Shown: one piece after another, positions 1 through 64,000 of the stretch
Layout: each line of letters opens with the position of its first letter
How positions within the stretch are numbered: the first letter of the stretch is position 1
Assembly: GCA_030674455.1 (NCBI GenBank)
Contig: JAUSGQ010000006.1
Coordinates: forward strand, 15,654-79,653
DNA from: a bacterium
GTDB taxonomy: Bacteria > Patescibacteriota > Minisyncoccia > Phycocordibacterales > UBA2100
Direction: 5' to 3'
Length of the DNA stretch: 64,000 nucleotides
Notes under the pieces: generated by a model
What the model saw: the letters and a program-made list of their open reading frames with translations, nothing else
Databases searched by the model: none
What the model was told of the DNA's origin: nothing
Program-made: the position numbers and the translations under genes

Positions 1-70
1 TTAATCCCGAGGTGAGTCCTCGGCTCCGAGAGGTCTCTCCCTCGGGTGACTTCGGAGAAGAGTCATGTAT

Positions 71-111
71 CCAAGGTTAAACCTTAATAATCCCCAAGGT
101 TTAACCTTGAA
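71..111. repeat. 41-bp direct repeat (copy 1), built of palindromes AAGGTTAAACCTT + CCAAGGTTTAACCTTG; second copy at 402-443
   Basis: The same ~41-nt string occurs at 71-111 and 402-443, flanking the small ORF at 160-369. Confidence 0.6.
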
Positions 112-159
112 TACCCCTAAATTTGCTACCGGCTACCGAAAAGTCTCCCCTCGGAATAA

Positions 160-369
160 TTGTGCCTGTCCCCCTTGTCCCCGCTCTACCAACACTATTT
201 GCAGATGGGCGGCGCGAGCGTCATTCCGTGCCCCGCAGTTGCCACAGGCGCGGATTGCGCCCAGCGATATCTCTTTGAATTCGGATACATTACTTTCCCG
301 CTTATGTCCTTCACCATTTTCGCATTTCTTATCATTGTGATGCTGTTTGTACGGAATCGTAAAGTCTAA
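160..369 (+). CDS. small hypothetical protein with hydrophobic C-terminus (may start at internal Met ~211)
   Basis: 69-aa ORF ending in TM-like FTIFAFLIIVMLFV. It is followed by a perfect hairpin at 368-392 and bracketed by direct repeats. No homology recognised. Confidence 0.25.
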   Translation: MCLSPLSPLYQHYLQMGGASVIPCPAVATGADCAQRYLFEFGYITFPLMSFTIFAFLIIVMLFVRNRKV

Positions 370-392
370 ATTGGACATCGGATGTCCAATTT
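368..392. terminator. perfect palindrome AAATTGGACATCGGATGTCCAATTT directly after the ORF stop
   Basis: 12-bp arms with a 1-nt centre, overlapping the stop codon at 367-369. Confidence 0.4.
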
Positions 393-401
393 AGAAGGCA
401 T

Positions 402-443
402 TTAAGGTTAAACCTTTAAAATCCCCAAGGTTTAACCTTGAAG
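402..443. repeat. 41-bp direct repeat (copy 2)
   Basis: Near-identical to 71-111. Confidence 0.6.
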
Positions 444-451
444 CGTGAAAA

Positions 452-2155
452 CTACCGTTTCAAAATACTCCGTTCAATATCCGCGATAGTTCCGCCGACT
501 TTCTTTCCGGGGTTCAGGATGTTGAGCGGGTCGAAAATCTTTTTCACCTGCGCAAAAATCTCACACATCTTATCTCCGAACATAATGCGCAGATACGGCG
601 TGCGGATGATTCCGTCGTTGTGCTCGCCGTCTATCGAGCCGTGGTATTTTGCCACCAACTCGTACACTTTCGGTTGAAGTTCGAGGATTGCCTTTTTGCT
701 CTCGGGCTTGTTCAAGTCCATGAGCGGAATGATGTGAAAATTTCCTTCGCCCGCGTGTCCCGCTATCGTGTAGATAAGGTTGTAGTTAGCAAGCAGCTTA
801 TTAAGTTCCGGCAGGAATGTCGGGTAGTCATCGGGATGCACGACGATGTCGTCGATGAAAGGCGAGGCGTAGAGGCCTTTAAGATTCTTGCGCAGAAGAG
901 CGAAACTCTCGCGCCGGATTGTCCAGTATTTTGCCGCCTGCGTTTCGCTTTTGGCGATTCTCGCGCGCATGGCGAGTCCGTGAAGAGCTCTCTGCGCGGC
1001 TTCTGCTTGGAACAGTGCGTCATGCGGAGTTTCAGCGGCAAATTCTGCCATGAGGACGAGCTTCGGCACTCCTCCAAAAAGAACCATCATCATTTCAGGA
1101 ACGAACGCGATGCCGAGCTTTATCATCTGTACGATTCCGAAATGTCCGATTATCTGCGGAATGAATCGCACGGCGAGTTTGAAGGTTTGGTCGTCGTAGG
1201 ATTCAAATGATTCCGGATTGAACTTCAGAACCCGATGCACGATTTCCGGCAGGATGCCGATATCGGAAAGAAAGACAACGAGCATCGCGCGGTGCGGCTC
1301 TTTATGCACGAGCCCCATTTTTGCTTTTGTCACGAATGCGAGAGTGCCTTGCGAACCGGCGATGAGTTGCGTGAGGTCAAATGTATTTTGCTTTTTGTCA
1401 TAGACGTTCCACAAGGCATAGCCCGCGGAATTCTTCGCAACGGTAGGCCGTGCCTTCTCGATTTCCTCGGCGTTGTTTGTTATGAGCTCGTGGATTTCGC
1501 GGTAGATAGAACCTTCCAGGGATTGCTGCGCTTCTTTTACTTTGAGTTCATTTGCAGAGAGCGGGTGCAGTGTTGCGCGCGAGCCGTCGGAGAGCACGAC
1601 ATCAAGTTCCCTGATGTAGCGATTTGTTTTTCCATACTGGAGCGTCAATTCGCCGCCGGAATTGTTGTTTATCATTCCGCCCAGAGCGCATATTTCGCGC
1701 GAGGCGGGGAACGAGGGAAGAATCTCTCCTTTGTGCGCCAGAGTCGCTTTCTCAAAATCGCGATAGTAGACGCCAGGCTCGGTGACCGCGAAGTCATCGG
1801 TTATTTCGCCGATATGGTTCATGTACTTCGTAAAGACGAGCGAGACGGAATCGGTCAGGTCGCCTCCCGACATGTCCGTGCCGGCCGAACGCGCGGCTAC
1901 GGAGATTTTGTCGCCGTGCATTTTTGCCTCGTGAACGTAATGTAGAACGGCGGAAACATCATCGGCGTTTTTCGGATATACGACAATTTTTGGCGTGCGC
2001 TCAAAAATGCTCGTATCACGACTGTATTTTTTCAGGGTTTCTGCGTCGTCGGCGGTTTCCACATCGAGTAGCGTGGCGAAACGATGCCGGAGAGTGTCAT
2101 GGCGGGAAATGGGTCGAGCGCCTACGAAGGTCATCGCTAATATAGTAGCATCCAA
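452..2155 (-). CDS. FAD-linked oxidase / D-lactate (glycolate-oxidase GlcD-like) dehydrogenase family
   Basis: 567 aa. N-terminal FAD-binding PCMH-type domain (ADDVSAVLHYV...GGDLTD, ALGGMINNNSGG) and a C-terminal FAD-oxidase domain. Confidence 0.8.
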   Translation of the reverse strand: MDATILAMTFVGARPISRHDTLRHRFATLLDVETADDAETLKKYSRDTSIFERTPKIVVYPKNADDVSAVLHYVHEAKMHGDKISVAARSAGTDMSGGDLTDSVSLVFTKYMNHIGEITDDFAVTEPGVYYRDFEKATLAHKGEILPSFPASREICALGGMINNNSGGELTLQYGKTNRYIRELDVVLSDGSRATLHPLSANELKVKEAQQSLEGSIYREIHELITNNAEEIEKARPTVAKNSAGYALWNVYDKKQNTFDLTQLIAGSQGTLAFVTKAKMGLVHKEPHRAMLVVFLSDIGILPEIVHRVLKFNPESFESYDDQTFKLAVRFIPQIIGHFGIVQMIKLGIAFVPEMMMVLFGGVPKLVLMAEFAAETPHDALFQAEAAQRALHGLAMRARIAKSETQAAKYWTIRRESFALLRKNLKGLYASPFIDDIVVHPDDYPTFLPELNKLLANYNLIYTIAGHAGEGNFHIIPLMDLNKPESKKAILELQPKVYELVAKYHGSIDGEHNDGIIRTPYLRIMFGDKMCEIFAQVKKIFDPLNILNPGKKVGGTIADIERSILKR

Positions 2156-2312
2156 AATTGAAGTGTGTGCTAAAATATACTCATTATAATTAACAACTAT
2201 TCATACACTATGGCAAAAGGAAATAATTCCCAGAGAAAGGAGGCCAAGAAGCCGAAGAAGAATAAGAAATAGGAACAAGCGCGTCCGCCACCTGGCGGAC
2301 GCGCTGGCTAAT

Positions 2313-2567
2313 ATGAACAGGGAAATAAAACGAGCGCTCGTTCTATCCGCAGGGGTAATCTTTTTAATACTTGGTGTGGTAGGCCTCGGCACGCCGTTTC
2401 TTCAGGGCATTCTATTTATTGCAATAGGATTGACGCTACTTTCTATCGCGTCGGTAAAGGCGCGCAGATGGATCGAATTGCACACGAAGCGTTTTCCGAG
2501 AATTCAATCAGTAGTCCAGAAAATCGAAAAGCAGCTGAACGCTCTTATTGGTGGATTTCGAGATTAG
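2313..2567 (+). CDS. small two-TM membrane protein (DUF454/YbaN-like)
   Basis: 84 aa with two hydrophobic helices. The resemblance to YbaN-family proteins is weak. Confidence 0.35.
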   Translation: MNREIKRALVLSAGVIFLILGVVGLGTPFLQGILFIAIGLTLLSIASVKARRWIELHTKRFPRIQSVVQKIEKQLNALIGGFRD

Positions 2568-2618
2568 CTATAAGAGCGCGCCCTTTTTGGGGAGGTGCCA
2601 CAAAATATGGATATTGAA

Positions 2619-4082
2619 CTATTGCACTGCGTTCAGCTTCGCGCGCGTGTTTGGGCCGACTGTGCCGTATCCGGTTTTTCCCTTTTTCGCAACACCGTAT
2701 TTCTCCTGAAAAAGCCCGACTGCTTTTTCCGTAGCAGGACCATAAAAACCTGTAACGGCTCCTGCCGGATAGATTGCGGGATATAGCGCGAGAAATTTCT
2801 GCAATGCCGTCACATCCGCATTTCTAGAACCGCGCATGAGCGGGCGGCTGAAAATATATTTCAATGAATTTGCCTTGGCTGGAGGAAGTTGCCCTTGCGT
2901 CGTTGTGGCCGAGGAAGATGATGCTACAGAAGCGGAAGGCGATTGAGATTTAGTCGGTGAAGAAAGAACAGTTCCCGCGGGATAAACAGTAATGTTCAAT
3001 GTGCGCGATGATGTTACGAAATATGTCCCGTTAGAATCTTGGGGCATAAGCATTGCTTCGAGGCTGAAGCTGTAACCGTTGGCGTTAGCAATTGAAACGG
3101 TAGTCGTGCCGGATGGCGCAAGCGGCGCCGCAAACGCTTGCGTTCCGCAAGGAAGTTTTATCTTTGTTGTTGAACTGACGGCGAATACAGAGATGCCTTC
3201 TTGGCAGGAGAATTTGATGTTAGCCCCTGCACTATTCTGCGTTGCCCACGAAAAATCGACTGAATCGTTTGATACCAGGCGTGCGACCGAGCTTTTAAAC
3301 TCACTCGCAGAAGGACTCGCCGGCATCTGCGCTCCGAGAACCGTGAAGTCCGCAGAAAGCGAATGTGTCGCATCGTAAATATTTCCTCCGATATCCGGCA
3401 GGACAGTGACTCTCATGGAAACTGGCGTGCGCGACGAATTTATGGGATACACGATAAGGGATCCGGAAATCGCCTTGTCTTGTGAGAATGCCGGTTTTCC
3501 GCATGGGAGTGAATCTGTGCCGGAAGCTGAAGTGCGGACGCGGATTGATTCCGCGCATCCGAACTGGACATTTACGCCGCCTGCGTCGACGCCTTTCCAC
3601 GTGAGTGTCAGGGGTGCCCCCGAGGCAATTGATGTGCTCGATAGCGAGAAATCAATGATTGGTTGCGCTGACGTTTGAACTGAAAGTGTGAGATTAGCGG
3701 TAACCCCGTTATAACGAACTCCCGAAGCGTCTTTTGGATAAAGCGTCACGGGAACATTTTGCGAAACACCGCTTACGTTGATAATGGTGAATCCGGCCGC
3801 ATCCAAAGGATTTCCGCTTACCGATTGCCGCGTTTTGCACGGAAAACTGGAACCGCTGACATTCTTAATAGTTACGCCCTGGGGACAATTGAAGTAAATT
3901 TCTTGTCCGGCGCTGTTTGATATATTCCATGAAATCGACGTGGACCAATTGTTGGGCAGTGATTGCGGATTGGCAGTGAAAGAATTTACTATTGGAGCAT
4001 CCGCGAGCGCGGCTTCCGCCGAAATCACAGAGAGGAAAACAATACCAAGGAGAATTCTTGTTCGTGCATGGCCTCGTGACAT
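2619..4082 (-). CDS. secreted protein with three Cys-bracketed Ig-like repeats and a C-terminal peptidoglycan-binding domain
   Basis: Signal peptide MSRGHARTRILLGIVFLSVISAEAALA. Repeated modules: SW..NSAG....F.C....(30 aa)...PC. C-terminal PG_binding_1-like LQKFLA...GFYGPATEKAVGLFQEKYGVAKKGKTGYGTVGPNTRAKLN. Confidence 0.7.
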   Translation of the reverse strand: MSRGHARTRILLGIVFLSVISAEAALADAPIVNSFTANPQSLPNNWSTSISWNISNSAGQEIYFNCPQGVTIKNVSGSSFPCKTRQSVSGNPLDAAGFTIINVSGVSQNVPVTLYPKDASGVRYNGVTANLTLSVQTSAQPIIDFSLSSTSIASGAPLTLTWKGVDAGGVNVQFGCAESIRVRTSASGTDSLPCGKPAFSQDKAISGSLIVYPINSSRTPVSMRVTVLPDIGGNIYDATHSLSADFTVLGAQMPASPSASEFKSSVARLVSNDSVDFSWATQNSAGANIKFSCQEGISVFAVSSTTKIKLPCGTQAFAAPLAPSGTTTVSIANANGYSFSLEAMLMPQDSNGTYFVTSSRTLNITVYPAGTVLSSPTKSQSPSASVASSSSATTTQGQLPPAKANSLKYIFSRPLMRGSRNADVTALQKFLALYPAIYPAGAVTGFYGPATEKAVGLFQEKYGVAKKGKTGYGTVGPNTRAKLNAVQ

Positions 4083-4216
4083 ATAGTAAGAGTGTAATGC
4101 GCATAGCAGAGAGTGGCAACGCGCTAGGGTGCGTTAGCCGCGAGCGCGCTCTATCTATTTGAATCAAAATACTGTAAGTTCTTCAGATGAATTATTCGAA
4201 ATTGAACTAACCGGGT

Positions 4217-5800
<1,584 letters not shown>

Positions 5801-5904
5801 GGATTATATTGACAGCCTGATAATTGTAATATTAACTCCGCCCAGGGTTTGAAAATCAAACTGATTTTTTAAGCTGTTCATTTCCTAATCTGAAGGAGAA
5901 TGGG

Positions 5905-6234
5905 ATGTCGAAAAAGATTGTGGCAGATAGGGTCATTAGAATTGCGTTGTCGGCAGCGCGCCCGAAAAGTCAGCCGCTATGCCAGAGCGTCAAGCTTTCA
6001 GGAGAATATGTGGAATATTACAATTTCCTGAGAGAGAACGGGTTTGAAAACAGCTCGCTAATGCTGAAACTCGGCAAGAAACTACTGGCATTTGTGGTTG
6101 CACAAGACCAGCTTGGCAGAGCAATTCTCGTCGGACCCAACGACGCGCATGTACCAGAAGATACGACCCTAATTGAGGCGCTAAATCTGGGACCCGATAG
6201 CAAGAAGAGGGTCGCAAAACGGAGCGCGGAATGA
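5905..6234 (+). CDS. hypothetical protein
   Basis: 109-aa ORF with GGAG about 8 nt upstream. No recognisable domain. Confidence 0.35.
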   Translation: MSKKIVADRVIRIALSAARPKSQPLCQSVKLSGEYVEYYNFLRENGFENSSLMLKLGKKLLAFVVAQDQLGRAILVGPNDAHVPEDTTLIEALNLGPDSKKRVAKRSAE

Positions 6235-6267
6235 TGCGAGTTTGTTTCGGGTCGGAGCAGACAGACG

Positions 6268-6300
6268 CCCGGTGGAAACCCAGTCCACCGGGTTTTCATT
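6268..6300. terminator. bidirectional rho-independent terminator between convergent genes
   Basis: Stem CCCGGTGGA/TCCACCGGG followed by TTTTCATTTT. Confidence 0.55.
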
Positions 6301-7176
6301 TTAAAACCCCAGCGCTTTCAGGAAATCTTGCAATTCTTTTCCCTGAATAGGGCGGTGTTCGCCTGGCTGTAGGTGGCCCAGTTTTACATTCATAATTCTT
6401 TTTCTTTCAATTCCGGATGCGTCGAGGCCGAAGACTCCGCACATTCTTCTTATCTGATGCTTCTTGCCTTCGGTGAGTGTTATCGAAAATTTGTTATAGC
6501 TTAAGAGTTCAATTTTGCATGGCTTGGTTACGTAGCCGCCGATATCTATCCCTTTTTCCATTTTCTCTTTGAAATCAGCGGACAAGTTTGTGGTACAAGT
6601 GACCCAGTATTCTTTTTCATGCACGAAGTCGGGATTAAGAAGCGGGTCTACGATTCTTCCGTCGTCGGTGAGAATAATTAATCCGAACGAATCCTTGTCC
6701 AATCGGCCGACTGGGAAGACGTTCTTGAGATTCTTCGGCAATATCATCGCAATATCTTCTTCCTTTTCGCCCCGTCTACACGGCGAATCAGCAGATTCGT
6801 GGCTTGGCCTGCCGATACCCGCCTTATCGGCCTGCGGGGAGTGAGTGATAATTCCTCGCGGTTTGTTGTAGGCGTAGTACCTGCAATTCTTCGCGCGCCA
6901 TTTCACATCCACGACATCTTTCTCGGTAATTTTATCGCCAAGCACCGCAACTCTTCCATTGATAAAAACTTTGCCCTGTTTTATCACTTCATCCGCCTCG
7001 CGCCGCGTGCAGTACTTCTTAGAAGCGAGGTACTTATTAATCCGCATTGGGTATGCGGGCTTGATGATTGAGGGAGTCGGTTTATTGTTGGCCATGCAGA
7101 AGAGTATAGGCATTTCAGATTTATCCACAACTCCAGAATATTCCAACATTCTCAAGAATGTTGGAATATCATACAA
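6301..7176 (-). CDS. rRNA pseudouridine synthase, RsuA/RluB family (S4 domain + catalytic domain)
   Basis: N-terminal S4 RNA-binding domain (MRINKYLASKKYCTRREADEVIKQGKVFINGRV). Catalytic motif GRLDKDSFGLIILTDDG. Confidence 0.85.
   Translation of the reverse strand: MYDIPTFLRMLEYSGVVDKSEMPILFCMANNKPTPSIIKPAYPMRINKYLASKKYCTRREADEVIKQGKVFINGRVAVLGDKITEKDVVDVKWRAKNCRYYAYNKPRGIITHSPQADKAGIGRPSHESADSPCRRGEKEEDIAMILPKNLKNVFPVGRLDKDSFGLIILTDDGRIVDPLLNPDFVHEKEYWVTCTTNLSADFKEKMEKGIDIGGYVTKPCKIELLSYNKFSITLTEGKKHQIRRMCGVFGLDASGIERKRIMNVKLGHLQPGEHRPIQGKELQDFLKALGF
7141..7166. promoter_or_regulatory. perfect palindrome TTCCAACATTCTCAAGAATGTTGGAA, 25 bp upstream of the ArsR-like gene
   Basis: Copy of a 26-30-nt palindrome also present at 7460-7489 and 26983-27012, with a half-site at 9737-9757. 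Confidence 0.5.
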
Positions 7177-7191
7177 TAGACGGACAGCAGT

Positions 7192-7476
7192 ATGAATTCG
7201 GTTAAGACATCAAAACAAATGGAGCGGCATTTTAAGGGCATCGCTAATCACTGGCGAATCGACATCATTCAAATCGTTCGCAACCACCCAGGCATCACTG
7301 TCGACGGAATAGCTGAAATTGCCAACGGAAACTTCAAGACTATTTCGGAACATACGCGCCGTCTCGTGCATGCTGGTCTCATCAATAAGGAATATTCAGG
7401 GAGGTCTGTTACGCACACCTTATCTCCATATGGAAAAATCTTTTCGCGCTTTATAGAAACATTCCAACATTCTTGA
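7192..7476 (+). CDS. ArsR/SmtB-like winged-helix transcriptional regulator
   Basis: 94-aa wHTH pattern (IIQIVRNHPGITVDGIAEIANGNFKTISEHTRRLVHAGLINKEYSGRSVTHTLSPYG). Confidence 0.55.
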   Translation: MNSVKTSKQMERHFKGIANHWRIDIIQIVRNHPGITVDGIAEIANGNFKTISEHTRRLVHAGLINKEYSGRSVTHTLSPYGKIFSRFIETFQHS

Positions 7477-7489
7477 GAATGTTGGAATG
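7460..7489. promoter_or_regulatory. perfect 30-nt palindrome CATTCCAACATTCTTGAGAATGTTGGAATG overlapping the ArsR-like gene stop
   Basis: Second copy flanking the regulator. Confidence 0.5.
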
Positions 7490-7535
7490 TTCTGTGACAG
7501 TGAAATATTTTGTTCAAGAATGTTAAAGTAACTAC

Positions 7536-8435
7536 ATGTCGCTCATGACAGAGCCAAGAAAAGGTGAGTGGCTCATATTTTCCAATGCAATATTGTGGGC
7601 ATTTTTTCCTGTCATTACGGCTCTCACGTACCGCTCCATCGGGGGAGCGGTATCTCTTTTGTTGAGTACTGTCATTACGCTGCTCTTTTTTACCGCGGTA
7701 ATGTTTTACAGGCGAAAATGGAGAGAATTAAAAAATGCACTGCTATGGAAGTATGGGTTGCTGACAGCGATTTTCATCGGAGTTTTGTATTACTCATTAA
7801 TTTTTATCGGACTGGAAACAACTTCACCCGGCAACGTGGCAATTCTGCTCCTGTGCGAAGTACTCACTTCCTTCTTGCTTTTTAATGTTTACAAAAAAGA
7901 AGCATTTCCCTCCGAGTACATTGTCGGGGCGATTCTAATGGTAATGGGAGCCGGAATTATACTCGTACGCGATTTCTCGGGAATTAACATGGGTGATTTA
8001 TTTGTGCTTGCCGCCACATTCTTCGCTCCAATCGGAAATGTATATCAGCAAAAGGCACGCACCATTGCATCAAGCGAATCGATTATGTTTCTGCGAGTCC
8101 TGCTTACAATTCCTGCGCTCGCTGTCCTCGCATATTTCCTCGGAGCGCCTACGTCCCTTGCAGATTTGCGCGCATCGCTCCCATTTTTGCTGATTAACGG
8201 AATTCTTGTACTCGGTCTCTCAAAAATATTATGGATTGAAGCAATACATCGAATATCCGTGACGAAGGGTGTAGCGCTCGGCAGCATCGCTCCTTTTTTG
8301 ACGCTTATCATAGCGTGGGCAATCTTGAAGCAAGTTCCAAGCGTGTGGCAGATTGTGTCCCTCGTTCCGCTCACTCTCGGTGTTTTGCTTTTGACGGATA
8401 ATTTGAAACGCACTCATCTTTCTTATCGACAGTAA
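7536..8435 (+). CDS. EamA/DMT-family 10-TM transporter
   Basis: 299 aa with two EamA-like 5-TM halves. Confidence 0.7.
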   Translation: MSLMTEPRKGEWLIFSNAILWAFFPVITALTYRSIGGAVSLLLSTVITLLFFTAVMFYRRKWRELKNALLWKYGLLTAIFIGVLYYSLIFIGLETTSPGNVAILLLCEVLTSFLLFNVYKKEAFPSEYIVGAILMVMGAGIILVRDFSGINMGDLFVLAATFFAPIGNVYQQKARTIASSESIMFLRVLLTIPALAVLAYFLGAPTSLADLRASLPFLLINGILVLGLSKILWIEAIHRISVTKGVALGSIAPFLTLIIAWAILKQVPSVWQIVSLVPLTLGVLLLTDNLKRTHLSYRQ

Positions 8436-8518
8436 TCGGGGAGGGTGGCCTACCGCAAGCTTTAGCCGAGTGGGGATAATTGCGGAGTCTGTATCCATGA
8501 GGTATATAATGCCGGCAT

Positions 8519-9421
8519 ATGGATTTCATGTCGCCACAGAGTTTTGTTCCGCAGGCGGCGGCTCCTGTTGCCAAGATTGGCAAGTGGAAGGCAAGCAAGA
8601 TGGTTGTTAGAGAATCGTGGACACTGCTCAAGAAAGACAAGGAAATTTTATGGTTCCCAATTCTTTCTGCAATCCTGGTTCTTGCAGCGTATGTCGTTAT
8701 CGGCGCGGTCTACTTTTTTTATGTTTTAAATGGCAGTTTCGCGAGTCTCGAGACCGCGGATTATAAAACGGACTATGTTTCGTATGCTTTTTTGTTTGTG
8801 AGCTACATTATCTCGTTTCTCATCGTCAATTTCTTTCAGGCCGGAATCATGATAATTGTCCATGGGCGATTCAATGGTCAGGATTTGGGATTTGGCGACG
8901 GTATCCGCGGAGCTTCGGACAAAATCGGCAAGATATTTGTATGGTCTATCATTTCGGCGACTGTCGGAATCATTCTTGCTCAGATTTCTAATCGGTCGAA
9001 AACGCTCGGGAAAATAGTCGCGGCGCTTTTCGGCGCGGCATGGACAATTCTTACATTCTTTAGTTTACCGGCGCTCGTCATTGGCAACGCCACGATTAAG
9101 GAATCTTTTCTCGAGTCCGCTTCGGTGATTCGAAAGACATGGGGCGAAACTATCATTGTTTCGGTTGGGGTCGGCCTTTTCTTTGCACTCTTGATAATTG
9201 CGGGTTTCGTTCTAGTTCTCATTGCGTCCATTCTCTTTGGCGACCTAATTATTGCCATTGTTCTTGGGGTCCTTTTTGTCTTGTACATTATTGTCCTTGC
9301 AGTTATCTCTTCCGCCCTCAGCTCTATCTTCAAACTCGCTCTTTATGAATATGCAAAAACTGGGAATGTACCCCAGGGTTTTTCTCAGGATTTGATTCAA
9401 AATGCGATTGTCAAAAAATAA
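8519..9421 (+). CDS. polytopic membrane protein of unknown function
   Basis: 300 aa with 6-7 predicted TM helices. Confidence 0.5.
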   Translation: MDFMSPQSFVPQAAAPVAKIGKWKASKMVVRESWTLLKKDKEILWFPILSAILVLAAYVVIGAVYFFYVLNGSFASLETADYKTDYVSYAFLFVSYIISFLIVNFFQAGIMIIVHGRFNGQDLGFGDGIRGASDKIGKIFVWSIISATVGIILAQISNRSKTLGKIVAALFGAAWTILTFFSLPALVIGNATIKESFLESASVIRKTWGETIIVSVGVGLFFALLIIAGFVLVLIASILFGDLIIAIVLGVLFVLYIIVLAVISSALSSIFKLALYEYAKTGNVPQGFSQDLIQNAIVKK

Positions 9422-9683
9422 CAATACGCCGTTACGCTATTTCACTTACATTCTCGAATGTGCCGACAAGACGCTCTACGTCGGATGCACGAATAATCTT
9501 GAGAAAAGATTGCGCGAACACAATGGCGCGAAAAACGGCGCGCACTACACCAAAATCCGCCGGCCGGTGATTCTGAAACATTCCGAGAAATTTCGCTCGC
9601 TCGCAAAAGCGCGGGCTCGCGAAGCAGAGATTAAGCGGTGGACGCGAAAACAAAAAATTGCTTTTCTGCGCAAGAATTCTTGA
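9402..9683 (+). CDS. GIY-YIG domain protein (UPF0213-like small nuclease)
   Basis: YFTYILECADKTLYVGCTNNLEKRLREHN matches the GIY-YIG core. Confidence 0.75.
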   Translation: MRLSKNNNTPLRYFTYILECADKTLYVGCTNNLEKRLREHNGAKNGAHYTKIRRPVILKHSEKFRSLAKARAREAEIKRWTRKQKIAFLRKNS

Positions 9684-9687
9684 AATA

Positions 9688-9757
9688 GGACATTCTCACA
9701 TTCCGTCTGCAGGTGCCGATAACGAATCTATCGGCCTCAAGAATGTTGGAATGTCCT
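9688..9757. repeat. composite palindromic element: AGGACATTC...GAATGTCCT arms enclosing a CCGTCTGCAGGTG-hairpin (Element C-like)
   Basis: Left arm AGGACATTCTCACATTCC. Right arm CTCAAGAATGTTGGAATGTCC, a half of the 30-nt palindrome. Inner GCCGATAACGAATCTATCGGC hairpin. Confidence 0.45.
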
Positions 9758-9788
9758 AAATCGTGCTCAATCGTGATAGCATGCTGAA

Positions 9789-10772
9789 ATGCTCGTAGAT
9801 GAAGTAACAATAAGATTGCACGCCGGAAATGGCGGCCGCGGGGCGGTCGCTTTCAATAAGGTCAAACTATCGCAGGGTCCGGTGGGCGGCGATGGAGGCA
9901 ACGGCGGCAACGTCTATTTTGAAGGCATTTCCAACATCAATGCGCTCATGTCATACGCGAGCAACAAAGTAATGAAAGCCGAAGATGGCAAGAACGGGCG
10001 CGGCCAATTTTTGGATGGACGACGCGGAGAAGACCTCGTCCTGAAAATTCCTACAGGAACCACCATCACAAATCTTGGCACCGGATACAAGCAGGAAATG
10101 GTAAACGTCGGTCAGAGGATATTGGCGGCAGGCGGAGGCATGGGCGGAAAAGGGAATTTCAAATATCGTTCTGCAATAAACACGACGCCGATGCAATTTC
10201 AGGAAGGTCTTGCCGGCGACGTTTGCGAATATCACCTTGAGCTCCGGCTTATCGCCGATGTCGGCCTCGTCGGTTTGCCCAATGCGGGGAAGTCGAGTCT
10301 CCTCAATGAACTTACGGCGGCCAAAGTTAAGGTTGCGAATTACGCGTTCACGACGCTTGAGCCGCACTTAGGCGCGTACTACGAACTCATCATCGCCGAT
10401 ATTCCGGGGCTCATTGAAGGCGCGTCGGCGGGGAAGGGACTCGGCGTTAAATTTCTCAAGCATATCGAAAGAACCACCACGATATTCCATTTGATATCCG
10501 CGGAGTCGGAAGACCCCGCGCGGGATTACGAAATAATCCGCAATGAGCTTGAAGTCCACAATCCGCTTCTCTCGATAAAAACGGAATATGTATTTCTCAC
10601 CAAGACCGATGCAGTTGCTCCGAAAGTCGTGAAAGATAAAGTCGCTGCTTTGAAGAAAATCGGATTAAAGCCGATTTCAATCTCCATTTTGGAAAACGAG
10701 ACACTCGATGAGGTGAAAAAGATACTCAATAAAATAAAGTCTGAGAAGTTGAAATCAGTCGCAGAGCAATAA
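9789..10772 (+). CDS. obg: GTPase Obg
   Basis: Obg fold N-terminal glycine-rich repeats (GGDGGNGGNVYFEG) plus G domain (GLVGLPNAGKSSLLN; DIPGLIEGA). Confidence 0.95.
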   Translation: MLVDEVTIRLHAGNGGRGAVAFNKVKLSQGPVGGDGGNGGNVYFEGISNINALMSYASNKVMKAEDGKNGRGQFLDGRRGEDLVLKIPTGTTITNLGTGYKQEMVNVGQRILAAGGGMGGKGNFKYRSAINTTPMQFQEGLAGDVCEYHLELRLIADVGLVGLPNAGKSSLLNELTAAKVKVANYAFTTLEPHLGAYYELIIADIPGLIEGASAGKGLGVKFLKHIERTTTIFHLISAESEDPARDYEIIRNELEVHNPLLSIKTEYVFLTKTDAVAPKVVKDKVAALKKIGLKPISISILENETLDEVKKILNKIKSEKLKSVAEQ

Positions 10773-10779
10773 CACCAGA

Positions 10780-10827
10780 TTCCAAGGGTAGTCCTTGGAG
10801 AGTGATTCCTAAGGACTACCCTTGGAA
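10780..10827. terminator. 17-bp-stem hairpin between convergent genes (loop GAGAGTGATTCCT)
   Basis: TTCCAAGGGTAGTCCTTGG / AAGGACTACCCTTGGAA. The loop is shared with the hairpin at 24899-24938. Confidence 0.5.
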
Positions 10828-10850
10828 TCAAAAGCTTTCGAGATGCTCTC

Positions 10851-12098
10851 CTACACGTTGTTTCCGGCGACGTAGCCCGTTGTCCAGCACATCTGAAGCG
10901 AATATCCGCCCGATGGGCGATTAATGTCCAAGACGTCGCCGGTCAGGTACAGATTCTTTACAATTAGCGACCCACAGGTGCGCGTGTCGACTTCGGAGAG
11001 TGGCACGCCTCCGTCTGAAATGACGGCACGGTCGAATCCCATAAGGCCGGTTATGGTAAGAGGCGCGCCTTTCAAAATATGCACCAGCCGTTTGCGTTCT
11101 TCTTTCGTAACGCTGTGAGATTTTATATTCGGTTCTGTTAGCGCCATCAATCGAGAAACTGCGCGCGCCATTCCCGCAGGCGCGACTTTCTCCAACACAT
11201 TCTTGAAATCTTTATTTTTGTTCGCATCAATTTCAGAAAGAAGGTTCTTTTCCAGTTCGGCAAAATCCGTATCCGGGAACATATCTATCATTGCCGTTAC
11301 ATCGCCCTCCGAAAGCAGCTGGCCGACCTTACTTGCGCTATTCAATATAAGAGGGCCGGAAAGTCCGAAGTGGGTAAACAGAAGCGGACCTGTTTTCGAG
11401 AACGCCTTTTTTCCATCAGTAAAAAATGTGATTTTCATGTTTGAAAGAGTCACGCCGGGTTGAGCTTTGACCCATGCTTCATGTACTTTGATGGGAACAA
11501 TCGTCGGGGTTGCCGGTTGTATAGCGTGGCCGAGAGATGCAAGCCACTTGAATCCGTCGCCGGTAGAACCGGTTTCCGGATGCGAAACGCCTCCGGTTGC
11601 GATAACAAAACTATTCGCAGTATATATACCTCGAGAAGTTATCGCTTCAACAATCAGGCCATTTTCAGCATGCAAGTCATTTACAGTTGTTTTTGTGAGG
11701 ACATCAACATGATTATCCGCAAGATATTTCTTTAACACTTTCGTAACGTCTGTAGCTTTTTGCGTTTCAGGAAATGCGCGCTTACGCGCCTCCGTCACAA
11801 GAGGAAGCCCGCATCGAGAGAAGAAGTCAAAGGTATCTTGCACGCCGTATACCGAAAGCGGGGAATAGAGAAACTGCTGCGCCTCGCCGTAATTCTTGAG
11901 AAATGCGTGCTTATCAAATTCCGCGTTCGTAATATTGCATCGTCCGCCGCCGGTGATATTGAGTTTCTTTCCCACCTCGGAATTCTTTTCGATGAGCAAA
12001 ACGGATTTCCCGCGCTCTCCCGCACGCCCGGCCGCCATCATTCCGGAAGCTCCGCCGCCGATTACGATGACGTCATATTTTTCTACTGTGCCTCTCAT
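10851..12098 (-). CDS. HI0933-like (BaiN/aminoacetone-oxidase family) FAD-dependent oxidoreductase
   Basis: YDVIVIGGGASGMMAAGRAGERGKSVLLIEKN Rossmann dinucleotide motif. Start placed at the internal Met; the track ORF extends to 12173. Confidence 0.8.
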   Translation of the reverse strand: MRGTVEKYDVIVIGGGASGMMAAGRAGERGKSVLLIEKNSEVGKKLNITGGGRCNITNAEFDKHAFLKNYGEAQQFLYSPLSVYGVQDTFDFFSRCGLPLVTEARKRAFPETQKATDVTKVLKKYLADNHVDVLTKTTVNDLHAENGLIVEAITSRGIYTANSFVIATGGVSHPETGSTGDGFKWLASLGHAIQPATPTIVPIKVHEAWVKAQPGVTLSNMKITFFTDGKKAFSKTGPLLFTHFGLSGPLILNSASKVGQLLSEGDVTAMIDMFPDTDFAELEKNLLSEIDANKNKDFKNVLEKVAPAGMARAVSRLMALTEPNIKSHSVTKEERKRLVHILKGAPLTITGLMGFDRAVISDGGVPLSEVDTRTCGSLIVKNLYLTGDVLDINRPSGGYSLQMCWTTGYVAGNNV

Positions 12099-12186
12099 GG
12101 ACAAGGTATAACAGGATTCGGTGTATCGAGCGAGAGCCCGAGTTCTTATTTGCTTATTCGCGCGAATAAGCAAGTATTACGTAGAA

Positions 12187-12215
12187 TTTGACGGACTTAA
12201 GCAAACGTGATATTA
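12187..12215 (+). promoter_or_regulatory. sigma70-type promoter TTGACG-N17-TATTAT
   Basis: Consensus -35/-10 with 17-nt spacer. An ATG lies about 10 nt downstream, which would make a leaderless transcript. Confidence 0.5.
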
Positions 12216-12224
12216 TGAACTTTA

Positions 12225-12402
12225 TATGACACCAGCAAAAACACCAGCAAAAACATTTCAATGGCGAGGCAAATTTGTCGCCAAACCGGAGCGCGAAAAG
12301 GCGCCCGTTTGCGCCTGTGGAAATAAGTACCTAAAGACCCGCAAGAATCAGAAGGAGTGCTTGCGGTGCATCCTGAATAAGAACAGAACTCCGGTCAGGT
12401 AA
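12225..12402 (+). CDS. small (about 58 aa) Cys4 zinc-ribbon protein, leaderless; below the ORF-track size cutoff
   Basis: MTPAKTPAKTFQWRGKFVAKPEREKAPVCACGNKYLKTRKNQKECLRC... read directly from sequence. Followed by a 15-bp-stem hairpin at 12408-12441. Confidence 0.3.
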
Positions 12403-12407
12403 TTTCT

Positions 12408-12441
12408 GGCAGTCTGACTGCCAAACGGCAGTCAGACTGCC
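12408..12441. terminator. hairpin GGCAGTCTGACTGCC-AAAC-GGCAGTCAGACTGCC
   Basis: Perfect 15-bp stem. Its AGTCTGACT core is shared with hairpins at 17389-17440 and 50610-50660. Confidence 0.45.
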
Positions 12442-12598
12442 TTAATCTCGTGCTAGAATGGAGCATTACAAGAACGGATAAATTTCACATGGCAAAAAAG
12501 AAAAAGAGGAATTACTCAAAGGTCCCGGGCGGAAAGCGCCGGATGAGACATAGGTAATTTCGCAGGTATCGGGAAAGGTGTTTGCTTGTTAAAATAAT

Positions 12599-13336
12599 GT
12601 GATGGAGTATCAGTACACGTACTTACTTCTAGGCGCGTTTTTCGTTGCAGGCTGGTTTTTCCTATACATCAGAAGAAAAGACGAGCGCCGCGAACTTTTG
12701 ATGCTCTCTTCCATGTTTGCAGTATTCGGCGTCGCCTCTGACTTTTTGTACATTCAAGACTGGTGGACACCGCTCAGTGTTCTTGGAACACCTCCATTTA
12801 CCGGAGAGTCACTCATCACTGCCTTTGGGATTGTCGGAGTCGGTGCGGTTTTACCTGAATATTTACTCCGTCTAAAAGACACGTCGTGTGGACGTGTTTT
12901 TACACACAGAGAGGTTAGAGTGTTATGCATTTCTGTTTTCACGATGGCCATACTCTTTTATGGGAGTTTTTATTTGTTGGGTGTAAACAGCTTAGTGGCG
13001 ACAATTTTGGCGCTGGCAATCCCCACTGCTTTTATGTGGGGTAGCAGACCTGATCTCATATCAACTGCTTTTATCAACGGACTAGCCCTAGTCGTTTTTA
13101 CGGTCGTAATTTATACAGCAGTTGAGTTTATAACACCAGGATGGGTAAATGCATTTTTTTTATTTAAAAATACTCCACATATCATTTTACTAAACGTACC
13201 AATTGATGACGTGGTTTTTTATTTCTGCGCGGGATTATTTTTCGGAACTTTTTATGAGTGGTGGCAGGGTATCAAAAGAGTCCCCTTACGGAATAAAAGT
13301 AAGAAAATTAGGCCTGTCTTTTTGTCGTGTAAGTAG
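12599..13336 (+). CDS. polytopic membrane protein of unknown function
   Basis: 245 aa with about 7 hydrophobic helices. Confidence 0.5.
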   Translation: MMEYQYTYLLLGAFFVAGWFFLYIRRKDERRELLMLSSMFAVFGVASDFLYIQDWWTPLSVLGTPPFTGESLITAFGIVGVGAVLPEYLLRLKDTSCGRVFTHREVRVLCISVFTMAILFYGSFYLLGVNSLVATILALAIPTAFMWGSRPDLISTAFINGLALVVFTVVIYTAVEFITPGWVNAFFLFKNTPHIILLNVPIDDVVFYFCAGLFFGTFYEWWQGIKRVPLRNKSKKIRPVFLSCK

Positions 13337-13396
13337 GCCGATGCTTTTCTCGGGAAAAAGAACGCTACCCGCTTTTCTGTGTGATATATTATTTGC

Positions 13397-13699
13397 ATGG
13401 ATAATCTAAAAGACGAACTCCGAAGCAAAGTTCTCGCATATATCGGCGGAGGTTTCGGATTGGTCGCAGGCCTCGCATGGAATGATGCGATAAAGGAATT
13501 GATCCAATATTTATTCCCGCTGGCAACGGATACATTACGAGCTAAATTTATTTATGCCGCCCTCATTACTGTAGTTGTGGTTGTGATTATCACGTATCTT
13601 GAAAGAATTTTTAATAAACCAGTACCGTGCATAGAGGAAAAGCCGGTCAAGAATGAAGATGGTCATCTTCTGGCCTCGGATTTTCCGAGTACTCAATGA
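13397..13699 (+). CDS. small membrane protein
   Basis: 100 aa with a GGGFGLVAGLAW segment and a TM helix. Confidence 0.4.
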   Translation: MDNLKDELRSKVLAYIGGGFGLVAGLAWNDAIKELIQYLFPLATDTLRAKFIYAALITVVVVVIITYLERIFNKPVPCIEEKPVKNEDGHLLASDFPSTQ

Positions 13700-13780
13700 A
13701 AATGTGGAGAGACACTCCTGTCACTTTCTGAAATCTTTTTGTAAGGAGTATCAAAAATTGCCGTCTTAATCTATACTTCA

Positions 13781-15091
13781 GTGATGAATACAATAATCAA
13801 ACAAAAATCCTTCATGAACTCACAGAATTCTTTTTTAAGAATTCTGGTCTTTTTTGTTTTTGTACTTATTCCCGCCGGAACAAACGCGTTGACGACTAGC
13901 CCAAAGGTTGAAGTCTCCGGCTGGATTCCATATTGGCGGACGGCGACGGGAACCGCGGATGCGATGCAGCATCTTGATGTGTTTACGGAAATCAACCCCT
14001 TCGTGTATACGGTGAAGCTTGATGGCACTTTGTATGATGCCGGCAAAATGGGCGAGGAACCATGGCTCTCTTTGCAAAAAGCGGCTCAGGCCAAAAAGAT
14101 TCGCTACATCCCCACTGTCATGTGGTCTAACGCTGAAGCGATGCATAGAATATTGAGCAAACAGAAAACGCGCATCGCGCTTGAGGATGAAATTACGGCT
14201 CTCGTTAAAGAAAAAGGATTCGACGGGATTGACATTGATTTCGAAGGGAAAAAAGCTGAAACAAAAACTTACTTTTCCACATTCTTGAAAGGACTCTATC
14301 AGAGGATGGGAAAGAAATGGGTCATGTGTACAATCGAATCGCGCACACCGATTGCCGACAGATACTTTGGCGTGACTCCGCCAAAAGATGCCGGCATATA
14401 TTCCAATGATTTTGTAGCTATCAATAAATATTGCGACCGGGTCCGCATCATGGCATACGACCAGCAGGGAATAGACCTCGCTCTCGCAGACAAACATAAA
14501 AGCGAATTGTACGCGCCGGTGGCCGACACAGAGTGGGTAGAGAAAACAATGAAGTTCATCGCAAAAACAATCAGCAAAAAGAAACTGGTAATTGGTGTGC
14601 CGACGTATGGTTACGAATATGATGTGACCGCATACGCAGATGGTTACGTCTACGACCTTCTCTGGTCATTCAATCCCGGATATGCGCTCCCCATCGCGAA
14701 GGCATATGGATTGTCGCCTGTGCGAAGCAGTACCGGTGAATTGAATTTTTCATATACGCCGACGTCCACGATTGCTTCGCTTCCGCCACCGGAAGCTTCC
14801 ACGACCCCCGTAATGATTTCCGCGGACGAAACGTCGGCATCCGGACTCCCGCCCTCTGAAGCATCGACGACTCCAATGACCGCACTGACCTTGGGGAATG
14901 AAGCCGCGAAATTCGCTCTCTATATCGCAAGCTCGACCAATACGCATCTTACATTCCGCAGTATGTGGTGGAGCGATGCGGAAGCGATAAAAAGGAAAAT
15001 CGAGCTGGCAAAAAAACTCGGCGTGCGCGGCATCGCGATTTTCAAGATAGACGGGGGAGAGGATCCGGGGATTTGGAATGTTTTGAAGTAA
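13781..15091 (+). CDS. secreted glycoside hydrolase family 18 (chitinase-like) protein
   Basis: Signal peptide. GH18 catalytic motif DGIDIDFE (DxxDxDxE). Ser/Thr/Pro-rich linker with repeated PPPEASTTP / PPSEASTTP. Confidence 0.75.
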   Translation: MMNTIIKQKSFMNSQNSFLRILVFFVFVLIPAGTNALTTSPKVEVSGWIPYWRTATGTADAMQHLDVFTEINPFVYTVKLDGTLYDAGKMGEEPWLSLQKAAQAKKIRYIPTVMWSNAEAMHRILSKQKTRIALEDEITALVKEKGFDGIDIDFEGKKAETKTYFSTFLKGLYQRMGKKWVMCTIESRTPIADRYFGVTPPKDAGIYSNDFVAINKYCDRVRIMAYDQQGIDLALADKHKSELYAPVADTEWVEKTMKFIAKTISKKKLVIGVPTYGYEYDVTAYADGYVYDLLWSFNPGYALPIAKAYGLSPVRSSTGELNFSYTPTSTIASLPPPEASTTPVMISADETSASGLPPSEASTTPMTALTLGNEAAKFALYIASSTNTHLTFRSMWWSDAEAIKRKIELAKKLGVRGIAIFKIDGGEDPGIWNVLK

Positions 15092-15174
15092 GGGGTTTTT
15101 CGTTGGCGTTGGAAGTTGTCTATGCGTCACTTGCCAACTTGTGAATCTCAGCAGGTATCTGTTACGATGTACAT

Positions 15175-15417
15175 ATGCGACGTTTTTTTCTCACTATAGG
15201 GTTTGTTTCGGTACTTATCCTTGTTGTCGGTTTTTTCCCACAGAGTAATGAAATTCCTGCGTTGTTTGGATGTGTCCAAGATCCACGTGCTTCGTTTCTG
15301 TCTCCCTGTTTATTGCAGTGGGGCTTAATTTCTGGCGGACTCGCTGTTATTGGAATCATCACATCTCTTGGTTATTTCATTTTTCTTAGACTACGTCGAT
15401 ATAAGCACTCAGAATAG
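15175..15417 (+). CDS. small two-TM membrane protein
   Basis: 80-aa hydrophobic ORF. Confidence 0.3.
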   Translation: MRRFFLTIGFVSVLILVVGFFPQSNEIPALFGCVQDPRASFLSPCLLQWGLISGGLAVIGIITSLGYFIFLRLRRYKHSE

Positions 15418-15461
15418 AAGCACTCCTCCTTTTGGGGGTCGTCGTAAAATAGACAAAAACA

Positions 15462-15490
15462 TTGACGCGGAGCGTTTTTTTCGCTATGAT
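15462..15490 (+). promoter_or_regulatory. sigma70-type promoter TTGACG-N17-TATGAT upstream of typA
   Basis: Consensus hexamers with 17-nt spacer, 44 nt before the start codon. Confidence 0.5.
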
Positions 15491-15533
15491 GTTGGCTAAT
15501 TCTCGGCGCTCCCGGGTTTTTTAATTTCTCTAT

Positions 15534-17375
15534 ATGGAGATTCGTAACATAGCTATTATTGCCCACGTCGACCATGGGAAGACTACGCTCACCGATGCGC
15601 TTTTGCGGCAGACGGGTGTTGCCGAGGAAGGGGTTTCGATGGACTCAAACGCTTTGGAACTTGAACGAGGCATTACAATTTATTCCAAGAACGCGGCGAT
15701 TCCTTATCGCGACACAAAGATAAATATTGTTGACACTCCCGGCCACGCCGATTTCGGAAGCGAAGTGGAGCGAGTCTTGCGCTCCATTGATTCGGTGCTT
15801 CTCGTCGTTGACGCGCAGGAAGGCCCGATGCCGCAGACGCGTTTTGTTCTCAAGAAATCTCTGGAGCTTGGAATAAAACCAATCGTTGTAATAAATAAAA
15901 TTGACAAGCCGGCGGCCGACCCCGCGCGCACGGAAGAGCAAGTACTGGAACTTTTTATGGAGCTCGGAGCTTCCGACGAGCAGACTAATTTTCCAGTCGT
16001 CTACACCATCGGCAAACAGGGAATCGCAAAAAATAAACTTACTGACGAATCAAAAGATTTGACTCCGCTTTTGGAAACAATTCTCGCTCACGTTCCTGCT
16101 TCGGACCCCGCCAAAAAAACTGCGCCATTGCGTCTTCAGCCGTTCAACCTCGGCTACGACAACTTCCTCGGGCGTCTCGCAGTCGCGCGCGTGTATGAAG
16201 GCACGTTAAAGAACAGCGACAATGTTTTCGTTAAGAAACCAAATGGAGAAACACGAAGCGGAAAAATTACGAAGATTTTCACGTTTCGCGGGTTGCGAAG
16301 AGTCGAAGTCGGCACTGCCGAAGCGGGCTTGCCCGCCGAAGCCTTGGCGGAGGCGGGCGACATTGTTCTAATCGCTGGCCTGCCGGATATTTACATCGGC
16401 GAAACGGTGACGACAGACGCAAACACAGAACCCCTGCCGGCGATTGAAGTCGACCCGCCGACTATCGCACTGAATTTTCTCGTCAACAATTCGCCATTCG
16501 CCGGGCGCGAGGGCAAATTCGTCACATCTCGCCAAATCCGCGAGCGCTTGGAGCGCGAGCTTGAAATTAACGTCGGATTGCGCATTGATTTTGCTCCGGA
16601 AAGAAGCGCGAATGATAGCGGACCAGAAGGATTTAAGGTTTCCGGCCGAGGCGAACTCCACATCGCGATTCTTTTGGAGCAGATGCGCCGAGAGGGTTAC
16701 GAACTTCAGGTCTCACAGCCGCAAGTCATTTTTCACGAGGAAAATGGCCAAAAACTTGAGCCTTTTGAGGAAACCATAGTGGATATTCCGAGCGTATATC
16801 AGGGCGTAATAATTGAGCGTTTGGGACAGCGCAAGTTCGTCATGAAGGATATGAAAATACACGAGAATCAGATGCGCATCACGTTTGAAGGCCCGACGCG
16901 CGGGCTTTTGGGCTACCGCAGTTCATTTATATTGGACACGAAGGGCGACGGCATTCTTGCGTCGCGAGTCATCGGCTTCAAGCCGTACGCGGGAGAAATA
17001 AAGAAACGCGCGGTCGGCTCCATGATTTCAATGACGACAGGGAAGGCGCTCGGATATTCTCTCTGGAATTTGCAGGACAGAGGCGTTCTTTACATAGTGC
17101 CCGCCACGGAAGTGTACGAGGGCATGGTGATAGGCAACACTTCGAAGGGTGAGGAGATGTCTGTGAACCCAACGAAGAACAAAAATCTCACGAACGTCCG
17201 CTCATCTTCTTCCGACGAGGCGCTCACGCTCGTGCCTCCGTTTGAATTAACTATCGAGCGCGGGCTTGAGGTCATGGCGGAAGACGAATATCTGGAAATC
17301 TCTCCCACGAGCGTCCGTTTAAGAAAACAGTTTCTGACAGAGATAGACCGCTCACGAGCGCAAAGGAGGGAATAA
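15534..17375 (+). CDS. typA: translational GTPase TypA/BipA
   Basis: AHVDHGKTTL, DTPGHADF, NKIDK plus EF-G-like domains. Carries an in-frame Element A copy at 16328-16357 (AGLPAEALAEAG). Confidence 0.95.
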   Translation: MEIRNIAIIAHVDHGKTTLTDALLRQTGVAEEGVSMDSNALELERGITIYSKNAAIPYRDTKINIVDTPGHADFGSEVERVLRSIDSVLLVVDAQEGPMPQTRFVLKKSLELGIKPIVVINKIDKPAADPARTEEQVLELFMELGASDEQTNFPVVYTIGKQGIAKNKLTDESKDLTPLLETILAHVPASDPAKKTAPLRLQPFNLGYDNFLGRLAVARVYEGTLKNSDNVFVKKPNGETRSGKITKIFTFRGLRRVEVGTAEAGLPAEALAEAGDIVLIAGLPDIYIGETVTTDANTEPLPAIEVDPPTIALNFLVNNSPFAGREGKFVTSRQIRERLERELEINVGLRIDFAPERSANDSGPEGFKVSGRGELHIAILLEQMRREGYELQVSQPQVIFHEENGQKLEPFEETIVDIPSVYQGVIIERLGQRKFVMKDMKIHENQMRITFEGPTRGLLGYRSSFILDTKGDGILASRVIGFKPYAGEIKKRAVGSMISMTTGKALGYSLWNLQDRGVLYIVPATEVYEGMVIGNTSKGEEMSVNPTKNKNLTNVRSSSSDEALTLVPPFELTIERGLEVMAEDEYLEISPTSVRLRKQFLTEIDRSRAQRRE

Positions 17376-17388
17376 GTGAATAGCACTC

Positions 17389-17440
17389 CACACAAGTCTG
17401 ACTTGTCTAACAAGTCAGACTTGTGTGGAGTGCAACGGAA
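17389..17440. terminator. 24-bp-arm perfect hairpin after typA
   Basis: GCACTCCACACAAGTCTGACTTGT-CTAA-ACAAGTCAGACTTGTGTGGAGTGC. Confidence 0.55.
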
Positions 17441-17490
17441 ATTGAAATGAAGGTGGGTGTGAAGGCAGTAAGACTACCTCATTTCTTGAT

Positions 17491-17530
17491 TCTAAAATAT
17501 CAGCTGTTCTGTGCCATGGCACAGAACAGC
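17491..17530. repeat. 17-bp-arm perfect palindrome ATCAGCTGTTCTGTGCC-ATGG-CACAGAACAGCTGAT
   Basis: Seen directly in sequence. Could be a terminator or a protein-binding site. Confidence 0.45.
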
Positions 17531-17744
17531 TGATGTGGATTTTGAGCATGTATTTTGCGCGAAGGTTTTTTAATATTCCTATCTTTTGATATTCCTTTTG
17601 CCCGCGTCGGAGTTATCCACTCTCACATCTTGTCGCTCGCGGAAAACAGAAGCACAATTGTAAGTACATAAATTATTATCGGGCGCTTGGCGCTCGATGT
17701 GTCGTTAGTCTTGAGAATTATTAATTATTAATAAATAAAATAGT

Positions 17745-20700
17745 ATGCAGAAGGTACATGGGTTCAGCGCGCGCGTGTTTCTTACCTCGTCCGCGATTTT
17801 GGTCGCGGCGATTTTATTATCAGCTTCCATGGTTAGCAAGGCGGACGCGGCCATAGGTCTCGATGTAACCGCATCACTCACCACTTTTAATCAGACAATC
17901 AAGGCCTCCAGCACGCCAACGGCAGTCATCGGGCTTAATCTTATAAGTGTAGCGAGTCCGGGTGTAGAGACCCTTGCATCCACAAGCATCGCCTTTTTTG
18001 GCGCGGGATTCGCGACCACTACTGACCTCGCGCCGCTCGGAACCGCTACGTCCTCCGGCGTAGCGCTCTATCGCGACGACGCTTCGGCGGGTACGCAGGG
18101 CGCTTTTGACGCATTCGACGACGTCGTTCCTCTTCAGAGCGCGTCGTGGGATGTCGCGGGCGCTACGACGACGTTATCATTCCTTACAAACGAAACAGTT
18201 CCAGTTAACGATACCGGCAACAACGCTGGCAACGACTACTTTATAGTAATACAGACCGCGGGGGGAGCTGTAAACCTTCATGCCTTTACGGCAAATATGT
18301 ATCCCGGCTCAATTCAATGGAACGCAAGTACGCCTACGGCGACTCCGATAGCATTGTCCACAAATACGGTAACGATAGACACAGCAGCGCCGACTCTAGA
18401 CACAAGCATGTCTGGACCAGCGAACGGTTCAACAGGTGTTCCTGTTTCCACCTTCATCCATCTCGGCTTCAGCGAGAACCTCGACCAGACGACACTGAAC
18501 CCGAACAACGTCACGCTTACTAGGGGCGGCAATGCGGTTGGAACGGCGATTCGTCCGTTTCCGAACGGCTTTGATTTGGTTGCATCCAGTCCTCCTACGT
18601 ACACGGCATCTTCGCGATTCGCGAAAGCAGACACGGTCAGCACCGGATTCTTCCAGATAAACGGCAGTAACCAGATATTCCCGCAGGGCGGATATTCGGC
18701 GCCGACGCGAGGAGACATCGTCTACACGCAAACGGATACTTTCCCGCCTGAAGTCGGAGTCATAACAAACGCCACTCTCACATCCGGCACCTTCGCGATA
18801 AACAACAACCCCGCGTTCCGTCCTCTACAGATAACCAAATTTGCTTCTCCAACGGTCGCGGGATACACGGGGGACGGCGCGGTTGTTGGAGTAGGCGATC
18901 TCCTTGTCGCGAATACTTCCGCAAAACCTTCCAACGTGCGTTACAACTGGCACATCGTAACGACAGGCCAGGCCCTTAACAATGCGGGCTTGCGCCTGGA
19001 CGGCGAAGATGCGGCTCCTACATACGCGACGACTACATTCGCGCGCCTTTTGCCCGCCGCGACCTCTACTATTGACGCATCGCAACTGTTCACAGCAACG
19101 ACTACCCTTATGGCCGGCGACCTTGTGTTTGCCAAAGTTGTGAGAGGCGGAGACAACCTGAATACATACGCGTGGCATCTTGTGACCACCGCAGAGACCA
19201 ACGATACAGTCACGGCGGCTCCGCCACAGGGAGCGACAGGTACTACGACCGCGCTTCGCCTAGACGGCGCGGCGGTCGCGCCGACATTCGCTGCGAGTTC
19301 AGTGGTTGCGGTTCTTGGTTTTGCCGCACAGGGGGTTCTTGACGGAGCAGTTGCACAGGATGCCACAGTTTTTAGTTTCGGGGACATAATGTTCGCAAAA
19401 ACAACAGATAATGCGGCCAATAACGGCTCTTATGCGTTCCACCTAGTGTCCAACGGCGCGACTGGCGCCACTTCTACCTCGCTCCGTCTTGACAACTCGG
19501 CGTCGAATCTTACTTCTTCCGCTTCCTATGTGATTACCGCGGGTACGGGTATAAAAGATTCCGCGGGCAACGCATTGGCCGCAACATCAACTATTACATT
19601 CACCACTGGCTCAACTGGCGGAACCAACACGACTCCTCCGGCGGTTCAAAACTCCCAACCGCAGGCGGGCAATCAATCGTTTGCTCCAAACGCTCCAATC
19701 AAGCTGATATTTTCTGTAGCTATGGAAGCGGGAAGCACAAGCGGGGCGAACTCGGTTACGAATACCGCCGTCGTCAAACTTTCAACAAGCGTGAACGGCA
19801 CGCCAACAACGCAGGTGACATCGGGCGTAACGAACAGCTACGACTCAACAACGAACACGCTGACAATCGCGCACACGAGCGCTCTTACAGTGAGTACTGA
19901 TTATGTAGTACAAGTGACAACCGCGGCAAAAAGTTCAACGGGCGCTTCGTTCCCGATGGAATATCGCCTCTACTTCAGGACAGGCACTGCTTCCGACAGC
20001 ACGGCGCCGACTATCCTCGGAGTCTCCCCGACAAATTCTTCGACGGGAGTTTCCATGAGCCCCGTTATTACAGCCGGATTCTCGAAAGACATGAATCCCG
20101 CGACGCTAACTACAACGACCGTAAAACTTGTGGAGACATTAAACAATAGCAATGCAGTTGCAGGAGGCGTTTCGTACAGCCCAAACAGCCGTTCCGTGAA
20201 CTTCGTTCCTTCTACCCCGCTTACAGCCAACACAGGATATTCATTCGTAATCGTTGGTGGTGCATCCGGCGTCACGGACCTCTCGAACAACGCTCTGGCG
20301 AGCCACTCCACTACAACCTTCACAACAACGGCAACCGTCGACGTCATCGCGCCTTCCGTCAACTTTGCCAACGCCGATGACTTCGGAATCGCTATCACGT
20401 TCTCCGAGCCGATGAAATCGGGAGGCGGTCCGAACGCCGCCGACAATGTCGCGAACTATACGCTTGAGAGTCCTACAGGCACCTCGATTTCTCTAGGAGG
20501 GAAAACCATAACGTATGACTCGGGCTCAAAAACCGCGCGCATCACGGGCTTGGCGCTTCAGAATGGCAACGGATACAAAGTTACTGTAGCGTTGCCGGTA
20601 CAAGACCTTGCCAGCAACGCTATTTCGATAGTCGGCACTCCAGCGGGCAACCTTGCCTTCGGTACTGTACAAAATTCCACAGCGACGGGCGGCCAGCTCG

Positions 20701-23700
20701 GGCCTGGCGGCGGAACGATGAACTTCAGCATGCAGGGCATGAACCCGACGCGCGTTTCTCCGGAAAGCCGCTCCGCTGGAGTAACGTCAAATTACAAAGT
20801 TGAATTCTTGGCCACTACAGCAATTCCTATCGGCGGGCAGATTCAGCTTGTCTTCCCGAGCGGATTCACGATTACAAATGCATCAACTACTGCCGCGGCA
20901 ACGTCGTTCTGCAACGCGGACCTGAACGGTCCGATGCCTGGGGTTCCCTCAATCGCCACGGTGACCAACGATAATTCTTCAGGAATCATCACGATAACCA
21001 CCGCCGCTTCTTCAACAGGCGCCTCCGCGTTCGTGTGCTTGGACGTAACGGGAGTTGTCAATTCAGCCGTTCCAAATTCAAGCGGATACACAGTAGACAT
21101 AAAGACCCGCGATACGGGAGACAATAATCGCGCGATACTTGAGACGAAGACATCATCGCCATTCTTCCTCGGGCAAGCGGGTTCCCGCACGCTCATTGCA
21201 AACGTATTCAACGACGGCAACGCTAACGGTGAGAAAGACGCGAATGAGGGCATAGCGGATGTGCGCGTATTCCTCTTCTCTCCGGCATCTGGAGGAAATT
21301 CAACTACTACAACCGCGACCGGCGTAGCGACATTCAACTCTCTTTCCGATGGCGACTATATGCTTGGACTCGACCCCGGGTCGTTGGCTAGCGCTTCTTC
21401 GACGGTTACGTTTAATTCCATGCCTCAGCCATTCATGGTATCCGCTACAAATCTGACGAAGAACTTTATAGTTTCCGGAGGAGGGAGCAGCGTGAACATA
21501 TCTGGAACTGTCACAGGCCCATCCGGCACAGCGGTTGACATCTTTGCTTCCAGCAACAACGGCTTTTCGAGAAAGACCGTAACGCTTTCAGGCGGAGCGG
21601 ACGACTATTCGATTCCCGTGAGTACGAATACAATTTACAACGTAGGAGTCGGCCCGGCGATGCCTGAAGCATTCTTCACTCCAGGAGCCCCTCCGCCTCC
21701 GCCGCCTACATTCACCTTCATGCCGCCTCCTAATATCACGGTAACTGTCGCGACAACGTCAATAACGGGCAAAGATTTCTCGCTTACAACCGCGAGTAAA
21801 ACGATTACCGGAACGGTGCGCGATTCTACTGGAGCCGCAGTTTCAAACGCCGGCGTATTCGCTCGGCCTATGTCGAACTCATCGGGCGCGGAAGTCGGTT
21901 TTGGAACCGGAGGACAAACGAATACTTCCGGCTCGTTCACTCTTAACGTAGTACCCGGAACGTATCTGGTCGGCGTATTCAAAGGCGGAATGCCGAATGT
22001 GCCGGACCAGCAAATTACAGTTCCATCTAGCGGGGCCAACACTCCTGCCTCGCTCGCGTTTTCTCTGGGGGCTGGAACGTCTATAACGATTTCCGGAACG
22101 GTGAAAGACGATGGAGGCAACGCGATTCCTTACGCGGGCGTAAACGCGCGCAAAGTGAACTCGTCATCCGACACGACGTCTATGGGCGGAGGCTCGCAAA
22201 ACTTCGTCGGAGGTCCGACGGATTCCAACGGCGCGTACACGCTCTATGTCGACTCGGGAACTTGGGTAGTTGAGGCGTTTGCCCCCGGATTCGGCAGGCT
22301 CGGCCAGAAAACTCTGTCAGTTACGGCAAGCCTCTCCGGACAGGACTTCTCAGCGCAGACGCTTTCTATCGGAACCATAACCGGCACAACTACCAAAGCA
22401 AGCGTCGAGCAACAAGGCGTAATGGTGCGGGCTGACGGCGCGGCGGGCTCCAACATGGCTGTCTCGGATGCTTCCGGCGTATACACGCTGAAAGTCCCGG
22501 CCGGAACTTATAACCTTACCTGTTTCTTCCCGGGTGTCGGCGAATCCGCGCCATTAACGGGAGTCGTGGCAGTAGTGAACGAGACGTCATACAATAATAA
22601 TTGTACTCTTGCTTCTCCCATAACCATTACTGTCAATCTGACGGACGGTACCAATCCGATTACCGGCGCGTACATAGACGTGCGCGATTCGAACGGCCGC
22701 GGAAATGGAACAAACGTTTCGGCCACCTCTAGCACTCTCGCGACCTACACGGTTACCGTGCCTCCGGGAACATATACGGTGCGTGCGGGACATCCAGCGT
22801 ACGGAACGATAGGAAGCACTGGCAACGTCTCCACAACCCAAACTATTACCTACACTACGACTGCGGGCGCTACGAGGGCAATTACGGGCACCGTTTCTGA
22901 CGGCTCGGCCGGAATCAACGGGGCATGGGTGTCGCTCACCGGAACTCCGACAGGTCAAACTAATACGATAAATACTGGAGCGCAGACAGATTCCACGGGT
23001 GCCTTCACGCTCAATGTTCCTGCAGGGGGCTATACAATCCACGCAAACAAAGGGGGATATATAGCTTCCGGCGCTGACTCAACGGTTACAGTCGCTGGAG
23101 CGGCGGTTTCGGTAGGTACCATAACTCTTACGGCCTCAACGCAAACGATATCAGGCACAGTAACATTGGATAATGTTGGTGTTTCCGGCGCTTATGTAGA
23201 CGCCTCCGCCCCCGGCGGCGGATTTGCGGTGTCGCAAACCGATTCCGCCGGCGCGTACTCGCTTGCTGTGAAGAATGGCACGTGGACAGTGCGCGCTCAC
23301 GCGATGGGATATGAAGGCGGGCCCACTACGGTCACGGTCGCGGGCAACAGCCCGACACAGGGAATTGCACTCACTGCAATTACGGGCTTCGTCTCAAAGC
23401 CCGAACATCAGGAGACAGTAACGCCCACCTCGGGAGGATATCTGACGAACTCCGACATCGGGGACAAGTTCAAAATGAGCATTCCGGCTAACGCCTTGGG
23501 CACGGGTTCAAACGCGGTCACTGTGAAAACCCAGGCGTACACGACTCTTCCTAACCCGTCATCGGGCAGCGTTCTTGCTAAAAATGGACTCTCGTTCTCC
23601 GCGGTTGATTCTTCCGGCCAGCCGATAAAAACTCTGAACAGTCCTATCACGATAGTTATTCCTTATACTGAAGCCGATATACCGACAGGAAAGACTGAAG

Positions 23701-24887
23701 CGGACCTAGTGTTCGGAACATGGAATGGAACCGACTATGAGACCTTGCCGACAACAGTAGACACGGTAAACAACACCTTGACGGTAACCATCTCGCACTT
23801 CTCCAGTTTCGCTCCGTTGGTGCAGGGTAATGTCGCAGTGGCAGCCGCTGCGGCTGCAACTACGGCCACGGTTAGTCCCGGCGGCGGGGGAGTCATGGGA
23901 GGAGGCGGGGCTACGAACATTCCGAAAGCACGCGCTCAAATTATTTATCCTGATGGACGCATCGCCTACGTAGACCAGATAGGAGGGGAATCTGCTCCTT
24001 CCGCGAGCGCAACTGCGGGAGCGAGTTCCGCATCTGCATCTTCGGCAGTCTCGGCCTCGGCCAAGTTCACCGCGCTTTTGAAACAGGGCTCCAAGGGTTC
24101 GGATGTTAAGCGACTCCAGAAACTTCTTGGTGTTGAGGAAACGGGATTCTTCGGCGCGCTTACGCGCGCCGCAGTTGAGCAATTCCAAATAAAGTATGGA
24201 ATTGCAAAGAAAGGACAAGCTGGTTTTGGAACTCTTGGACCCAAGACAAGAGCTAAAATCGCAGAGGCATTTAGTTCGACAGCAGCGGCTAGCTCCCCGC
24301 AGGCAGGCACTGCGGCTCCCGAAATCGGTTCGCTTGCGATACTTGCCGGAGGCCAGTTTGTTCGTTCGCTCAATCTTCGCGCGAAGGGAAGCGACGTGCG
24401 TACTCTTCAACAAATTTTGAACAGCGACCCAGACACGCGCGTCTCATCCGAAGGCGCAGGTTCTCCGGGCGGCGAAACGACTTTCTTTGGCGGCGCAACT
24501 CTGAAAGCCGTGCAGAAATTCCAAGTGAAGCATGATATCGCGAAGCCAGGCAATATCGGATACGGAAATGTCGGGCCGAAAACAAGGGCTAAGCTGAACG
24601 AACTCCTAAATGCATCAAGTTCCGGAGGTGTCTCCCTGCCTACCGGCCAGGCAGGCTCACCTTTAGGGGGAGGTGACTCCTCGGGAACATCTGCCTCCAC
24701 TGCCAACACAGCATCCGCATCTGCCGAAGCTTCAACCGCGGCAGCAGTAACCGCGACAACAACCCCGACGTCGTTAGTCGGGGCTCCGACCGAAAGCGTC
24801 GGAGCTGAAACTGCCGCAACGACCACTGCCGCGACAACAGTAGCGGCTACAGCAACTACCACCGCAACTTCCACAGCGAGCAATTAA
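17745..24887 (+). CDS. giant (2380 aa) secreted surface protein: Ig-like/Big and carboxypeptidase-regulatory-like repeats, C-terminal tandem peptidoglycan-binding domains
   Basis: Signal peptide. Repeated SPxNxxTGV Big-like modules and many VSGTVxD...G beta-sandwich repeats. Two PG_binding_1-like modules near the C-terminus (GSDVKRLQKLLGV...GFGTLGPKTRAKI; GSDVRTLQQIL...GYGNVGPKTRAKL) and a low-complexity Ala/Thr tail. In-frame Element B copy at about 24640-24700. Confidence 0.85.
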   Translation: MQKVHGFSARVFLTSSAILVAAILLSASMVSKADAAIGLDVTASLTTFNQTIKASSTPTAVIGLNLISVASPGVETLASTSIAFFGAGFATTTDLAPLGTATSSGVALYRDDASAGTQGAFDAFDDVVPLQSASWDVAGATTTLSFLTNETVPVNDTGNNAGNDYFIVIQTAGGAVNLHAFTANMYPGSIQWNASTPTATPIALSTNTVTIDTAAPTLDTSMSGPANGSTGVPVSTFIHLGFSENLDQTTLNPNNVTLTRGGNAVGTAIRPFPNGFDLVASSPPTYTASSRFAKADTVSTGFFQINGSNQIFPQGGYSAPTRGDIVYTQTDTFPPEVGVITNATLTSGTFAINNNPAFRPLQITKFASPTVAGYTGDGAVVGVGDLLVANTSAKPSNVRYNWHIVTTGQALNNAGLRLDGEDAAPTYATTTFARLLPAATSTIDASQLFTATTTLMAGDLVFAKVVRGGDNLNTYAWHLVTTAETNDTVTAAPPQGATGTTTALRLDGAAVAPTFAASSVVAVLGFAAQGVLDGAVAQDATVFSFGDIMFAKTTDNAANNGSYAFHLVSNGATGATSTSLRLDNSASNLTSSASYVITAGTGIKDSAGNALAATSTITFTTGSTGGTNTTPPAVQNSQPQAGNQSFAPNAPIKLIFSVAMEAGSTSGANSVTNTAVVKLSTSVNGTPTTQVTSGVTNSYDSTTNTLTIAHTSALTVSTDYVVQVTTAAKSSTGASFPMEYRLYFRTGTASDSTAPTILGVSPTNSSTGVSMSPVITAGFSKDMNPATLTTTTVKLVETLNNSNAVAGGVSYSPNSRSVNFVPSTPLTANTGYSFVIVGGASGVTDLSNNALASHSTTTFTTTATVDVIAPSVNFANADDFGIAITFSEPMKSGGGPNAADNVANYTLESPTGTSISLGGKTITYDSGSKTARITGLALQNGNGYKVTVALPVQDLASNAISIVGTPAGNLAFGTVQNSTATGGQLGPGGGTMNFSMQGMNPTRVSPESRSAGVTSNYKVEFLATTAIPIGGQIQLVFPSGFTITNASTTAAATSFCNADLNGPMPGVPSIATVTNDNSSGIITITTAASSTGASAFVCLDVTGVVNSAVPNSSGYTVDIKTRDTGDNNRAILETKTSSPFFLGQAGSRTLIANVFNDGNANGEKDANEGIADVRVFLFSPASGGNSTTTTATGVATFNSLSDGDYMLGLDPGSLASASSTVTFNSMPQPFMVSATNLTKNFIVSGGGSSVNISGTVTGPSGTAVDIFASSNNGFSRKTVTLSGGADDYSIPVSTNTIYNVGVGPAMPEAFFTPGAPPPPPPTFTFMPPPNITVTVATTSITGKDFSLTTASKTITGTVRDSTGAAVSNAGVFARPMSNSSGAEVGFGTGGQTNTSGSFTLNVVPGTYLVGVFKGGMPNVPDQQITVPSSGANTPASLAFSLGAGTSITISGTVKDDGGNAIPYAGVNARKVNSSSDTTSMGGGSQNFVGGPTDSNGAYTLYVDSGTWVVEAFAPGFGRLGQKTLSVTASLSGQDFSAQTLSIGTITGTTTKASVEQQGVMVRADGAAGSNMAVSDASGVYTLKVPAGTYNLTCFFPGVGESAPLTGVVAVVNETSYNNNCTLASPITITVNLTDGTNPITGAYIDVRDSNGRGNGTNVSATSSTLATYTVTVPPGTYTVRAGHPAYGTIGSTGNVSTTQTITYTTTAGATRAITGTVSDGSAGINGAWVSLTGTPTGQTNTINTGAQTDSTGAFTLNVPAGGYTIHANKGGYIASGADSTVTVAGAAVSVGTITLTASTQTISGTVTLDNVGVSGAYVDASAPGGGFAVSQTDSAGAYSLAVKNGTWTVRAHAMGYEGGPTTVTVAGNSPTQGIALTAITGFVSKPEHQETVTPTSGGYLTNSDIGDKFKMSIPANALGTGSNAVTVKTQAYTTLPNPSSGSVLAKNGLSFSAVDSSGQPIKTLNSPITIVIPYTEADIPTGKTEADLVFGTWNGTDYETLPTTVDTVNNTLTVTISHFSSFAPLVQGNVAVAAAAAATTATVSPGGGGVMGGGGATNIPKARAQIIYPDGRIAYVDQIGGESAPSASATAGASSASASSAVSASAKFTALLKQGSKGSDVKRLQKLLGVEETGFFGALTRAAVEQFQIKYGIAKKGQAGFGTLGPKTRAKIAEAFSSTAAASSPQAGTAAPEIGSLAILAGGQFVRSLNLRAKGSDVRTLQQILNSDPDTRVSSEGAGSPGGETTFFGGATLKAVQKFQVKHDIAKPGNIGYGNVGPKTRAKLNELLNASSSGGVSLPTGQAGSPLGGGDSSGTSASTANTASASAEASTAAAVTATTTPTSLVGAPTESVGAETAATTTAATTVAATATTTATSTASN

Positions 24888-24898
24888 AGAGGCGGGAA

Positions 24899-24938
24899 AA
24901 GGTGAGACCTTGGGAGTGATTCTTTAAGGTCTCACCTT
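24899..24938. terminator. hairpin AAGGTGAGACCTT / AAGGTCTCACCTT with loop GGGAGTGATTCTTT
   Basis: Loop is near-identical to the loop of the 10780-10827 hairpin. Confidence 0.5.
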
Positions 24939-24955
24939 GAAAGGACAAGGTGTTT

Positions 24956-25060
24956 CCTCAGGCATAGCCGGAGGTGACTCCTTGTCCGCATCCCGCACAA
25001 AGAAATTCCCGAGGTGACTCCTTGGCATTTGCAAGGTGTCTCCTCGAGAATTCTTGAAAT
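24956..25060. repeat. cluster of Element B (GAGGTGACTCC / GGAGTCACCTC) palindromic repeats
   Basis: CCGGAGGTGACTCC and CCCGAGGTGACTCCTTGGCATTTGCAAGGTGTCTCCTCGAGAATTC. Related copies at 31281-31345, 34761-34830, 48381-48430 and 7-53. Confidence 0.6.
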
Positions 25061-25074
25061 GGTAGAATAACGGG

Positions 25075-25692
25075 ATGGATATCTTTTCACACGGGCTTTG
25101 GGCAGGTGCGGCAGCGAAAGCCGCAAACAAAATAAGTTCCCGAGGTGACTCCCTGCCTGCCTCTGGCAGGCTCACCGAAGGGGGAGGCGACTCCTCACGT
25201 AGGGAGGTGTCGCCTCCATGCAGCTCAAAACTAAACGTCTGGCACGCGGCCGCGTGGGGAGTGTTTCCGGATTTGTTTGCGTTCACTCCGGCATTCATCG
25301 GCCTCTTTTGGTTACTCGCCACAGGCCAGATGAGTTTATCAGAGTGGCCGGGTCGGCATGGCGGCGAGCCCTCACCGGGCGACTCGCTTCCCGTATTTCA
25401 ACTCGCTGGCCAGCTCTACAATTTCAGCCACAGCATTTTTGTGTTTGCGATCGTGTTTTGCATTGTGTGGTTCATGCGAAAAAAGCCAGTGCTTGAAATG
25501 GGCGGCTGGCTTCTCCACATCATCATGGATATCCCGACGCATTCATACGCGTTCTATCCGACGCCCGTCTTCTGGCCGCTCTTTGGATGGAAATTCAACG
25601 GCATTCAGTGGGCGCAGCCGTGGTTTTTGATTCTCGATTACGGCTTATTGATTTTGGTGTATTGGTTGTTGAGGGAGAAGAAAATCAAATAA
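25075..25692 (+). CDS. membrane protein, possibly DUF457/YdjM-like metal-dependent hydrolase; N-terminal region carries in-frame repeat elements
   Basis: N-terminal MDIFSHGLWAGAAA, hydrophobic helices, HIIMDIPTHSYAF. Residues 20-60 are encoded by Element A/B copies at 25141-25215. Confidence 0.4.
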   Translation: MDIFSHGLWAGAAAKAANKISSRGDSLPASGRLTEGGGDSSRREVSPPCSSKLNVWHAAAWGVFPDLFAFTPAFIGLFWLLATGQMSLSEWPGRHGGEPSPGDSLPVFQLAGQLYNFSHSIFVFAIVFCIVWFMRKKPVLEMGGWLLHIIMDIPTHSYAFYPTPVFWPLFGWKFNGIQWAQPWFLILDYGLLILVYWLLREKKIK

Positions 25693-25758
25693 AGAAATAT
25701 AAAAAATGGGAGCGACCGCAGCCGCTCCCCTAAGATCTGCCCTCTATCGTGACCCAGG

Positions 25759-26076
25759 TTATTCCTGGATGTTGGCGCCAATGATCGAGGCAGCTTCGCG
25801 AAACCCTGCCTCAAGTGACTGGATGCTTCCCTCCGACGTTTCCGGTTGACCGCTTTCTTCCATGATCTCGGCCAGATTCAACGGATAAACCGTCGTCTTA
25901 CCGAAAACAGTGCCCAGGATAGAAAACCCCAGGATTCCCTCATTTGTCATGTGTTGCAAGAGGGCACTGCCGCACCGGAACATCTCCACCAACTGCGGTT
26001 CAAGTACCATTGGTTCTCCCGCTTTTATTGACTGCAAACATATATAGGTCGTCAAAAAATAACGACCTACCCCCAC
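25759..26076 (-). CDS. hypothetical protein
   Basis: 105-aa ORF with no recognisable domain. Confidence 0.3.
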   Translation of the reverse strand: MGVGRYFLTTYICLQSIKAGEPMVLEPQLVEMFRCGSALLQHMTNEGILGFSILGTVFGKTTVYPLNLAEIMEESGQPETSEGSIQSLEAGFREAASIIGANIQE

Positions 26077-26136
26077 CGCACAAAGAACAACATAAGATCT
26101 GCGCGGCTACGAAAAAGTATACACCCCTCACCAATC

Positions 26137-26165
26137 TTGACAAGTGGGTGCAAATAATATATAAT
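26137..26165 (+). promoter_or_regulatory. perfect consensus sigma70 promoter TTGACA-N17-TATAAT driving the sortase gene
   Basis: Exact consensus hexamers. The ATG lies 10 nt after the -10, so the transcript is near-leaderless. Confidence 0.6.
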
Positions 26166-26175
26166 TTCGACCGCT

Positions 26176-26934
26176 ATGGAAATCGAGAATACGCCCATTT
26201 TGAGTCATAAAAAGCCTGCCTGCGTTGCGAACGCGACAGGCAGGCCGCCCACGGCCGTCTTTTTGGCTACCGCCTTTGTCATATTCGTTCTTACTCTTTC
26301 GGCGGCGGATTCTATTGGATTCGTTCCAAATTATATTGATGGTTCGACCGAGGAAAGCGCGGCAGAACCTGCGGACTTCCTGCCACTCGCATCTCTCCCA
26401 CAGCTCGGCGGTCTGCCGTCCATTGAATCGATTACCGCGGAAATTGCCGAACCGGTCGCACTTCCTAATCGTATCGTAATTCCTGCAATAAAAATGGACC
26501 TTCCAATCCAAAACCCATCGACAAAAGACATCAATAAGCTTACCGAAGTTCTTAAAGCTGGCCCCGCTCGATATGTGGACTCCGCGCAACTGGGTGAGAA
26601 AGGGAACATGCTTGTATTCGGACACAGCTCACAGTTGCCGGTTGTTAAAAATCAGATGTACAAGGCGTTCAATAATATTTCAAAACTAAAACAGGGCGAC
26701 ACTATTACGGTATATGGCGGGCCGTCTACAGGTGCCGCCACAACCAGCGGTGGACATGCGTATCTCTATAGCGTGGTCAGCGTGCGGGAAGGGGATGCGA
26801 ATGAAGATGTAATCGACCTCTCGAAAAATAAGGGTACGAGGATAACGCTTGTGACCTGCAACACGCTTGGCGAAAAAAGCGCGCGATGGATAGTGGAAGC
26901 CGAATTCGTTGGCGTTCTTCCTTCGTCAGATTAG
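26176..26934 (+). CDS. sortase-family transpeptidase (membrane-anchored)
   Basis: N-terminal TM anchor. Sortase beta-barrel with catalytic ITLVTCNTL (TLxTC) motif and an upstream conserved His region (LVFGHSSQ). Confidence 0.8.
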   Translation: MEIENTPILSHKKPACVANATGRPPTAVFLATAFVIFVLTLSAADSIGFVPNYIDGSTEESAAEPADFLPLASLPQLGGLPSIESITAEIAEPVALPNRIVIPAIKMDLPIQNPSTKDINKLTEVLKAGPARYVDSAQLGEKGNMLVFGHSSQLPVVKNQMYKAFNNISKLKQGDTITVYGGPSTGAATTSGGHAYLYSVVSVREGDANEDVIDLSKNKGTRITLVTCNTLGEKSARWIVEAEFVGVLPSSD

Positions 26935-26982
26935 ATTGAGATGTCATCTCAATGGGTTTCGTATAAAAAGCTTGACCAACGA

Positions 26983-27012
26983 CATTCCAACATTCTCAAG
27001 AATGTTGGAATG
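26983..27012. repeat. third copy of the 30-nt perfect palindrome CATTCCAACATTCTCAAGAATGTTGGAATG
   Basis: Lies between the convergent sortase and toxin genes. Confidence 0.5.
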
Positions 27013-27023
27013 TTATCCATACG

Positions 27024-27302
27024 TTACCGATAGATGTCGTGCAAGCCAATATCCAAAAAGAGAACGCGATTGTTTCCAAGAAATGAGAATTTGATTCTAT
27101 ATTTTCTGTCCACCGAGAATCCCCATGCGTTTTTATCTTTACCGTGCAGTTTGTGGGTTTCCAGACTGGGATGGAATGGATTTATGCGAAATATCGCCTC
27201 CTTTTCCTTTGCAAGCTCTTTCAGTCTTTTCGGTAATTTGCGGTAGTGTTTATCAAATCTCGGAGATGACTCGATATGCATATATCTCGAGAAGTATTTC
27301 AA
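27024..27302 (-). CDS. type II toxin, RelE/ParE (YafQ-like) family
   Basis: 92 aa, FDKHYRKLPKRLKE...THKLHG...WGFSVDRKYRIKF, typical of RelE-fold mRNA interferases. Confidence 0.7.
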   Translation of the reverse strand: MKYFSRYMHIESSPRFDKHYRKLPKRLKELAKEKEAIFRINPFHPSLETHKLHGKDKNAWGFSVDRKYRIKFSFLGNNRVLFLDIGLHDIYR

Positions 27303-27541
27303 TCTAGATCGGCCAGAGAACGTAGTGTGCGTGTTCTTCCATACCGATAATCCCGCAATCCTTCTTCTACGAGCTTATCCAAACGTTTCGCCGCTTTACC
27401 GGTCAAGTAATATTCGGGAATAGAGGCCTTAACAAGCCGCTCATACTCCTTTATTGGGAGTACAACAACGCCCCTTTGTTTCTGAACAGACTTCTGGGAA
27501 AGTGTAATCATTTTCATAAAGGACAGTATACCATAATTCAT
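27299..27541 (-). CDS. antitoxin, Phd/YefM-like
   Basis: 80-aa ORF overlapping the toxin start by 4 nt, with GVVVLPIKEYERLV. The start may lie at an internal Met. Confidence 0.5.
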   Translation of the reverse strand: MNYGILSFMKMITLSQKSVQKQRGVVVLPIKEYERLVKASIPEYYLTGKAAKRLDKLVEEGLRDYRYGRTRTLRSLADLD

Positions 27542-27841
27542 CTTTTGGGCCGCTCGGCGCGTTCATCGGCGCGGAGCGGGCGAGGTGTCACTGTGTCGGG
27601 ATTTCGTAAATCCCCATACCTGATGCGTCGAATTCTCGACCTACACTAAGGTTACGCTATCGCGCAAGCTTAGTGTATCCCCAAATTAGTGGCTATAGCT
27701 TCAAATTTGGGGATATGGGTTTCTGCGCATTTATTCGTATGAATTGAAATGTTGCGTTCGGACGTTTTGGGTAGTCTAATGATTTCAAGCCGCCGAAAGG
27801 ATGGGCTCACGATTTAGGTCATTCACTCGAGGAGAGTCAAA

Positions 27842-28069
27842 ATGGGCAAAAGATTGCTCAAAGTTTTAGCCGCGCTGTTCGGCGCGGTAATGTTGGCCGG
27901 ATGTGTTTCATTGCGTGGTCCTATAGATGACTACGCAGAAGTTCCAGAGGCGGAATGGAATGCTCGATGCGGCGATTTGCGTCCCTATGAATCCGAATGT
28001 GTGATTCGGGTTCGTACATTGCCCGATGGTCGGGTCGAAGAGGTTTATCTTTGGGTGCGCAGGTATTGA
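27842..28069 (+). CDS. small lipoprotein (lipobox LAGC)
   Basis: MGKRLLKVLAALFGAVMLAGC signal/lipobox. Paralogous N-terminus to the gene at 28445. Confidence 0.45.
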   Translation: MGKRLLKVLAALFGAVMLAGCVSLRGPIDDYAEVPEAEWNARCGDLRPYESECVIRVRTLPDGRVEEVYLWVRRY

Positions 28070-28071
28070 GC

Positions 28072-28110
28072 TGGGGCAGCAGGTGGTGACCACCTGCTGC
28101 CCTTGTGTTT
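28072..28110 (+). terminator. rho-independent terminator
   Basis: 13-bp stem GGGCAGCAGGTGG/CCACCTGCTGCCC followed by a T-tract. Confidence 0.6.
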
Positions 28111-28195
28111 TTCGCCCGAATTCATGAAATTCTCATCTTGAGAGAATAGAATCACTAAGGTCAATATTTGGCTTGATTGAGCGCCATATTAGGAC

Positions 28196-28223
28196 TTGAC
28201 AAGCACAAAGGAGGTGATATAAT
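28196..28223 (+). promoter_or_regulatory. consensus sigma70 promoter TTGACA-N16-TATAAT with a ~220-nt leader
   Basis: Exact hexamers. The downstream leader contains TAGAAGC x3 repeats before the ATG at 28445. Confidence 0.55.
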
Positions 28224-28444
28224 ATACATCGACTTAAAAAGCCAGCATCTTGCTTACGTTTCTGAATTTCCTAGAAGCTAGTGACTAGAAGCTAGAAGCT
28301 GTGCCACCAATTGTGTTCGTTCGAAAGCATTGGATAAACTCTAATGCTCCCGACCCGACGCAATGCTTGTTTAGATTGTTGAGGGTGCTCATTTAAATCG
28401 TCTCCGGTTCATTGGAGACTTCATCAACCAAGAGAGAGGTCACT

Positions 28445-28957
28445 ATGGGCAAATTCGCCCTTACGCTTTGCCTCGCGCTGTTCGGCGCGGGAGTAGTACC
28501 GGCAGTCGCACAAAACACTTTTGACCCGTCCTGGACAGCGTCGTTCAGACATGGTTTCTGGGATCAAATGGGACGGACTGGCGTACCGATGCTATTCGGG
28601 GGAGTGCGGTATCTTACGATGCCATACTCCGGTCCGTTTCCCACGAACTACGCGGCTCCAGCGGGATGTCAAATCGGGTATGCGTGCGTTCGACAAGACT
28701 ACGTTCAGCAGCACTTGGTGTATCTCGGCAGGATATATGTCCCCGTCGGGAAACCGGGCAATACCCAGCCCACTCCTCCAGCACTTCCTGTAAAAACGCA
28801 GGTTAGCGGCTGGCAGGAATACGGCGGGGCGACGAACCCAGCTTGTGCAACGGAGGTCAAGGGGAAACCCGAGGACTCCGCCTGTTATTGGGCGACCAAT
28901 GCGCAAAAACAACGCGTCTGGCGCTGTCCCAATAGCGAATGCAATCCCAAGCAATGA
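28445..28957 (+). CDS. secreted Cys-rich protein
   Basis: MGKFALTLCLALFGAGVVPAVAQN signal peptide. Start chosen at the ATG with AGAGAGAGG upstream; the track ORF begins at a TTG at 28412. Confidence 0.5.
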   Translation: MGKFALTLCLALFGAGVVPAVAQNTFDPSWTASFRHGFWDQMGRTGVPMLFGGVRYLTMPYSGPFPTNYAAPAGCQIGYACVRQDYVQQHLVYLGRIYVPVGKPGNTQPTPPALPVKTQVSGWQEYGGATNPACATEVKGKPEDSACYWATNAQKQRVWRCPNSECNPKQ

Positions 28958-29155
28958 CCTCTCCGGTCGAACGGCCTCCTCGTAGGTCGTGTGTGGGAAG
29001 TGTAGCGCTCCGCTCGCTTCCCACACGAAGCTGTTTTTATCCAAAGGAATTTGAGAAATCGAACTTCTTTGGATCCAAGCATCAAAAACTGGGATCCTTT
29101 CATCCTTTTTGGATGACTGTGGTCTTTTTCAATTCAATCCTGAAAGGAAGTCGCC

Positions 29156-29869
29156 ATGTATACGCGAGTGTGTGCGGTAGTTTTTTTTGCAGTATTCGTT
29201 GCAGGTTGCGGCGAAAAAGGTCCGACACTGGACCAGCGCGTGGCTGCGTTGGAAAAGGATCAAGTTGTGGTTGCCGACCACAACAAGCTAGTCAACGCGC
29301 ATAACAGCCTTAATAAAAAAGTGGAGGCGCTTCAGGGCACGGTTACTGCTCTGGAGAAAAAAGAACAAGAGCGCGCAGAGGCAGAGAAGGAAAAAGAAGA
29401 AACTGCTGAAAAAGCGGCTGAAGAAAGAAAAGCCGCGGCGAAAAAGGCGGCGAAGCCAAAAACTCCGAGCGCCGCAACCATCGGCAAATGGCAAGGGCGC
29501 ACTGACCTTGCCAAAAACCCAATCGCTCGCGGGAACGAGCGCCGCGGGCTGCCGAGCGGGTTCGTGAAAGCGTGCGACGTGAAAGGTAAGCCCGGGGTAA
29601 AGGGCTATCCGATCAATTTTGATCGGGAAAAGAATACCTTCACGGAGTGCGCCGAAATTGTAAAGTCCACTTGCCGTGACCCCCTGATCGGCAAAGTGGA
29701 AACCTTCGCCGGACTCTGCAAGATGAGAGTCGGCGAAGAGTTGAAGGAGGTTTCGCTTGGTGACCTACTTCCGCAACGTTGGGTGAGGTGCCAGACCCCC
29801 GAGGTGGAGATGGAGGGCACCAAGCTCAACATGGACGCACATTTCAAGTGCATCCGGCCGATGCCGTAG
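29156..29869 (+). CDS. lipoprotein with Lys/Glu-rich coiled-coil segment
   Basis: Signal/lipobox VFVAGCG. Central KEQERAEAEKEKEETAEKAAEERKAAAKKAAK low-complexity region. Confidence 0.5.
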   Translation: MYTRVCAVVFFAVFVAGCGEKGPTLDQRVAALEKDQVVVADHNKLVNAHNSLNKKVEALQGTVTALEKKEQERAEAEKEKEETAEKAAEERKAAAKKAAKPKTPSAATIGKWQGRTDLAKNPIARGNERRGLPSGFVKACDVKGKPGVKGYPINFDREKNTFTECAEIVKSTCRDPLIGKVETFAGLCKMRVGEELKEVSLGDLLPQRWVRCQTPEVEMEGTKLNMDAHFKCIRPMP

Positions 29870-30018
29870 GGGCGGCGCGGCATTAGGGAATGGGGGCGGA
29901 CGACACTTTGCGTAAAGCCGCCCCCAACCCATTTTTTTCTTGGAGTTCGAAACATTAATACGTTTTTTAATGTTTCGAACTCTCGGAAAAAGCGAGAGTT
30001 TCGGCCTTGTCGAAGGCC

Positions 30019-30047
30019 TTGACAGATTAAAGTATTAAGAGTATAAT
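30019..30047 (+). promoter_or_regulatory. perfect consensus sigma70 promoter TTGACA-N17-TATAAT; leaderless transcript
   Basis: The -10 ends 8 nt before the ATG at 30056. Confidence 0.6.
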
Positions 30048-30055
30048 TAACTTAT

Positions 30056-31543
30056 ATGAAAACTATAAACACGTTTGTCGCGATAGCTTTATTTGCGTTT
30101 GGTGCGCCTTTTTTTGCGTTTGCCGATGATAACGTCGGTGACGGCAATGTAATTCCGCCTCCGGGTTATACGGATTATATTCCTACTCCCGGCTATACAG
30201 ACTACATTCCGACCCCGGGATACACGGATTATGTTCCATCGTACGGCTCTCAAGCCTACGATGTCTACGACGTTTACGGAACTTCTCCGACTTACGACTA
30301 CTACTCCACGTCTCCGAATTACTACGCTACCACTCCTAATTATTACTCTAGTCCAAGTTACTACAGTTCCACACCGACTTATTACCCGACGACTCCGGTA
30401 TATTCGTCTCCGGGTGTAGCTGCAGCTCCTATTTACTCTTACTCGCCTACGAATACGACAATAACAGAGACCACTTCAACTTGGGCTCCTTCGGAAGTTT
30501 ACACTTACGCGCCGACCTCAACGTGGGCGCCGACAGAAATATATTCTCCGAGCGAAATTTACACTTACTCGCCTACGACAGTTTCCAATTACTCTCCAAC
30601 AAGTATCTACGCTCCGAACGACAGCCACGATTACGCCCCGACTACGGTTACCACAGACAGCCACAACTACACCGGTCCGGTTACCATCTCGGTAGTCTCG
30701 CAAGCCCCAGCGCAAAGCCCTGTGCAATACGTTTCGGGAGGCGGAACGTACTTCAACAACTCTCCTTCGTACAACAATTCTCCCTCGTACTACAACACGC
30801 CGAGCTACTTCCCGCCGGCGCCTGCGCCTTCTTGCAGAATCGTTGCCAGCGGTGGATACGGCTCCGGCTACGGTAACAATGCAGTTGTACTCTCTTGGAC
30901 TTCTTCGAATGCCAACAGCGGATACATCTCTCCGCTCGTAGGCACTGTCGCTCCTTCCGGCTCGACGACTGTTTACCCGAACGCCAATACTCTCTACACG
31001 CTCACGGTTTCGGGCAATGGCGGAACTTCTTCCTGCCAAACGTATGCCGGTTACAGCAACTATGTTGCTCCTGCCGCTCCGGTCTACACAGCTCCGGTTG
31101 CGCAAGCGGCCGCAGTAGCTCCGTATGTCGCCCTCACGCAGATTCCTTACACGGGATTTGACTTCGGCACCTTCGGCAACGCCATGTACTGGCTCGTGCT
31201 TGCGGGATTCGCTGTCGCCGCTTCCTACCTTGTACTCTACTTCCGCGGTGGCGCATTCGCGCTCGTCGGCTCGATGTTGCGAGGAAAGAATTCTCGAGGA
31301 GACACCTCCCCCTTGGGGGTGAGGAGTCACCTCGGAAATGCCGGAAAGACCGCTGAATTCGCGACGTCACGAGTTTCCGAGGAGACACCTTCCCTGCCCG
31401 CCGAAGCTTCAGCGCAGGCAGGCAAAAGCGAAGGAGTCACCTCGAACCTCGGAACTTCTGCCCGTGGCACGAATGATTCAATGATTTCCGTCGGTTCAGT
31501 AGAGGGCGGAATGGGTCCGCGCATCGTAGTACTCCGCGCTTAA
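30056..31543 (+). CDS. secreted Ser/Thr/Tyr/Pro-rich repeat surface protein with C-terminal IPYTG-TM-basic tail (candidate sortase substrate)
   Basis: Signal peptide. PTPGYTDYIPTPGYTDYIPTPGYTDYVP repeats. A Cys-bracketed LSWTSSNANSG domain like those in the 2619-4082 protein. IPYTG at 31142-31156 followed by a hydrophobic helix and RGG...R. The cytoplasmic tail is extended by Element A/B insertions. Confidence 0.7.
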   Translation: MKTINTFVAIALFAFGAPFFAFADDNVGDGNVIPPPGYTDYIPTPGYTDYIPTPGYTDYVPSYGSQAYDVYDVYGTSPTYDYYSTSPNYYATTPNYYSSPSYYSSTPTYYPTTPVYSSPGVAAAPIYSYSPTNTTITETTSTWAPSEVYTYAPTSTWAPTEIYSPSEIYTYSPTTVSNYSPTSIYAPNDSHDYAPTTVTTDSHNYTGPVTISVVSQAPAQSPVQYVSGGGTYFNNSPSYNNSPSYYNTPSYFPPAPAPSCRIVASGGYGSGYGNNAVVLSWTSSNANSGYISPLVGTVAPSGSTTVYPNANTLYTLTVSGNGGTSSCQTYAGYSNYVAPAAPVYTAPVAQAAAVAPYVALTQIPYTGFDFGTFGNAMYWLVLAGFAVAASYLVLYFRGGAFALVGSMLRGKNSRGDTSPLGVRSHLGNAGKTAEFATSRVSEETPSLPAEASAQAGKSEGVTSNLGTSARGTNDSMISVGSVEGGMGPRIVVLRA

Positions 31544-31574
31544 CAGGTTGCCGCCGGGTCTATTGGTGTAGTGA

Positions 31575-31660
31575 ATAGACACCTGTAGACGGCCTATCGT
31601 TTGTGATAGGCACCTGTAGACGGCCTATCGTTCATGATAGACACCTGTAGACGGTCCGTG
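31575..31660. repeat. three tandem 31-bp copies of Element C (CACCTGTAGACGG core)
   Basis: ATAGACACCTGTAGACGGCCTATCG(TTTGTG) repeated three times. Confidence 0.65.
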
Positions 31661-31783
31661 AGCTCCCCCTCCTTCGCCTCCTCCTTCGCATAAAGCTACG
31701 GAAGGACAAAGAAGGCTTCGGAGGGCAAAGAAAGCGAAAGCAACAAAAACCGCCTCAATGGCGGTTTTTGTTTTGTGGCTATA

Positions 31784-31993
31784 TCAATGTGAGAGTGCCT
31801 CTAATTTTGTCACTCGGACTTCCAGCTTGAGACGTTTATCAAGTCCATTTTCCACATCTTTCTTTATTTGAGTGAGGTCACGCGAGTGTTCGTCAAGTGT
31901 TACGTCCATTTTCTCGACTTTTTCTTTAATAAAAATAACAGTCTCAAGAATCGCCTCCACATTCTTTTCCATTTTTAAAGTCTTTGTAGCCAT
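31784..31993 (-). CDS. small coiled-coil hypothetical protein
   Basis: 69-aa ORF. Confidence 0.3.
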   Translation of the reverse strand: MATKTLKMEKNVEAILETVIFIKEKVEKMDVTLDEHSRDLTQIKKDVENGLDKRLKLEVRVTKLEALSH

Positions 31994-32084
31994 ACTTACT
32001 TGGTTTCCGTAAGTTTATAACGCTTTAGAATTCGCGCAATAGGCTCGAAAGCGATTTCTAGCATTAGGCGCTAGTATTTCGTCT

Positions 32085-32169
32085 TTGCGAGTGCAGCGAA
32101 GCAATCTAGAGAAAACTACAAATCGGGAAATATGTATCGTCGCCCTAGATTGCTTCGCGTTGCTCGCAA
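32085..32169. repeat. Element D: 23-25-bp inverted repeat TTGCGAGTGCAGCGAAGCAATCTAG ... CTAGATTGCTTCGCGTTGCTCGCAA around a ~35-nt spacer
   Basis: Second copy at 37594-37662. Both are intergenic. Confidence 0.55.
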
Positions 32170-32267
32170 TGACGCCGTACACGCGTTACTGGCGACGTAG
32201 AGCGAGTGAGATGCGGAAGCTTAGCTTCCGCATCTCCGAGCCGAGGAGCCAGCAAACCGGAGCCGGT

Positions 32268-34118
32268 TTACAAAGCGCGCGATGAAATTTCCTGTTTGAG
32301 TTTATTTATAATTTCCTCAACGGAAAGAGCACCAATTTTTCCTTTGCTTCTGCTTTCCAGCGTCGCCGTTTTTGATTTTATTTCTGCATCGCCGACAACT
32401 AGCGTGTAGGGGACTTTCTCCAGTTTTGCATTCCGTATGCGTTTACCCAAGGTATCGTTCGAATCATCGAGCTCGACTCGGATGGCCGCGTCTCGAAGTT
32501 GTGTAAAAATCTCTTTCGCATAACTCGCCTGCTTTTCAGATATCGGAATGATTTTTGCCTGTACAGGCGCGAGCCAAAGAGGGAAGGCGCCCGCAAAGTG
32601 CTCTATTAGGAATCCTATTAGCCGCTCGTGCGTACTAAGCGGAGCGCGATGGATGCACAAAGGCGTTTTTTGTTTGCCATCTTTGTCGGTGTAAACGAGG
32701 CCGAAGCGGGCGGGAACTGCAAAATCAACCTGATTGGTCGCAAGCGTGAACTCGCGGCCGATAGCGCTCCATATCTCTACATCTATCTTCGGACCATAGA
32801 ACGCCGCCTCGTCCTCGGCCTCCGTGAATGGGACATTGAGCTCCGTGAGGCATCGCCGCACCATTTCCTCCGTCTTGAGCCAAAGCTTCGGCTCATTGAT
32901 GTATTTCTTTCCGAGATTCTCCGGCGCGTGCCGAGATAGGCGCATCACGTATTTTTGTATTCCGAATATCTTGAAGTAGGAGAGGTAAAGCTCCGTGACT
33001 TTCCGGAACTCGTCGGCGAATTGTTCCTCGCTGCAGTAGATGTGCGCGTCGTTCATCTGCATCGAGCGCACGCGCATGAGGCCGAAGAGCTCGCCGGATT
33101 TTTCATAGCGGTAGCACGTGCCGTACTCCGCGAGGCGCACGGGCATGTCGCGCCAGCTTTTTGGGCGCGCCGCGAATATCTTGTGATGATGCGGGCAGTT
33201 CATCGCTTTCAAATAGTAGTTCACGCCCTCGCACTTCATCGGCGGGTACATGCTGTCTTTGTAATAGGGGAGGTGGCCGCTCGTCGTGTATAGGCTTTCC
33301 TTGGCGATGTGCGGCGTACGGACGCGAAGATAACCGCTCTTATCCTCCATTTCTTTCGCGAGTTTTTCCAACTCGTCTATCATGGCAGCGCCGTTGGGAA
33401 GCCACAGCGGAAGTCCCGGACCGACATCATCATCAAACGTGAAGATACCAAGCACGGTCCCGAGCTTGCGATGGTCGCGCTTCTCGGCTTCCTCGCGCGC
33501 TTCCAAAAATGTTTGGAGCTCCTCTTTTGAAGCAAAAGCGAGGCCGTAGATCCGCGTGAGCATCTTGTTCTTTTCGTCGCCGCGCCAGTAGGCGCCCGCG
33601 ATGCGGTCGAGTTTGAAGGAATCAGGCGCAATATCGCGTGACGGGTTTTCCGCATGGCCACCGCGGCACAGGTCGGTAAAGCTATGTGCATCCGAAGATG
33701 TACCCTTTAAAGATTTCTTGTAGCTCGCAGGCGGGCACGTGTAGAAAGTTATTTTTGTTCCGGCTTTCTGCAAGTCTTTTATCAGCTCAAGCTTGTACGG
33801 ATTGCCTTTGAAATACGCGCTCGCGCTGCGCGCCGAAACCTCTTCTCTATCAAAACCGGTCCACGCGCGGAGCATCTCGCGCATCGTCTTTTCCAGCTTA
33901 GGCAGATCCTGCGTGCTCGGCGCTTCGCCTTTAGGAAATTCAAAATCGTAGTAAAAGCCGTCGTCTATCGCGGGTCCGATAGAGGGTTTTGCTTTCGGGT
34001 AGTGCTTCTTTACTGCGGCGGCAAGCAGGTGCGCGAGGGTGTGCCGTACGTTCCCAATGTTGTCGGCCAACCCATTAGAAATCGGTGGTGCATCTTTAGG
34101 ATCGGAGTGTTTGCTCAT
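32268..34118 (-). CDS. thrS: threonyl-tRNA synthetase
   Basis: Class II aaRS core (RDHRKLG, GLPLWLPNG), editing-domain remnant with HxxxH, and a C-terminal anticodon-binding domain. Confidence 0.9.
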   Translation of the reverse strand: MSKHSDPKDAPPISNGLADNIGNVRHTLAHLLAAAVKKHYPKAKPSIGPAIDDGFYYDFEFPKGEAPSTQDLPKLEKTMREMLRAWTGFDREEVSARSASAYFKGNPYKLELIKDLQKAGTKITFYTCPPASYKKSLKGTSSDAHSFTDLCRGGHAENPSRDIAPDSFKLDRIAGAYWRGDEKNKMLTRIYGLAFASKEELQTFLEAREEAEKRDHRKLGTVLGIFTFDDDVGPGLPLWLPNGAAMIDELEKLAKEMEDKSGYLRVRTPHIAKESLYTTSGHLPYYKDSMYPPMKCEGVNYYLKAMNCPHHHKIFAARPKSWRDMPVRLAEYGTCYRYEKSGELFGLMRVRSMQMNDAHIYCSEEQFADEFRKVTELYLSYFKIFGIQKYVMRLSRHAPENLGKKYINEPKLWLKTEEMVRRCLTELNVPFTEAEDEAAFYGPKIDVEIWSAIGREFTLATNQVDFAVPARFGLVYTDKDGKQKTPLCIHRAPLSTHERLIGFLIEHFAGAFPLWLAPVQAKIIPISEKQASYAKEIFTQLRDAAIRVELDDSNDTLGKRIRNAKLEKVPYTLVVGDAEIKSKTATLESRSKGKIGALSVEEIINKLKQEISSRAL

Positions 34119-34213
34119 ATTTTCTTATCTGTCGGCAATCTGATGATTTTGTAATTTTCGCATTTCTAACGGGGCAAGTATTTTTAAACAGAATAACGTA
34201 CCTAGGCTATTTC

Positions 34214-37200
34214 TCAAAGCGCCTTAGCCTTTTCCACCACGAAGCTGGACTCTCCGTTGCGCAATGAGAATTTGCCTTTCAGCATGACGCATGTACCGGC
34301 GATTATGCTCGGTTCGTTTTCTTTGAGCGTGCGAGGGAAAAGGACTATTTCAACGCTTCCCGAATAATCAGAGAGGCGGCCGAATGCCATGCGCTCGCCG
34401 TTCTTGGTCAGAATGTACTGGAGATTCTCGAGCAGTCCTGCGATGACAGTTTCTGTTCCTTTGGGGAACGTTTCTTTCGCGACGCCGATGGCCATCTTTT
34501 GTTTCGCCAGTTTTTCTTTATGCGCGTCCAAAGGATGGCCTGATACGTACAATCCGAGAAGTTCCTTCTCCCAGGTTAGCCGCTGTGTCATTGTGGCGGG
34601 CGGTGCAGGTTTAAGGGAGAGCTTTGCCGGAAAGAACGCACCTCCGCCGGAGGCGGATCCGCCTCCGGCGGAGAATAGGGAACTCTGATTAGTCGGAATG
34701 TCGGTATGTTCTTTGTGAAAGCTCAAAAGTAGGTCGATGTTCGCGAGAAGCTGTCCGCGGGTGTCCGCATCAGAGGTGACTCCTCCTTTGGAGGTGTCTC
34801 CTCGGATGCTGGAGGAGTCACCTCGGGCTAGTTCGTCCAATGCTCCGCATTTAATAAGAGACTCGAGAGATTTTTTATTTAAGTTTTTGTCCGGAACTCT
34901 GCTTAAGAAATCTCCAACGTCGGTAAACTTCTTTCCTTTCTCCATTGCTATCATTATGGAGTCGGCGACACCCGTGCCGAAATTCTTTATCGAGTATAAG
35001 CCAAATCTAATGCTCTTGTCGTCCACTACCGTAAAATTTCCCTGGCTCTCGTTGACGGACGGCGGAAGAATCTTCAATCCCATGCGCGCGCATTCCGCGA
35101 CGACGATAGCCACTTTATCCACATCGCCTGCGTCCGCGGTAAGGACAGAAGCCATGTAGTCGACAGGGAAATTAGCCTTCATGTAAGCCGTTTTATAGGC
35201 TAAGTTACCGTAAGATGCCGCGTGCGCTTTGTTGAAACCATACGCGGCAAAAGTCTCGATTTGTTCCCAGAGTTTCTGGACGAGTGCCTCTTTCATTCCA
35301 TGTTTCAAGCAACCGCGAGTAAATTTCTCTTTTTGCGCGCGCATCTCAACAGGGATTTTCTTTCCCATTGCTTTACGGAACTTATCGGCTTCAAGCCACG
35401 TATAACCTGCGATTTTAGTTGCAATTTCCAAGACATCGTCCTGATATGTGATAACTCCATACGAATTTTTTAGAATCGTTTCCATGCGCGGGTCCAAATA
35501 TTCCACCTGCTCCGGATGCTTCTTGCGCTCGATGTAATTGGGGATGAATGCCATGGGGCCCGGCCGATAGAGCGCGACCATCGCGTTGATGTCGTGAATG
35601 CTTGTGGGCTCGAGATTGATGAGGTGGCTCGTCATGCCTGCGCTCGCGAGCTGGAACACGCCGAGTGTTTCTCCGCGCCCGAGCATCTCGAACGTTTTTT
35701 TGTCGTCGAGCGGTAGGCGGTCAAGATCGATTTTTATTTGCAAACGCTTTTCCACGCGCACGATTGAATCCGCAAGAACGGAAAGGTTCGTGAGTCCCAA
35801 GAAGTCGAATTTCAGAAGCCCCGCGTCTTCCACCGCATACATATCGTATTGCGTTATTTTCTTTCCTCCTTTCGGGTCGAGTTGCACGGGGACGTAATCG
35901 GTGACCGGCCCCGGCGCAATGACGACGCCCGCGGCGTGAACGCCCATGTGCCGCGCGTTTCCCTCGACTTTTTTGGACAGGTTGATAATTTCCCGCGCAT
36001 CCGGGTCGCGCTTGTACATTTCTTTAAGCTCCGGAACTTCCTCGAGCGCGCCGTCTATGGTGACGGGGAATCCCTGCTTGCCGAACGGTATCAGCTTCGC
36101 GATGGTGTCGCCCGTGCCGTATGCGTGGCCGAGCGCGCGGGAGACATCGCGCACCGCCGCGCGCGCCATCATGGTGCCGAACGTCCCTATTTGCGCAACA
36201 TGGTTTTCTCCGTACTTTTCGCGCACGTAATCAATGAGCTCGTCGCGCCGGTTGTCCGCGAGGTCCATATCGATATCGGGCGGGGATGGGCGCTCGGGGT
36301 TTAGGAATCGTTCAAAGGGAAGCTGATACTCTATCGGGTTCACCGTGGTAATGCCCGAAAGATACGAAACAAGCGAGCCGGCAGCCGACCCCCTCGTGTT
36401 GGTAAGAATTCCTTTTTCTCGCGCGTGCCGCAAAAGGTCTGCGACCACGAGAAAGTACGGAGAATAGCCTTTCTCCTCAATGACCGAAAGTTCGTACTCC
36501 ACGCGTTTCTTGTTTTTTTCCGTTTCTGACATTCCACGTTCCTTGAATCCCGCGTATGCCATTTCGCGTAGAACATCGTTGTGGGATGTACCTTTGGGAA
36601 CCGGAAATTCAGGGAATACCCACGTGCCGAGCTTCAGTTCGAGGTTGCAGGCCTCGGCGATATTAACGGAATTCGCAAGCGCTTCGGGATATTTTGCAAA
36701 AATCTCCATCGCTTTCGCGCGCGTCATGAATGAAAAATCGGGCGCATTTTCTGCGAAGTCGCGGTTCAAGACGCTCGCCGAACGGATTTTATCCACGAGC
36801 TCGCGCGCAAGCGCGTCCTCCTTTTCCATGTAGTAGACCTCCTGCGAGGCGACTAGGCCGATGCCCGATTCCCGCGCAAGCGAAGCGATACTTTTCATCA
36901 ATTTCTCGTGCCCTTCGATTTCCGGATGATGCGTGATCTCTGCGTAACATCCGCCGGCGGGCGGAGAGCCGAAAACGGAAACATGCCAGCGCGCGGAATC
37001 CTTTGCCCGCTCTATCGCTTTATCTTTGAGCGCGCGGGAATGCTCGCCGTCTTGCGCCGGCAAAATCGCTATCAAACCCTCGCGATGCATTTCAATAAGC
37101 TCGCGGTCAACGCGGGGACGCACAAAGAATCCTTCCAGATGCGATTTTGTGACAAGTTGTATGAGATTGCGATATCCCTCTTTATTCTTTGCCAATAGAA

Positions 37201-37471
37201 CGAGGCGTGTCGGCGAATCGTCAACGCGATGTTCTTTGTCGCGCATCGTGCGCGTCGCGACAAAGAAATCGACGCCGATTATCGGCTTTATTCCTTTCCC
37301 CTTGCATTCTTTGTAGAACTCAATCGCTCCATAAAGATTTCCGTTATCGGTTAGCGCGAGTACTCGTTGTCCGTCGGCAGCGGCAGCATCAACAAGAGTG
37401 GGAATTTGAGGCAGAGCCTCGAGAAGCGAATAATGAGAATGCGTATGCAGGTTAACGAAATCGGGTTCCAT
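34214..37471 (-). CDS. dnaE: DNA polymerase III alpha subunit
   Basis: N-terminal PHP domain (VNLHTHSHYSLLEA), polymerase core and C-terminal OB fold. Contains an in-frame 32-nt perfect palindrome at 34642-34673 and an Element B cluster at 34761-34830. Confidence 0.95.
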   Translation of the reverse strand: MEPDFVNLHTHSHYSLLEALPQIPTLVDAAAADGQRVLALTDNGNLYGAIEFYKECKGKGIKPIIGVDFFVATRTMRDKEHRVDDSPTRLVLLAKNKEGYRNLIQLVTKSHLEGFFVRPRVDRELIEMHREGLIAILPAQDGEHSRALKDKAIERAKDSARWHVSVFGSPPAGGCYAEITHHPEIEGHEKLMKSIASLARESGIGLVASQEVYYMEKEDALARELVDKIRSASVLNRDFAENAPDFSFMTRAKAMEIFAKYPEALANSVNIAEACNLELKLGTWVFPEFPVPKGTSHNDVLREMAYAGFKERGMSETEKNKKRVEYELSVIEEKGYSPYFLVVADLLRHAREKGILTNTRGSAAGSLVSYLSGITTVNPIEYQLPFERFLNPERPSPPDIDMDLADNRRDELIDYVREKYGENHVAQIGTFGTMMARAAVRDVSRALGHAYGTGDTIAKLIPFGKQGFPVTIDGALEEVPELKEMYKRDPDAREIINLSKKVEGNARHMGVHAAGVVIAPGPVTDYVPVQLDPKGGKKITQYDMYAVEDAGLLKFDFLGLTNLSVLADSIVRVEKRLQIKIDLDRLPLDDKKTFEMLGRGETLGVFQLASAGMTSHLINLEPTSIHDINAMVALYRPGPMAFIPNYIERKKHPEQVEYLDPRMETILKNSYGVITYQDDVLEIATKIAGYTWLEADKFRKAMGKKIPVEMRAQKEKFTRGCLKHGMKEALVQKLWEQIETFAAYGFNKAHAASYGNLAYKTAYMKANFPVDYMASVLTADAGDVDKVAIVVAECARMGLKILPPSVNESQGNFTVVDDKSIRFGLYSIKNFGTGVADSIMIAMEKGKKFTDVGDFLSRVPDKNLNKKSLESLIKCGALDELARGDSSSIRGDTSKGGVTSDADTRGQLLANIDLLLSFHKEHTDIPTNQSSLFSAGGGSASGGGAFFPAKLSLKPAPPATMTQRLTWEKELLGLYVSGHPLDAHKEKLAKQKMAIGVAKETFPKGTETVIAGLLENLQYILTKNGERMAFGRLSDYSGSVEIVLFPRTLKENEPSIIAGTCVMLKGKFSLRNGESSFVVEKAKAL

Positions 37472-37593
37472 AAAAGATAGTATTTAGTATGCGGTATTTT
37501 GTATTCGGTAGGACCTACACAAGGAGATCAAAAGACAGTGTAAAACCGAGCTTTTCGTCTACAGATGCCGATGCATACTTCATCGGCCAGTCT

Positions 37594-37662
37594 TTGCGAG
37601 CGAAGCGAAGCAATCCAGGAACTACGGCTCCAACCCTAGATTGCTTCGGCAAAGCCTCGCAA
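37594..37662. repeat. Element D copy 2
   Basis: TTGCGAGCGAAGCGAAGCAATCC ... CTAGATTGCTTCGGCAAAGCCTCGCAA. Confidence 0.55.
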
Positions 37663-37721
37663 GGACGATTCAGATGTTGCGTAAGTCCTATTCGGTGTAA
37701 ATGCATACGGTATACGGAATA

Positions 37722-38285
37722 CTATATACTGAATACTTTTTTCTGCCTCAGGTGCACGAAGCCGGTAAGCGCGCTGAAGGCGAAAGCGAACGTGGGAAAC
37801 AAGCTTTGCGCTAAAGTCCATGTGCCGCCCGCGAATATATTGGCCGCCGCCCCAAACGCGTTCACGAACCACATCCACGATTGTTTTCGTTCGGGTACTT
37901 GATACCCGCGCACAACGCTCGGAATTCCGGCTGTGTATTTTCCAATGGTGAGAAGAACGAGAGCGGTAAGCGGTCCGCCAAAGTACCACCCTATGAGCGA
38001 AACTGCTGCGATTGCCGTACACGCCGTTTCGAGAAAGCCCCATCCCCATGTACCTTTAAATAGAAGAGCCAGTGCAACGAGCGTCGCCCCTACAAGGAAT
38101 CCCATAGGAAGATAGGGAGCGGGCGCGCCCGCATATATTGAGGCCGCGAGAATGCACGCGTCAATGAGTGCCCACATGACCCATGTGGCCAGATTGAGGT
38201 GCATCGTGCCGTTCAAGATGCCGCGGATCCAGACGAGGTGTCCTAAAATAGCGGCTATTCCACCGGCAATAGCAAGAGTCTGCAT
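37722..38285 (-). CDS. polytopic membrane protein of unknown function
   Basis: 187 aa with about 6 TM helices. Confidence 0.45.
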   Translation of the reverse strand: MQTLAIAGGIAAILGHLVWIRGILNGTMHLNLATWVMWALIDACILAASIYAGAPAPYLPMGFLVGATLVALALLFKGTWGWGFLETACTAIAAVSLIGWYFGGPLTALVLLTIGKYTAGIPSVVRGYQVPERKQSWMWFVNAFGAAANIFAGGTWTLAQSLFPTFAFAFSALTGFVHLRQKKVFSI

Positions 38286-38308
38286 TCTGAAATGGTAGCA
38301 TATATAGA

Positions 38309-38917
38309 ATGGGTGAATTTATCGTAGGAATAGACGAGGTGGGAAGAGGTCCGCTCGCGGGACCGGTTTTTGTCGGCGCAGTGGCAGTTACGCGCGATTT
38401 TGACTGGCAGTCTATTAAAGGGGTGCGGGATTCCAAGAAGCTATCACCGCAGCAAAGAAAAGATTGGTACTTGAAGATTGATTCCTTGCGCAACTCGGGA
38501 GAGCTCAATTTCGTCGTTCGGTCATCTCCCTCGGAAATGATAGATGCGCACGGCATTGTCTATTCCATTCAATCGGCATTAGACGCCTGCCTTCTGGGTC
38601 TTGGAGCTGAACCCGGAACATGCGAGATTCGCTTGGACGGCACCTTGCACGCGCCGGAGCATTTTCCGTTTCAACAGACTATTATTCATGGCGATGATAT
38701 AGAACCGATAATTTCAATGGCATCTATCGTTGCGAAAGTGGAGCGTGATTTTTTGATGGGCGAGTTTGCCATCAAATATCCGAAGTACGGATTTGAATCA
38801 CACAAGGGATATGGCACGCCAGCGCACTGCGCGCTCATCAAAAAGCACGGTCTCTGTGTATTGCATAGGAAGTCGTTTTGCACCCGCCTTGAAATAAAAG
38901 TATCAAGTTTCAAGTAA
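38309..38917 (+). CDS. rnhB: ribonuclease HII
   Basis: GIDEVGRGPLAGPVFVGAV N-terminal catalytic motif. Length 202 aa. Confidence 0.9.
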   Translation: MGEFIVGIDEVGRGPLAGPVFVGAVAVTRDFDWQSIKGVRDSKKLSPQQRKDWYLKIDSLRNSGELNFVVRSSPSEMIDAHGIVYSIQSALDACLLGLGAEPGTCEIRLDGTLHAPEHFPFQQTIIHGDDIEPIISMASIVAKVERDFLMGEFAIKYPKYGFESHKGYGTPAHCALIKKHGLCVLHRKSFCTRLEIKVSSFK

Positions 38918-39003
38918 CAAGTATCAAGTGTTTAAGTAGCAAAAAGCATTTACTTGATACCTGATACTTGCTACCTGATACTTCCGCCAGTATACTGGCG
39001 GTT

Positions 39004-39273
39004 ATGGTTGTACGAATGCGGGCAAACCGCTCAAAGACAGGAATGCGCCGCAGCCATGCCGCAATTTCCGGTACGCGCCTTTCGAGATGCGAGTGCGGGG
39101 CAAACAGGATTCCTCATCGCGCCTGCGCCGCTTGCGGAAAATACAACGGCAACGTGATTATTGATATTGTCGCCAGAACCGAGCGCGAACAGCGCCGGAC
39201 CAAGCGACACGAAAAAGAATTAAAAGAATCCGGAAAGGATGTTAAAGAAAAAGAAACGTCCGAAAAAACTTAG
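39004..39273 (+). CDS. rpmF: 50S ribosomal protein L32 (bL32) with Lys/Glu-rich C-terminal extension
   Basis: MVVRMRANRSKTGMRRSHAAIS...CECG...CAACG, an L32 zinc-ribbon pattern. Start taken at the internal ATG; the track ORF begins at 38968. Confidence 0.7.
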   Translation: MVVRMRANRSKTGMRRSHAAISGTRLSRCECGANRIPHRACAACGKYNGNVIIDIVARTEREQRRTKRHEKELKESGKDVKEKETSEKT

Positions 39274-39420
39274 AGTAACGTAGGTTTTTCTGCTCTTTCA
39301 TGAAAATAATGAGCGCCAGCAAATATATTTTCTTGACCCAGCACCTTTGTTCAAAGGTGCTGGGTGTAAGAAATTCTAACCTCATGCTCACTACATTCGC
39401 ATTGGGTAACAATTTCTAAC

Positions 39421-40338
39421 ATGGCTAACAGACATCTCGCCCGTTCGGTAGTTCTGCAAGTTCTCTTCGAGAGGGATTCTTCCGGCGGAAAAATGACTCA
39501 GCAGGATGGAATGGATCGGCTGGCCAACTACGCAAAAGAATTTGGCGCGCGAGAATCGGATATGCCGTTCATGACCGACCTTCTAAAGACCGCCATTTCA
39601 AAACAAAAAGAAATCGACGAGGTAATACGGGGCGCTGCCCCGGAATGGCCGATAGAAAAAATCGCAGCCGTAGACCGCAACATCCTGCGACTCGGACTTA
39701 CGGAATTGCTGTATGCGGATAAGGCGCAGGTACCTGAAAAAGTCGCGATTAACGAGGCGATAGAATTGGCGAAGACATTCGGAGGCGCCTCCTCAAGCCG
39801 TTTCGTGAACGGCGTCTTGGGCGCCGTATATGTGGAACTCGGGGAACCCGGGAAATCGGAAGGTAACGCCAGAAAAAAAGACGGGACGCGTTCCGGCGGA
39901 ATGTCGGTGGAAGAATTAATAGGCGCAGTCGTGTATGCGCGCGATGGCGGCGAGGTATACCTCGCGCTCGTTCACGATATTTTCGGACATTGGACTCTTT
40001 CGAAGGGCAAGTTACTGCCGGAGGAGACGCACGAGGCGGGCGTTAAGAGAAAGGTCAAAGACGAAGTCGGGCTTGACGTCGATGTGGAAGACCAGCTCGG
40101 AGAAAATGAATACATCGCGAACGATTCCACAGGCGGCGGAAAAGGGAAGAAGCGCCGTCACGCGACGTATTTTCTTGCGAGAGGAAAATTCCAAGATTTG
40201 CAAACAAGAAAAGAGGGAGGACTTGACGATGCACAATGGTTCCCGCTCGCTTCGGTGGGAGACCTCAACTTCTACGACGACATTCTTCCAGTAGTCACGC
40301 GCGCAATTAATTTGCTCGCGCAGAAAGACAGGAAATAG
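39421..40338 (+). CDS. nusB: NusB antitermination factor fused to a C-terminal NUDIX hydrolase domain
   Basis: Residues 1-140 match NusB (DRNILRLGLTELLY, VAINEAIELAKTFGG, FVNGVLG). Residues about 165-300 carry the Nudix box G-x5-E-x7-RKVxDEVGL. Confidence 0.7.
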   Translation: MANRHLARSVVLQVLFERDSSGGKMTQQDGMDRLANYAKEFGARESDMPFMTDLLKTAISKQKEIDEVIRGAAPEWPIEKIAAVDRNILRLGLTELLYADKAQVPEKVAINEAIELAKTFGGASSSRFVNGVLGAVYVELGEPGKSEGNARKKDGTRSGGMSVEELIGAVVYARDGGEVYLALVHDIFGHWTLSKGKLLPEETHEAGVKRKVKDEVGLDVDVEDQLGENEYIANDSTGGGKGKKRRHATYFLARGKFQDLQTRKEGGLDDAQWFPLASVGDLNFYDDILPVVTRAINLLAQKDRK

Positions 40339-40416
40339 GTTTTAGGTTGCAGGTCACAGGTTCTAGGAATACTCTACACAGACCTGAAACCTATAACCTG
40401 ATACCTTTATAAAAAT

Positions 40417-41103
40417 ATGAACTTTAGCGAATTTGAAGATAAAATCGGATATCATTTTGAAAACCAGAGCTTGCTCCAGCAGGCGTTCACGCACCGTTCG
40501 TATTTGAATGAGAATCGGGCATCCGGCCGTCAACATAATGAACGGCTAGAATTTCTGGGCGATGCGGTACTTGAACTTGTCGTGACCGAATTTCTTTATG
40601 CAAAATATCCCGATAAGGCAGAGGGAGATCTGACCTCGTATCGCGCTGCGCTCGTGAACACCGTGAGTATTTCTGATGCGGCCACGAAGCTTGGAATGAA
40701 TGAATTTTTATTGCTATCACGCGGGGAAGCAAAAGATACCGGCCGCGCGCGCGCGATAATACTTGCCAACGCGTTTGAGGCGTTGATAGGCGCAATATAC
40801 CTCGACCAAGGGTATGAGCCGGCGAAGAAATTTATTTCAGAACAGCTTTTTTATAAAACGGATGAGGTGGTGTCCAAAGGATTATGGCAGGATGCGAAAA
40901 GCCGATTCCAGGAAATTGCGCAAGATAAGGAGACGGTGACCCCTTCTTACGATGTCTTGAGCCAGACAGGTCCGGACCATGACAAGAATTTCGTCGTCGG
41001 CGTGTACTTAGGAGAAAAGCGCATTGCTACAGGAGAAGGAAGGTCAAAACAAGAAGCGGAACAAGACGCCGCCCGCAAAGCTCTCGTAGCCAAGGGTTGG
41101 TAA
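40417..41103 (+). CDS. rnc: ribonuclease III
   Basis: ERLEFLGDAVLELVVTEFLY signature plus C-terminal dsRBD. Confidence 0.95.
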   Translation: MNFSEFEDKIGYHFENQSLLQQAFTHRSYLNENRASGRQHNERLEFLGDAVLELVVTEFLYAKYPDKAEGDLTSYRAALVNTVSISDAATKLGMNEFLLLSRGEAKDTGRARAIILANAFEALIGAIYLDQGYEPAKKFISEQLFYKTDEVVSKGLWQDAKSRFQEIAQDKETVTPSYDVLSQTGPDHDKNFVVGVYLGEKRIATGEGRSKQEAEQDAARKALVAKGW

Positions 41104-41147
41104 GAGTTCGCGATAAAAAACATGAAAAAAACGAGTCCGAATCATAT

Positions 41148-41185
41148 ACCATAGTTGTACATATGTGCAACTATGGTATATGGAA
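41148..41185. promoter_or_regulatory. palindrome ATACCATAGTTGTACATATGTGCAACTATGGTAT just downstream of the regulator gene
   Basis: Related to the palindrome at 41755-41790; shared core ACCATAnTTGTACA. Confidence 0.45.
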
Positions 41186-41186
41186 A

Positions 41187-41747
41187 TCAGAGGATTTTAA
41201 ACTTACGTTTGAGGGCGATTGCTCCGCCAATACTTGTTGCAGTGACAAAAGAAATGTATGGGGTAATGCCATAGAAATTTGTTATTTCGCGAACCGCGGC
41301 TTCTACTGGATGAGGATATATCCACACCGATCGCTGATAAAAAACGAGCCCCAAACCTTGGAGATGCCTTATGAATGGGATCCGAAAACGCGACTTCTCA
41401 GCCGGTATATCAAATATGACAAGATGCCACGCTCTAGCCCACCGCCTTGGCGTCGGTATTTTCAAATCCCACAAATCTTCTTCTTCCAAGATGCTTCTTC
41501 CATTATCGGTCACAAGATATCTATCGCCGCTTTCAGTGATATAACCGCGATACTTTAAATCAAGAATCTTGCGTCTCACTCGTTTACGATCTTCAGGCGT
41601 ATCTTTCGAGACAAGTTCGCGGATAATTCGCGGAATCGCCCATGGCGGTGGAACGGCACCGATTCCAACAAGTAAAACACCCAAAGCGACCATCTTCAAA
41701 ATTCGAACAGTTTGCTCTCGACGGCGTTTACCATGTGGAGCCAACAT
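41187..41747 (-). CDS. membrane-anchored winged-helix protein with a C-terminal Cas2-like/PaaX_C-like beta-alpha-beta segment (identity uncertain)
   Basis: TM helix. wHTH-like LDLKYRGYITESGDRYLVTDNGRSIL. C-terminal WHLVIFDIPAEKSRFRIPFIRHLQGLGLVFYQRSVWIY resembles the Cas2 fold pattern. Start moved to the internal Met because the first 16 track codons are encoded by the palindrome. Confidence 0.35.
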   Translation of the reverse strand: MLAPHGKRRREQTVRILKMVALGVLLVGIGAVPPPWAIPRIIRELVSKDTPEDRKRVRRKILDLKYRGYITESGDRYLVTDNGRSILEEEDLWDLKIPTPRRWARAWHLVIFDIPAEKSRFRIPFIRHLQGLGLVFYQRSVWIYPHPVEAAVREITNFYGITPYISFVTATSIGGAIALKRKFKIL

Positions 41748-41754
41748 TACTTCT

Positions 41755-41790
41755 AATATACCATACTTGTACATTTGTACAAGTATGGTA
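41755..41790. promoter_or_regulatory. palindrome ATACCATACTTGTACATTTGTACAAGTATGGTAT at the 5' end of the regulator gene
   Basis: Perfect 16-bp arms. Confidence 0.45.
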
Positions 41791-41855
41791 TACACGATAA
41801 ATCATTAAATCATTCCTGCTTGCGATATATATTTGGTACAATGAGATTCAATGTA

Positions 41856-42082
41856 TCCCGTTAGAAGTTACGGAAGGTCTGATAAGCAAATATCCGCGGA
41901 ATGTTTTGCATTGGTCGATTATTTACCAGGAACGAACAACGAGACGGAAGCGCAAGCTTCCTACCTGCCCGCCAAAGCCAGAGCGGGGCAAATGGCATGA
42001 AGACAAACGCAAAGTATTTATTAGTTAATCAAGTTCGCCACGACCGTCGCTTCAGGCGATGGCAGGCGGGCTTCTAACGGGA
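41856..42082 (+). mobile_element. 227-bp non-coding TIR element (MITE-like) inserted in the SMC-like gene start codon; TIR TCCCGTTAGAAG, TSD TGTA
   Basis: Left end TCCCGTTAGAAG (41856-41867). Right end CTTCTAACGGGA (42071-42082). TGTA occurs at 41852-41855 and 42083-42086. The final A of the element plus the TSD TG rebuilds ATG at 42082. Confidence 0.7.
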
Positions 42083-44358
42083 TGTACCTAAAGTCCATTG
42101 AGCTTACGGGGTTCAAATCGTTCGGCAAAAAGACCGACATAGTTTTTGCTTCCCGCATTTCTTCTATCGTGGGTCCGAATGGTTCCGGAAAATCAAATGT
42201 CGCGGAAGCATTCAGATTCGTGCTCGGAGAACAATCAATGAAATCACTGCGCTCCAAGCGCGGGGAGGATTTGATATGGGGAGGGTCGCCGACACTGCCG
42301 AGGAGCAATAGAGCCGGCGTGAAAGTCGTTTTTGATAATTCCCTGCCTGCCGCGCAGGGCACGGCGCAGGCAGGCACGCGGCTTTTGGATTTGGATTTTA
42401 ACGAGGTCGCCGTTGAACGAATCGTGTATCGCGACGGCGAGAACGAGTATCTATTGAATGGAACCAAGGTGCGCCTCAAGGACGTCATCCGTTTGCTCGC
42501 GGGCGCCAACATCGGCGGCTCCGGATACCAGATAATTTCACAGGGAGAAGCCGACAGGATCCTGAATGCGAGTCCTCGCGAGCGCAGAGAGATGGTGGAA
42601 GATGCTCTCGGTCTCAAGCTCTACCAGCACAAAAAAGCCGAGAGCGAGCGAAAGCTCGAGGAGACGGCATCAAATATTGATAAAACAAAATCGCTCCGGC
42701 GCGAGATAACCCCGCATCTGAATTTCTTGCGCTCTCAAGTCCAGAAAATCGAGAAAGCGCGGGAGATGAAGGAGATGCTCGCGGCAAAACTTTCCGAATA
42801 TCTTGCGCGTGAACACGCGTGGATAACTTCGGAAGACAAGCGGCTTAGTGCGGAAGAGCGTTCGCAGGAAACAGAATTAAAGACTCTTGGAAATCGAGCC
42901 AATGAGGCGCGGGGAAAGCGCCCGAGCCAAAGCGCCGGCGTTCTGCAGGAACTGAAGGGAAAGATAATTGAGCGCGAGCAAAAACTTAGTGAGGCCCGGC
43001 GCGAGAGCGAGAAACTCACACGCGAACTCGGGCGGGCCGAAGGCGTTGCAGAAGCCAATACGGTGATGGTGGAGCAAATCGTCGCCGTGCCGCATGTGAG
43101 GCAGTTTGCCCGCGAGGTTAGCGAGGCGATTTCGGAAGCTTTGCGCAACGACGACATGCCTTCCGTGCGCGTGCTTCTTTTGCACATTAAGGACCGCATT
43201 CAATCATTCGTCGACGGTCTTTCCGGTTCGGCGCCGGATACGAAAGAAGAATCGCAGCAACAGGTGAAAGCAATCGCGAATTCTTTGGAGCGCGTCCAAA
43301 AAGAGGAAACGGCGCTCGCGCAGGAGCTGGAGGCATTGCGAGCGCAAATTACACAGGTGCGCGATGCCGGTTTTGCGGCGGAGCGCGATTTAATCGAACT
43401 TGAATCTGCTGTGCGCGAAGCGCAGGGAAAGCTCGGTTCTGTGCAAAACGCGCGCATGACCATAGCGACTTTGCGCCAGGCATTTGAGGACGAAGTGCGC
43501 GAAGGCATCGCTCTCGTCGGTGCCGCTATCCATGATTGGGAAAAGCCCCTCCGCCAGCCGGCGGATGGCGGAGCGGGGGATGAGGTGCTTACTGGCGACG
43601 ACCGCCCCGCGCAGGAAAAAAGGCGGCGGGAGATCGAGCGGTTGAAAATAAAGATAGAGGAATCTGGAATTGGAAACGGCGATGCGGTCGTGCGCGAGTT
43701 CAATCAGACCAGAGAACGCGACGAATTTCTCGGACGCGAGCTTGTAGACCTTGAGCGCTCCGCGGCGTCGCTCAAAGATATTATTGTGGAACTGGAGAAG
43801 ACTATTGATGCCAAATTTACGGAAGGCCTCAAATTGATAAACGCCACGCTCGGCGATTTCTTTATGAAATTGTTCGGCGGAGGCGCAGCCAAGCTGGAAG
43901 TGGAGGAACCCCGCCTTCGCCGAGGCTCCGGCGGGCAAAGCCCGAAAAGCGATGAGGACTTAATGGATGAGGAGGAAGAAATGACCGAGGAAGAGGAATT
44001 GTACGCGGGACTTTCTATCTCGGTCCATCTTCCGCGCAAAAAAGTTCACGGGCTTGAAGTACTTTCCGGAGGCGAGCGCGCGCTCACTTCTATCGCGCTT
44101 ATATTCTCGATGTCGCAGGTTAATCCTCCGCCGTTCTTGGTTTTGGACGAAACAGATGCCGCTCTTGATGAGGCCAACAGCAAGCGATACGCAGATATGA
44201 TTCGCGAGCTTGGCTCCAAAAGCCAGCTTATCGTTATCACGCACAACCGCTCGACAATGGCCGCGGCAGGAGAACTTTATGGAGTTACGATGGGGAACGA
44301 CGGGGTCTCGAAAATGTTGTCCGTTAAATTGGAAGAGGCCGAAAAGGTTGCAAAATAA
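42082..44358 (+). CDS. SMC-family chromosome-segregation ATPase (short, 758 aa; hinge not recognised)
   Basis: N-terminal Walker A GPNGSGKSN, long coiled-coil, C-terminal LSGGERALTSIALIF and Walker B LVLDETDAALDEAN. Confidence 0.75.
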   Translation: MYLKSIELTGFKSFGKKTDIVFASRISSIVGPNGSGKSNVAEAFRFVLGEQSMKSLRSKRGEDLIWGGSPTLPRSNRAGVKVVFDNSLPAAQGTAQAGTRLLDLDFNEVAVERIVYRDGENEYLLNGTKVRLKDVIRLLAGANIGGSGYQIISQGEADRILNASPRERREMVEDALGLKLYQHKKAESERKLEETASNIDKTKSLRREITPHLNFLRSQVQKIEKAREMKEMLAAKLSEYLAREHAWITSEDKRLSAEERSQETELKTLGNRANEARGKRPSQSAGVLQELKGKIIEREQKLSEARRESEKLTRELGRAEGVAEANTVMVEQIVAVPHVRQFAREVSEAISEALRNDDMPSVRVLLLHIKDRIQSFVDGLSGSAPDTKEESQQQVKAIANSLERVQKEETALAQELEALRAQITQVRDAGFAAERDLIELESAVREAQGKLGSVQNARMTIATLRQAFEDEVREGIALVGAAIHDWEKPLRQPADGGAGDEVLTGDDRPAQEKRRREIERLKIKIEESGIGNGDAVVREFNQTRERDEFLGRELVDLERSAASLKDIIVELEKTIDAKFTEGLKLINATLGDFFMKLFGGGAAKLEVEEPRLRRGSGGQSPKSDEDLMDEEEEMTEEEELYAGLSISVHLPRKKVHGLEVLSGGERALTSIALIFSMSQVNPPPFLVLDETDAALDEANSKRYADMIRELGSKSQLIVITHNRSTMAAAGELYGVTMGNDGVSKMLSVKLEEAEKVAK

Positions 44359-44485
44359 TTTTCAATTTCCAATTTTGCAATTTCCAATCAATTCACAATA
44401 TCTAATGTTTTGATTTTGGAAATTAAGGTTTGAAAATTCATTGAAAAGTGAGAATTGCAAATTGGAAATTCGGGGTCAAAAAATG

Positions 44486-44514
44486 TTGACCCGAAGCTTG
44501 ATACCTGTTAGAGT
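44486..44514 (+). promoter_or_regulatory. sigma70-type promoter TTGACC-N17-TAGAGT upstream of rpsP, followed by a ~100-nt structured leader
   Basis: The leader contains the inverted pair ACCCCATTAGAAAT (44521) and ATTTCTAACGGGG (44611), related to the TIR of the 227-bp elements. Confidence 0.45.
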
Positions 44515-44621
44515 GTCGCGACCCCATTAGAAATGTTCATTTTATGGGGTGTCCAAGTACACAGATTCATTCTGCCATTCAATAATTTAGCCAGAGCAAT
44601 TTTTAATTTCTAACGGGGTAT

Positions 44622-45080
44622 ATGTTAATGATACGAATGCAGAGAATAGGCCGCAAAAACATGCCGGCTTTTCGTATTATTGTCGCCGAACACACCCGTG
44701 GCCCGAAGACCGGCAACATCGTTGAAAAGGTGGGCACCTACAATCCGAAGACGAAAGAGAAGCAGTTCAACGCGGACAGGATTAAATACTGGCTTTCTGT
44801 CGGAGCAAAGGCCAGTGCCACAGTTCACAACATGCTCGTTTCCGAGAAAATCATCACTGGAGCAAAAATTGCAAAACACCAAGAGAAACCGGCAGAACCG
44901 GTGGCGGCTAAAACCGCCGACCTGCCCGCCGAAGCCTCGGCGCAGGCGGGAGGCGGTTCGCCCGACTCTTCGCAAAGCGAAGAGGTTAGGGAAGTAAAGG
45001 CCGAGGCAAAGGCACCAGAGGCAGAAACCGCTCCAGCAGCTGAAGAAAAAGTTGAGGCAAAAGAAGAAAAGGTTGCCTAA
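44622..45080 (+). CDS. rpsP: 30S ribosomal protein S16 with Ala/Glu/Lys-rich C-terminal extension
   Basis: MIRMQRIGRKNMPAFRIIVAEHTRGPKTGNIVEKVGTYNP is bS16. The tail carries an in-frame Element A copy (LPAEASAQAGG, 44922-44950). Confidence 0.85.
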   Translation: MLMIRMQRIGRKNMPAFRIIVAEHTRGPKTGNIVEKVGTYNPKTKEKQFNADRIKYWLSVGAKASATVHNMLVSEKIITGAKIAKHQEKPAEPVAAKTADLPAEASAQAGGGSPDSSQSEEVREVKAEAKAPEAETAPAAEEKVEAKEEKVA

Positions 45081-45110
45081 ATGCCAAGGGCGCCCCTTGG
45101 CATTGGCATT
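45081..45110 (+). terminator. rho-independent terminator after rpsP
   Basis: ATGCCAAGGG-CGC-CCCTTGGCAT followed by a T-rich run. Confidence 0.6.
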
Positions 45111-45317
45111 TTCCTTGACACATTGGTGAATCCCTGCTACACTTCAACTATCAACTCTTCTCGTTGGTTTTTGTCTTGGGAGATACCAAGGCCATCCCAC
45201 ACAGTCGGGGTGAAACTCTCCTGAGACGCGTTGTAGCAAAGATGCGGGATTACCCTATCTTTCCGGCGTTCATATTTGCTAGAACCTAAAACCTAGTCCC
45301 TATAACCTAATTAATAC

Positions 45318-46703
45318 ATGTTTAGTCATAGCCCAAGCGGCAAATCTGGAGTTCATCATGGCAGACCGTCTACAGGTGCCGGCGCCCGCCATGCCGGCCC
45401 CTCATCGAGAGGGGCTTATTCCCCGCGCCGTTCGTTTGGGCATTCCTCGCATCGCGCTCCGGCGAGCCGTCGACAGGTCTCGCCATACCCGGCGAGCAGA
45501 GGTTTTCACAAAAGTTACGCACCGACCCGCCTTCGCCGAGGCTTCGGCGGGCAAGGGCGGGGGTTCGGTAGTCGCGGAGGTGCCCGTGGAGGTGAACGCA
45601 TCGACATCTCGCGATTCATCAACAAGGCCGTCATCACGGAAACTACCGAGCATTTCAAGCCCGAGCATCATTTCATGGATTTTGCCATCGACGAGCATTT
45701 GAAGAAAAATATTTTGGCAAAGGGGTATTTCGAGCCGACGCCAATCCAAGACAGAGCCATCCCGCATGTGCTAAACGGCGAAGATGTTTTCGGAGTCGCC
45801 AACACGGGGACAGGAAAAACGGGCGCATTTCTCATTCCGCTTATTGATAAAGTAATTCGAGACAGAAAGAATCGCGTACTCATAATGGTGCCGACGCGCG
45901 AACTTGCACGGCAGATAGAGGACGAGTTCTGGAGCTTTGCGAATCATATGCGAATCGGCGCCGTCTCATGCGTCGGAGGAGCAAATATCGGTCCGCAAAT
46001 CGCGACTCTGCGCAGACACCCGAACTTCGTTATCGGAACTCCCGGCCGCTTGAAAGACATAATGGAGCGCCGCGCGATTAATCTTTCCGAGTTCAGCACG
46101 GTTGTTTTGGACGAAGCCGACAGAATGTTGGACATGGGCTTCATCGCCGACATGCGGTTCATTCTTTCTCTGGTTCCGAAAGAGCGGCACACTCTTTTCT
46201 TCTCGGCGACTCTTTCGCGCGACATAGAAAAACTCATCGGAGAATTCTTGAAAGACCCCGTGCGCATTTCGGTCAAAACGCGCGACACCGCTTCAAGCGT
46301 TGACCAGGATATTGTGCGCGTACCGGTGGGTAAGACAAAAATTGAAGTATTGCGGGACATGTTGATAAAGCCTGATTTCGGCAAAGTGCTTATTTTCGGA
46401 CGCACGAAGCACGGAGTGGAGAAACTCGCGAAAGAATTGGTGCATCTTGGATTCAAGGCGGCATCTATTCACGGCAACAAAACGCAAAGCAATCGCCAGA
46501 GAGCATTGGACGCATTCAAGCACGACAGGACGCAAATTCTTGTGGCGACAGACGTTGCGGCGCGCGGATTGGACATTCCAAAAGTCTCTCACGTCATCAA
46601 CTTTGACGTCCCCAATACATACGACGACTACGTGCACCGCATCGGCCGTACCGGCCGCGCTGGGGAAAAAGGCCAGGCGCTTACGTTTGTGGAGGGGAGA
46701 TAG
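45318..46703 (+). CDS. DEAD-box ATP-dependent RNA helicase (N-terminal Arg/Gly/Ser-rich extension; alternative start at 45675)
   Basis: Q motif, Walker A ANTGTGKTGAF, DEAD box, SAT, HRIGRTGRAG. The first ~119 codons are low-complexity and include Element C (45366-45382) and Element A (45526-45555) copies. Confidence 0.9.
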   Translation: MFSHSPSGKSGVHHGRPSTGAGARHAGPSSRGAYSPRRSFGHSSHRAPASRRQVSPYPASRGFHKSYAPTRLRRGFGGQGRGFGSRGGARGGERIDISRFINKAVITETTEHFKPEHHFMDFAIDEHLKKNILAKGYFEPTPIQDRAIPHVLNGEDVFGVANTGTGKTGAFLIPLIDKVIRDRKNRVLIMVPTRELARQIEDEFWSFANHMRIGAVSCVGGANIGPQIATLRRHPNFVIGTPGRLKDIMERRAINLSEFSTVVLDEADRMLDMGFIADMRFILSLVPKERHTLFFSATLSRDIEKLIGEFLKDPVRISVKTRDTASSVDQDIVRVPVGKTKIEVLRDMLIKPDFGKVLIFGRTKHGVEKLAKELVHLGFKAASIHGNKTQSNRQRALDAFKHDRTQILVATDVAARGLDIPKVSHVINFDVPNTYDDYVHRIGRTGRAGEKGQALTFVEGR

Positions 46704-46854
46704 AAGTTTGTTGAGCATGGATTTACCATGAAAGGGTTTATGGCTAAATTAAATCGAGCTCGCAAGCCCTTTATTAAGTGTGGATAACTTGATTCGACTA
46801 TATACATTTGGTATACTTTTTGCATGTGGATGCCTACCCCGCAAGGGGTAGCGT

Positions 46855-47223
46855 TCACAAAGTACCCAATGTTTTGTGGAAATTGGTTATTTTGTGAACT
46901 TTACCCGGAGGCAAATATTTAAAGAATCCCGTTTCATTTAAGAGGGCTGGTTGGCTGTCCTCCATATTTCGTGCCGCTATTTTATACAGAGGTGGCATTC
47001 CTCGTTTAGTAAATTGTCTAAGAAGAGACCTCAGTTTCAGGTTTGAAATGTAAGAAAATAAGTCTGCTAATTCCAAACCAGGGCATTCACCGAGTTTAGT
47101 CTCAAATTTGATGCTCGCTACTCGATTACGCATTGCATCAGATTGACGCGACAGTACGGATTCGCTTCCCTGCAAATCATAGAAATTTCGTGGATTCTTA
47201 GATTCAAGAAAGGATGTCAACAA
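46855..47223 (-). pseudogene. possible C-terminal fragment of a frameshifted DUF3800 gene, or an independent small ORF
   Basis: 122-aa ORF in a different frame, 25 nt downstream of the DUF3800 ORF, whose length is shorter than expected. Confidence 0.25.
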
Positions 47224-47248
47224 TGAGTGATCGGCTTCTAGTCGTGAT

Positions 47249-47749
47249 TCAGCAACTTATTGAGCCACGATACGAATCGTTCTTCAAAACTTTGTTTGAA
47301 AACCAGAAAAACAAATGACCGGACAAAATGTCATATCCAATATCTCGCACCTGAACACCAACAGCTGTGCGTCTAAATTGATTAGGTATTAAATTCCTAG
47401 GAAGGCGCAAAGCTTTGCGAAGCACCGATTTCTTGAGTGCTACGACTTTGTATTTAATTGGTGCTAACGCTATAAATTCCCCTAAAGAGTCCGCCAAGGC
47501 TCGATCATTTTTATTTGTAAGATAGTTTAAAGAATCTTTTAGTTCAAAAATATCTACAGAATGAAATGTATGGCCTTTGTTAATTCCGTACTTTCTTTTT
47601 AATACATCAAACCAACCAGACAATTCGTTGTCCCGCGGATGTTCAATGGCTAAACCTGTTAGAATAAAATATTCGGACCTCTTATCGCTTAGCCCCGCTG
47701 TTCCAGATTCATCGACATATAATGTAAATTTCTTACTATTGGGTGACAT
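47249..47749 (-). CDS. DUF3800-family protein (possibly truncated)
   Basis: FTLYVDESGTAG matches the DUF3800 N-terminal motif. Start moved to the internal Met; the track ORF overlaps the divergent gene. Confidence 0.5.
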   Translation of the reverse strand: MSPNSKKFTLYVDESGTAGLSDKRSEYFILTGLAIEHPRDNELSGWFDVLKRKYGINKGHTFHSVDIFELKDSLNYLTNKNDRALADSLGEFIALAPIKYKVVALKKSVLRKALRLPRNLIPNQFRRTAVGVQVRDIGYDILSGHLFFWFSNKVLKNDSYRGSISC

Positions 47750-47840
47750 GTAAAAATGATACAACTTCTTGCGCGGAAGTCCAAAACTCAAATTCTTGTA
47801 TTCTCTTGAAATCGAGTATTGTGGTACAATCTTTTTTTCC

Positions 47841-48371
47841 ATGAATATTCATCCGCTCTTCGTGCATTTTCCTATCGCGCTTCTTGTCGTCTACGCGATT
47901 ATGGAGCTCATACATACGAACAGATTTACTCACAGCAACACCTATGCAAAAGTAAAAGGCTTTCTCGTTATTCTCGGAACATTTTCGGCATATTTGACGC
48001 TGGCGACCGGCGAGCTTGCGAGCGAATTGTTAGTCCAAAGCAGACCGGAACTCGAAAGACTTATTGAAACTCATGCGACGCTGGCGGGCGCATCGACGGC
48101 GATATTCTCCATACTCGCATTGTCATATTTGATTAAATTTCTTCTTGATTCCAAGCACGCAGCGGCCCCTGTCCTTGCGGCAAAGCTATTTTCGAACATC
48201 GTGGCGGCATTAAAGTGGTATTCAGAGGCGATTCGGGAGCATGTACTCGGCCAGATGCTCGCGCTTGCCGGAATTATTTGTATAACCATCGCCAGCGCCC
48301 TCGGCGCGGCAATCGTTTACGGGCCCGACGTAGACCCACTCGTTAATTTCATTTACCGGATGTTCTTTTAG
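47841..48371 (+). CDS. membrane protein, DUF2231-like (HPLFVHFPIAL motif)
   Basis: MNIHPLFVHFPIALLVVYAI plus further TM helices. Start at the internal ATG. Confidence 0.45.
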   Translation: MNIHPLFVHFPIALLVVYAIMELIHTNRFTHSNTYAKVKGFLVILGTFSAYLTLATGELASELLVQSRPELERLIETHATLAGASTAIFSILALSYLIKFLLDSKHAAAPVLAAKLFSNIVAALKWYSEAIREHVLGQMLALAGIICITIASALGAAIVYGPDVDPLVNFIYRMFF

Positions 48372-48380
48372 TTTTAGGAA

Positions 48381-48430
48381 TTTCCGAGGAGACACCTCCC
48401 CACACATGGGTGAGGAGTCACCTCGGAAAT
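48381..48430. repeat. Element B copy (TTTCCGAGGAGACACCTCC...GGGTGAGGAGTCACCTCGGAAATGCC), intergenic
   Basis: 24 nt are identical to 31325-31348. Imperfect ~20-bp hairpin with TTTCCGAGG/CCTCGGAAA ends. Confidence 0.65.
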
Positions 48431-48655
48431 GCCCAAGGTTGGACATTGGGTCAAATACATTGAGATGACATCTCAATGTATTTGACAGAAATACGAAGTC
48501 TGTTAACATTATTATATGAATCGGAAATTCACATCTTCGGTCGTCGTCCTCGTCGTTGCGCCGCTAGAGCGGGGACTGTAATACTGGAATAATAAACAAA
48601 GTATAACAGAAAACCCGCCAAACAGCGGGTTTTCTGCTAAACTACCAACAATATT

Positions 48656-50341
48656 ATGGAAAAGATATCAGGAGCCCAAGCATTAATGAAGTCCCTCTTG
48701 CGGGAGGGAGTTGATACTATTTTCGGATATCCTGGAGGAGCGATAATGCCGGTGTACGACGCGCTCTATGATTACAAGGATTCCATCCGGCACGTCTTGG
48801 TGCGCCACGAGCAGGGAGCCGCGCACGCGGCCGAAGGGTATTCGCGGCTTTCGGGGAAGCCCGGCGTGTGCATGGTGACATCGGGGCCCGGTGCGACGAA
48901 TCTTGTGACCGGCATTGCCGACGCGATGAGCGATTCAATTCCGATCGTTTGCATAACGGGACAGGTGACAGCGGCGGCGCTTGGAACCGATGCGTTCCAA
49001 GAAGCTCCTGTTATCGGCATCGTTACTCCAGTGACCAAGTGGTGCTACCAAATCACGAACGCGGCGGAAATTCCGCACATTGTTGCAAAAGCATTTCACA
49101 TCGCTTCATCAGGCAGGAAAGGCCCGGTTCTCATAGACATCACAAAAGACGCGCAATTCGAATTGTGCGAGTACGATGACTCTATTCAAACGATAACGCT
49201 GAAGAGCAGGCACGACCCGCACTTCGCCAAGAAGCTGGATCGGGCGGCAGCGCTTCTCAACTCCGCAAAACGCCCGTACGTTCTTTTTGGCCACGGCATA
49301 TCTTTGTCAAAAGCGGAGAATGAACTCGTGCAATTTGTCGAACAAGGCGGATTTCCTGCGGCCAGCACTCTGCTCGGACTTTCCTCGATGCCCAAAAGCC
49401 ATCCGCTCTACATGGGTATGCTCGGCATGCACGGCAATTACGCTCCCAACAAACTGACCAACAAAGCCGACGTGATATTTGCGATAGGCATGCGTTTCGA
49501 CGACCGCGTAACGGGTGATATCAAAAAGTACGCTCCGCAGGCAAAAATAATCCACGTGGACATTGACCATGCAGAATTAGATAAGGTCATAACGGCGGAC
49601 ATCGCGATTCACGCGGATGCCAAGGAATTTCTTGCACAAATAACCCCGCTCATAAAATCTCGGAAGCATGACGAGTGGATAGGACAATTCAAGAAATTAG
49701 ATACGGAGGAGCGAGAGGTAGTGGTGGATGCGGAACTCTATCCGAAATCGGGAGAGATAAGCATGGCAGAGGTGGTGAGGATTGTGAGCGAAAAGACAAA
49801 GGGCAAAGCTGTCATCGTGGCCGATGTGGGGCAGCACCAGATGGTTTCCGCCCGCTACTACGGTTTTGAGAATTCGGACAGCTTCATCACGTCTGGCGGT
49901 TTGGGGACGATGGGTTTCGCCCTTCCCGCGAGCATCGGCGCCAAGATTGCGGGGCCGAAGAGGGAAGTAATCGCGATTATCGGCGATGGCTCCTTCCAGA
50001 TGAACATTCAGGAACTCGGAACCATCATGCAGGAGAAACTATCGGTGAAGATAATTATTCTCAACAACCGGCACCTCGGCATGGTGCGCCAGTGGCAGGA
50101 ACTCTTCTTTGAAGAGCGGTACTCATTCGTACACATGGAAAATCCCAACTTCAATAAGATTGCCGACGGGTATTCCATTCCGAATGAGTTGGTGGAGGAA
50201 CGAAAGGACTTAGCACCCGCCTTGGACCGGATGCTGAAAGCAGAGGGAAGTTATCTTCTCGACATTATGGTGAAGAGGGACGAGAATGTGTTCCCGATGA
50301 TACCAAGCGGCGCTGCCGTGGACGAAGTGCGGCTTAAATAA
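48656..50341 (+). CDS. ilvB: acetolactate synthase large subunit (TPP-dependent)
   Basis: GYPGGAIMPVYDAL, TPP-binding GDGSFQMNIQEL, 561 aa. Confidence 0.9.
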   Translation: MEKISGAQALMKSLLREGVDTIFGYPGGAIMPVYDALYDYKDSIRHVLVRHEQGAAHAAEGYSRLSGKPGVCMVTSGPGATNLVTGIADAMSDSIPIVCITGQVTAAALGTDAFQEAPVIGIVTPVTKWCYQITNAAEIPHIVAKAFHIASSGRKGPVLIDITKDAQFELCEYDDSIQTITLKSRHDPHFAKKLDRAAALLNSAKRPYVLFGHGISLSKAENELVQFVEQGGFPAASTLLGLSSMPKSHPLYMGMLGMHGNYAPNKLTNKADVIFAIGMRFDDRVTGDIKKYAPQAKIIHVDIDHAELDKVITADIAIHADAKEFLAQITPLIKSRKHDEWIGQFKKLDTEEREVVVDAELYPKSGEISMAEVVRIVSEKTKGKAVIVADVGQHQMVSARYYGFENSDSFITSGGLGTMGFALPASIGAKIAGPKREVIAIIGDGSFQMNIQELGTIMQEKLSVKIIILNNRHLGMVRQWQELFFEERYSFVHMENPNFNKIADGYSIPNELVEERKDLAPALDRMLKAEGSYLLDIMVKRDENVFPMIPSGAAVDEVRLK

Positions 50342-50364
50342 GAAAATCGTTAACAAAATCTAAC

Positions 50365-50607
50365 ATGAGATACGTCCTCACAATAAAATCAGAAAATGCT
50401 CCGGGTACGCTTTATCGAATTGCCGGGCTTCTGTTGCGCAAGAAAATAAACATTGAGTCTCTGCATGTAAAGGAAATAGACCGGAAAAAACACATTTCAC
50501 TTTTTACGATTGAGATATTCCTCTCGACGCACCTGATGGCGAAACTTATTAAACAGATTGATAGGGTTGTTGAAGTGACGCACGCGGAGTACCGACGGAT
50601 GCAGTAG
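50365..50607 (+). CDS. ilvN: acetolactate synthase small (regulatory) subunit, short ACT-domain form
   Basis: 80-aa ACT-like beta-alpha-beta-beta-alpha-beta immediately downstream of ilvB. Confidence 0.6.
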   Translation: MRYVLTIKSENAPGTLYRIAGLLLRKKINIESLHVKEIDRKKHISLFTIEIFLSTHLMAKLIKQIDRVVEVTHAEYRRMQ

Positions 50608-50609
50608 CC

Positions 50610-50660
50610 AGGTTAGAGGTTAGTCAGACTAACCTGCCGTTAGTCTGACTAACCTCATGC
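50610..50660. terminator. hairpin GAGGTTAGTCAGACTAACCT-GCCG-TTAGTCTGACTAACCTC
   Basis: AGTCAGACT core between convergent genes. Confidence 0.5.
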
Positions 50661-51991
50661 TATCTGCGCTTTTTGTTCCTACCTTTAGGTTTACCGTTGT
50701 TTTTCGAGCTCAAGCTCTTAAGCGCTCTTACATACGCGGCTTCTCGCAAGGGAATTTTATGCTCCGCAGAAATGTCGTGCACGTCTTCACACGCGCTTTC
50801 CATCTTTTCTTTCAATTTCTTGAAGACTTTATCTTGGCTCCAGCGCTCCCTGTGCATGTTCTGATACCACTCGAAGTAGCTCACTGCCACGCCTCCGGAG
50901 TTGGCGAGGACGTCGGGAATCACGGTAACGCCTGCAGACCTAAATATCTCATCTGCTTCCGCGGTCGTGGGGCCGTTCGCTAATTCGAGAACTACGCTTG
51001 CCTTTACCTTTTTTGCGTTTTCTTTGGTGAGAGCGTTCTCCAGCGCGGCAGGCACCAAGACATCAACGGGAAGCTCCAATATTTTTTCCGGCGAAATCTC
51101 TTTTCCGCCAAGCTTTTTCATATTGCTAATATCGCATACGGAGCCAATACAGTAGCATCCGGCAAGTTTGCCGCTTTTGTCTTTGCACTTCTGAACTTCG
51201 CGTATGCTTGGAATGCCCGCGGGCATGTATATGCCTCCCTTTGAATCCGACAGTGCGACGACTTTCATGCCGGCTTCCTCAAGATACTGTGCCAAAAAGC
51301 TGCCGACATTTCCAAATCCCTGGATTGCGACAGTGAGACCCTCGGGTTTTCGTTTCTGCATTTTCAGAATGGAAAGCAACGCATAGCAGCCGCCTAGGCC
51401 TGTCGCTTCGGGCCGGCCGAGAGAGCCGCCGCGCTCCAGTGGCTTTCCCGTAATGACCGCTTCTGGGTTTTCATTTTTGACTTTTGACTTTTGACTTTTG
51501 ATTTTTTGTATATATTCCTCCAAAATCCATGTCATTATTTTCCCGTTCGTGTTGACGTCTGGCGCAGGAACATCGAGATTCGGCCCGATTACTGGCGTTA
51601 GCTTTCGGCCAAACTCTCTCGTGAGCCTTTCTAGCTCTCTTTCGGACAATTCCTTCGGGTCGACGTTCACCCCGCCTTTTCCTCCGCCGAACGGAACGCC
51701 GATAATCGCGTTCTTCATGGTCATCCAAAAAGCGAGCGCCTTAACTTCATCCATATCAACGCGCGGATGGTAGCGCAGGCCGCCTTTGTACGGACCGAGT
51801 ATATTATTGTGCTGGACTCTGAAGCCCTGGTACACGTGTATGCTTCCGTCATCCATCTTCACCGGTACGGAAACCTCTACTATCCGGTCGGGATGCTCGA
51901 GACGCGCTAAGAGTAGGGGGTCAATCGGGAAATTACTTGCCGCAGTTTGTAATTGTTTTTTTGCTCTGGTCCACGGATTATTGTCTGCCAT
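50660..51991 (-). CDS. gdhA: Glu/Leu/Phe/Val dehydrogenase family, probably NAD(P)-glutamate dehydrogenase
   Basis: Catalytic lysine region GVPFGGGKGGV and an NAD-binding GFGNVGS Rossmann motif. Contains an in-frame TTTTGAC x3-4 microsatellite at 51471-51505. Confidence 0.85.
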   Translation of the reverse strand: MADNNPWTRAKKQLQTAASNFPIDPLLLARLEHPDRIVEVSVPVKMDDGSIHVYQGFRVQHNNILGPYKGGLRYHPRVDMDEVKALAFWMTMKNAIIGVPFGGGKGGVNVDPKELSERELERLTREFGRKLTPVIGPNLDVPAPDVNTNGKIMTWILEEYIQKIKSQKSKVKNENPEAVITGKPLERGGSLGRPEATGLGGCYALLSILKMQKRKPEGLTVAIQGFGNVGSFLAQYLEEAGMKVVALSDSKGGIYMPAGIPSIREVQKCKDKSGKLAGCYCIGSVCDISNMKKLGGKEISPEKILELPVDVLVPAALENALTKENAKKVKASVVLELANGPTTAEADEIFRSAGVTVIPDVLANSGGVAVSYFEWYQNMHRERWSQDKVFKKLKEKMESACEDVHDISAEHKIPLREAAYVRALKSLSSKNNGKPKGRNKKRR

Positions 51992-52123
51992 AGATTAATA
52001 TTTATTTCTAACGCAAGGAGTAAAAGTATACTCCTTATAATTGGTCCTGTCTTTGAATTAATGTTTGACAAACCTTCTTAGAATAGTAAAGTCGCAAAAA
52101 GAACTTCACATCGCCATCATGGA

Positions 52124-52350
52124 TCCCGTTAGAAGTCGCGAAAGTCTGGAATATGGTACATTCAATATATGTTTCTAATTTGTCGTTTGCTTACGAACAC
52201 TAACTTTTGAGTCGGAAGCGCAAGCTTTCTACCTGCCCGCCAAAGCCAGAGCCGAGCGAGTAATATGAAAACAAACATGAGACATTATCAGCTAATCAAG
52301 TTCATTGCTACCGTCGCTTTCAGGCGATGGCAGGCGGGCTTCTAACGGGA
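52124..52350 (+). mobile_element. 227-bp non-coding TIR element (MITE-like) inserted in the inositol-monophosphatase start codon; TSD TGGA
   Basis: Ends TCCCGTTAGAAG (52124-52135) and CTTCTAACGGGA (52339-52350). TGGA at 52120-52123 and 52351-52354. ATG rebuilt at 52350. Same length as the copy at 41856-42082, with conserved blocks. Confidence 0.7.
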
Positions 52351-53117
52351 TGGACACATTCATAAAGAAAATAACAAAAGAAGCAGGCAAGGCCGTTTTG
52401 AAGCGGTTCGGGAAAGACGGTGTTCACTACTCAAAATCAAAGCATGCCTACGATGTCGTTACCAAAGCGGATCTTCTTTCGGAGAAAATAATTATTTCCG
52501 CGATTCGGAAATATTATCCCGCACACAGCATTCTTTCCGAAGAAGAGGGAGAGATAAACGCCGGTTCGGACTATCGATGGATAATAGACCCCGTGGACGG
52601 CACTATGAATTTTGCCTCGTCTGTGCCGATGTTCGGCGTAATGGTTTGTCTGGTGTATAAAAATACCGTTAAGCTCTCTGCGATATATCTTCCGGTGACG
52701 GACGAATTATTTTTTGCGAAAGCGGGGAGGGGGGCATATTTAAACGGCAAGCGAATATATTGCTCGCAGACGAAAAGTCTTGATACGAGTACCGGCTGCG
52801 GTTTTGTCGGTTCACGAAAACGGACATTGCACTTCGTTAAGAAATTGCTCGGCGTCGTGCGCGGGGAAGGATTGTTTCTCAACTCATTCGGATGCATTTC
52901 CATGAATTCATGCTATGTAGCGTGCGGAAGAAAGGACTGGGCCGTGTCGCTCTATGGAGCTGTACACGACTTTGCGCCGACCTATCTCATTCTCAAAGAA
53001 GCGGGATGCAAGGTTACAAATTGCAAAGGCAAGTCGTGGAAAATCGGCGATAACGAAGCGGTTGCGGCCAATGAGACCTTGCATCGGCAACTGTTGAAGC
53101 TTACAAAAGACGTCTAA
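52350..53117 (+). CDS. inositol monophosphatase family protein (SuhB/ImpA-like)
   Basis: WIIDPVDGTMNF metal-binding motif. Start at the ATG regenerated by the element; the track ORF at 52305 begins inside the element. Confidence 0.8.
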   Translation: MDTFIKKITKEAGKAVLKRFGKDGVHYSKSKHAYDVVTKADLLSEKIIISAIRKYYPAHSILSEEEGEINAGSDYRWIIDPVDGTMNFASSVPMFGVMVCLVYKNTVKLSAIYLPVTDELFFAKAGRGAYLNGKRIYCSQTKSLDTSTGCGFVGSRKRTLHFVKKLLGVVRGEGLFLNSFGCISMNSCYVACGRKDWAVSLYGAVHDFAPTYLILKEAGCKVTNCKGKSWKIGDNEAVAANETLHRQLLKLTKDV

Positions 53118-53160
53118 TTATCATGGCGGGGGTAGGACAGAGCGTGGTACAATCTCGTCC

Positions 53161-55440
53161 ATGCCCGGTAGTATGGTAGAAAAAATGTTGCGTTGGACAG
53201 CGCTTGCAGGGATTTTTGCGCTCCCATTTATTGTTTTCATAGTAGCGAATTCACTCTTCTTTCCGTACATCACGGGAAAGAACTTCGCGTTTAGGATAAT
53301 CGTAGAAATTATTACCGCTTCGTGGCTGGCGCTTGCTCTCATTAATCCTGCATATCGTCCTAAGAAGACGTGGCTTCTTGCCGCCTTCGCGGCATTTGTT
53401 GCGATTATTGCCGTCGCGGATGCTACTGGCGTCAATCCGTTCAAGAGTTTTTGGAGCAATTACGAGCGCATGGACGGATGGGTGACTCTTGCGCACCTCT
53501 TCGCCTACTTTGTCGTTGCGGGCTCAATTCTTGGGGCGAAGAAACTCTGGAGAAGATTTTGGCTTTTATCTCTTGGCGTGTCCGTCATTTCCGTTTTTAT
53601 GGGAGTGAAACAGTTTATCGGGATTTCAGCCTCGGCGAGCGGGCTCACGGCGCGATTGGATTCAACTTTCGGCAATCCGATTTATTTGGCTGTCTTCATG
53701 CTCTTCAATATTTTTATAGCGGCGTTTTTGTGGGCAGAAAGCTGGCGCGAGCGCCAGCCGGGTAAGCGCCTTGGAATTTCGTTGGCATACGGAGGCATTA
53801 TCGCGCTCGACACCATCATTCTTCTCTTGACCGGAACGCGCGGGACAATACTCGGCCTGGTGGGCGGAGCGATTCTCGCTTTTCTTATCTACGCTTTTCT
53901 AAATCAAGGGCAGAGTTCTACCCGCCTGCGCGTAATTGCCGTCGGGTCTATCGCCGCGATTGTCATTGCGGGTGGAAGCTTATGGCTTGCACGAGATACG
54001 GCGTTCGTGAACCGAGTTGGATTCCTCGGCCGGCTTGCGTCCATTTCGCTCCAGGATAACACCACTAAATCTCGTTTTATGAACTGGGGTATGGCATGGG
54101 AGGGAGTAAAAGAACGCCCGCTTCTCGGATGGGGGCAGGAAAATTACGCGATTGTTTTTGATAATTACTATAACCCCGGAATGTACGCTCAGGAACAGTG
54201 GTTTGACCGCGTACACAACATAATTTTCGACTGGCTTGTTGCCGGCGGGTTTCTTGGCCTCATTAGTTACCTCCTGCTATTTATATCCGCTCTTTGGATT
54301 ATTTGGAGAGGCGGTGGCGCTTCCGTGCCAATACAGGCTGGACGTCAAAAAGAAAAGAATGCCGCAAACAGCACAGTAGTTTTTTCTTTCGCCGAGCAAT
54401 GTATTTTGACCGGCCTTCTTGCGGGGTACTTTTTCCATAATCTTTTCGTTTTTGATAACATTTCCAGCTATATTTTGTTCACGACTATCCTCGCTTACAT
54501 CGCTTCGCGCTACGCGGCTGTCCGCAATGCGCCGACCCTGCTTCCCATGGGGAGCCTTCCGCGCGCGGCGACACCAATTGTTGCGGTTGCGGCCATAGTT
54601 TTGGCAGTGGGGTCTGCTTGGGGAGTAAACAACCGCGCGCTCGCGCAAAATCGCGCGCTCTTGCAGGCAATCGCTCCGCATCAGGAGGGAATCACTGTAA
54701 ATCTCAAATACTTTCAAGAGGCGGTAGCTTATCAAAGCCTTGGAACGCAAGAAGCGCGCGAACAGCTTGCTCAAGTGGCTTCGCAAATTGCAGGTAACCA
54801 GCAGATGCCGGATGATGTTAAACAAAAATTCGGCTCTTTGGCTGCAAACGAGATGATTCTTCAGGAAAAAGCTTCGCCGCTGGATGCCCGTTTTCCGCTC
54901 TTTTTGGGAATTGTATATAAGGCATACGGAGATTATGAAAATGCAGGAAAAGCATTCGCGCGCGCACATGAACTTTCGCGGGGCAAACAATCAATACTTT
55001 TCGAGATGGGCGCGAACGCTCAATCACTTGGCAAGAACGATGAAGCAATTCAGGACTTCAAAGAAGCGTTTGAACTTTTGCCGGAGTATAATAGCGCGCG
55101 CGTCTACTACGCCGCCGCACTGATTCGCGCGAAGCAAGAGTCGCTCGCGGAGGAGATACTGGCCCCCGCCGTGGAATCGGGCGCTGCCGCAGACCCGAAT
55201 ATTGCATCTGCATATGTTTCAATAGGACGCTACGACAAGATAGTGGAGATTTGGCGCGCACGCGTAAAAGCAATGCCGAACGACATGCAGGCCAGATTTA
55301 CTCTTGCGGCAGCACTGTATCAGGTGGGTAATCCTTTGCAGGCAATAGCAGTTCTTGAGGAAGTTAAGACTATAGACCCAAGCACCAAAGCTCAGGCAGA
55401 AGAATTTATCAAGCAGATAAAAAGCGGGTCGGGAATCTAA
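53161..55440 (+). CDS. O-antigen ligase/Wzy_C-like polytopic membrane protein with C-terminal TPR repeats
   Basis: About 12 TM helices with a large periplasmic loop typical of the O-antigen ligase fold, then TPR-like repeats (YKAYGDYENAGKAFARAHEL...). Confidence 0.6.
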   Translation: MPGSMVEKMLRWTALAGIFALPFIVFIVANSLFFPYITGKNFAFRIIVEIITASWLALALINPAYRPKKTWLLAAFAAFVAIIAVADATGVNPFKSFWSNYERMDGWVTLAHLFAYFVVAGSILGAKKLWRRFWLLSLGVSVISVFMGVKQFIGISASASGLTARLDSTFGNPIYLAVFMLFNIFIAAFLWAESWRERQPGKRLGISLAYGGIIALDTIILLLTGTRGTILGLVGGAILAFLIYAFLNQGQSSTRLRVIAVGSIAAIVIAGGSLWLARDTAFVNRVGFLGRLASISLQDNTTKSRFMNWGMAWEGVKERPLLGWGQENYAIVFDNYYNPGMYAQEQWFDRVHNIIFDWLVAGGFLGLISYLLLFISALWIIWRGGGASVPIQAGRQKEKNAANSTVVFSFAEQCILTGLLAGYFFHNLFVFDNISSYILFTTILAYIASRYAAVRNAPTLLPMGSLPRAATPIVAVAAIVLAVGSAWGVNNRALAQNRALLQAIAPHQEGITVNLKYFQEAVAYQSLGTQEAREQLAQVASQIAGNQQMPDDVKQKFGSLAANEMILQEKASPLDARFPLFLGIVYKAYGDYENAGKAFARAHELSRGKQSILFEMGANAQSLGKNDEAIQDFKEAFELLPEYNSARVYYAAALIRAKQESLAEEILAPAVESGAAADPNIASAYVSIGRYDKIVEIWRARVKAMPNDMQARFTLAAALYQVGNPLQAIAVLEEVKTIDPSTKAQAEEFIKQIKSGSGI

Positions 55441-55475
55441 ACGGCCTGCCTAGCTGCGCTTCCGAAAGAGAACAA

Positions 55476-55496
55476 AAACGCAGTACCCGCCGAAGG
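55476..55496 (+). terminator. hairpin AGTACCCGCC-GAAG-GCGGGTACT
   Basis: Perfect 10-bp stem 35 nt after the stop codon. Confidence 0.5.
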
Positions 55497-55867
55497 CGGG
55501 TACTTACGCGACTTTCAGGAGAGCCACAAGCTTTTATGGCACTCACACAAGCACTATACCGTAGACGTGGCGTCAGGCAATACTTCTTTGTGGATTACTT
55601 ACATATGACGCTTGCTTTCCCGGCCGGGAGGGCAAGCGTCATATGGCATGTGGACAGTGCATCTAATTTTATTGCGGCTAGCGAGGAGCGAAGTGGGAGC
55701 TTGCTCACACTTCGTCCGAGCGAAGACGCAACACAGGTTGAATAGCTCGCAGCTTGCTGCGAGAATGCGCGAGTGAAGCGAGCTCCGACAATGCCTCGGG
55801 GCTTGCCCCGAGGAACCTTTATTGCATTGTCAAACGGGTCTCAAATGCTATCCTTATAACAGATTCC

Positions 55868-55975
55868 GACACAGCCCGACTTCGTCCCTACTTCGTTAAG
55901 ACTATGTAAGGGCGCAGCAAGACTACGTCGGACACAGCCCGACTTCGTCAAGACTACGTCGGACACAGCGCGGAG
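55868..55975. repeat. degenerate ~31-bp tandem/direct repeats (GACACAGCCCGACTTCGTC and AAGACTACGTCGGACACAGC, two copies each)
   Basis: Lies inside a 1.2-kb non-coding region. Confidence 0.5.
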
Positions 55976-56351
55976 GACGGCGGCACTCACATTGACTTTC
56001 ACTTTGGAGCTCGCACCTGTCCTCCGCATTGTGTCCAGAGAGGAATTTCCAAAAAATCAATTTGCAATTTGCAAAGAATATTCAAATTCCAAATTCTAAA
56101 CACTTCCGGAATAATAAGTTCATTATTTGAGTGATTGAAAATCGGAAATTAATTTGCAAATTAGGAATTGCAAAGTGCAAATTCCCAAATCATTTTCTGC
56201 GAAAATGGTTTTGGAAAGTTATCCACTTATGTGCGCGCAAAAAAACAATTTGCGAAATATTGGTGCAATAATGAATTGGAAAACGCATCTTCGCGTCTCA
56301 AAATTGCGCAAGTGCGGGTCGAGTTTAGAACTGAGAGTTATATATACATAA

Positions 56352-56399
56352 TATGGCAAAGAAAAAGAAGGCGAAGAAGAAGGCGAAGAAGCACCGCTA
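56352..56399 (+). CDS. tiny Lys-rich peptide ORF MAKKKKAKKKAKKHR; similar tiny ORFs at 2209-2271 and 12489-12557
   Basis: ATG preceded by TATATA and followed by a strong terminator. Three MAK..K-rich mini-ORFs occur in the window; whether they are real genes is unproven. Confidence 0.25.
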
Positions 56400-56426
56400 G
56401 TGTTTCTCTGGGCTAAAACGCTCAAA

Positions 56427-56462
56427 ACAATCTCTCCTATGCGGAGAGATTGTTTGTTTTCA
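56427..56462 (+). terminator. rho-independent terminator upstream of secA
   Basis: AACAATCTCTCC-TATGC-GGAGAGATTGTT followed by TGTTTTCA. Confidence 0.55.
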
Positions 56463-56651
56463 GGGAAATTTCCTTCTATAAGAAAATCATGGAAGCAAAC
56501 GCTATCAAATGATAGGATGACCGGATGCCCAGACACTAAATTTGCCGTCGCCACTATGTACCAAATTACTACAAATACATTCGCAACATTTAGTTGGAAA
56601 CGCCGAATATTCGGGAATTGCTTTAGCGCGAAATTACGGCAAACTTAGTGT

Positions 56652-59228
56652 ATGGGGATGTCATTTTGGAAGGGGCTTTTAGGGGACGATAATTCCGCCG
56701 CTCTTAAGCGCGCACAGCCTATTGTCACTCAAGTTAACGCGCTTGAGAACGAAATGCGCGCTTTATCAGACGCGGAATTGATCGATACAACAAATAAACT
56801 TCGTCAGGAGCTTGAATCGGGAAAGACCCTTGATGAAATTGCTTCGCGGGCGTTTGCGCTCGTGCGCGAATCCTCGAGGCGTACGCTCGGAGAGCGCCAT
56901 TTTGATGTTCAGCTCATCGGCGGCATGATCCTGCATAATGGAGACATAGCGGAAATGAGAACTGGCGAAGGAAAGACGCTCGTCGCAACCTTACCCGCGT
57001 ATCTAAACGCTCTTTCGGGTAAAGGTGTGCATATTGTTACGGTCAACGACTATCTATCTCGCCGCGATGCGGTGTGGATGGGGCAGATATACCACGCCCT
57101 CGGTTTGTCTGTAGGAGTCATCAATAATGACAGTTCATTTTTATACGACCCAAGCAGTGTGTCTGAAAGTACGTCGGGCGAAAGCTCCAAGCTCCAAGCT
57201 CCAAGCTCCAATCAAAATCCAAATACCAATGATCAAAATCAAAAACTGGACGAAATTCGGGACGCAACAGGGAGTTTCCACGTAGTCCATGAATTCCTGC
57301 GCCCGTGTTCCCGTACGGAGGCGTATGCGGCCGATATTACGTACGGAACGAATAATGAGTTCGGCTTCGATTACTTGCGCGACAACATTGAATACACTCC
57401 TGCCACGCTCCGGCAACGCGGATATAACTATGCGATAGTAGACGAAATAGACTCCATATTGATAGACGAGGCGCGCACTCCGCTCATCATATCCGCGCCC
57501 GTTGCGGATGCCGAGCGCCTGTATGACCGATTCGCGGTAATTGCAAGGAAGCTTATTCCAAAGGAGGATTATACGATTGACGAAAAACATAAACAAATAG
57601 AGCTTTCCGACTCTGGAATTGAAAAGGCGCAACTCGAACTCGGAGTCGGAAACATATATACCGAAAAGGGAATTAAATACGTACACCATTTAGAGACAGC
57701 GGTGCGCGCGGAGGCGCTTTTTCATAAAGACAAAGAGTACGTTGTTCGCAATAATGAGGTCGTAATAGTCGACGAATTTACGGGCAGATTACAGCCGGGG
57801 AGGCGGTGGAGCGAAGGGCTGCACCAGGCTATTGAAGCCAAGGAGGGAGTTAGCGTTCAACAAGAATCGCGCACCTTTGCCTCGATTACATTCCAGAATT
57901 ATTTCCGCCTGTATGAAAAACTTGGCGGAATGACAGGCACGGCCATGACGTCTTCCGAGGAATTTTATAAAGTGTATGGCCTTAATACCGTTGCCGTGCC
58001 TACAAATAAGCCGTCTGCAAGAATAGACCATGAGGACCTTATCTTTCAGACTGAAGCCGGCAAATATAAAGCGGTTGCAAGAAAAGTGCGTGAACTAAAC
58101 AAAAAAGGTCAGCCGGTTCTTGTGGGGACTGCGTCAGTGGAGAAAAACGAATTGCTAAGTGCGCATTTCAAGCAAGAGGGTATTCCGCACGAAATGTTGA
58201 ACGCGAAGAACCATGAAAGGGAAGGGGAAATAATCGCGCAAGCGGGTCGCTATGGTGCAGTAACCATTGCGACCAACATGGCAGGCCGCGGCGTAGACAT
58301 CAAGCTGGGTGGAAATCCCACGACAGACGAGGAGTACGACAAAGTAAAAGCACTCGGCGGCCTCTATGTGCTTGCGACTGAGCGCCATGAAGCGAGGCGA
58401 ATAGACAATCAATTGCGAGGCCGTTCGGCGCGGCAGGGCGACCCCGGAGAAACTGAATTTTTTGTTTCTCTCGAAGACTCTCTGATGCGTATTTTCGCCT
58501 CGGATATTATCAAGCGGGTTATGGGCACGTTCAAAATTCCGGAGGATGAGCCGATTTACAATTCGATGATAACGAAATCTCTTGAGAAGGCGCAGACTCG
58601 CATCGAGGAGATGAATTTTGATATGCGTAAACACGTTCTCGCGTACGACGATGTTCTCAACATCCAGAGACAGAGTATTTATTCTCGCAGGCGTGCTTTA
58701 TTGGTGGGCGGCAAAGATGCAATCGATTCCGAACTCGCAAGAATCGGCGAAGCTAACGAAAGTTTCAAAGCTGTCGTCTCAGAGAAGAAAACTGAACTCG
58801 GCGCGTCTTTCCACGAATTGGTGCAAAAGTTTTTATTGCAAACAATTGATTTTCTCTGGGTCGATCACCTGGAAGCAATGGAATATTTGCGTTCAAGCGT
58901 AAATCTGCGCGCGTATGGACAGAGAGATCCGCTTGTCGAGTACAAAAGGGAAGGGCTAAAAATGTTCCAACAAATGGAATCTTCGTACGCGATGCAAATT
59001 GAGAATGTACTTCCAAACCTCAAAGGCGAGGTAAATGTAAGCGCAGAAGCCAAAGTTATCCACAACGCAGTTCGCTCGATAACTCTCGGTTCCTCGCTAC
59101 CTAATCAGGAGAAATTCGAGCGCAACGACAAAGTCGTAATTACCGACGGCAAGGAAAACAGAGAGATGAAATTCAAGAAAGCTGAAGCACTTCTTGCAAC
59201 AGGCAAGTGGAAGATAGTTGGGAATTGA
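56652..59228 (+). CDS. secA: preprotein translocase ATPase SecA
   Basis: DEAD-like motor domains (MRTGEGKTL; DEVDSILIDEARTPLII), preprotein cross-linking domain and helical scaffold. 858 aa. Confidence 0.95.
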   Translation: MGMSFWKGLLGDDNSAALKRAQPIVTQVNALENEMRALSDAELIDTTNKLRQELESGKTLDEIASRAFALVRESSRRTLGERHFDVQLIGGMILHNGDIAEMRTGEGKTLVATLPAYLNALSGKGVHIVTVNDYLSRRDAVWMGQIYHALGLSVGVINNDSSFLYDPSSVSESTSGESSKLQAPSSNQNPNTNDQNQKLDEIRDATGSFHVVHEFLRPCSRTEAYAADITYGTNNEFGFDYLRDNIEYTPATLRQRGYNYAIVDEIDSILIDEARTPLIISAPVADAERLYDRFAVIARKLIPKEDYTIDEKHKQIELSDSGIEKAQLELGVGNIYTEKGIKYVHHLETAVRAEALFHKDKEYVVRNNEVVIVDEFTGRLQPGRRWSEGLHQAIEAKEGVSVQQESRTFASITFQNYFRLYEKLGGMTGTAMTSSEEFYKVYGLNTVAVPTNKPSARIDHEDLIFQTEAGKYKAVARKVRELNKKGQPVLVGTASVEKNELLSAHFKQEGIPHEMLNAKNHEREGEIIAQAGRYGAVTIATNMAGRGVDIKLGGNPTTDEEYDKVKALGGLYVLATERHEARRIDNQLRGRSARQGDPGETEFFVSLEDSLMRIFASDIIKRVMGTFKIPEDEPIYNSMITKSLEKAQTRIEEMNFDMRKHVLAYDDVLNIQRQSIYSRRRALLVGGKDAIDSELARIGEANESFKAVVSEKKTELGASFHELVQKFLLQTIDFLWVDHLEAMEYLRSSVNLRAYGQRDPLVEYKREGLKMFQQMESSYAMQIENVLPNLKGEVNVSAEAKVIHNAVRSITLGSSLPNQEKFERNDKVVITDGKENREMKFKKAEALLATGKWKIVGN

Positions 59229-59497
59229 GCTTGTCTCGGACCTCCGAGATGTTCCGATATATCGAGCCATCTCGGACGTGTCTCGGATTACCATGTGGTT
59301 CATATGCATTGGTGAATGGAAGCTCAAATTTGCAAAATACAATTTGCAATTTGCAAATTAAATCTAAAATCGCAATTCTCAAGCTATACCATCATGAAAA
59401 CACGGCCGATGCAAATGCCTTTTGTAATTTCTGTATTGTGATTTTGTTTGCAAATTATGGTTTGGAGCTTGCAAATTCAACGTGTTACAGTGCCCGC

Positions 59498-61528
59498 ATG
59501 GCAACATACGTTCCCACGATAGGACTTGAGATTCATGCCGAGCTCAAAACCAGGACCAAAATGTTCTGTAGTTCAAAGAACGATGCCGACGAAGTGCGCC
59601 CAAATTTTAATGTCTGCCCCGTCTGCCTCGCGCATCCGGGCACGCTTCCTGTTATCAACCAGGAAGCCGTGAGGCACGTACTGCGGGTAGGGAACGCGCT
59701 TAAGGGAACTATCGCCGATTATACGGAATTCGATAGAAAGAATTATTTTTATCCCGACCTTCCGAAGGGCTATCAAATTAGCCAATACGAATACCCCTTA
59801 GTTTCTGGGGGCTCGCTTAACGAGGTGCAGATTACAAGAATCCATCTCGAGGAAGACACCGCCTCGCTGATGCACGCCGAAGAACATCAGCGGATATCCG
59901 CGGATATGAATCTGCGACAATCTGCGTCCTTGGTGGATTACAATCGCGCAGGAGTACCACTGATGGAGTTGGTGACAGAACCAGTTATCAAAAGTGCGGA
60001 AGAAGCCGGAACGTTTGCCCGAGAATTACAGCTGCTTCTTCGATACTTGAACGCTAGCGAGGCGAATATGGAAAAGGGAGAAATGCGCGTAGAAGCCAAC
60101 GTCTCTGTCGCTAAAGCGCCAGAGACCGCGGATTCACGCGGATACGAAGAGCGGATTCACGCGGATACAGAAGACACGAAGTTGTTATATAAGGAATTGA
60201 CTTATAAAATCAGGGGAGCCGCATTTGCAGTCTATAACGTCCTTGGTAGCGGCCACAAAGAATCCGTATATCAAAATGCTTTTGCGGAACATTTAAAAAA
60301 GGTAGGTATTTCATACGCAAAAGAGCAGAGCATTGGCGTGTCTTATGAAGGGAAACGGGTAGGGAGTTATCAGCCGGACTTCGTGATAGACAATAAAATC
60401 ATAATAGAATTAAAGGCACTTCCGTTTGTCGGGGATATAGAGAGAAGGCAAGTTCGTTACTATCTCAAAAACTCATCCTATCGACTCGCGTTACTCATCA
60501 ATTTCGGTTCGAGCCCCATCGGTATTGAAAGGATCGTATACGATCATATCCGCCATCAAACGCAGATAAGCGCTGATTCCCATCCGCGGATATCCGCTGA
60601 TAATCCGCGTATATCTGCGGAGTTAGGCACAAAGGTAGAGATAAAGAACCTGAACTCGTTTCGCATTATGGAAAAAGCAGTCGCGTATGAAATTAAACGC
60701 CAACAAGAATTGCTTGAACGTGGCGAGAAAGTTGCGCAGGAGACCAGGGGGTGGGATGAGAAGACAGGCAAAACGTTCTCACAACGGGTGAAAGAGGGTA
60801 GCGCTGACTACCGATATTTCCCCGATCCTGACTTACCATCATTGAAATTATCTGAAGTTGAAGAATTCCTAACCGACGCACTCCTAAAAGATATGCCGGA
60901 GCTACCCGCAGAACGCAGGGCGCGTTATAAAGGCCTTGGCATAAAGGCTGAAGACGCCGACTTGTATGTACGCGAGACTCGTCTCGGAGGGTACTTTGAA
61001 GCTGTTGTTGAGGGTTACAAGCCGCAATCTCGCGAGCTTATTCTGGCATCTAACTACATCGCGAATGACCTTGTTAAGATTATCCGACTTCGCTCCGCCG
61101 AAGCTCGTAAGAGCGAAGGAGAGGATAAGGGAGCTCCGTCGAGACAAGTCCGAGATATGGAAGAACGAGATTCAGAAGTCCAACCCGAGTTTCTTATATC
61201 AGCTCGATATTTCCAAGAGATAATTAGGATGCTCTGTGCCAACGAAATATCTTCTAGAGCGGCTAAAGACTTGCTCGCCTTGTCTATCTCGGAGAAGCGG
61301 AGCCCGTCCGAGATTGCTAAAGAAAAGGGTTTATTCCAAACGATTTCGACATCGGATATCGAGGCAGTCATTGCGGAGGTAATCTTGAAGAATCCCAGGG
61401 TTGTGTCTGATTTTAAGGCCGGTAAGACAGCTTCATTGGAGTATCTGATTGGGCAGTGTATCAAAGCATTGCGCGGCGCAGGCGACCCTATAATGCTTAG
61501 GGCGCTCATTTTGAAGCAACTAGAATAA
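59498..61528 (+). CDS. gatB: Asp/Glu-tRNA amidotransferase subunit B with a ~170-aa in-frame insertion carrying a GxxExxY PD-(D/E)XK nuclease domain
   Basis: GatB core (MATYVPTIGLEIHAELKT, CPVCLAHPGTLPV, HLEEDT, ELGTKVEIKNLNSF, DYRYFPDPDLP, C-terminal YqeY-like domain). The insert at about 60110-60619 contains GSGHKESVY and PDFVID...IIELK. Start placed at the internal Met, since the first 97 track codons lack GatB homology. Confidence 0.85.
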   Translation: MATYVPTIGLEIHAELKTRTKMFCSSKNDADEVRPNFNVCPVCLAHPGTLPVINQEAVRHVLRVGNALKGTIADYTEFDRKNYFYPDLPKGYQISQYEYPLVSGGSLNEVQITRIHLEEDTASLMHAEEHQRISADMNLRQSASLVDYNRAGVPLMELVTEPVIKSAEEAGTFARELQLLLRYLNASEANMEKGEMRVEANVSVAKAPETADSRGYEERIHADTEDTKLLYKELTYKIRGAAFAVYNVLGSGHKESVYQNAFAEHLKKVGISYAKEQSIGVSYEGKRVGSYQPDFVIDNKIIIELKALPFVGDIERRQVRYYLKNSSYRLALLINFGSSPIGIERIVYDHIRHQTQISADSHPRISADNPRISAELGTKVEIKNLNSFRIMEKAVAYEIKRQQELLERGEKVAQETRGWDEKTGKTFSQRVKEGSADYRYFPDPDLPSLKLSEVEEFLTDALLKDMPELPAERRARYKGLGIKAEDADLYVRETRLGGYFEAVVEGYKPQSRELILASNYIANDLVKIIRLRSAEARKSEGEDKGAPSRQVRDMEERDSEVQPEFLISARYFQEIIRMLCANEISSRAAKDLLALSISEKRSPSEIAKEKGLFQTISTSDIEAVIAEVILKNPRVVSDFKAGKTASLEYLIGQCIKALRGAGDPIMLRALILKQLE

Positions 61529-61647
61529 GATATCTCGGTATCTGCGAGAATCTGCGGGAATTTCCTGCGAGAATCTGCGTCTAGAGTAATCCACAGGTAG
61601 GCCCCAGGAGGACATCATAAGGGAATATCTGGTATATAATAAAATGC

Positions 61648-62673
61648 ATGTCAGACGAACTAACAATCGACTCGCAGACTTTTATCTCGTCTAAACGAGC
61701 ATCGGAGTTAAGCGGATATGAGCAGGATTACATAGGCCAGCTTTGTCGTGGAGGTAGCATAACTGCGCGCAGAGTGGGTGGGCTTTGGTATGTGTCGGAA
61801 GAATCTCTTATGAGCTATAAAAAGGGTGCCGCGCAGTATAAGCCGGAGCCACCGCTAAATACCGGCGAGATAGCTCGACCGGATTCATTGGTTTCTTTTG
61901 ACGGCAGGGGTTATATCTCAACATCCCGCGCGGCGAAAATTACCGGATACACACCAGATTATGTGGGACAAATGGCCAGAGCCGGCATTATCCCGTCACG
62001 GCAGGTAGGAAATCGATGGTATGTCGAGCAATCGGGCATATTGAGGCACAAGGAGAGTAAGGACGCCCTATTAGCGGCCGTACAGGTTCAATCTGTTGGT
62101 ATTACGAATCAGAAAGCCACGGAAGTTGAGAGTGATATGGCCGTGGCACCATTACTGAAGTATGTCAGCGATAATCGCGAACTCCTCCCATCTATGGGCG
62201 AATCAGCAGACCGTCTACAGGTGCCGACCATAGACCGGTCGGCCCGTCTACAGGCGAATCAGCAGACTTCGTGGCTCGGCCTGCCGATGCCTACCCCATC
62301 GGCCTTCGTGGCTAGGCCTGCCGATATCAGATCTCCTGAAGCGGAGATGGCAAACGAGGAGGTTGCAGAGCAGGAACATGTCATCCCGATACGGATACAT
62401 CATAATAGCCGAAATATTGCTAAGAATAAGGCCTTTTTTAAGCCAGTGGCTGTAATACCAAGAAAGTCCTTATTGCCGATGTTGTTGCCGGTTGGAATGT
62501 TCACGATAGTGATTGTCCTTTCGCTTGGATTCGTTTCTCTGAAAAGGTCATCCACCTATACAAGCCGCGGAACAGCCCAATTGGCGAGCGTAGGCATGAA
62601 CTTCGTAGGAAAAGTCGGAGATTCCCTTGAGAACTGGTTCATACCTGAAATCGTTTACCAAAGGACCAATTAA
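61648..62673 (+). CDS. membrane protein with two N-terminal excisionase/MerR-type HTH repeats (...GxWYV)
   Basis: ISSKRASELSGYEQDYIGQLCRGGSITARRVGGLWYV and ISTSRAAKITGYTPDYVGQMARAGIIPSRQVGNRWYV. C-terminal TM helix. In-frame Element C copy at 62221-62265. Confidence 0.5.
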   Translation: MSDELTIDSQTFISSKRASELSGYEQDYIGQLCRGGSITARRVGGLWYVSEESLMSYKKGAAQYKPEPPLNTGEIARPDSLVSFDGRGYISTSRAAKITGYTPDYVGQMARAGIIPSRQVGNRWYVEQSGILRHKESKDALLAAVQVQSVGITNQKATEVESDMAVAPLLKYVSDNRELLPSMGESADRLQVPTIDRSARLQANQQTSWLGLPMPTPSAFVARPADIRSPEAEMANEEVAEQEHVIPIRIHHNSRNIAKNKAFFKPVAVIPRKSLLPMLLPVGMFTIVIVLSLGFVSLKRSSTYTSRGTAQLASVGMNFVGKVGDSLENWFIPEIVYQRTN

Positions 62674-62814
62674 GGCCGATAAAGTTATTCGACAGAAGTT
62701 CCGAGTTACTTACTCGGAGTCTCTTCGGGATTTCGCGCAAAGTTTATCCACAGCATACTCACACATTATCCACACGTTATCAAGAATATCTAGTAGAATT
62801 ATAGGTATTCTTGC

Positions 62815-64000
62815 ATGTCCACAGACGAAATCTTTTTCGATGGGACCCCATATATTTCTGCAGTTGCCGCTGCACAGGAAAGTAATCTGACGCGCGATTA
62901 TATCGCGCGTCTTTGCCGGGAGGGACGTATTCGCGCAAAGCGGGTCGGCAAGAATTGGTATGTCGACCACCCATCTCTCAAATCGTTTCTTGTGGAGCAT
63001 AAATTTTCCCTCGATAAACATCGCGCCGAGTTGGCGCGCGAGCGGGCACATGAATATCGGGCCAGTGTAAATAAATCGGTCAAGCCTAGTATCAGCAGCG
63101 ACATCAGGAGTCGCGCGGAAGCAGTGTCGGCGCCGGCTCCTGACCACTCGGTTCCTCCGCGAACCTTGCCGAATTTCAAAGAGCAGGTTCTGCGAAAATT
63201 CTCCTCGAGAAATATTTCTTTGCCGGTTGGAATTGGAGACTCAGCACTGCGTCTTGCGACGCATGCGACAACCACTCTTAATCCTTTGCCGGTAGAAATC
63301 CTGCATAAACTTACCGCGCTTCTTGTTGCGCTTTCTTTAACAGTGGGAACATACGCCATGACGGACGCAGGCGCCTCTGAATTCGCTAAGGAGATGATGC
63401 GGAGTACGGCTCTCGCAGTCAGTCATCCAAGCGAGATTCCACTCGTGCAGGATATGAAAAGCCAGCTCGCCGCCGTCCTTGACCCCGCGTGGCCGTCTAC
63501 AGGTGCCGATGCCAAACTCATCGGCAAGTTCATGGGAGCTGTTAAGAATTTCGCGCGCTTGTTCAACGAAAGCGTCGACCGAGCCGTCTACGCGATTGCA
63601 TTTACGGATTCTCTGCTGCAATTACCGAACTCTCTTTCAGAAGATAGCTATTTTGCAGGTTCCGGAACGCGCGCATCTGTCGCGGTACGCGTTGACGGGC
63701 GCGCTCCTATAAACGTTCCGCAAAGCGGAACGTCGGTTAAAGCCCCTGACTCTTCGAAGAACGTTTTTGCCGGAACGACCATCATCAACAACAATCCCGT
63801 CGTCGAGCGCGTCCTCCAAACAGAACGCGTTGTTGCAATGGGAGGAATATCCGAAGATGTTTTGAACCAAAAAATCAACCAGCTGGACAACAAGCTGACA
63901 AGCAAAATGTTCTCGCTTTCAGCGGCAAATTCAACAACAATTGCACAGAACTATGTGGTAACCGCCCACTCAAACAAAATCGACCAGCTCAATAGCGTGA
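62815..64000 (+). CDS. paralogous HTH (GxWYV-type) protein, partial (runs off the window)
   Basis: ISAVAAAQESNLTRDYIARLCREGRIRAKRVGKNWYV. Open reading frame with no stop to the window end; not in the track because no stop was found. Element C copy at 63492-63525. Confidence 0.45.
   Translation, partial: MSTDEIFFDGTPYISAVAAAQESNLTRDYIARLCREGRIRAKRVGKNWYVDHPSLKSFLVEHKFSLDKHRAELARERAHEYRASVNKSVKPSISSDIRSRAEAVSAPAPDHSVPPRTLPNFKEQVLRKFSSRNISLPVGIGDSALRLATHATTTLNPLPVEILHKLTALLVALSLTVGTYAMTDAGASEFAKEMMRSTALAVSHPSEIPLVQDMKSQLAAVLDPAWPSTGADAKLIGKFMGAVKNFARLFNESVDRAVYAIAFTDSLLQLPNSLSEDSYFAGSGTRASVAVRVDGRAPINVPQSGTSVKAPDSSKNVFAGTTIINNNPVVERVLQTERVVAMGGISEDVLNQKINQLDNKLTSKMFSLSAANSTTIAQNYVVTAHSNKIDQLNSV

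Follow-up and report, generated by a model that had tools for sequence, protein, structure and literature searches.

The stretch of DNA analysed here, a window of 64 kb from an uncultured, ultra-small member of the Parcubacteria (Kaiserbacteria-like CPR bacteria), probably encodes a dedicated sortase-substrate pair, whose substrate would be anchored to the cell wall after a predicted cleavage between the threonine and the glycine of an IPYTG pentapeptide. In fact, the sorting signal is invariant in all sampled environmental genomes of relatives and is found almost always just downstream of the sortase, so that the two genes very probably represent an undescribed surface-anchoring pair. A first-pass annotation of this DNA had already proposed the pairing, and both the invariance of the motif and a genomic linkage that holds in two directions support it, while the cleavage itself we infer. 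The features of the two genes are collected in Table 1.

Table 1. Positions of the sortase and IPYTG-protein features within the window
Feature	Position	Strand	Remark
Sortase promoter, perfect sigma-70-type TTGACA-17-TATAAT	26137..26165	+	Pattern match only
Sortase residues 28-44 (membrane anchor) and 45-56 (juxtamembrane motif DSIGFVPNYIDG)	26257..26343	+	Invariant columns in alignment A1
LPQLG (LPxLG), linker between sortase anchor and catalytic domain	26395..26409	+	Conserved
Sortase catalytic domain, aa 96-252	26461..26931	+	Pfam, alignment, AlphaFold2, Foldseek
Codon of catalytic His150	26623-26625	+	
Repeat element B, in-frame insertion in sortase, aa 182-195	26719..26760	+	CCGTCTACAGGTG... 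translated as GPSTGAATTSGGHA
Codon of catalytic Cys228	26857-26859	+	
Codon of catalytic Arg237	26884-26886	+	
IPYTG-protein promoter, perfect sigma-70-type TTGACA-17-TATAAT	30019..30047	+	
Predicted sortase substrate, 495 aa, one Ig-like domain, bipartite C-terminus	30056..31543	+	
Substrate signal peptide, aa 1-23, ...AFA/DD cut	30056..30124	+	Read from sequence
Tyr/Ser/Thr/Pro-rich low-complexity ectodomain without lysine	30125..30832	+	
Ig-like beta-sandwich domain bounded by Cys, aa 260-327	30833..31036	+	AlphaFold2 pLDDT above 90
Extended sorting motif V-A-L-T-Q-IPYTG-FDFGTFGN	31127..31180	+	
Transmembrane helix AMYWLVLAGFAVAASYLVLYF, aa 376-396, then Arg397	31181..31243	+	Helix, block-mean pLDDT 67-87
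Variable cytoplasmic linker, largely repeat elements in this genome	31244..31465	+	
Conserved C-terminal module GTNDSMISVGSVEGGMGPRIVVLRA	31466..31540	+	Consensus T.DSM....[SK].G..PRIVI.R

The upstream gene (26176-26934, plus strand) encodes a type II membrane protein of 252 amino acids that belongs to the sortase family, with a score of 65.9 bits on Pfam PF04203 (cut-off 26.6, E = 3.7e-18). The catalytic triad is composed of His150, Cys228 and Arg237, the cysteine closing the TLVTC motif at residues 224-228, and all three residues are invariant in an alignment of 16 sequences (A1). The AlphaFold2 model, in which the N-terminal helix spans residues 26-46, has the sortase fold and matches class A, C and E sortases with E values of about 1e-9 (Foldseek). 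Both ORFs are present at the coordinates given for them, and the membrane-anchored sortase with a TLxTC motif that had been announced is confirmed. Among its 555 homologues is a 100% identical MAG protein at NCBI (P0024). None of the curated class A-F cut-offs is reached, the NCBIfam class models giving 18-41 bits against the 160-166 required, so that no class with other defined substrates fits; the enzyme is a member of a Parcubacteria-specific clade outside these classes.

Specifically, the clade is characterized by the juxtamembrane motif A[DE]S.G.VP.Y.D, found in 79 of 100 unique sortase orthologues, and by the LPxLG linker motif, found in 87 of the same 100, with L74, P75, L77 and G78 invariant in A1. 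The region that comprises the latter (residues 48-90) is modelled with a pLDDT below 50 and no confident structure; speculatively, LPxLG may act as a pseudo-substrate or a lid. The insertion of element B, a dispersed repeat that belongs to the repeat family D1/D4, falls between the modelled strands 176-181 and 193-207, where the pLDDT is low at residues 185-190; it corresponds to an alignment gap in 13 of the 16 sequences and is absent from most orthologues.

The downstream gene encodes, as previously read, a secreted Ser/Thr/Tyr-rich protein, in which both a signal peptide and the Tyr/Ser/Thr-rich sequence are present and to which no family of Pfam or NCBIfam could be matched. A signal-peptide-like start is shared, by the same simple test, by 127 of 150 unique motif-bearing ORFs, and the ectodomains of the family are composed of 11.6% Tyr, 12.3% Ser, 11.7% Thr and just 0.35% Lys, with 57 of 120, the window protein included, having no lysine at all. 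The Ig-like domain shows generic Ig-like fold similarity only; 9,028 representative proteins contain it, as many as 47 times in a single chain.

The topology of a sorting signal is complete in this protein: a signal peptide, an [ILV]PxTG-type pentapeptide (IPYTG, residues 363-367, nt 31142-31156), a hydrophobic span of 21 residues and a basic residue directly after it. The C-terminal signal reads LTQ-IPYTG-FDFG..GN.MYW, followed by the membrane helix and RGG, and the stretch just before the helix is modelled as unstructured. No other [ILVMAF]P.[TSA]G pattern followed by a hydrophobic span exists among all ORFs of at least 80 aa in the 64 kb. Relatives picked by the flanking context alone carry [IVL]PYTG in 124 of 124 unique cases (117 IPYTG, 6 VPYTG and 1 LPYTG), that is, P, Y, T and G are constant and the motif is kept in orthologues. 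Further columns are conserved at 95% (L), 86% (Q), 81% (D) and 93% (G) in 210 unique signal windows, which had been selected for.PYTG and a hydrophobic run. Neither Pfam nor NCBIfam has a model that covers the signal: the curated LPXTG-anchor model TIGR01167 gives 9.0 bits against a cut-off of 15.9, which counts against the proposed pair, and the PEPxxWA-CTERM model gives 8.1 against 35 bits, that is, noise. No paper describing the IPYTG signal was found in the published literature. The label "non-canonical" given to the pentapeptide was nevertheless overstated, as IPQTG, VPDTG and YPRTG are known signals of class C sortases (PMC5640630) and the gene map of the GBS beta antigen includes LPYTG as an annotated motif (PMC4457541). 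These precedents favour the pair, but they also mean that nothing about the pentapeptide by itself is exotic, sortase signals of the IPxTG and LPYTG kind being known before.

As for the C-terminus as a whole, the architecture described by the first-pass annotation holds for the pentapeptide, the hydrophobic span and the RGG, but it is not that of a plain signal, as a long tail with a conserved terminal module follows. This module (T.DSM....G..PRIVI.R) had been overlooked in the first reading. Of 222 unique signals, 119 have it, with columns conserved at 99% (P), 84% (R), 89% (I), 84% (V), 81% (I) and 100% (penultimate R), and is modelled by AlphaFold2, with low confidence, as two short strands. 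The linker that precedes it is predicted to be disordered and shows no alignment between orthologues; in the window protein, positions 31298-31445 contain four copies of element A (GGAGWCACCT) and one of element C. The insertions proposed to lengthen the tail are thus real, but its length is not due to them, the residues after the motif being 128 in the window protein versus a median of 111 in orthologues. The long tail is ancestral, and the repeat elements only fill its variable linker.

Canonical sorting signals end with a short basic tail; a protein with a tail of this length may therefore have a function in its uncleaved, membrane-spanning bitopic form too. Along this line, the C-terminus could be an uncleaved anchor or signalling module of a surface protein, the sortase being a neighbour by inherited gene order that acts on proteins elsewhere. 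We consider this unlikely: the long tail ending in a conserved module and the TIGR01167 score speak for it, whereas the invariant P, T and G are exactly the residues of a sortase pentapeptide and lie at the correct distance from the helix. Moreover, the window offers the sortase no other substrate candidate, and among the first 82 loci (L001-L082) the pattern has just nine stray non-PYTG matches, all of them single and none a C-terminal sorting signal.

The genomic linkage bears on the same question. In metagenome loci seeded by the signal and extending at least 9.9 kb upstream, a sortase lies upstream on the same strand in 19 of 19, and downstream in none of 21; conversely, of the 36 genome loci that were seeded by the sortase and reach 10 kb downstream, 32 have an IPYTG protein on that side. 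Signal and sortase gene are thus tightly linked, and all 163 motifs agree in strand with the sortase. As a point against the pair, no PYTG protein occurs within 10 kb in 3 of 38 well-covered sortase loci. In some loci a second, short-tailed IPYTG gene ends immediately upstream of the sortase, and in one (L002) two IPYTG proteins follow it. The pair sits within a conserved housekeeping neighbourhood, PheST-GyrB-...-ThrRS-DnaE, and consequently part of the co-localisation reflects gene order inherited within one lineage, as an uncleaved anchor would have it; against this, the pair is retained where the flanking genes differ, namely in 9 of the 10 loci that lack GyrB upstream and in 7 of the 10 that lack ThrRS downstream.

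A sister clade of sortases, scoring 127-152 bits on the family model, is accompanied by VPYTG proteins. Its juxtamembrane motif is Y..DF[LI]PE in place of A[DE]S.G.VP.Y.D, and it lies directly upstream of VPYTG genes on four distinct contigs (L164, L167/L168, L169 and L170). The VPYTG proteins differ from the IPYTG proteins in transmembrane segment and tail, having a distinct conserved cytoplasmic domain of 160-215 residues, and in one of their loci (L166) the 10 kb upstream contain no sortase; both facts would suit an uncleaved module. On the other hand, sortase type and signal type change together, and the spacing between the two genes is as small as 178 nt (L169), which argues against such a module.

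Among known systems, the "housekeeping-type" sortases of classes A, D and E (LPXTG, LPNTA, LAXTG), exemplified by SrtA of B. anthracis (2kw8), SrtE of Thermobifida fusca (9iok) and 5go5/5go6 (labelled by the depositors as sortase/putative secreted protein), provide the best PDB sequence matches. They share with the window sortase a comparable fold, the His-Cys-Arg triad, TLxTC and an N-terminal membrane anchor, and their substrates share the plan of signal peptide, pentapeptide ending in TG, hydrophobic span and basic residue. In contrast, the window sortase scores far under every curated class cut-off and has its own juxtamembrane and linker motifs; the signal is extended and near-invariant, L[ST]Q-[IV]PYTG-[FL]D.G, with Tyr fixed at X; the tail has about 100 residues and a terminal module instead of being short and basic; and each locus holds one to three substrates. 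SrtB, which recognizes NPQTN in IsdC, is likewise a specialised sortase beside one or few substrates with a private variant motif, yet clade and motif are different, and the neighbourhood here is a CPR housekeeping one, not an iron-uptake or similar accessory operon. The PEP-CTERM/exosortase, PGF-CTERM/archaeosortase, GlyGly-CTERM/rhombosortase and MYXO-CTERM/myxosortase systems, discovered through the co-occurrence of signal and enzyme, also combine a motif, a transmembrane helix and a basic cluster; unlike them, the present system has a classical cysteine-transpeptidase sortase and, as a fourth element, the terminal module.

The class C pilin sortases (S. pneumoniae RrgA/B/C; PMC5640630) resemble the pair in the Ile/Val at position 1 of the pentapeptide, in the adjacency of enzyme and substrate genes and in the Ig-like domains of the substrates. 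It is conceivable, although highly improbable, that the sortase polymerises the IPYTG proteins to a fibre resembling a pilus, in the manner of class C sortases acting on pilins with IPQTG-type signals, given that IPxTG signals are typical of such pilins (PMC5640630), that Ig-like domains are present and that several loci have two or three PYTG paralogues. The near absence of lysine from the ectodomains, however, means that the pilin-motif lysine nucleophile is missing; in addition, there is one sortase per locus, no DPW-type lid was identified, and the score on the class C model is 25.8 bits where 160 are required.

The acceptor could also be other than peptidoglycan. Cleavage between T and G could be resolved by water, in a regulated shedding, by a lipid or by another envelope polymer, an outcome that we rate as rather improbable. 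It would accommodate the conservation of the post-cleavage fragment on both sides of the membrane, the ectodomain, which is acidic and poor in lysine and is likely to be glycosylated or adhesive, and the poorly understood CPR cell envelope (PMC5220378). The main product of interest would then be either the ectodomain that is set free or the C-terminal fragment that stays behind, and the latter could signal. In streptococci, cleaved sorting-signal peptides have been described as signals. Against such acceptors, in all characterised sortases, to our knowledge, the acyl-enzyme is resolved by an amine on a wall precursor or a pilin. Furthermore, a neighbouring protein of 2380 aa has a PG_binding_1 domain and one related locus includes a D-Ala-D-Ala ligase, which together suggest that a cell wall is present.

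The perfect sigma70 promoters with near-leaderless starts reported for both genes are found as described. Only 10 nt separate the -10 hexamer from the ATG in the sortase gene, implying a near-leaderless mRNA, and 8 nt in the gene of the IPYTG protein, implying a leaderless one. The whole window has three perfect matches, the other at 28196-28223, against a chance expectation of about 0.02. A match of at least 10/12 lies within 60 nt upstream of the start in 46 of 83 orthologous sortases, while the IPYTG-protein promoter is not generally conserved at the same position. Of the genes in between, the two secreted ones at 27842 and 28412, which had been taken for paralogues, have in common just about 15 signal-peptide residues, and the case for a RelE/Phd toxin-antitoxin pair is weak: the toxin reaches 22 of the 27 bits required on a HigB/RelE-like model, and no family was matched by the antitoxin.

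Returning to the wall-anchoring pair, the following sequence of events is proposed. The substrate would be exported by its Sec signal peptide, and its C-terminal helix would keep it in the membrane, Arg397 and the tail facing the cytoplasm, a topology that would place the unstructured L-T-Q-I-P-Y-T-G about 8 residues outside the membrane. The membrane-anchored sortase would recognize xPYTG, probably aided by the conserved juxtamembrane and transmembrane segments of both partners, and cut at the predicted scissile bond between Thr366 and Gly367; LTQIPYTGFDFG is a candidate peptide for cleavage by the catalytic domain (aa 96-252). The ectodomain, with its Tyr/Ser/Thr-rich region and Ig domain, would be passed to an amine acceptor, most likely a peptidoglycan precursor, to give a surface protein covalently anchored to the wall, possibly an adhesin. 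A remnant of 129 residues, G-FDFG...helix...linker...PRIVVLRA, would stay in the membrane; the conservation of its end hints at a further role, either in retaining or presenting the precursor or in a function after cleavage.

The enzyme of the pair and its putative substrate are encoded where the first-pass annotation had placed them, and the description of the former as an anchored sortase with a TLxTC motif holds. Specifically, the product matches the Pfam family PF04203 (MEROPS C60) over residues 100-244 with 65.9 bits (cut-off 26.6, E = 3.7e-18), carries TLVTC at residues 224-228 and has an N-terminal hydrophobic anchor. The catalytic residues H150, C228 (of TLVTC) and R237 are unchanged across an alignment of 16 diverse orthologues with 52-75% identity, and among 100 unique sortase sequences [LIV]VTC.T is found in 86 and F[AG]H[ST]S in 99. 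The AlphaFold2 model of the enzyme (mean pLDDT 68) shows a helix at residues 26-46; in the catalytic domain, residues 91-250, most 10-residue blocks have a mean pLDDT of 74-94, with five blocks at 54-68. Foldseek relates this model to many sortase structures at about E = 1e-9, and a class assignment by structure was discarded since classes A, C and E are matched equally. At the sequence level two solved structures come closest, namely B. anthracis SrtA 2kw8 (profile E = 4.4e-11) and 5go6, a chain that its depositors named 'putative secreted protein'. The enzyme does not fall into a class with other defined substrates, as all NCBIfam class models (NF0337xx) stay well short of their cut-offs (class E 41 against 160 bits, C 25.8 against 160, F 20.9 against 166, D 18.1 against 165), and the generic TIGR01076 model gives 27.7 against 39.35. 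A word-indexed search returned 555 homologues, the best of them labelled Parcubacteria, Paceibacterota or Patescibacteria, and an identical protein is present on an NCBI MAG contig of 82,964 bp. The Pfam match, the invariant triad, the class scores below cut-off and the origin of the homologues together identify a true sortase of a CPR-specific clade outside the curated classes, with predicted transpeptidase activity.

This clade has a juxtamembrane motif of its own, A[DE]S.G.VP.Y.D, in 79 of 100 unique sequences. In addition, the otherwise variable linker that joins membrane anchor and catalytic domain, where the model is not confident, contains an LPxLG pentapeptide (any LPxLG in 87/100 unique orthologues, LPQLG or LPELG in 76/100). 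It resembles a sorting pentapeptide minus the Thr and could be a pseudo-substrate lid.

The substrate candidate starts with a signal peptide (residues 1-23), followed by a Tyr/Ser/Thr/Pro-rich region devoid of lysine, a single Cys-bounded Ig-like domain and the stretch ...VALTQ-IPYTG-FDFGTFGN, with IPYTG at residues 363-367. A hydrophobic span of 21 residues begins 8 residues past the pentapeptide and is followed by RGG and 96 more residues. In the AlphaFold2 model of this protein a confident Ig-like sandwich precedes an unstructured IPYTG stretch and a helix, beyond which lie a disordered linker and two short low-confidence terminal strands. A fold search with the model gave generic Ig-like matches alone, none at E of 0.001 or better. 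The Ig-like domain itself follows the pattern LSW.S.NA.S..., ...Y.LTV.G.NG...C and has sub-threshold PKD-like Pfam matches alone. When all six frames of the window were scanned for [ILVMAF]P.[TSA]G plus a hydrophobic span, the IPYTG of this protein was the sole site. Compared with an LPXTG anchor, the protein has a [LIV]PxTG pentapeptide toward the C-terminus, a signal peptide and a hydrophobic span directly after the motif, but it does not end in a short, positively charged tail; the TIGR01167 LPXTG-anchor model reaches 9.0 bits (cut-off 15.9, E = 2.3). Neither the signal nor the tails nor the Ig-like domain is represented by a Pfam or NCBIfam model.

Comparative data indicate that the pentapeptide is a conserved feature of the family. 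All homologues of the C-terminal 160 residues of the substrate contain [ST]Q-IPYTG-[FA][DS][FL]G followed by a helix, mostly with a long tail. When signals were defined by their flanks only (upstream [VIL][SAT]L.., downstream [FLIVM][DEG].G, then a hydrophobic run), 124 of 124 unique sequences turned out to hold [IVL]PYTG (117 IPYTG, 6 VPYTG, 1 LPYTG), that is, IPYTG-type tails are present in orthologues, as predicted. Around the pentapeptide L-3 (95%), Q-1 (86%), D+2 (81%) and G+4 (93%) are conserved, together with a Y-W pair where the helix begins and one Y within it, and the helix is succeeded by a basic residue in 56% of signals (R 35%, K 21%); the window protein has 99 residues beyond. 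The 80 genome loci collected around sortase orthologues derive mostly from Ca. Kaiserbacteria and Paceibacterota MAGs. An open search of the sortase loci for [ILVMFA]P.TG plus a membrane span retrieved 65 IPYTG and 1 LPYTG, the remaining matches being nine single other pentapeptides, none of which is a C-terminal sorting signal.

Signal and enzyme genes are, moreover, linked in both directions. Metagenome loci found solely via the pattern L[TS]QIPYTG[FL] carry a sortase orthologue upstream on the same strand in 19/19 cases with at least 9.9 kb of upstream sequence (three of these signal-seeded loci, L098, L099 and L105, do not differ in layout or scores and may represent one sequence), and downstream in 0/21 cases with at least 8 kb on that side. 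The distance from the end of the sortase to the motif has a median of 3.7 kb in this set and is 4.2 kb in the window. Reciprocally, 32 of the 36 sortase-seeded genome loci with a full 10 kb downstream encode an IPYTG protein there on the same strand; the loci contain 163 [IL]PYTG motifs, every one of them on the strand of the sortase. The enrichment of the signal near sortase genes is thus borne out, and in these two reciprocal sets the genes co-occur and are adjacent across genomes, as expected at locus level of a dedicated pair.

Part of this linkage is due to inherited gene order, because the pair lies in a conserved housekeeping neighbourhood: PheS/T, GyrB, sortase and IPYTG protein, with ThrRS and DnaE following on the opposite strand. 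The main rival reading builds on this fact: the IPYTG protein would be an uncleaved bitopic protein, which adjoins the sortase through inherited synteny alone. The pair is kept in 9/10 loci devoid of the upstream GyrB, the window included, and in 7/10 loci devoid of the downstream ThrRS; sortase and IPYTG protein are the tightest unit of the neighbourhood, and we regard the rival as unlikely. Variations on the arrangement exist: locus L002 has two IPYTG proteins after the sortase, and in one subclade the sortase directly follows the end of an IPYTG gene of the short-tailed type. In 53 of 115 loci (e.g. L009, L016, L019-L022, L033-L048) the next gene after the sortase, located some 0.7 kb from where the sortase begins, encodes a secreted protein of non-PYTG type that has hexapeptide-like repeats (e.g. 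VDIAHA/VSIGYA) or is Tyr-rich; the hexapeptide-repeat gene, common after the sortase elsewhere, is absent from the window.

The wider family offers a second view of the pairing. An exhaustive profile search of 1.84 billion representative proteins gave 9,028 matches at E of 0.001 or better, most of which reflect the repeated Ig-like domain, so that these totals are not signal counts; giant proteins occur among them, one of 4314 residues having up to 47 matched stretches. A word-indexed search with the 52-residue signal profile yielded just 143 candidates and 1 match, too few to be informative. Within the top 147 profile matches, 67 end in a signal-like xP.TG plus membrane span; 65 of these are xPYTG (IPYTG 43, VPYTG 16, LPYTG 3, TPYTG 2, MPYTG 1), and IPSTG, VPRTG and VPHTG each appear once among the same 147. 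Proteins of the VPYTG group differ in their juxtamembrane and transmembrane sequence (VPYTG-F[DE]AGP...), have multiple Ig-like repeats and finish with a conserved cytoplasmic domain, 160-215 residues long, whose last part reads YP.EDGW..[IL]N..R. They fill the same slot before ThrRS, and 0.2-4 kb upstream of the VPYTG gene a sister-clade sortase is encoded on all four distinct contigs with enough upstream sequence (L164, L167/L168, L169, L170); at locus L166 (GCA_002773395.1) no sortase was found within 10 kb. On the family model the sister sortases reach 127-152 bits, compared with 287-357 bits for the complete orthologues of IPYTG-type metagenome loci; in the sister clade Y..DF[LI]PE replaces ADSxGFVP, and LPxLG is missing. 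In this comparison of only two clades, a change in signal type is thus accompanied by a change in enzyme type.

Coordinates of the features discussed, in window positions (empty cells, no entry)
Feature	Position	Strand	Remarks
Sortase ORF	26176-26934	+	252 aa
LPxLG of the sortase	26395-26409		aa 74-78
Substrate (IPYTG protein) ORF	30056-31543	+	495 aa
Ig-like domain of the substrate	30833-31036		aa 260-327; homologous proteins P0145-P0291
Promoter before the sortase	26137-26165		TTGACA-17-TATAAT; ATG 10 nt past the -10 hexamer
Promoter before the substrate	30019-30047		TTGACA-17-TATAAT; ATG 8 nt past the -10 hexamer
Promoter before the 181-aa secreted ORF	28196-28223		leader of ~190 nt
Two-gene cassette, weakly HigB/RelE-like	27024-27541	-	4-nt overlap; between sortase and substrate
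Repeat copies	26719-26760; 31298-31445; 31575-31667; 24626-25155; 5333; 34774-34814; 45366; 48388-48414; 62211; 63493		31298-31445 in the substrate tail: element A four times, element C once
ORF with repeat copies in its first part	25075-25692
2380-aa secreted protein	17745-24887		just upstream of the block
GatB ORF	59207-61528		773 aa
Duplication of ~150 nt	41941-42087 and 52209-52355		85-97% identity
ORFs whose starts the two copies span	42082-44358 (SMC_N) and 52305-53117
VPYTG sister system			loci L164, L166, L167-L170; proteins P0146, P0157, P0195, P0207, P0219, P0221, P0239, P0243

After the motif, the tail has a median length of 111 residues (interquartile range 104-118), short tails being confined to a minority of paralogues (40/222). 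Of the 222 unique signals, 119 possess a tail-end module T.DSM....[SK].G..PRIVI.R., in which the penultimate R never varies (100%) and P is almost as constant (99%). The window substrate carries this terminal module as GTNDSMISVGSVEGGMGPRIVVLRA. The first-pass annotation held that the tail had been lengthened by insertions; the repeat elements in it are real, but long tails are the rule in the family. The insertions fill a tolerant linker between two conserved elements, and similar element-derived peptides occupy the same linker in the close relatives L003 and L004. The window contains three such families of short, dispersed and partly palindromic repeats, A (GGAGWCACCT), B (CCGTCTACAGGTG) and C (GCCCGCCGAAGC), whose copies within coding regions are in frame. 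One of them is a 14-residue insertion in the catalytic domain of the sortase (26719-26760), several build the cytoplasmic linker, and others lie in the 3′ end of the gene for the 2380-aa protein and in the first part of ORF 25075-25692; element B forms three tandem 31-nt units after the substrate stop codon.

Both genes of the pair are preceded by perfect consensus promoters with near-leaderless starts, as noted earlier. Perfect TTGACA-N16-18-TATAAT matches occur only three times in the 64 kb, all within one 4-kb block (about 0.02 expected by chance). In orthologous loci, promoter matches of at least 10/12 precede the sortase start in 46 of 83 cases and the substrate in 11 of 116. The supposed RelE/Phd pair between the two genes does consist of two overlapping genes, with a 92-aa product weakly similar to HigB/RelE (22 bits, cut-off 27), but the 80-aa partner matches no family. 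The cassette looks like an insertion into the block, because no counterpart is seen among the conserved gene clusters of other loci. The two small secreted genes in the same interval, regarded at first as paralogues, have just their signal-peptide start in common; they were also rejected as components of the system, as they show no conservation between sortase and substrate in other loci.

The 2380-aa secreted protein encoded just upstream combines Big_5 and CarboxypepD_reg repeats with one significant PG_binding_1 match and, by eye, a possible second similar stretch in its C-terminal part; a 2287-aa ORF similar to it is present in the related locus L004. It has no sorting signal, which suggests non-covalent wall binding alongside the sortase route. 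Two further features of the window are a GatB in which a PD-(D/E)XK nuclease domain (PF13366, residues 329-437, E = 2.2e-31) is inserted between the catalytic and C-terminal domains, and a duplication of about 150 nt; Rfam recognises no known RNA across the window, this duplication included.

Overall, the original observation is confirmed and its interpretation as a pairing is supported by the comparative evidence. The most economical reading is that of a dedicated sortase system, of which cleavage, acceptor and the role of the leftover fragment are inferred. The IPYTG protein would be exported via Sec and the export intermediate held by the helix and the basic residue; the sortase would then cut the Thr366-Gly367 bond and pass the ectodomain to an amine acceptor, probably a wall precursor, leaving a fragment of 129 residues. 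PG_binding_1 in the neighbouring 2380-aa protein and a D-Ala-D-Ala ligase in a related locus suggest that a cell wall is present. Pilus-type polymerisation is unlikely, because ectodomains lack the pilin-motif lysine nucleophile: they are nearly lysine-free (Lys 0.35%; none in 57/120, the window protein included), whereas class C pilin substrates conserve it.

A more speculative extension of the dedicated system, which we consider doubtful, casts xPYTG as the opening element of a CPR-specific sorting device in two parts. The sortase would split off a wall-anchored ectodomain and leave a functional, conserved fragment spanning membrane and cytoplasm, recognition would operate via matched transmembrane and juxtamembrane segments, and LPxLG would serve as the pseudo-substrate lid. 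The leftover fragment would end in PRIVI.R in the Kaiserbacteria type and in the YP.EDGW domain of about 200 residues in the sister clade, and its function might be to inform the cytoplasm of surface-protein export or to direct the precursor to the sortase.

The pentapeptide as such falls within known sortase specificity, as IPQTG, VPDTG and YPRTG are signals of pneumococcal pilins (PMC5640630) and LPYTG is annotated in the GBS beta antigen (PMC4457541). Relative to known systems, novelty lies in the fixed Tyr and the conserved context that extends around it, in a tail that is long and conserved at its end, in the few substrates, in the host lineage, and in a private sortase clade that has conserved membrane-proximal motifs of its own. 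Méheust et al. (2019; PMC6744442) reported a sortase in over half of CPR genomes, and PMC5220378 briefly mentions 'sortase motifs' on surface proteins of CPR bacteria. Full-text searches for IPYTG, VPYTG, LPYTG and PYTGF retrieved no CPR-related paper, and no searchable paper names this or any other cognate signal of CPR sortases.

The ties described here connect a widespread Parcubacteria sortase clade to a searchable signal, L[ST]Q-[IV]PYTG-[FL]D.G plus helix, and to a defined family of Tyr-rich, Ig-domain surface proteins. In a metagenome scan 334 stretches were confirmed, and 895 representative proteins fit the profile of Ig-like domain plus signal at E of 1e-30 or better. The signal provides a peptide for a direct enzymatic test, e.g. 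Abz-VALTQIPYTGFDFG-Dnp, and an annotation rule for hundreds of 'hypothetical' CPR surface proteins. CPR/Patescibacteria are believed to spend their lives attached to host cells, and little is understood of how their envelope is built and decorated; members of the family are candidates for a role in host attachment. Sortase substrates do not usually have a conserved cytoplasmic end, which may here reveal a new layer of control, and the finding would gain interest if this module proves functional after cleavage.

Follow-up and report, generated by a model that had tools for sequence, protein, structure and literature searches.

The 64,000-nucleotide stretch of DNA considered here (the window) carries a family of short hairpin repeats, element B, that is dispersed between genes and, in frame, within them. 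With a probability of roughly 0.68, element B is a REPIN-like population of hairpin repeats that is multiplied by a RAYT-like Y1 transposase and colonises coding sequence in the fashion of Rickettsia palindromic elements (RPEs), the textbook example of in-frame repeat insertion. A single repeat family, in a third and unrelated group with reduced genomes, would then combine REPIN-like architecture with RPE-like in-frame insertion. Its host is a genus-level, Kaiserbacteria-like lineage of Patescibacteria (Candidate Phyla Radiation, CPR) from groundwater. A candidate clade of RAYT-like Y1 transposases with B-like hairpins at the flanks of its genes makes the mechanism of insertion testable.

Repeat unit, abundance and fold

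The module of element B is a 13-nt quasi-palindrome, [A/G]AGG-AG[A/T]CA-CCT[C/T], with complementary flanks that usually read TTCC...GGAA. Its standard form is the inverted doublet TTCC-GAGGAGACACCTC-spacer-GAGGAGTCACCTC-GGAA: two modules and a spacer of 5–39 nt make up a hairpin of ~45–75 nt, in which two A·A mismatches are conserved. From core to core the doublets measure 31–65 nt, and length classes of 35, 37–38 and 64–65 nt have their arms in common and differ in their spacers. Doublets account for 63 of 93 B clusters, and in 59 of the 63 the arrangement is the standard one, AAA-ATA or TAT-TTT. The doublets of the relatives L137, L115 and L125 contain an inner stem, CCTTACGG/CCGTAAGG.

Within the window, the core GAGGAGTCACCTC is matched 23 times with two or fewer mismatches where 0.82 matches are expected, a count reached by none of 100 dinucleotide shuffles, and a degenerate core, GAGG[AT]G[AT]C[AT]CCTC, is matched 24 times where 2.4 are expected. 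The first-pass annotation had described a dispersed, imperfect hairpin at eight places, and modules were found at every one of them (9–43, 24625–24682, 24947–25045, 25142–25216, 31296–31333, 31379–31443, 34773–34824 and 48386–48424), with some of its coordinates a few bases off. The identical 24-mer that it reported, GTGAGGAGTCACCTCGGAAATGCC, is indeed present twice, at 31319–31342 and 48410–48433; the positions given for it, 31325–31348 and 48404–48427, were off by 6.

Single-strand folding of the eight window copies gave a dG of -14 to -28 kcal/mol; the diverged copy at 1–60 has a z-score of -2.0 and the other seven have z-scores of -3 to -8. In an alignment of B doublets, 70% of the cells are paired, compared to 64% in shuffles, and the covariation score is 0.202 compared to 0.098; none of 500 shuffles reached 0.202 and slid registers gave 0.12 or less. 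To judge from the aligned copies, compensatory changes maintain the pairing of the hairpin, also within genes, and since they occur there, element B would be kept structurally intact within coding sequence. G·T mismatches are not in excess over A·C. The hairpin is not followed by a 3' T-tract and thus element B is not a typical intrinsic terminator. A search of the whole window against Rfam at gathering thresholds matched no family.

The spacer is either short or holds element A as a nested hairpin. A modular combination of the two elements had been suggested from their co-occurrence, and is borne out: in the 64–65-nt class element A occupies precisely the loop of element B, and close strains differ separately in whether element A is present in that loop. 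Small palindromes are found either in the loop (element A) or at the centre of a module, and element B in turn lies within larger palindromes. Such nesting produces composite hairpins and insertion hot spots, for example in the DnaE and GatB loops. At least five further palindrome families occur at similar density in the same genome, and families that lack the [A/G]AGG-N5-CCT[C/T] motif (element A, CCTGCCCCGTAG.. and CCGCCGGAGGCGGATCCGCCTCCGGCGG) show like in-frame behaviour.

Copies in the window and their host genes

A diverged doublet (6–46, minus strand) lies in intergenic DNA at the edge of the window, with modules GAGGTGAGTCCTC (9–21) and GAGGTCTCTCCCTC (30–43). The core of the subfamily that it represents has undergone a compensatory swap of C-G to G-C, and the same swap is found in the relative L001 at 8005–8068.

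The next copies surround the end of a 2380-aa surface protein (17745–24887, plus strand) with Big_5, CarboxypepD_reg and PG_binding_1 domains. Its predicted, lineage-specific C-terminal extension of ~92 aa opens with an atypical B pair (24613–24692) that consists of a TTT-type module (24625–24637), an inner A-like hairpin CTGCCTACCGGCCAGGCAGG and a TAT-type module (24670–24682), with a predicted reading of ..GGVSLPTGQAGSPLGGGDSSGTS... As the first-pass annotation had it, this copy is inside the open reading frame; the closest relative has no counterpart of the extension. In L001, the counterpart of the 2380-aa protein ends at a TGA within a B module; B repeats introduce stop codons at the ends of genes or abolish them. 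Between the stop codon of the giant protein (24887) and the start of a membrane protein (25075) is an intergenic cluster of four modules (24947–25060, minus strand) that includes a standard doublet of the 35-nt class (25011–25045).

The membrane protein itself, a YdjM-like protein of 205 aa (25075–25692, plus strand), is a candidate for an N-terminal insertion of elements B and A. Three B modules (at 25142, 25184 and 25204) and an inner hairpin span 25130–25220 in frame and encode ..SRGDSLPASGRLTEGGGDSSRREVSPP.. in an N-terminal loop. One module of this site, GAGGTGTCGCCTC, has a TGTCG loop identical to that of the hairpin flanking the Y1 transposase gene of L098. The 205-aa protein is encoded exactly in an independent Logan assembly of SRR13727527. 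A DUF2585 protein from L165 was considered as its orthologue and rejected.

Two standard doublets are found in a 495-aa surface or membrane protein (30056–31543, plus strand), which has an ..IPYTG.. motif, a transmembrane helix and a variable linker. Both are in the forward orientation and in frame. The first (31288–31342, core 31296–31333) is of the 38-nt class with the spacer CCCCCTTGGGGGT and reads ..SRGDTSPLGVRSHLGN.. in the linker, while the second (31371–31455, core 31379–31443) is of the 65-nt class, holds element A in its loop and reads ..SEETPSLPAEASAQAGKSEGVTSNLG... The copies had been placed in the tail of the protein; they occupy the variable linker and are followed by a conserved C-terminus, DSMISVGS..GPRIVVLRA. 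The second doublet is orthologous to the intragenic copy of L001 at 8005–8068, and two compensatory double substitutions separate the two copies. Since the element arrays of the window and L001 are rearranged and positional homology holds for some copies only, the comparison of conservation between the two uses only this clearly orthologous doublet.

The dnaE gene, for the alpha subunit of DNA polymerase III (34214–37471, minus strand), hosts three modules at 34766–34830 on the minus strand (34773–34785, 34791–34803 and 34812–34824). Together they form an in-frame insertion of 21 aa, RGDSSSIRGDTSKGGVTSDAD, with no counterpart in ~25 homologues, and the peptide first read from this copy, RGDSSSIRGDTSKGGVTSDADTRG, was correct. 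The insertion is located after the GALDxxG motif, and a comparison with solved Pol III alpha structures leaves its region gapped. A second in-frame palindrome is found in dnaE at 34644–34671. No record matched the exact protein sequence of DnaE or that of the 495-aa protein. The last copy in the window is a standard forward doublet (48378–48433, plus strand, core 48386–48424) in intergenic DNA; it begins 7 nt past the stop codon of a DUF2231 membrane-protein gene and has an orthologous copy in L104.

The coding copies proposed at the outset remain within the boundaries of their coding sequences. In relatives, hosts include GatB, MurC, MetRS (metG), a GT4 glycosyltransferase, a ZIP transporter, a metallo-beta-lactamase and Ig-like surface proteins. 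Among 68 distinct standard copies, 19 are inside open reading frames of at least 250 aa. Of these, 14 have the frame-preserving core-to-core length, 1 mod 3, as opposed to 3 of 19 intergenic copies (Fisher p = 1.6e-4). Intragenic doublets occupy loops, linkers and termini and keep the reading frame; they are read in stop-free frames as hydrophilic peptides (G-D/V-S/T-S, E-E/V-T/S-P). Essential proteins, DnaE and GatB among them, are longer as a result of B repeats. The genomes have very little non-coding DNA, and the doublets persist in intergenic spacers and genes. With respect to the host gene, ten copies have the same orientation and nine the opposite. Since there is no orientation bias, several frames are used and G·T does not exceed A·C, element B is a DNA-level element, neither a peptide nor a strand-specific RNA.

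Distribution, strain turnover and a candidate transposase

Among 80 Parcubacterial DnaE loci, element B is confined to the window, L001 and L002, and module density is 0.59 per kb in the B lineage compared to 0.06 per kb in other loci. The first-pass annotation had named a lack of further copies as a refutation of its reading; copies do occur in these relatives as well as in 64 metagenome loci, every one of them from groundwater. In the metagenome copies the invariance of the core is partly a product of the exact search pattern. A scan of viral contigs with the doublet pattern gave no match. An assembly artefact was considered and rejected, since the elements recur in independent JGI, ENA, NCBI and Logan assemblies. 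The repeats do break short-read assemblies, and Logan contigs of this genome are 2–3 kb long.

Comparison of close strains, as had been proposed, revealed elements that differ by presence, absence or replacement. L088 and L109, which are 91–98% identical, differ in the palindromes at their DnaE sites, and the identity of the flanks changes at this difference, 91% giving way to 98%. A composite of ~100 nt in L117 is missing from L123, and the 30-nt element A in the loop of element B is present in L141 and missing from L088. Length polymorphisms of this kind may be mistaken for sequencing or binning errors. The strain differences could stem from homologous recombination or from slippage between modules. 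A transposition event was not seen directly. Several B copies are at orthologous positions in species with dnaE only ~79% identical; movement, if any, is therefore slow. Filled and empty sites were compared and gave no clear direct (target-site) duplication and no defined target, with ambiguous junctions.

A candidate for the enzyme comes from a Parcubacterial clade of Y1_Tnp proteins (PF01797) with the HUH motif NHYHLL and the tyrosine motif NYIHCNPVE. The clade has 797 homologues, some of them named RayT by JGI. Hairpins of the form [A/G]AGG-N5-CCT[C/T] are found on both sides of the gene in eight of the nine contexts examined; the ninth, in L003, is cut by the start of the locus and has a hairpin on the downstream flank, which is the one seen. 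In all nine contexts the hairpins have the exact stem motif and the 5-nt loop length of element B, and in most a central G-W-C. On the L098/L150 contig, the Y1 gene is flanked by CCGT-AAGG-TGTCG/CGACA-CCTT-ACGG, in which the loop is 1 nt from the AGACA of element B, and the same contig also holds a standard B doublet. A link between element B and the Y1 clade is suggested by the shared architecture, the 1-nt loop difference and the co-occurrence on one contig. The associated Y1 genes are at fixed, strain-conserved positions.

In the favoured model, a RAYT-like Y1 (HUH) tyrosine transposase would have multiplied element B, with the hairpin in single-stranded form as its substrate, and would probably maintain it still; the Parcubacterial genes of this clade have hairpins of like architecture at their flanks. 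A more specific proposal, offered tentatively and at lower odds, is that element B and its sister hairpins are a RAYT-maintained "intragenic REPIN" population whose niche has shifted into the coding sequence of an ultra-compact CPR genome. If true, such a system would link REPINs to the in-frame palindromic insertions of the Rickettsia type, and would implicate a Y1 transposase in such insertions, the enzyme of which, for RPEs, is unknown after 25 years.

Two other Y1 genes were rejected as cognate to element B. The canonical RAYT of L105 has different flanking hairpins (AATGGGGTCAGGTACCATTT), as does the second Y1 gene in L149 (CCCATTTAGGAC..GTCCTAAATGGG). Against the NCBIfam RayT model, the one protein scored, a Y1 of the L105 type and not of the L098 type, reaches 73.8 bits, just under the cut-off of 80.

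Alternative explanations and known systems

The rival that survives best, although improbable, is that element B is an RPE-like selfish repeat unrelated to Y1 enzymes, spread by an unknown mechanism or by recombination, gene conversion or slippage, with a likeness to the Y1 hairpins that is convergent or distant. It has to set aside nine contexts in which hairpins of the Y1 clade match the stem motif and loop length of element B, as well as the one B-bearing contig with a Y1 gene and a loop 1 nt away. The doublet organisation and compensatory evolution also fit REPINs. For its part, it would account for the 64-kb window being free of transposase genes of any kind, and for the Y1 gene contexts examined, among which none was found with exact B modules (AGACA/AGTCA loops) at its flanks. 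The strain polymorphisms fit recombination or slippage, and the unrelated palindrome families noted above are equally in frame. RPEs are characteristically inserted in frame at many loci, and the enzyme that mobilises them is unknown (PMC10969869).

RPEs (Ogata et al. 2000) are in-frame palindromic repeats in many housekeeping genes of a reduced genome and also occur in non-coding DNA; they are about 100–150 bp long and each family encodes one conserved peptide (PMC10969869). Element B is likewise in frame in many unrelated open reading frames at permissive positions, and also in non-coding DNA. In contrast, it is much shorter, is used in several frames and both orientations, and has a RAYT-like candidate enzyme, whereas none is known for RPEs. 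Its host is a Patescibacterium, of another phylum, and thus sequence homology to the RPEs of Rickettsiales is not expected.

REPINs are inverted REP doublets that form a hairpin with common compensatory changes, and their RAYT is flanked by REPs (PMC3116915; bioRxiv 10.1101/2021.07.10.451892). Element B resembles them as a highly repeated, short imperfect palindrome (13 nt, compared to about 14 bp for REP), mostly in inverted doublets with a variable spacer and a long hairpin with compensatory changes. It is also restricted to one lineage with slow turnover, and hairpins of like architecture are found on the flanks of Y1/HUH genes. REPINs are ~100 bp long and almost exclusively extragenic (PMC3116915, Bertels & Rainey 2011; bioRxiv 10.1101/2021.07.10.451892), whereas element B is 31–65 nt from core to core and about a quarter of its distinct copies are in frame in long open reading frames. 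It also differs in its Patescibacterial host and in that the closest Y1-flanking hairpin is one loop nucleotide off.

A second rival, less probable again, is that the module is a signal under selection, spread by drive or selection and not by transposition. It might serve as a DNA uptake sequence, be bound by a protein that regulates genes or organises the chromosome, or act as an RNA hairpin on the stability or translation of mRNA. Neisseria DUS and Pasteurellaceae USS are short, over-represented motifs that often occur as inverted pairs, inside and outside of genes. Element B shares these features, and at ~0.3 modules per kb with frequent inverted pairs it is reminiscent of Neisseria DUS in particular; the host bacteria also depend on DNA uptake. 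The modules are highly conserved in the unbiased relatives L001 and L002 where the surrounding DNA is ~70–80% identical, and the hairpin is kept by compensatory changes even in genes. However, the B copies are separate insertions by which proteins become longer, as opposed to motifs that arise by point mutation, and being insertions relative to homologues they argue against a DNA uptake sequence. Conservation reaches variable but complementary, covarying flanks and nested partners, and the genome holds at least five other palindrome families at similar density. As for an RNA, one strand of the module contains a Shine-Dalgarno-like GGAGGTG, but orientation is unbiased with respect to transcription, G·U pairs are not tolerated, and there is neither a T-tract after the hairpin nor an Rfam match.

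That element B was selected as a peptide module, such as an adhesion motif of the RGD type or a flexible linker of surface proteins, is highly improbable and already contradicted by frame usage: several copies do encode RGDS or RGDT and many hosts are surface proteins, but four of the five stop-free combinations of frame and orientation are in use and give unrelated peptides (GDTS, EETP, RSHL, EVTP, GVSS), about one third of the clusters are intergenic, and DnaE, GatB, MurC and MetRS are cytoplasmic.

CRISPR or TIGR arrays were also rejected, since the B copies are dispersed and not arrayed, and integron attC sites were rejected as there are neither cassettes nor an R/L box consensus. Palindrome-associated miniature elements derived from IS200/IS605, and likewise classical MITEs, are non-autonomous, have hairpin ends and use a transposase in trans, which would hold for element B as well. 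The absence of an evident target-site duplication is expected for Y1 transposition. Element B differs from IS200/IS605 derivatives in having neither distinct left and right ends nor an internal IS remnant, and from IS200 in that its associated Y1 genes are RAYT-like, at fixed positions and not multi-copy. A classical MITE has terminal inverted repeats and a target-site duplication and derives from an IS of the DDE type. Element B is wholly palindromic with ends that are inseparable from the stem, and a parent IS was not found.

The small dispersed repeats of heterocystous cyanobacteria, described by Elhai et al. (2008, Genome Res), are reported to be imperfect palindromes of tens of nucleotides that nest in each other and in larger miniature elements and lie within conserved sequences without destroying them; to our knowledge, no association with a Y1 transposase has been reported for them. 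Element B differs in sequence and host and is likewise very small, nesting and tolerated in conserved sequences.

Copies and hairpin anatomy of element B

Within the 64-kb window, GAGGAGTCACCTC is matched 23 times with at most two mismatches, compared to 0.82 expected from dinucleotide-preserving shuffles, none of which gave more than 5. The degenerate form GAGG[AT]G[AT]C[AT]CCTC gave 24 hits against 2.4 expected. The first-pass annotation had described B as a dispersed hairpin repeat, intergenic as well as in frame within genes, and both this observation and its interpretation stand as a whole. Modules were found at every place where it had listed a copy, and the 24-mer it had reported as identical does occur twice, at 31319-31342 and 48410-48433, 6 nt from where it had been placed. 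As single strands, the copies are predicted to form hairpins of -14 to -28 kcal/mol. The folding z-score is -3 to -8 in seven of eight copies and -2.0 in the diverged copy at 1-60.

When modules are classed by their three variable bases, the AAA-ATA doublet or its reverse complement TAT-TTT is found in 59 of 93 clusters; doublets make up 63 of the 93 and singlets 11. The standard element reads (T)TCC-GAGGAGACACCTC-spacer-GAGGAGTCACCTC-GG(A)A and has three main length classes. The 35-nt class contains CCTT-GC-AAATG-CC-AAGG or the covarying CCTT-CC-AAATG-CG-AAGG, the 37-38-nt class CCTCCCCC-loop-GGGGTGAGG, and the 64-65-nt class the separate hairpin element A in its loop (CTGCCCGC...GCAGGCGGGCA). 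A further palindrome, AAGGTCTCACCTC...GGGAGAGACCTTGG, often encloses B.

A long-hairpin model was tested on 65 distinct copies. Paired cells amounted to 70.1% compared to 63.8% in shuffles, and the covariation score was 0.202 compared to 0.098, a value reached in 0 of 500 shuffles, with all slid registers at or below 0.12. Covariation extends beyond the searched core to column 23:38 (U-A 39, C-G 26, unpaired 0) and to flank pairs 6-10:51-55, while A·A is present at two positions in every copy. Core invariance among the metagenome copies is partly a product of the search pattern; the loci of the two closest relatives, L001 and L002, are free of that bias and have cores identical in kind. Among these cores is a subfamily whose C-G pair has been swapped to G-C in a compensatory manner, and the window has a member of it at 9-43.

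One strand of the module (e.g. 24665-24680) reads GGAGGTGA, a perfect Shine-Dalgarno-like sequence, and the opposite strand, TCACCTCC, resembles the 3' end of 16S rRNA. Wherever a copy is read in frame, it thus puts a strong, hairpin-sequestered Shine-Dalgarno-like site within a gene.

Copies within genes

DnaE residues 883-903 (RGDSSSIRGDTSKGGVTSDAD) are missing in approximately 25 homologues, which have ALDxxGE-RG. The insertion site, where the HhH/beta-binding region ends, comes after GALDxxG and is gapped relative to the Pol III alpha structures 7pu7 and 2hpi. Members of the 495-aa protein's family share an IPYTG motif and a C-terminal sequence (DSM..PRIVVxR), both conserved, along with a transmembrane helix and a linker that varies. 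It is this linker that holds the B doublets of the 495-aa protein, and the reading frame runs on from there to the conserved C-terminus. At the site of the insert in the N-terminal loop of the membrane protein, L001 has another, shorter palindromic insert (ACPVAPPKADG). For the giant protein, L001 homology stops at ..KLNELL, with the L001 ORF ending at a TGA within a B module. Since the window protein reads on for 92 residues, its B copy lies in a putative C-terminal extension. In relatives, in-frame doublets occur at loops or domain boundaries of GatB, MurC, MetRS, a GT4 glycosyltransferase, a ZIP transporter, a metallo-beta-lactamase and Ig-like surface proteins.

Of the 68 distinct standard copies, 19 are located well within ORFs that are 250 aa or longer. 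In 14 of these 19, compared to 3 of 19 intergenic copies, the core-to-core length is 1 mod 3 (Fisher p = 1.6e-4), so that 2, 5 or 8 added flank bases make it a multiple of 3. This enrichment is a signature of selection against frameshifts and argues for translation of the coding copies as opposed to their removal from the mRNA. Ten copies have the orientation of the host gene and nine the opposite. The peptides observed were GD[ST]S, GV[ST]S, EE[TS]P and EV[TS]P; the TGA-containing frame did not occur, and none of the long ORFs used the RRHL frame. There was no excess of G·T over A·C mismatches. Taken together, the results on coding copies indicate that B is a DNA-level element and do not fit a conserved peptide or strand-specific RNA.

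Host lineage and turnover

DnaE places the window in Patescibacteria/Parcubacteria near Kaiserbacteria. The closest species-level genomes by DnaE amino acid identity are L001 (CAYHST01, 88%) and L002 (JAUYLR01, 83%), all others being at or below 68%. From 80 fetched DnaE loci, the module was present only in the window, L001 and L002, with zero modules in 76. A metagenome scan with GAGGAGACACCT-N12-42-GGAGTCACCTC identified doublets at 64 loci, from groundwater samples only (Hainich, Ga0209542, Ga0209211, C687J35174); none was identical to the window and five had regions at 78-82% identity. The viral contigs scanned gave no match to the doublet pattern, and literature searches for B-like elements in CPR bacteria found none.

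Independent Logan contigs of SRR13727527 encode proteins identical to those of the window, among them the 205-aa membrane protein complete with insert, which excludes an assembly artefact as the source of B. These contigs (L146, L147, L148) represent the same genome in an independent short-read assembly and are just 2-3 kb long. For at least one of them, an end lies within a B cluster (L148 starts near window 25019), which suggests that B repeats break up assemblies of the host lineage.

The content of the DnaE site is different in every relative. Three modules are present in the window and also in L110, where the loop carries an insert; L001 has an oppositely oriented doublet of 37 nt, L088 a perfect TAT/ATA palindrome, and L002 a module, GAGGTG^TCTCCTC, interrupted by another palindrome (CCTGCCCCGTAG..CGGGG). 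L109 has an unrelated 96-nt palindrome despite 91-98% overall identity to L088. Between close strains, a composite of approximately 100 nt is in L117 and missing from L123, and a 30-nt element A in a B loop is in L141 and missing from L088 (GGCTTT^GCAAGG). The orthologous doublets at window 31379-31443 and L001 8068-8005 are two compensatory double substitutions apart.

At the GatB site ..ANVSVAK^LGTKVEIKN.., three relatives (L094, L100, L129) have a B doublet and the window a 169-aa nuclease-bearing insert. This in-frame insert (at approximately 60113-60619, within gatB at 59207-61528) contains a complete PD-(D/E)XK_3 nuclease domain (PF13366, E = 2e-31). On either side of the region stand inverted repeats of 42 nt, at 59886-59927 and 60560-60601 (86% complementary), that encode ..ISADxxxRISAD... 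Window GatB has two more small inserts and in reality probably begins at M98.

Y1 transposases and other repeat families

The 64-kb window encodes no transposase genes. A search of all ORFs of related loci, for which the query was first E. coli RayT and next the initial hit, identified Y1_Tnp genes in L105, L098, L003, L009 and L014. The L098-type clade has 797 homologues (E 1e-10 or better), nearly all from Kaiserbacteria/Parcubacteria MAGs and some named RayT by JGI. In nine of nine contexts examined, the gene is flanked by an [A/G]AGG-N5-CCT[C/T] hairpin with complementary outer flanks; in L003, which the locus start truncates, the downstream flank alone is visible. The flanks are CCGT-AAGG-TGTCG-CCTT-ACGG and CCGT-AAGG-CGACA-CCTT-ACGG in L098/L150, with TGACA in the similar hairpin downstream in L149; CAGC-AAGG-CGTCG-CCTT-GCTG in L152; CCCAC-GAGG-CGTCG-CCTC-GTGGG in L154-L158 and L165; CATC-AAGG-CGACG-CCTT-GATG in L159-L163; hairpins of the general type in L164; and ACC-GAGG-TTAAA-CCTT-GGT in L014 and L003.

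The B module, GAGG-AG[A/T]CA-CCTC, has this same architecture and is one loop base from the L098 flank. A standard B doublet is also present on the L098/L150 contig, and the inner stem CCTTACGG/CCGTAAGG of doublets in L137, L115 and L125 is that of the L098 hairpin. A Y1 gene flanked by exact B modules was not found in the related loci or the nine contexts, so that an L098-type Y1 transposase is a candidate for the cognate enzyme, which is inferred.

Doublets, a variable spacer, a compensatorily kept hairpin and the RAYT-type association are shared with REPINs, the inverted doublets of REP hairpins, from which B differs in being intragenic and small. RAYTs are described at conserved positions, as are the Y1 genes here within strains. 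The nesting recalls the very small nested palindromes of cyanobacterial small dispersed repeats. From these likenesses and differences, and those to Rickettsia palindromic elements (RPEs), B is classed as a REPIN-like population that persists intragenically and frame-preserving in a new phylum. Most likely, with a probability of about 0.7, a RAYT-type enzyme would multiply the REP doublet and selection would then filter the copies, such that survivors are in frame and in loops. With RPEs, B shares the in-frame colonisation of housekeeping genes in a reduced genome; length, frame usage and host differ. The main rival, an RPE-like repeat without RAYT involvement, is considered unlikely. Still less probable is a functional signal, whether for DNA uptake, for protein binding or as an RNA hairpin.

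The Y1 gene of L105 was rejected as the partner of B because its flanking hairpin differs. It (7454-8120; NCBIfam REP_Tyr_transpos, 73.8 bits) belongs with a second Y1 gene of L149 (5248-5907) to a more canonical RAYT-like clade with flanks AATGGGGTCAGGTACCATTT and CCCATTTAGGAC..GTCCTAAATGGG, unlike B; thus, at least two Y1/hairpin systems are present in these genomes. In the window, inverted AAGGTTAAACCTT / AAGGTTTAACCTT hairpins at 72-115 and 397-440, 281 nt apart, could mark the place where a RAYT-like gene was lost; this module also flanks the Y1 genes of L014 (Kaiserbacteria GW2011_GWA2_52_12) and L003.

A family of CCGTCTACAGGTGCC plus a variable hairpin occurs at 5333, 9703, 26717, 37550, 45361, 62206 and 63488, and three times in tandem at 31575-31667. 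On the other strand, the hairpin comes first and CCTGTAGACGG after it; this string includes GTAG, the tetranucleotide found ahead of the classical REPs in E. coli. The family is possibly a second set of REPs, served by a RAYT of its own.

Element A-type hairpins (CCCGCCGAAGCCTCGGCGCAGGCGGG) lie inside ORFs at 4514-4542, 16323-16357, 43910-43938, 44916-44950 and 45526-45554, the hosts being an ABC-F ATPase, BipA/TypA, SMC, ribosomal protein S16 (C-terminal extension) and a DEAD-box helicase. Since the unit is 30 nt, the frame is preserved. In dnaE, a second in-frame palindrome at 34644-34671 (CCGCCGGAGGCGGATCCGCCTCCGGCGG, perfect over 28 bp, encoding SAGGGSASGGGA) lies right behind the clamp-binding-like motif NQSSLF; it is missing in L110, L088 and L109, and the palindrome itself is found in L102, L113, L117, L120, L122 and L123. 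Intergenic perfect palindromes of the ATTCCAACATTCTCAAGAATGTTGGAAT family are located at 7134-7175, 7458-7496, 9725-9760 and 26981-27019, two of them 100% complementary across 33 nt. Finally, smc and an inositol monophosphatase gene are each closely preceded by a copy of a direct repeat of 68 nt (41941-42008 and 52209-52276; 85% identity), after which comes another similar 35-nt stretch. The repeat may provide both genes with the same promoter or leader, or else be one more mobile unit.

Follow-up and report, generated by a model that had tools for sequence, protein, structure and literature searches.

Selfish palindromic repeats in protein-coding genes are already known in a few lineages, namely the Rickettsia palindromic elements (RPE), the intragenic REP sequences and the mitochondrial hairpin elements. 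RPEs, which Ogata and co-workers reportedly described in 2000, are about 100-150 bp long and are not known outside Rickettsia. REP units usually measure 20-40 bp, and intragenic REPs are known in genes of replication and repair and of tRNA synthetases, among them dnaE of Rickettsia conorii, and as inserts in flexible linkers they are regarded as neutral; RPE-1, RPE-4 and RPE-6 are mentioned in the same work (Di Nocera et al. 2013, PMC3733652). Mitochondrial double-hairpin elements, repetitive hairpin-forming elements and the GC clusters of yeast have been described in the organelles of fungi and sponges (PMC2800124).

The locus considered here is a perfect palindrome inside dnaE, in a stretch of 64 kb of DNA which is referred to below as the window. 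This palindrome is probably one copy of a dispersed, GC-rich 30-nt repeat made of two hairpins, which would behave like a selfish element of the REP or MITE type. No published description of a 30-nt double-hairpin repeat was found; literature searches with exact DNA or peptide strings of the element returned cloning primers and synthetic linkers only, and those for hairpin insertions in bacteria of the Candidate Phyla Radiation (CPR) or Patescibacteria returned nothing relevant.

The palindrome and its place in dnaE

The palindrome covers positions 34642-34673 (full sequence CTCCGCCGGAGGCGGATCCGCCTCCGGCGGAG) and is composed of two 16-nt arms, CTCCGCCGGAGGCGGA|TCCGCCTCCGGCGGAG, which are 100% complementary with a spacer of 0, as reported in the initial annotation. 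In 20 mononucleotide shuffles of the window palindrome arms never exceeded 12 nt, and a second exact copy of the half-site is absent from the window. The repeat unit proper is formed by the 30 nt at 34643-34672, exactly ten codons on the minus strand (residues 934-943, SAGGGSASGG), and the outermost base pair of the palindrome is part of the flanking Phe (TTC) and Gly (GGT) codons. This unit divides into two 15-nt hairpins, TCCGCC-GGA-GGCGGA (34643-34657) and TCCGCC-TCC-GGCGGA (34658-34672); tandem pairs of hairpins with 6-bp stems and 3-nt loops occur once in the window, at this element, and never in shuffles. Both hairpins of the dnaE copy share their stem and have complementary loops (GGA and TCC), which would produce the perfect palindrome. 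The palindrome folds as a single hairpin of 14-15 bp (-20.8 kcal/mol as DNA, z -7.2; -33.7 kcal/mol as RNA, z -5.8), carries a BamHI site (GGATCC) at its centre and is flanked by CTATTC and GGTGCG, with no flanking direct repeat.

The host gene lies on the minus strand at 34214-37471 and encodes a protein of 1085 aa with the full set of DnaE Pfam domains in order, PHP (PF02811), DNA_pol3_alpha (PF07733), finger (PF17657), HHH_6 (PF14579) and OB (PF01336). The protein matches the solved Pol III alpha structures PDB 2hpi (E=2e-220) and 5fku (E=2e-200), and a MAG protein of identical sequence is annotated as DNA polymerase III subunit alpha; by these homologies the ORF is the gene of the DNA polymerase III alpha subunit. 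The palindrome lies in frame in this gene and the local peptide, ...NQSSLF-SAGGGSASGG-GAFFPAKL..., is the one previously annotated. The element starts right after the Phe codon of QSSLF (codons 929-933, 34673-34687, minus strand), predicted to be the internal beta-clamp-binding motif. QSSLF fits the consensus of the internal clamp-binding pentapeptide, Qxx(L/M)F, between the HhH and OB domains, and among 50 homologues L932 and F933 do not vary, while at least 90% retain Q929 and S931. In E. coli Pol III alpha the internal clamp-binding motif is QADMF, residues 920-924 (PMC3664792); since the HMMER alignment to E. coli alpha misplaced this region, the assignment of QSSLF rests on conservation and position. 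The OB-fold domain (residues 1009-1082, 34226-34447, minus strand; PF01336, predicted beta strands at 1007-1084) lies downstream of the element-bearing linker.

In the C-terminal region of DnaE, the only long segments free of structure and with pLDDT below 50 are residues 884-902 and 926-947, and the solved Pol III alpha structures align to about residue 885 and resume at about residue 954, leaving both inserts unaligned. The location of the inserts in surface loops between the polymerase core and the OB domain, for which a structural check had been proposed, is thereby supported. With its low pLDDT and lack of secondary structure, the site at 926-947 appears permissive in the structural model, and the flexible Ser/Ala/Gly linker encoded by the element would be tolerated by the polymerase, probably serving no function for DnaE.

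The insert at the other low-pLDDT segment (884-902) is the Element B cluster at 34761-34830, which encodes RGDSS/GGVTS at about residues 881-904 and consists of three copies of GAGGTGACTCCTC in alternating orientation. Its arms at 34773-34786 and 34811-34824 (14 nt each) are 100% complementary, with the third, degenerate copy between them, and the repeat has 18 matches in the window vs 0.16 expected. This cluster is an in-frame repeat insert unrelated to the double-hairpin element, and it is real and located 88 nt from the palindrome, close to the 90 nt first given. Both inserts are missing from most of 120 DnaE homologues, which agrees with the initial view of two independent palindromic insertions in the C-terminal region of the protein.

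Among these 120 homologues the loop is carried only by P0001, P0002, P0004, P0005 and P0010, with P0015 as a possible degenerate remnant. Its distribution on the DnaE tree is patchy: the Kaiserbacteria-like proteins are mostly devoid of it, the usual relatives read QxSLF-GAx at the insertion site, and the dnaE linker of the window is exactly 30 nt longer than that of the orthologue L006. The alignments thus show the insertion to be lineage-restricted, and the element would explain the strong length variation of DnaE C-terminal linkers among close relatives. A Gly-rich loop of this kind in bacteria lacking the palindromic DNA would have spoken against the initial annotation; the loop was found only in close relatives having the DNA element.

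The dnaE of the relative L001 is 75% identical to that of the window in protein and 71% in nucleotides, yet contains the same 32 nt. Synonymous sites between the two genes are near saturation, and within the element 11 of 11 four-fold sites are identical vs 42% gene-wide (P ~7e-5). In L002 the palindrome is still perfect, a change of GGA to CAA being paired with one of TCC to TTG, by which Gly and Ser become Gln and Leu, and in L003 both hairpins are kept with T to C paired with A to G in unit 2. These alignments show conservation at the nucleotide level and not at the protein level. Partial deletions at the site in L007 and L008, which have only an 11-nt sub-palindrome, CTCCG(G/C)CGGAG, and a 21-nt internal insertion in L004 fit the earlier suggestion that the palindrome may be a hotspot of recombination or replication stalling. 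The 'empty' sites of L006, L007 and L008 retain remnant-like fragments (TCC GGC GGA GGC; TCC GCC GGA GGC), and consequently the dnaE site could also owe its history to a single old insertion that was later partly deleted several times, instead of to repeated insertion.

A widespread family of two abutting hairpins

The search for other copies proposed in the initial annotation proved productive and revealed a widespread repeat family. Species-representative genomes were scanned with the 28-nt core CCGCC-NNN-GGCGGATCCGCC-NNN-GGCGG, which was found at at least 120 loci; the scan fixed the stem sequences, so that stem conservation in that set is by construction. The core matches listed are all from MAGs, with taxonomic labels taken at face value, and belong to CPR bacteria, Omnitrophota, Planctomycetes, Ignavibacteria and others, some copies being carried by megabase-scale contigs (L039, L083). 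No real match was obtained in 72,556 plasmids, 50,697 phage records and E. coli genomes, where only partial chance matches in GC-rich genomes were seen, and in IMG/VR only 2 contigs match the element. Searches of 14 element-bearing loci outside the window (108 kb) against Rfam gave tRNA matches only.

There is 1 copy in the window, at least 2 in the L003 genome, where a second perfect copy (L111) lies in another gene and is read in a different frame as PPEADPPPAD, and at least 4 in one Kiritimatiellae MAG, where the element is embedded in a repeat of ~190 nt. A variant copy is found within a 77-nt repeat in the rpmF-rnhB spacer of L002 and L006 and in the rpsP-smc spacer of L008, and this composite repeat is absent from the window. 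The two-copy loci (L014, L024, L031, L067, L103 and L116) hold complete double units and not single ends bracketing a transposase. The palindrome with the CAA/TTG change of L002 is found again, equally perfect, in L042, L057, L084 and L123, which belong to unrelated phyla. For a REP-like family, a single copy in 64 kb of this genome is few. Nor is it usual for REP families to be nearly the same in sequence in different phyla, which the reading of the palindrome as a dispersed repeat does not account for.

The consensus of the family, tTtT-CCGCC-RRA-GGCGGA-TCCGCC-TYY-GGCGG-AaAa, describes a conserved form of two abutting hairpins with stems of 6 bp and loops of 3 nt, in which the loops vary by transitions and the left flank is T-rich (59, 83, 61 and 96% T at positions -4 to -1 over 242 flanks), mirrored by A on the other side. 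Among metagenomic matches to unit 1 alone, a perfect 6-bp/3-nt hairpin follows directly in 37 of 131, but is present at none of 786 control offsets and lies upstream of none of the 131. In 18 of the 37 the second stem is different and fully compensated, for example TCAGCC/GGCTGA or CCAGCC/GGCTGG, and these compensatory changes show, at the level of sequence, that the two-hairpin architecture is maintained. The perfect palindrome is the special case in which both stems are alike, which was not visible to the initial annotation. A model in which the whole family forms one long hairpin was discarded, since full complementarity of the two loops is limited to 27 of 142 copies (18.5 expected) and second hairpins with different stems are unable to form a long stem. 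An anti-correlation of the middle loop bases (p=1e-5) was likewise rejected as a structural rule: it was lost once genic copies were oriented by coding strand, and is thus a result of codon selection (K/E then S).

Of 124 copies, 72 fall within stretches of 600 nt or more that contain no stop codon. With its 10 codons and no stop in any of the six frames, the canonical element can simply be translated; the SAxGGSAxGG frame is used by 40 of 44 ORF-internal copies. In all hosts tested that had a clear Pfam identity (10/10) the element is in frame, these being DnaG, PheT, UvrB, a class I aaRS, Mfd, AspRS, RpoC, DnaJ, AtpD and RpoB. Copies are also found in genes on either strand and in intergenic DNA. 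On these matches the family is widespread and present in many essential genes. On the coding strand the loop codons read K/E then S in 24 copies vs 4 of the reverse-strand type (p=2e-4), a bias showing that peptide-level selection has shaped the loop codons of copies inside genes. The intact ORFs and this codon-level selection suggest that genic copies are translated and filtered.

Origin and probable mobility of the element

Several other explanations were weighed against that of a dispersed repeat. It is hardly credible that the Gly/Ser/Ala linker following the clamp-binding motif was selected for itself, the palindrome arising incidentally because codons for Gly (GGN) are complementary to those for Ser and Ala (TCC/GCC). 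The peptide does resemble a classic flexible linker, lies in a disordered region and has loop codons of a kind which in genic copies are under peptide-level selection, but this explanation is already largely refuted by the identity of all four-fold sites despite near-saturated synonymous sites, by the exactly complementary codons through which L002 exchanged its residues, by identical DNA in unrelated proteins, in other frames (as in L111) and in intergenic DNA, and by the lack of the loop in most DnaE homologues. A functional nucleic-acid structure specific to dnaE, whether an attenuator or terminator, a ribosome-pausing hairpin after the clamp motif or a protein-binding palindrome, is unlikely. 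Although the RNA hairpin is very stable, L001 conserves its nucleotide sequence and a scan of the sense strand gave a terminator-like call (34631-34674, minus strand, the palindrome stem followed by TGCGTTCTTT), the element is missing or shortened in most close relatives, is present in many other genes in both orientations as well as in intergenic DNA, and corresponds to no Rfam family in the 14 element-bearing loci. The terminator-like pattern was judged incidental: its T-rich tail is lost in L001 and L002 though the hairpin is kept, and family-wide the T-run precedes the hairpins and the A-run follows them, opposite to the layout of an intrinsic terminator.

The local origin of the palindrome by template switching, that is a hairpin-primed inverted duplication in a stretch rich in GGC-GGA with no dispersed element involved, is highly unlikely. 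The 11-nt sub-palindrome of L007 and L008 could seed a larger palindrome and the complementary change in L002 resembles quasi-palindrome correction, and template switching may indeed help to keep the arms complementary; as an origin, however, it is already contradicted by the dispersed copies, since the same 28-30 nt occur at at least 120 loci of unrelated genomes, one copy lies elsewhere in the genome of a close relative (L111) and the CAA/TTG variant recurs as a perfect palindrome in four loci of unrelated phyla. An assembly or library artefact (adapter, linker or chimeric inverted repeat) could be suspected from the perfect palindrome with its central BamHI site and from the restriction of the genome matches listed to MAGs, but is barely conceivable given that five independent assemblies from different projects have the element, or a variant of it, at the same dnaE site, that copies leave ORFs intact with a strong frame bias, that the loops vary by transitions and that megabase-scale contigs bear copies.

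As a dispersed repeat, the element probably is, or was, mobile, and the perfect palindrome would represent its unmutated form. Its movement may have occurred by hairpin-recognising transposition, with target duplications of 6-7 nt in some copies. Under a 28-nt definition of the element no exact adjacent target duplication was found; when the test was redone with the 30-nt definition only a minority 7-nt signal was left, 8 of 132 copies (~6%) having adjacent flanking repeats that match at 6 or more of the 7 positions, vs 0.72 expected. The signal is weaker at 6 nt (7 vs 2.2), and most copies, that of dnaE included, show none. An element of 30 nt with a 7-nt duplication adds 37 nt and breaks the frame, and hence in-frame copies must have arisen by a different route or been altered afterwards. 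No transposase or other mobilising gene was identified. Nor was any locus found in both filled and empty form between near-identical flanks, so that recent mobility is only a possibility. It is conceivable, though rather doubtful, that the dnaE palindrome is a pristine copy of a double-hairpin element of 30 nt that was hitherto undescribed, crosses phyla and is mobile to this day. Such an element would be the smallest transposable unit known and would owe its spread to a hairpin-recognising enzyme common to CPR bacteria and to co-occurring groundwater and sediment phyla. In that case a stop-free element of ten codons could colonise RpoB, RpoC, DnaE, DnaG and AtpD as a harmless linker.

Significance and comparison with known systems

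Such inserts lengthen and diversify the 'universal' marker proteins on which phylogenies and MAG quality checks rely, and place strong cruciform-prone sequences within replication genes. Their GS-linker-like loops at naturally permissive sites would also constitute a map of insertion tolerance in essential enzymes.

With MITEs the element shares inverted-repeat halves (two 15-nt units which are reverse complements in palindromic copies, a trivial property of a palindrome) and the absence of coding capacity, and a minority of copies have short flanking direct repeats. However, its 30 nt are far below the size of described MITEs, no parent insertion sequence was found, and the duplication signal is restricted to ~6% of copies, with none at dnaE. 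The mitochondrial double-hairpin elements and the GC clusters of yeast have the same layout as the element, a pair of adjacent GC-rich hairpins set in a genome richer in AT, with conserved stems and variable loops; the mitochondrial elements are also dispersed in rRNA and protein genes at permissive sites and stay in transcripts (PMC2800124). There is no sequence relationship between them, and the likeness is an analogy of form and not a shared family.

The likeness to REP, BIME and REPIN sequences lies in small GC-rich stem-loop units, often paired and able to fold into a larger hairpin, that are dispersed, sometimes inside larger mosaic repeats (here the 77-nt and ~190-nt repeats), and occur inside replication/repair and tRNA synthetase genes. 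The 6-bp stems and 3-nt loops fall within the REP stem-loop definition (G+C-rich, stem of 5-13 bp, loop of 2-20 nt). In contrast to REPs, the element has no GTAG or CGTC tag but a T-rich left and an A-rich right flank, its units of 15 nt are below the 20-40 bp of REPs and abut without spacer, its copy number is low here, and it is nearly the same across many phyla, whereas REP families are mostly species- or genus-restricted. Finally, as with RPEs, palindromic selfish DNA is inserted in frame in protein-coding genes, essential ones included, and would be translated as extra surface peptides, but the present element has only 30 nt of unrelated sequence and occurs in Patescibacteria and many other phyla. 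What would be new relative to these systems is the breadth, the same 30-nt sequence recurring across many phylum-level lineages of mostly uncultured bacteria, which suggests either a mobilising activity common to them or frequent exchange of DNA within those communities, together with an extreme minimalism of two 15-nt hairpins, ten codons and no stop in any frame, and with hosts that are the most conserved enzymes of the cell.

The palindrome and its site in DnaE

The window sequence at 34642-34673, CTCCGCCGGAGGCGGATCCGCCTCCGGCGGAG, consists of two 16-nt arms that are 100% complementary with zero spacer according to the repeat finder, and a separate scan agrees; the longest palindrome arm in 20 mononucleotide shuffles of the window was at most 12 nt, and no second exact copy of the half-site was found in the window. 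It lies in frame within a minus-strand ORF of 1085 aa (34214-37471), confirming the perfect 32-nt palindrome in dnaE reported in the initial annotation. The product contains all DNA polymerase III alpha domains in order and matches solved structures of the enzyme from Thermus, E. coli and Mycobacterium at E=1e-189 or better; one database protein, from a MAG, is identical to it, and its closest named relatives belong to Candidatus Kaiserbacteria (Patescibacteria/CPR group). Without its outermost bases, which are part of the adjoining Phe and Gly codons, the palindrome is a 30-nt element (34643-34672) made of two 15-nt hairpins (units 1 and 2). The element is read as TCC GCC GGA GGC GGA TCC GCC TCC GGC GGA, encoding S-A-G-G-G-S-A-S-G-G (aa 934-943), and the symmetry centre of the palindrome coincides with a codon boundary.

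Comparison of 120 homologues gave QxSLF-GAx-xx as the usual Kaiserbacteria form at this site, the extra loop being limited to the closest clade, where it reads SAGGGSASGGG (P0010), SAQGGSALGGG (P0004), SAEGGPASGGG (P0005) or SAGGGSPVGGGQGASGGG (P0002). The DNA of eight orthologues (L001-L008) was then compared with the window codon by codon. L001, with 75% protein identity, has the same 32-nt perfect palindrome between different flanking codons. The palindrome of L002 is still perfect with GGA changed to CAA and the mirror TCC to TTG, so that Gly..Ser became Gln..Leu in the peptide while DNA self-complementarity was kept. L003 reads TCCGCC-GAA-GGCGGA followed by CCCGCC-TCC-GGCGGG, with T-to-C and A-to-G changes in unit 2 at two bases that pair with each other. 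In L004 the right arm is interrupted by a 21-nt insertion, a single 11-nt sub-palindrome is left in each of L007 and L008, and L006 is shorter than the window by 10 codons, exactly the 30 nt of the element. Four-fold degenerate sites of window and L001 are 42% identical gene-wide and 11/11 identical within the element (P about 7e-5), these 11 sites belonging to the longest identical four-fold run of the gene (12). What is conserved at the insertion is the DNA. On the neighbour-joining tree the element is patchy (4/8 members of the window's clade and one sister-clade member), a pattern compatible with recurrent loss, the palindrome being prone to deletion, or with recurrent gain at a single site; within the window's clade, the remnants in L006, L007 and L008 favour loss.

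The element is directly preceded by Q929-S-S-L-F933, a motif with the HhH domain (aa 798-882) before it and the OB fold (aa 1009-1082) after it. Across an alignment of 50 homologues, L932 and F933 never vary, and conservation of Q929 and S931 is at least 90%. In position and form the motif matches QADMF, the internal clamp-binding motif at residues 920-924 of the E. coli alpha subunit (PMC3664792), and QSSLF is therefore a predicted motif of this kind. The solved structures align to about aa 885 and resume at about aa 954, the gap between being unaligned. In an AlphaFold2 model built on a 50-sequence alignment (mean pLDDT 79.5), residues 924-960 have no secondary structure and the long C-terminal stretches that fall below pLDDT 50 are 884-902, which is the insert of the unrelated repeat Element B, and 926-947, which holds the clamp motif and the palindrome insert. 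Both inserts are thus placed in predicted disordered linkers, as the initial annotation had suggested, and its reading of an independent palindromic insertion in a permissive linker of DnaE is supported. Most likely the element does nothing for DnaE, and its interest is the family to which it belongs.

Element B, GAGGTGACTCCTC, has 18 window matches at up to 2 mismatches against 0.16 expected (34761-34830; also 9-22, 24670-25217, 31295-31443 and 48385-48424). Its three copies in dnaE are in frame with alternating orientation and encode RGDSS/GGVTS; relatives show highly variable inserts at this site, to ~90 aa in the homologue P0015, and further copies are at or just beyond the 3' ends of ORFs 17745-24887, 30056-31543 and 47769-48371. 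Other repeats were observed in the window. Members of a family with core CCGTCTACAGGTGCCGAT...ATCGGC (5333, 9703, 26717, 31575-31667, 37550, 45361, 62206, 63488) share their 5' part but vary in the small hairpin that comes after it; at 31575-31667 three 31-nt units stand in tandem, and another copy lies a short distance upstream of dnaE. An AT-rich perfect palindrome with arms of 15-16 nt, ATTCCAACATTCTnnAGAATGTTGGAAT, occurs in three nearly identical versions (7138-7169, 7458-7491, 26982-27013; partial at 9725). A GC-rich nested-palindrome family, CCCGCC-TTCGCCGAGGCTTC-GGCGGG (4514, 16332, 31392, 43910, 44923, 45526, 55938), resembles the dnaE element in style but differs in architecture, an outer 6-bp stem enclosing an inner GCC..GGC hairpin. 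Long unique palindromes, perfect or near-perfect with arms of 15-24 nt, are located at 17383-17433, 17499-17534, 41757-41792, 48450-48486, 50616-50656 and 12408-12441. Overall, when arms of 9 nt or longer are counted, the window contains ~28 distinct palindromes, versus 0-9, with arms up to 12, in shuffles.

A dispersed family of double hairpins

A search for further genomic copies, as proposed in the initial annotation, uncovered a widespread family: scanning one genome per species with CCGCCNNNGGCGGATCCGCCNNNGGCGG gave at least 120 loci, every listed match being a MAG. About half of the listed matches are Patescibacteria (Kaiser-, Doudna-, Lipton-, Moran-, Magasanik- and Uhrbacteria, Saccharibacteria and others), and further ones are labelled Omnitrophota, Kiritimatiellae, Verrucomicrobiota, Lentisphaerae, Planctomycetes, Ignavibacteria (including 1.6 Mb contigs), Bacteroidota, Chloroflexota, Desulfotomaculaceae, Margulisbacteria, Auribacterota and uncultured 'Gammaproteobacteria'. 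Alignment of the copies yields the consensus tTtT-CCGCC-RRA-GGCGGA-TCCGCC-TYY-GGCGG-AaAa, with T at 96, 61, 83 and 59% at flank positions -1 to -4 and A mirrored on the opposite side. Unit 1 loops are mainly AAA, AGA, GGA and GAA, and unit 2 loops are their pyrimidine mirrors. Because all common loops trace back to GGA/TCC through C-to-T transitions in either strand, the form found in dnaE is probably the unmutated one. Outside these genomes the element is practically missing: 72,556 plasmids, 50,697 phage records and every complete E. coli genome yielded only partial chance matches in GC-rich DNA, and just 2 contigs matched in IMG/VR. No Rfam family matched among 14 element-bearing loci, and full-text searches with the element's DNA or peptide strings returned only cloning primers and synthetic linkers.

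Since the genome scan had fixed both stems, metagenomes were scanned with unit 1 alone (TTTCCGCCNNNGGCGGA), yielding 131 oriented matches. In 37 of them unit 1 is directly followed by a 15-mer with a perfect 6-bp stem and 3-nt loop, compared with 0 at 786 control offsets and 0 at the 131 upstream 15-mers. The stem TCCGCC/GGCGGA is shared by 19 of these downstream hairpins; the other 18 have another stem with six of six pairs compensated, namely TCAGCC/GGCTGA and CCAGCC/GGCTGG (six each) and TGCGCC/GGCGCA, TCCTCC/GGAGGA, TTCGCC/GGCGAA, TCTGTC/GACAGA, TCCGGC/GCCGGA and CCCGCC/GGCGGG (one each). Three-unit chains and solo hairpins were also seen among the metagenomic matches. Folding is in agreement: copies with different stems are predicted to fold into two hairpins, and the dnaE copy, with same stems and complementary loops, into a single hairpin of 14-15 bp (DNA -20.8, RNA -33.7 kcal/mol). 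Full complementarity between the two loops is seen in only 27 of 142 copies, where 18.5 would be expected; the perfect palindrome is therefore a special case. The conserved feature is two hairpins and not a single long palindrome, and the L003 variant, in which hairpins 1 and 2 are both intact, is not 'degenerate'.

Copies inside genes and signs of mobility

Among copies from the listed loci, 72 of 124 are within 600 nt or more of sequence free of stop codons, and the canonical 30-mer, read directly, has zero stop codons in all frames of both strands. Of the 44 ORF-internal copies, counted in ORFs of 150 aa or more and with 40 or more codons on both sides, 40 shared the dnaE frame, giving SAxGGSAxGG. 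Essential genes are frequent hosts of in-frame copies, and all ten tested hosts were clearly identified (DnaG primase, PheT, UvrB, class I tRNA synthetase, Mfd, AspRS, RpoC, DnaJ, ATP synthase beta subunit and RpoB). In four hosts whose conserved motifs allow a judgement, DnaE, AtpD, the class I synthetase and AspRS, the Phe codon preceding the element appears to be host-native. In coding-strand orientation, the variable codons are Lys/Glu then Ser in 24 copies and the reverse-strand equivalent, Arg/Gly then Phe/Leu, in 4 (p=2e-4); hydrophilic versions therefore survive in genes, a bias indicating that genic copies are probably translated and filtered by selection on the peptide. One Campbellbacteria PheT gene (L024:4444-6930) has two element copies 1020 nt apart, and an unusual NlpC/P60 Pfam match mid-synthetase.

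Adjacent 7-nt flanking repeats with at least 6/7 matches, such as AGGATTT, AAAAGTC and CAATTT(A/T), were found at 8 of 132 copies versus 0.72 expected from random flank pairing with the element taken as 30 nt; at 6 nt this signal weakens, and from 8 nt upwards it disappears. Near-adjacent direct repeats of at least 7 nt occur at 17 of 139 copies (3.7 expected). No flanking repeat was found at the dnaE copy. A 7-nt duplication would break the reading frame, so that copies lying in frame require a duplication of 6 nt, none at all, or secondary changes. Some flanks (L072, L070, L071, L046, L116) are 2-3 tandem copies of one 7-8 nt AT-rich motif, e.g. AAAAGTC or AATCTTT, and look as if target duplications had accumulated over several rounds of insertion and excision.

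A 77-nt composite repeat, CAGAATTTTTAATTTACAATTTCCAATTTT[double hairpin]CAATCAATTTTCAAGCC with the embedded variant copy TCCGCCAAAGGCGGA-CCCTCCTCCGGAGGG, is located in the rpmF-rnhB spacer of L002 (1339-1415) and L006 (1807-1883) and in the rpsP-smc spacer of L008 (1687-1763), 74/77 identical. It is absent from the window, and no double hairpin was found elsewhere in the fetched L001, L003, L004 and L007 loci, rpmF-rnhB spacer included. The genome of L003, a close relative, has a second perfect GGA/TCC copy in another gene (L111, 3036-3069) and another frame (PPEADPPPAD), where it apparently joins the riboflavin-kinase-like and cytidylyltransferase-like halves of a 258-aa ORF; the element may thereby have bridged two genes. 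One Kiritimatiellae MAG has at least 3 copies of a ~190-nt repeat whose 5' part is the element. These signs fit a mobile or recombinationally spread module that is also part of larger lineage-specific mosaic repeats, as REPs are in BIMEs.

Alternative explanations and known systems

Selection of the Gly-rich loop as protein is contradicted by the identity at synonymous sites (11/11 four-fold, window and L001), by L002, where two codons changed in a complementary way, and by copies that are intergenic or read in a different frame. An RNA or DNA signal specific to dnaE would be consistent with a terminator-like call at the palindrome; however, the T-run is absent from orthologues that retain the hairpin, the majority of relatives do not have the element, and the family consensus, with T upstream and A downstream, is the opposite of a terminator. 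A wholly local origin by template switching is contradicted by the dispersed copies, although template switching may help keep the palindrome arms matched. Finally, the presence of the element at the same codon in five independent assemblies, window included, and the reading-frame bias of ORF-internal copies contradict an assembly artefact.

The closest described elements, which the present element resembles in the way it works, are intragenic REPs, Rickettsia RPEs and mitochondrial double-hairpin elements. REPs and REP dimers have been described by Di Nocera et al. within replication, repair and tRNA synthetase genes, including dnaE of Rickettsia conorii, and intragenic REP inserts were argued to be neutral in flexible linkers (PMC3733652). 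In mitochondrial double-hairpin or repetitive hairpin-forming elements, stems are conserved, loops are variable and the elements are left untouched in transcripts (PMC2800124).

Unlike the REP super-families, the present element does not have the defining GTAG/CGTC tag; at 30 nt, it is much smaller than Rickettsia RPEs, and it is unrelated in sequence to the organellar elements. It is set apart by a length of 30 nt, or ten stop-free codons, two abutting hairpins with 3-nt loops, and a near-identical sequence in many phyla of uncultured bacteria.
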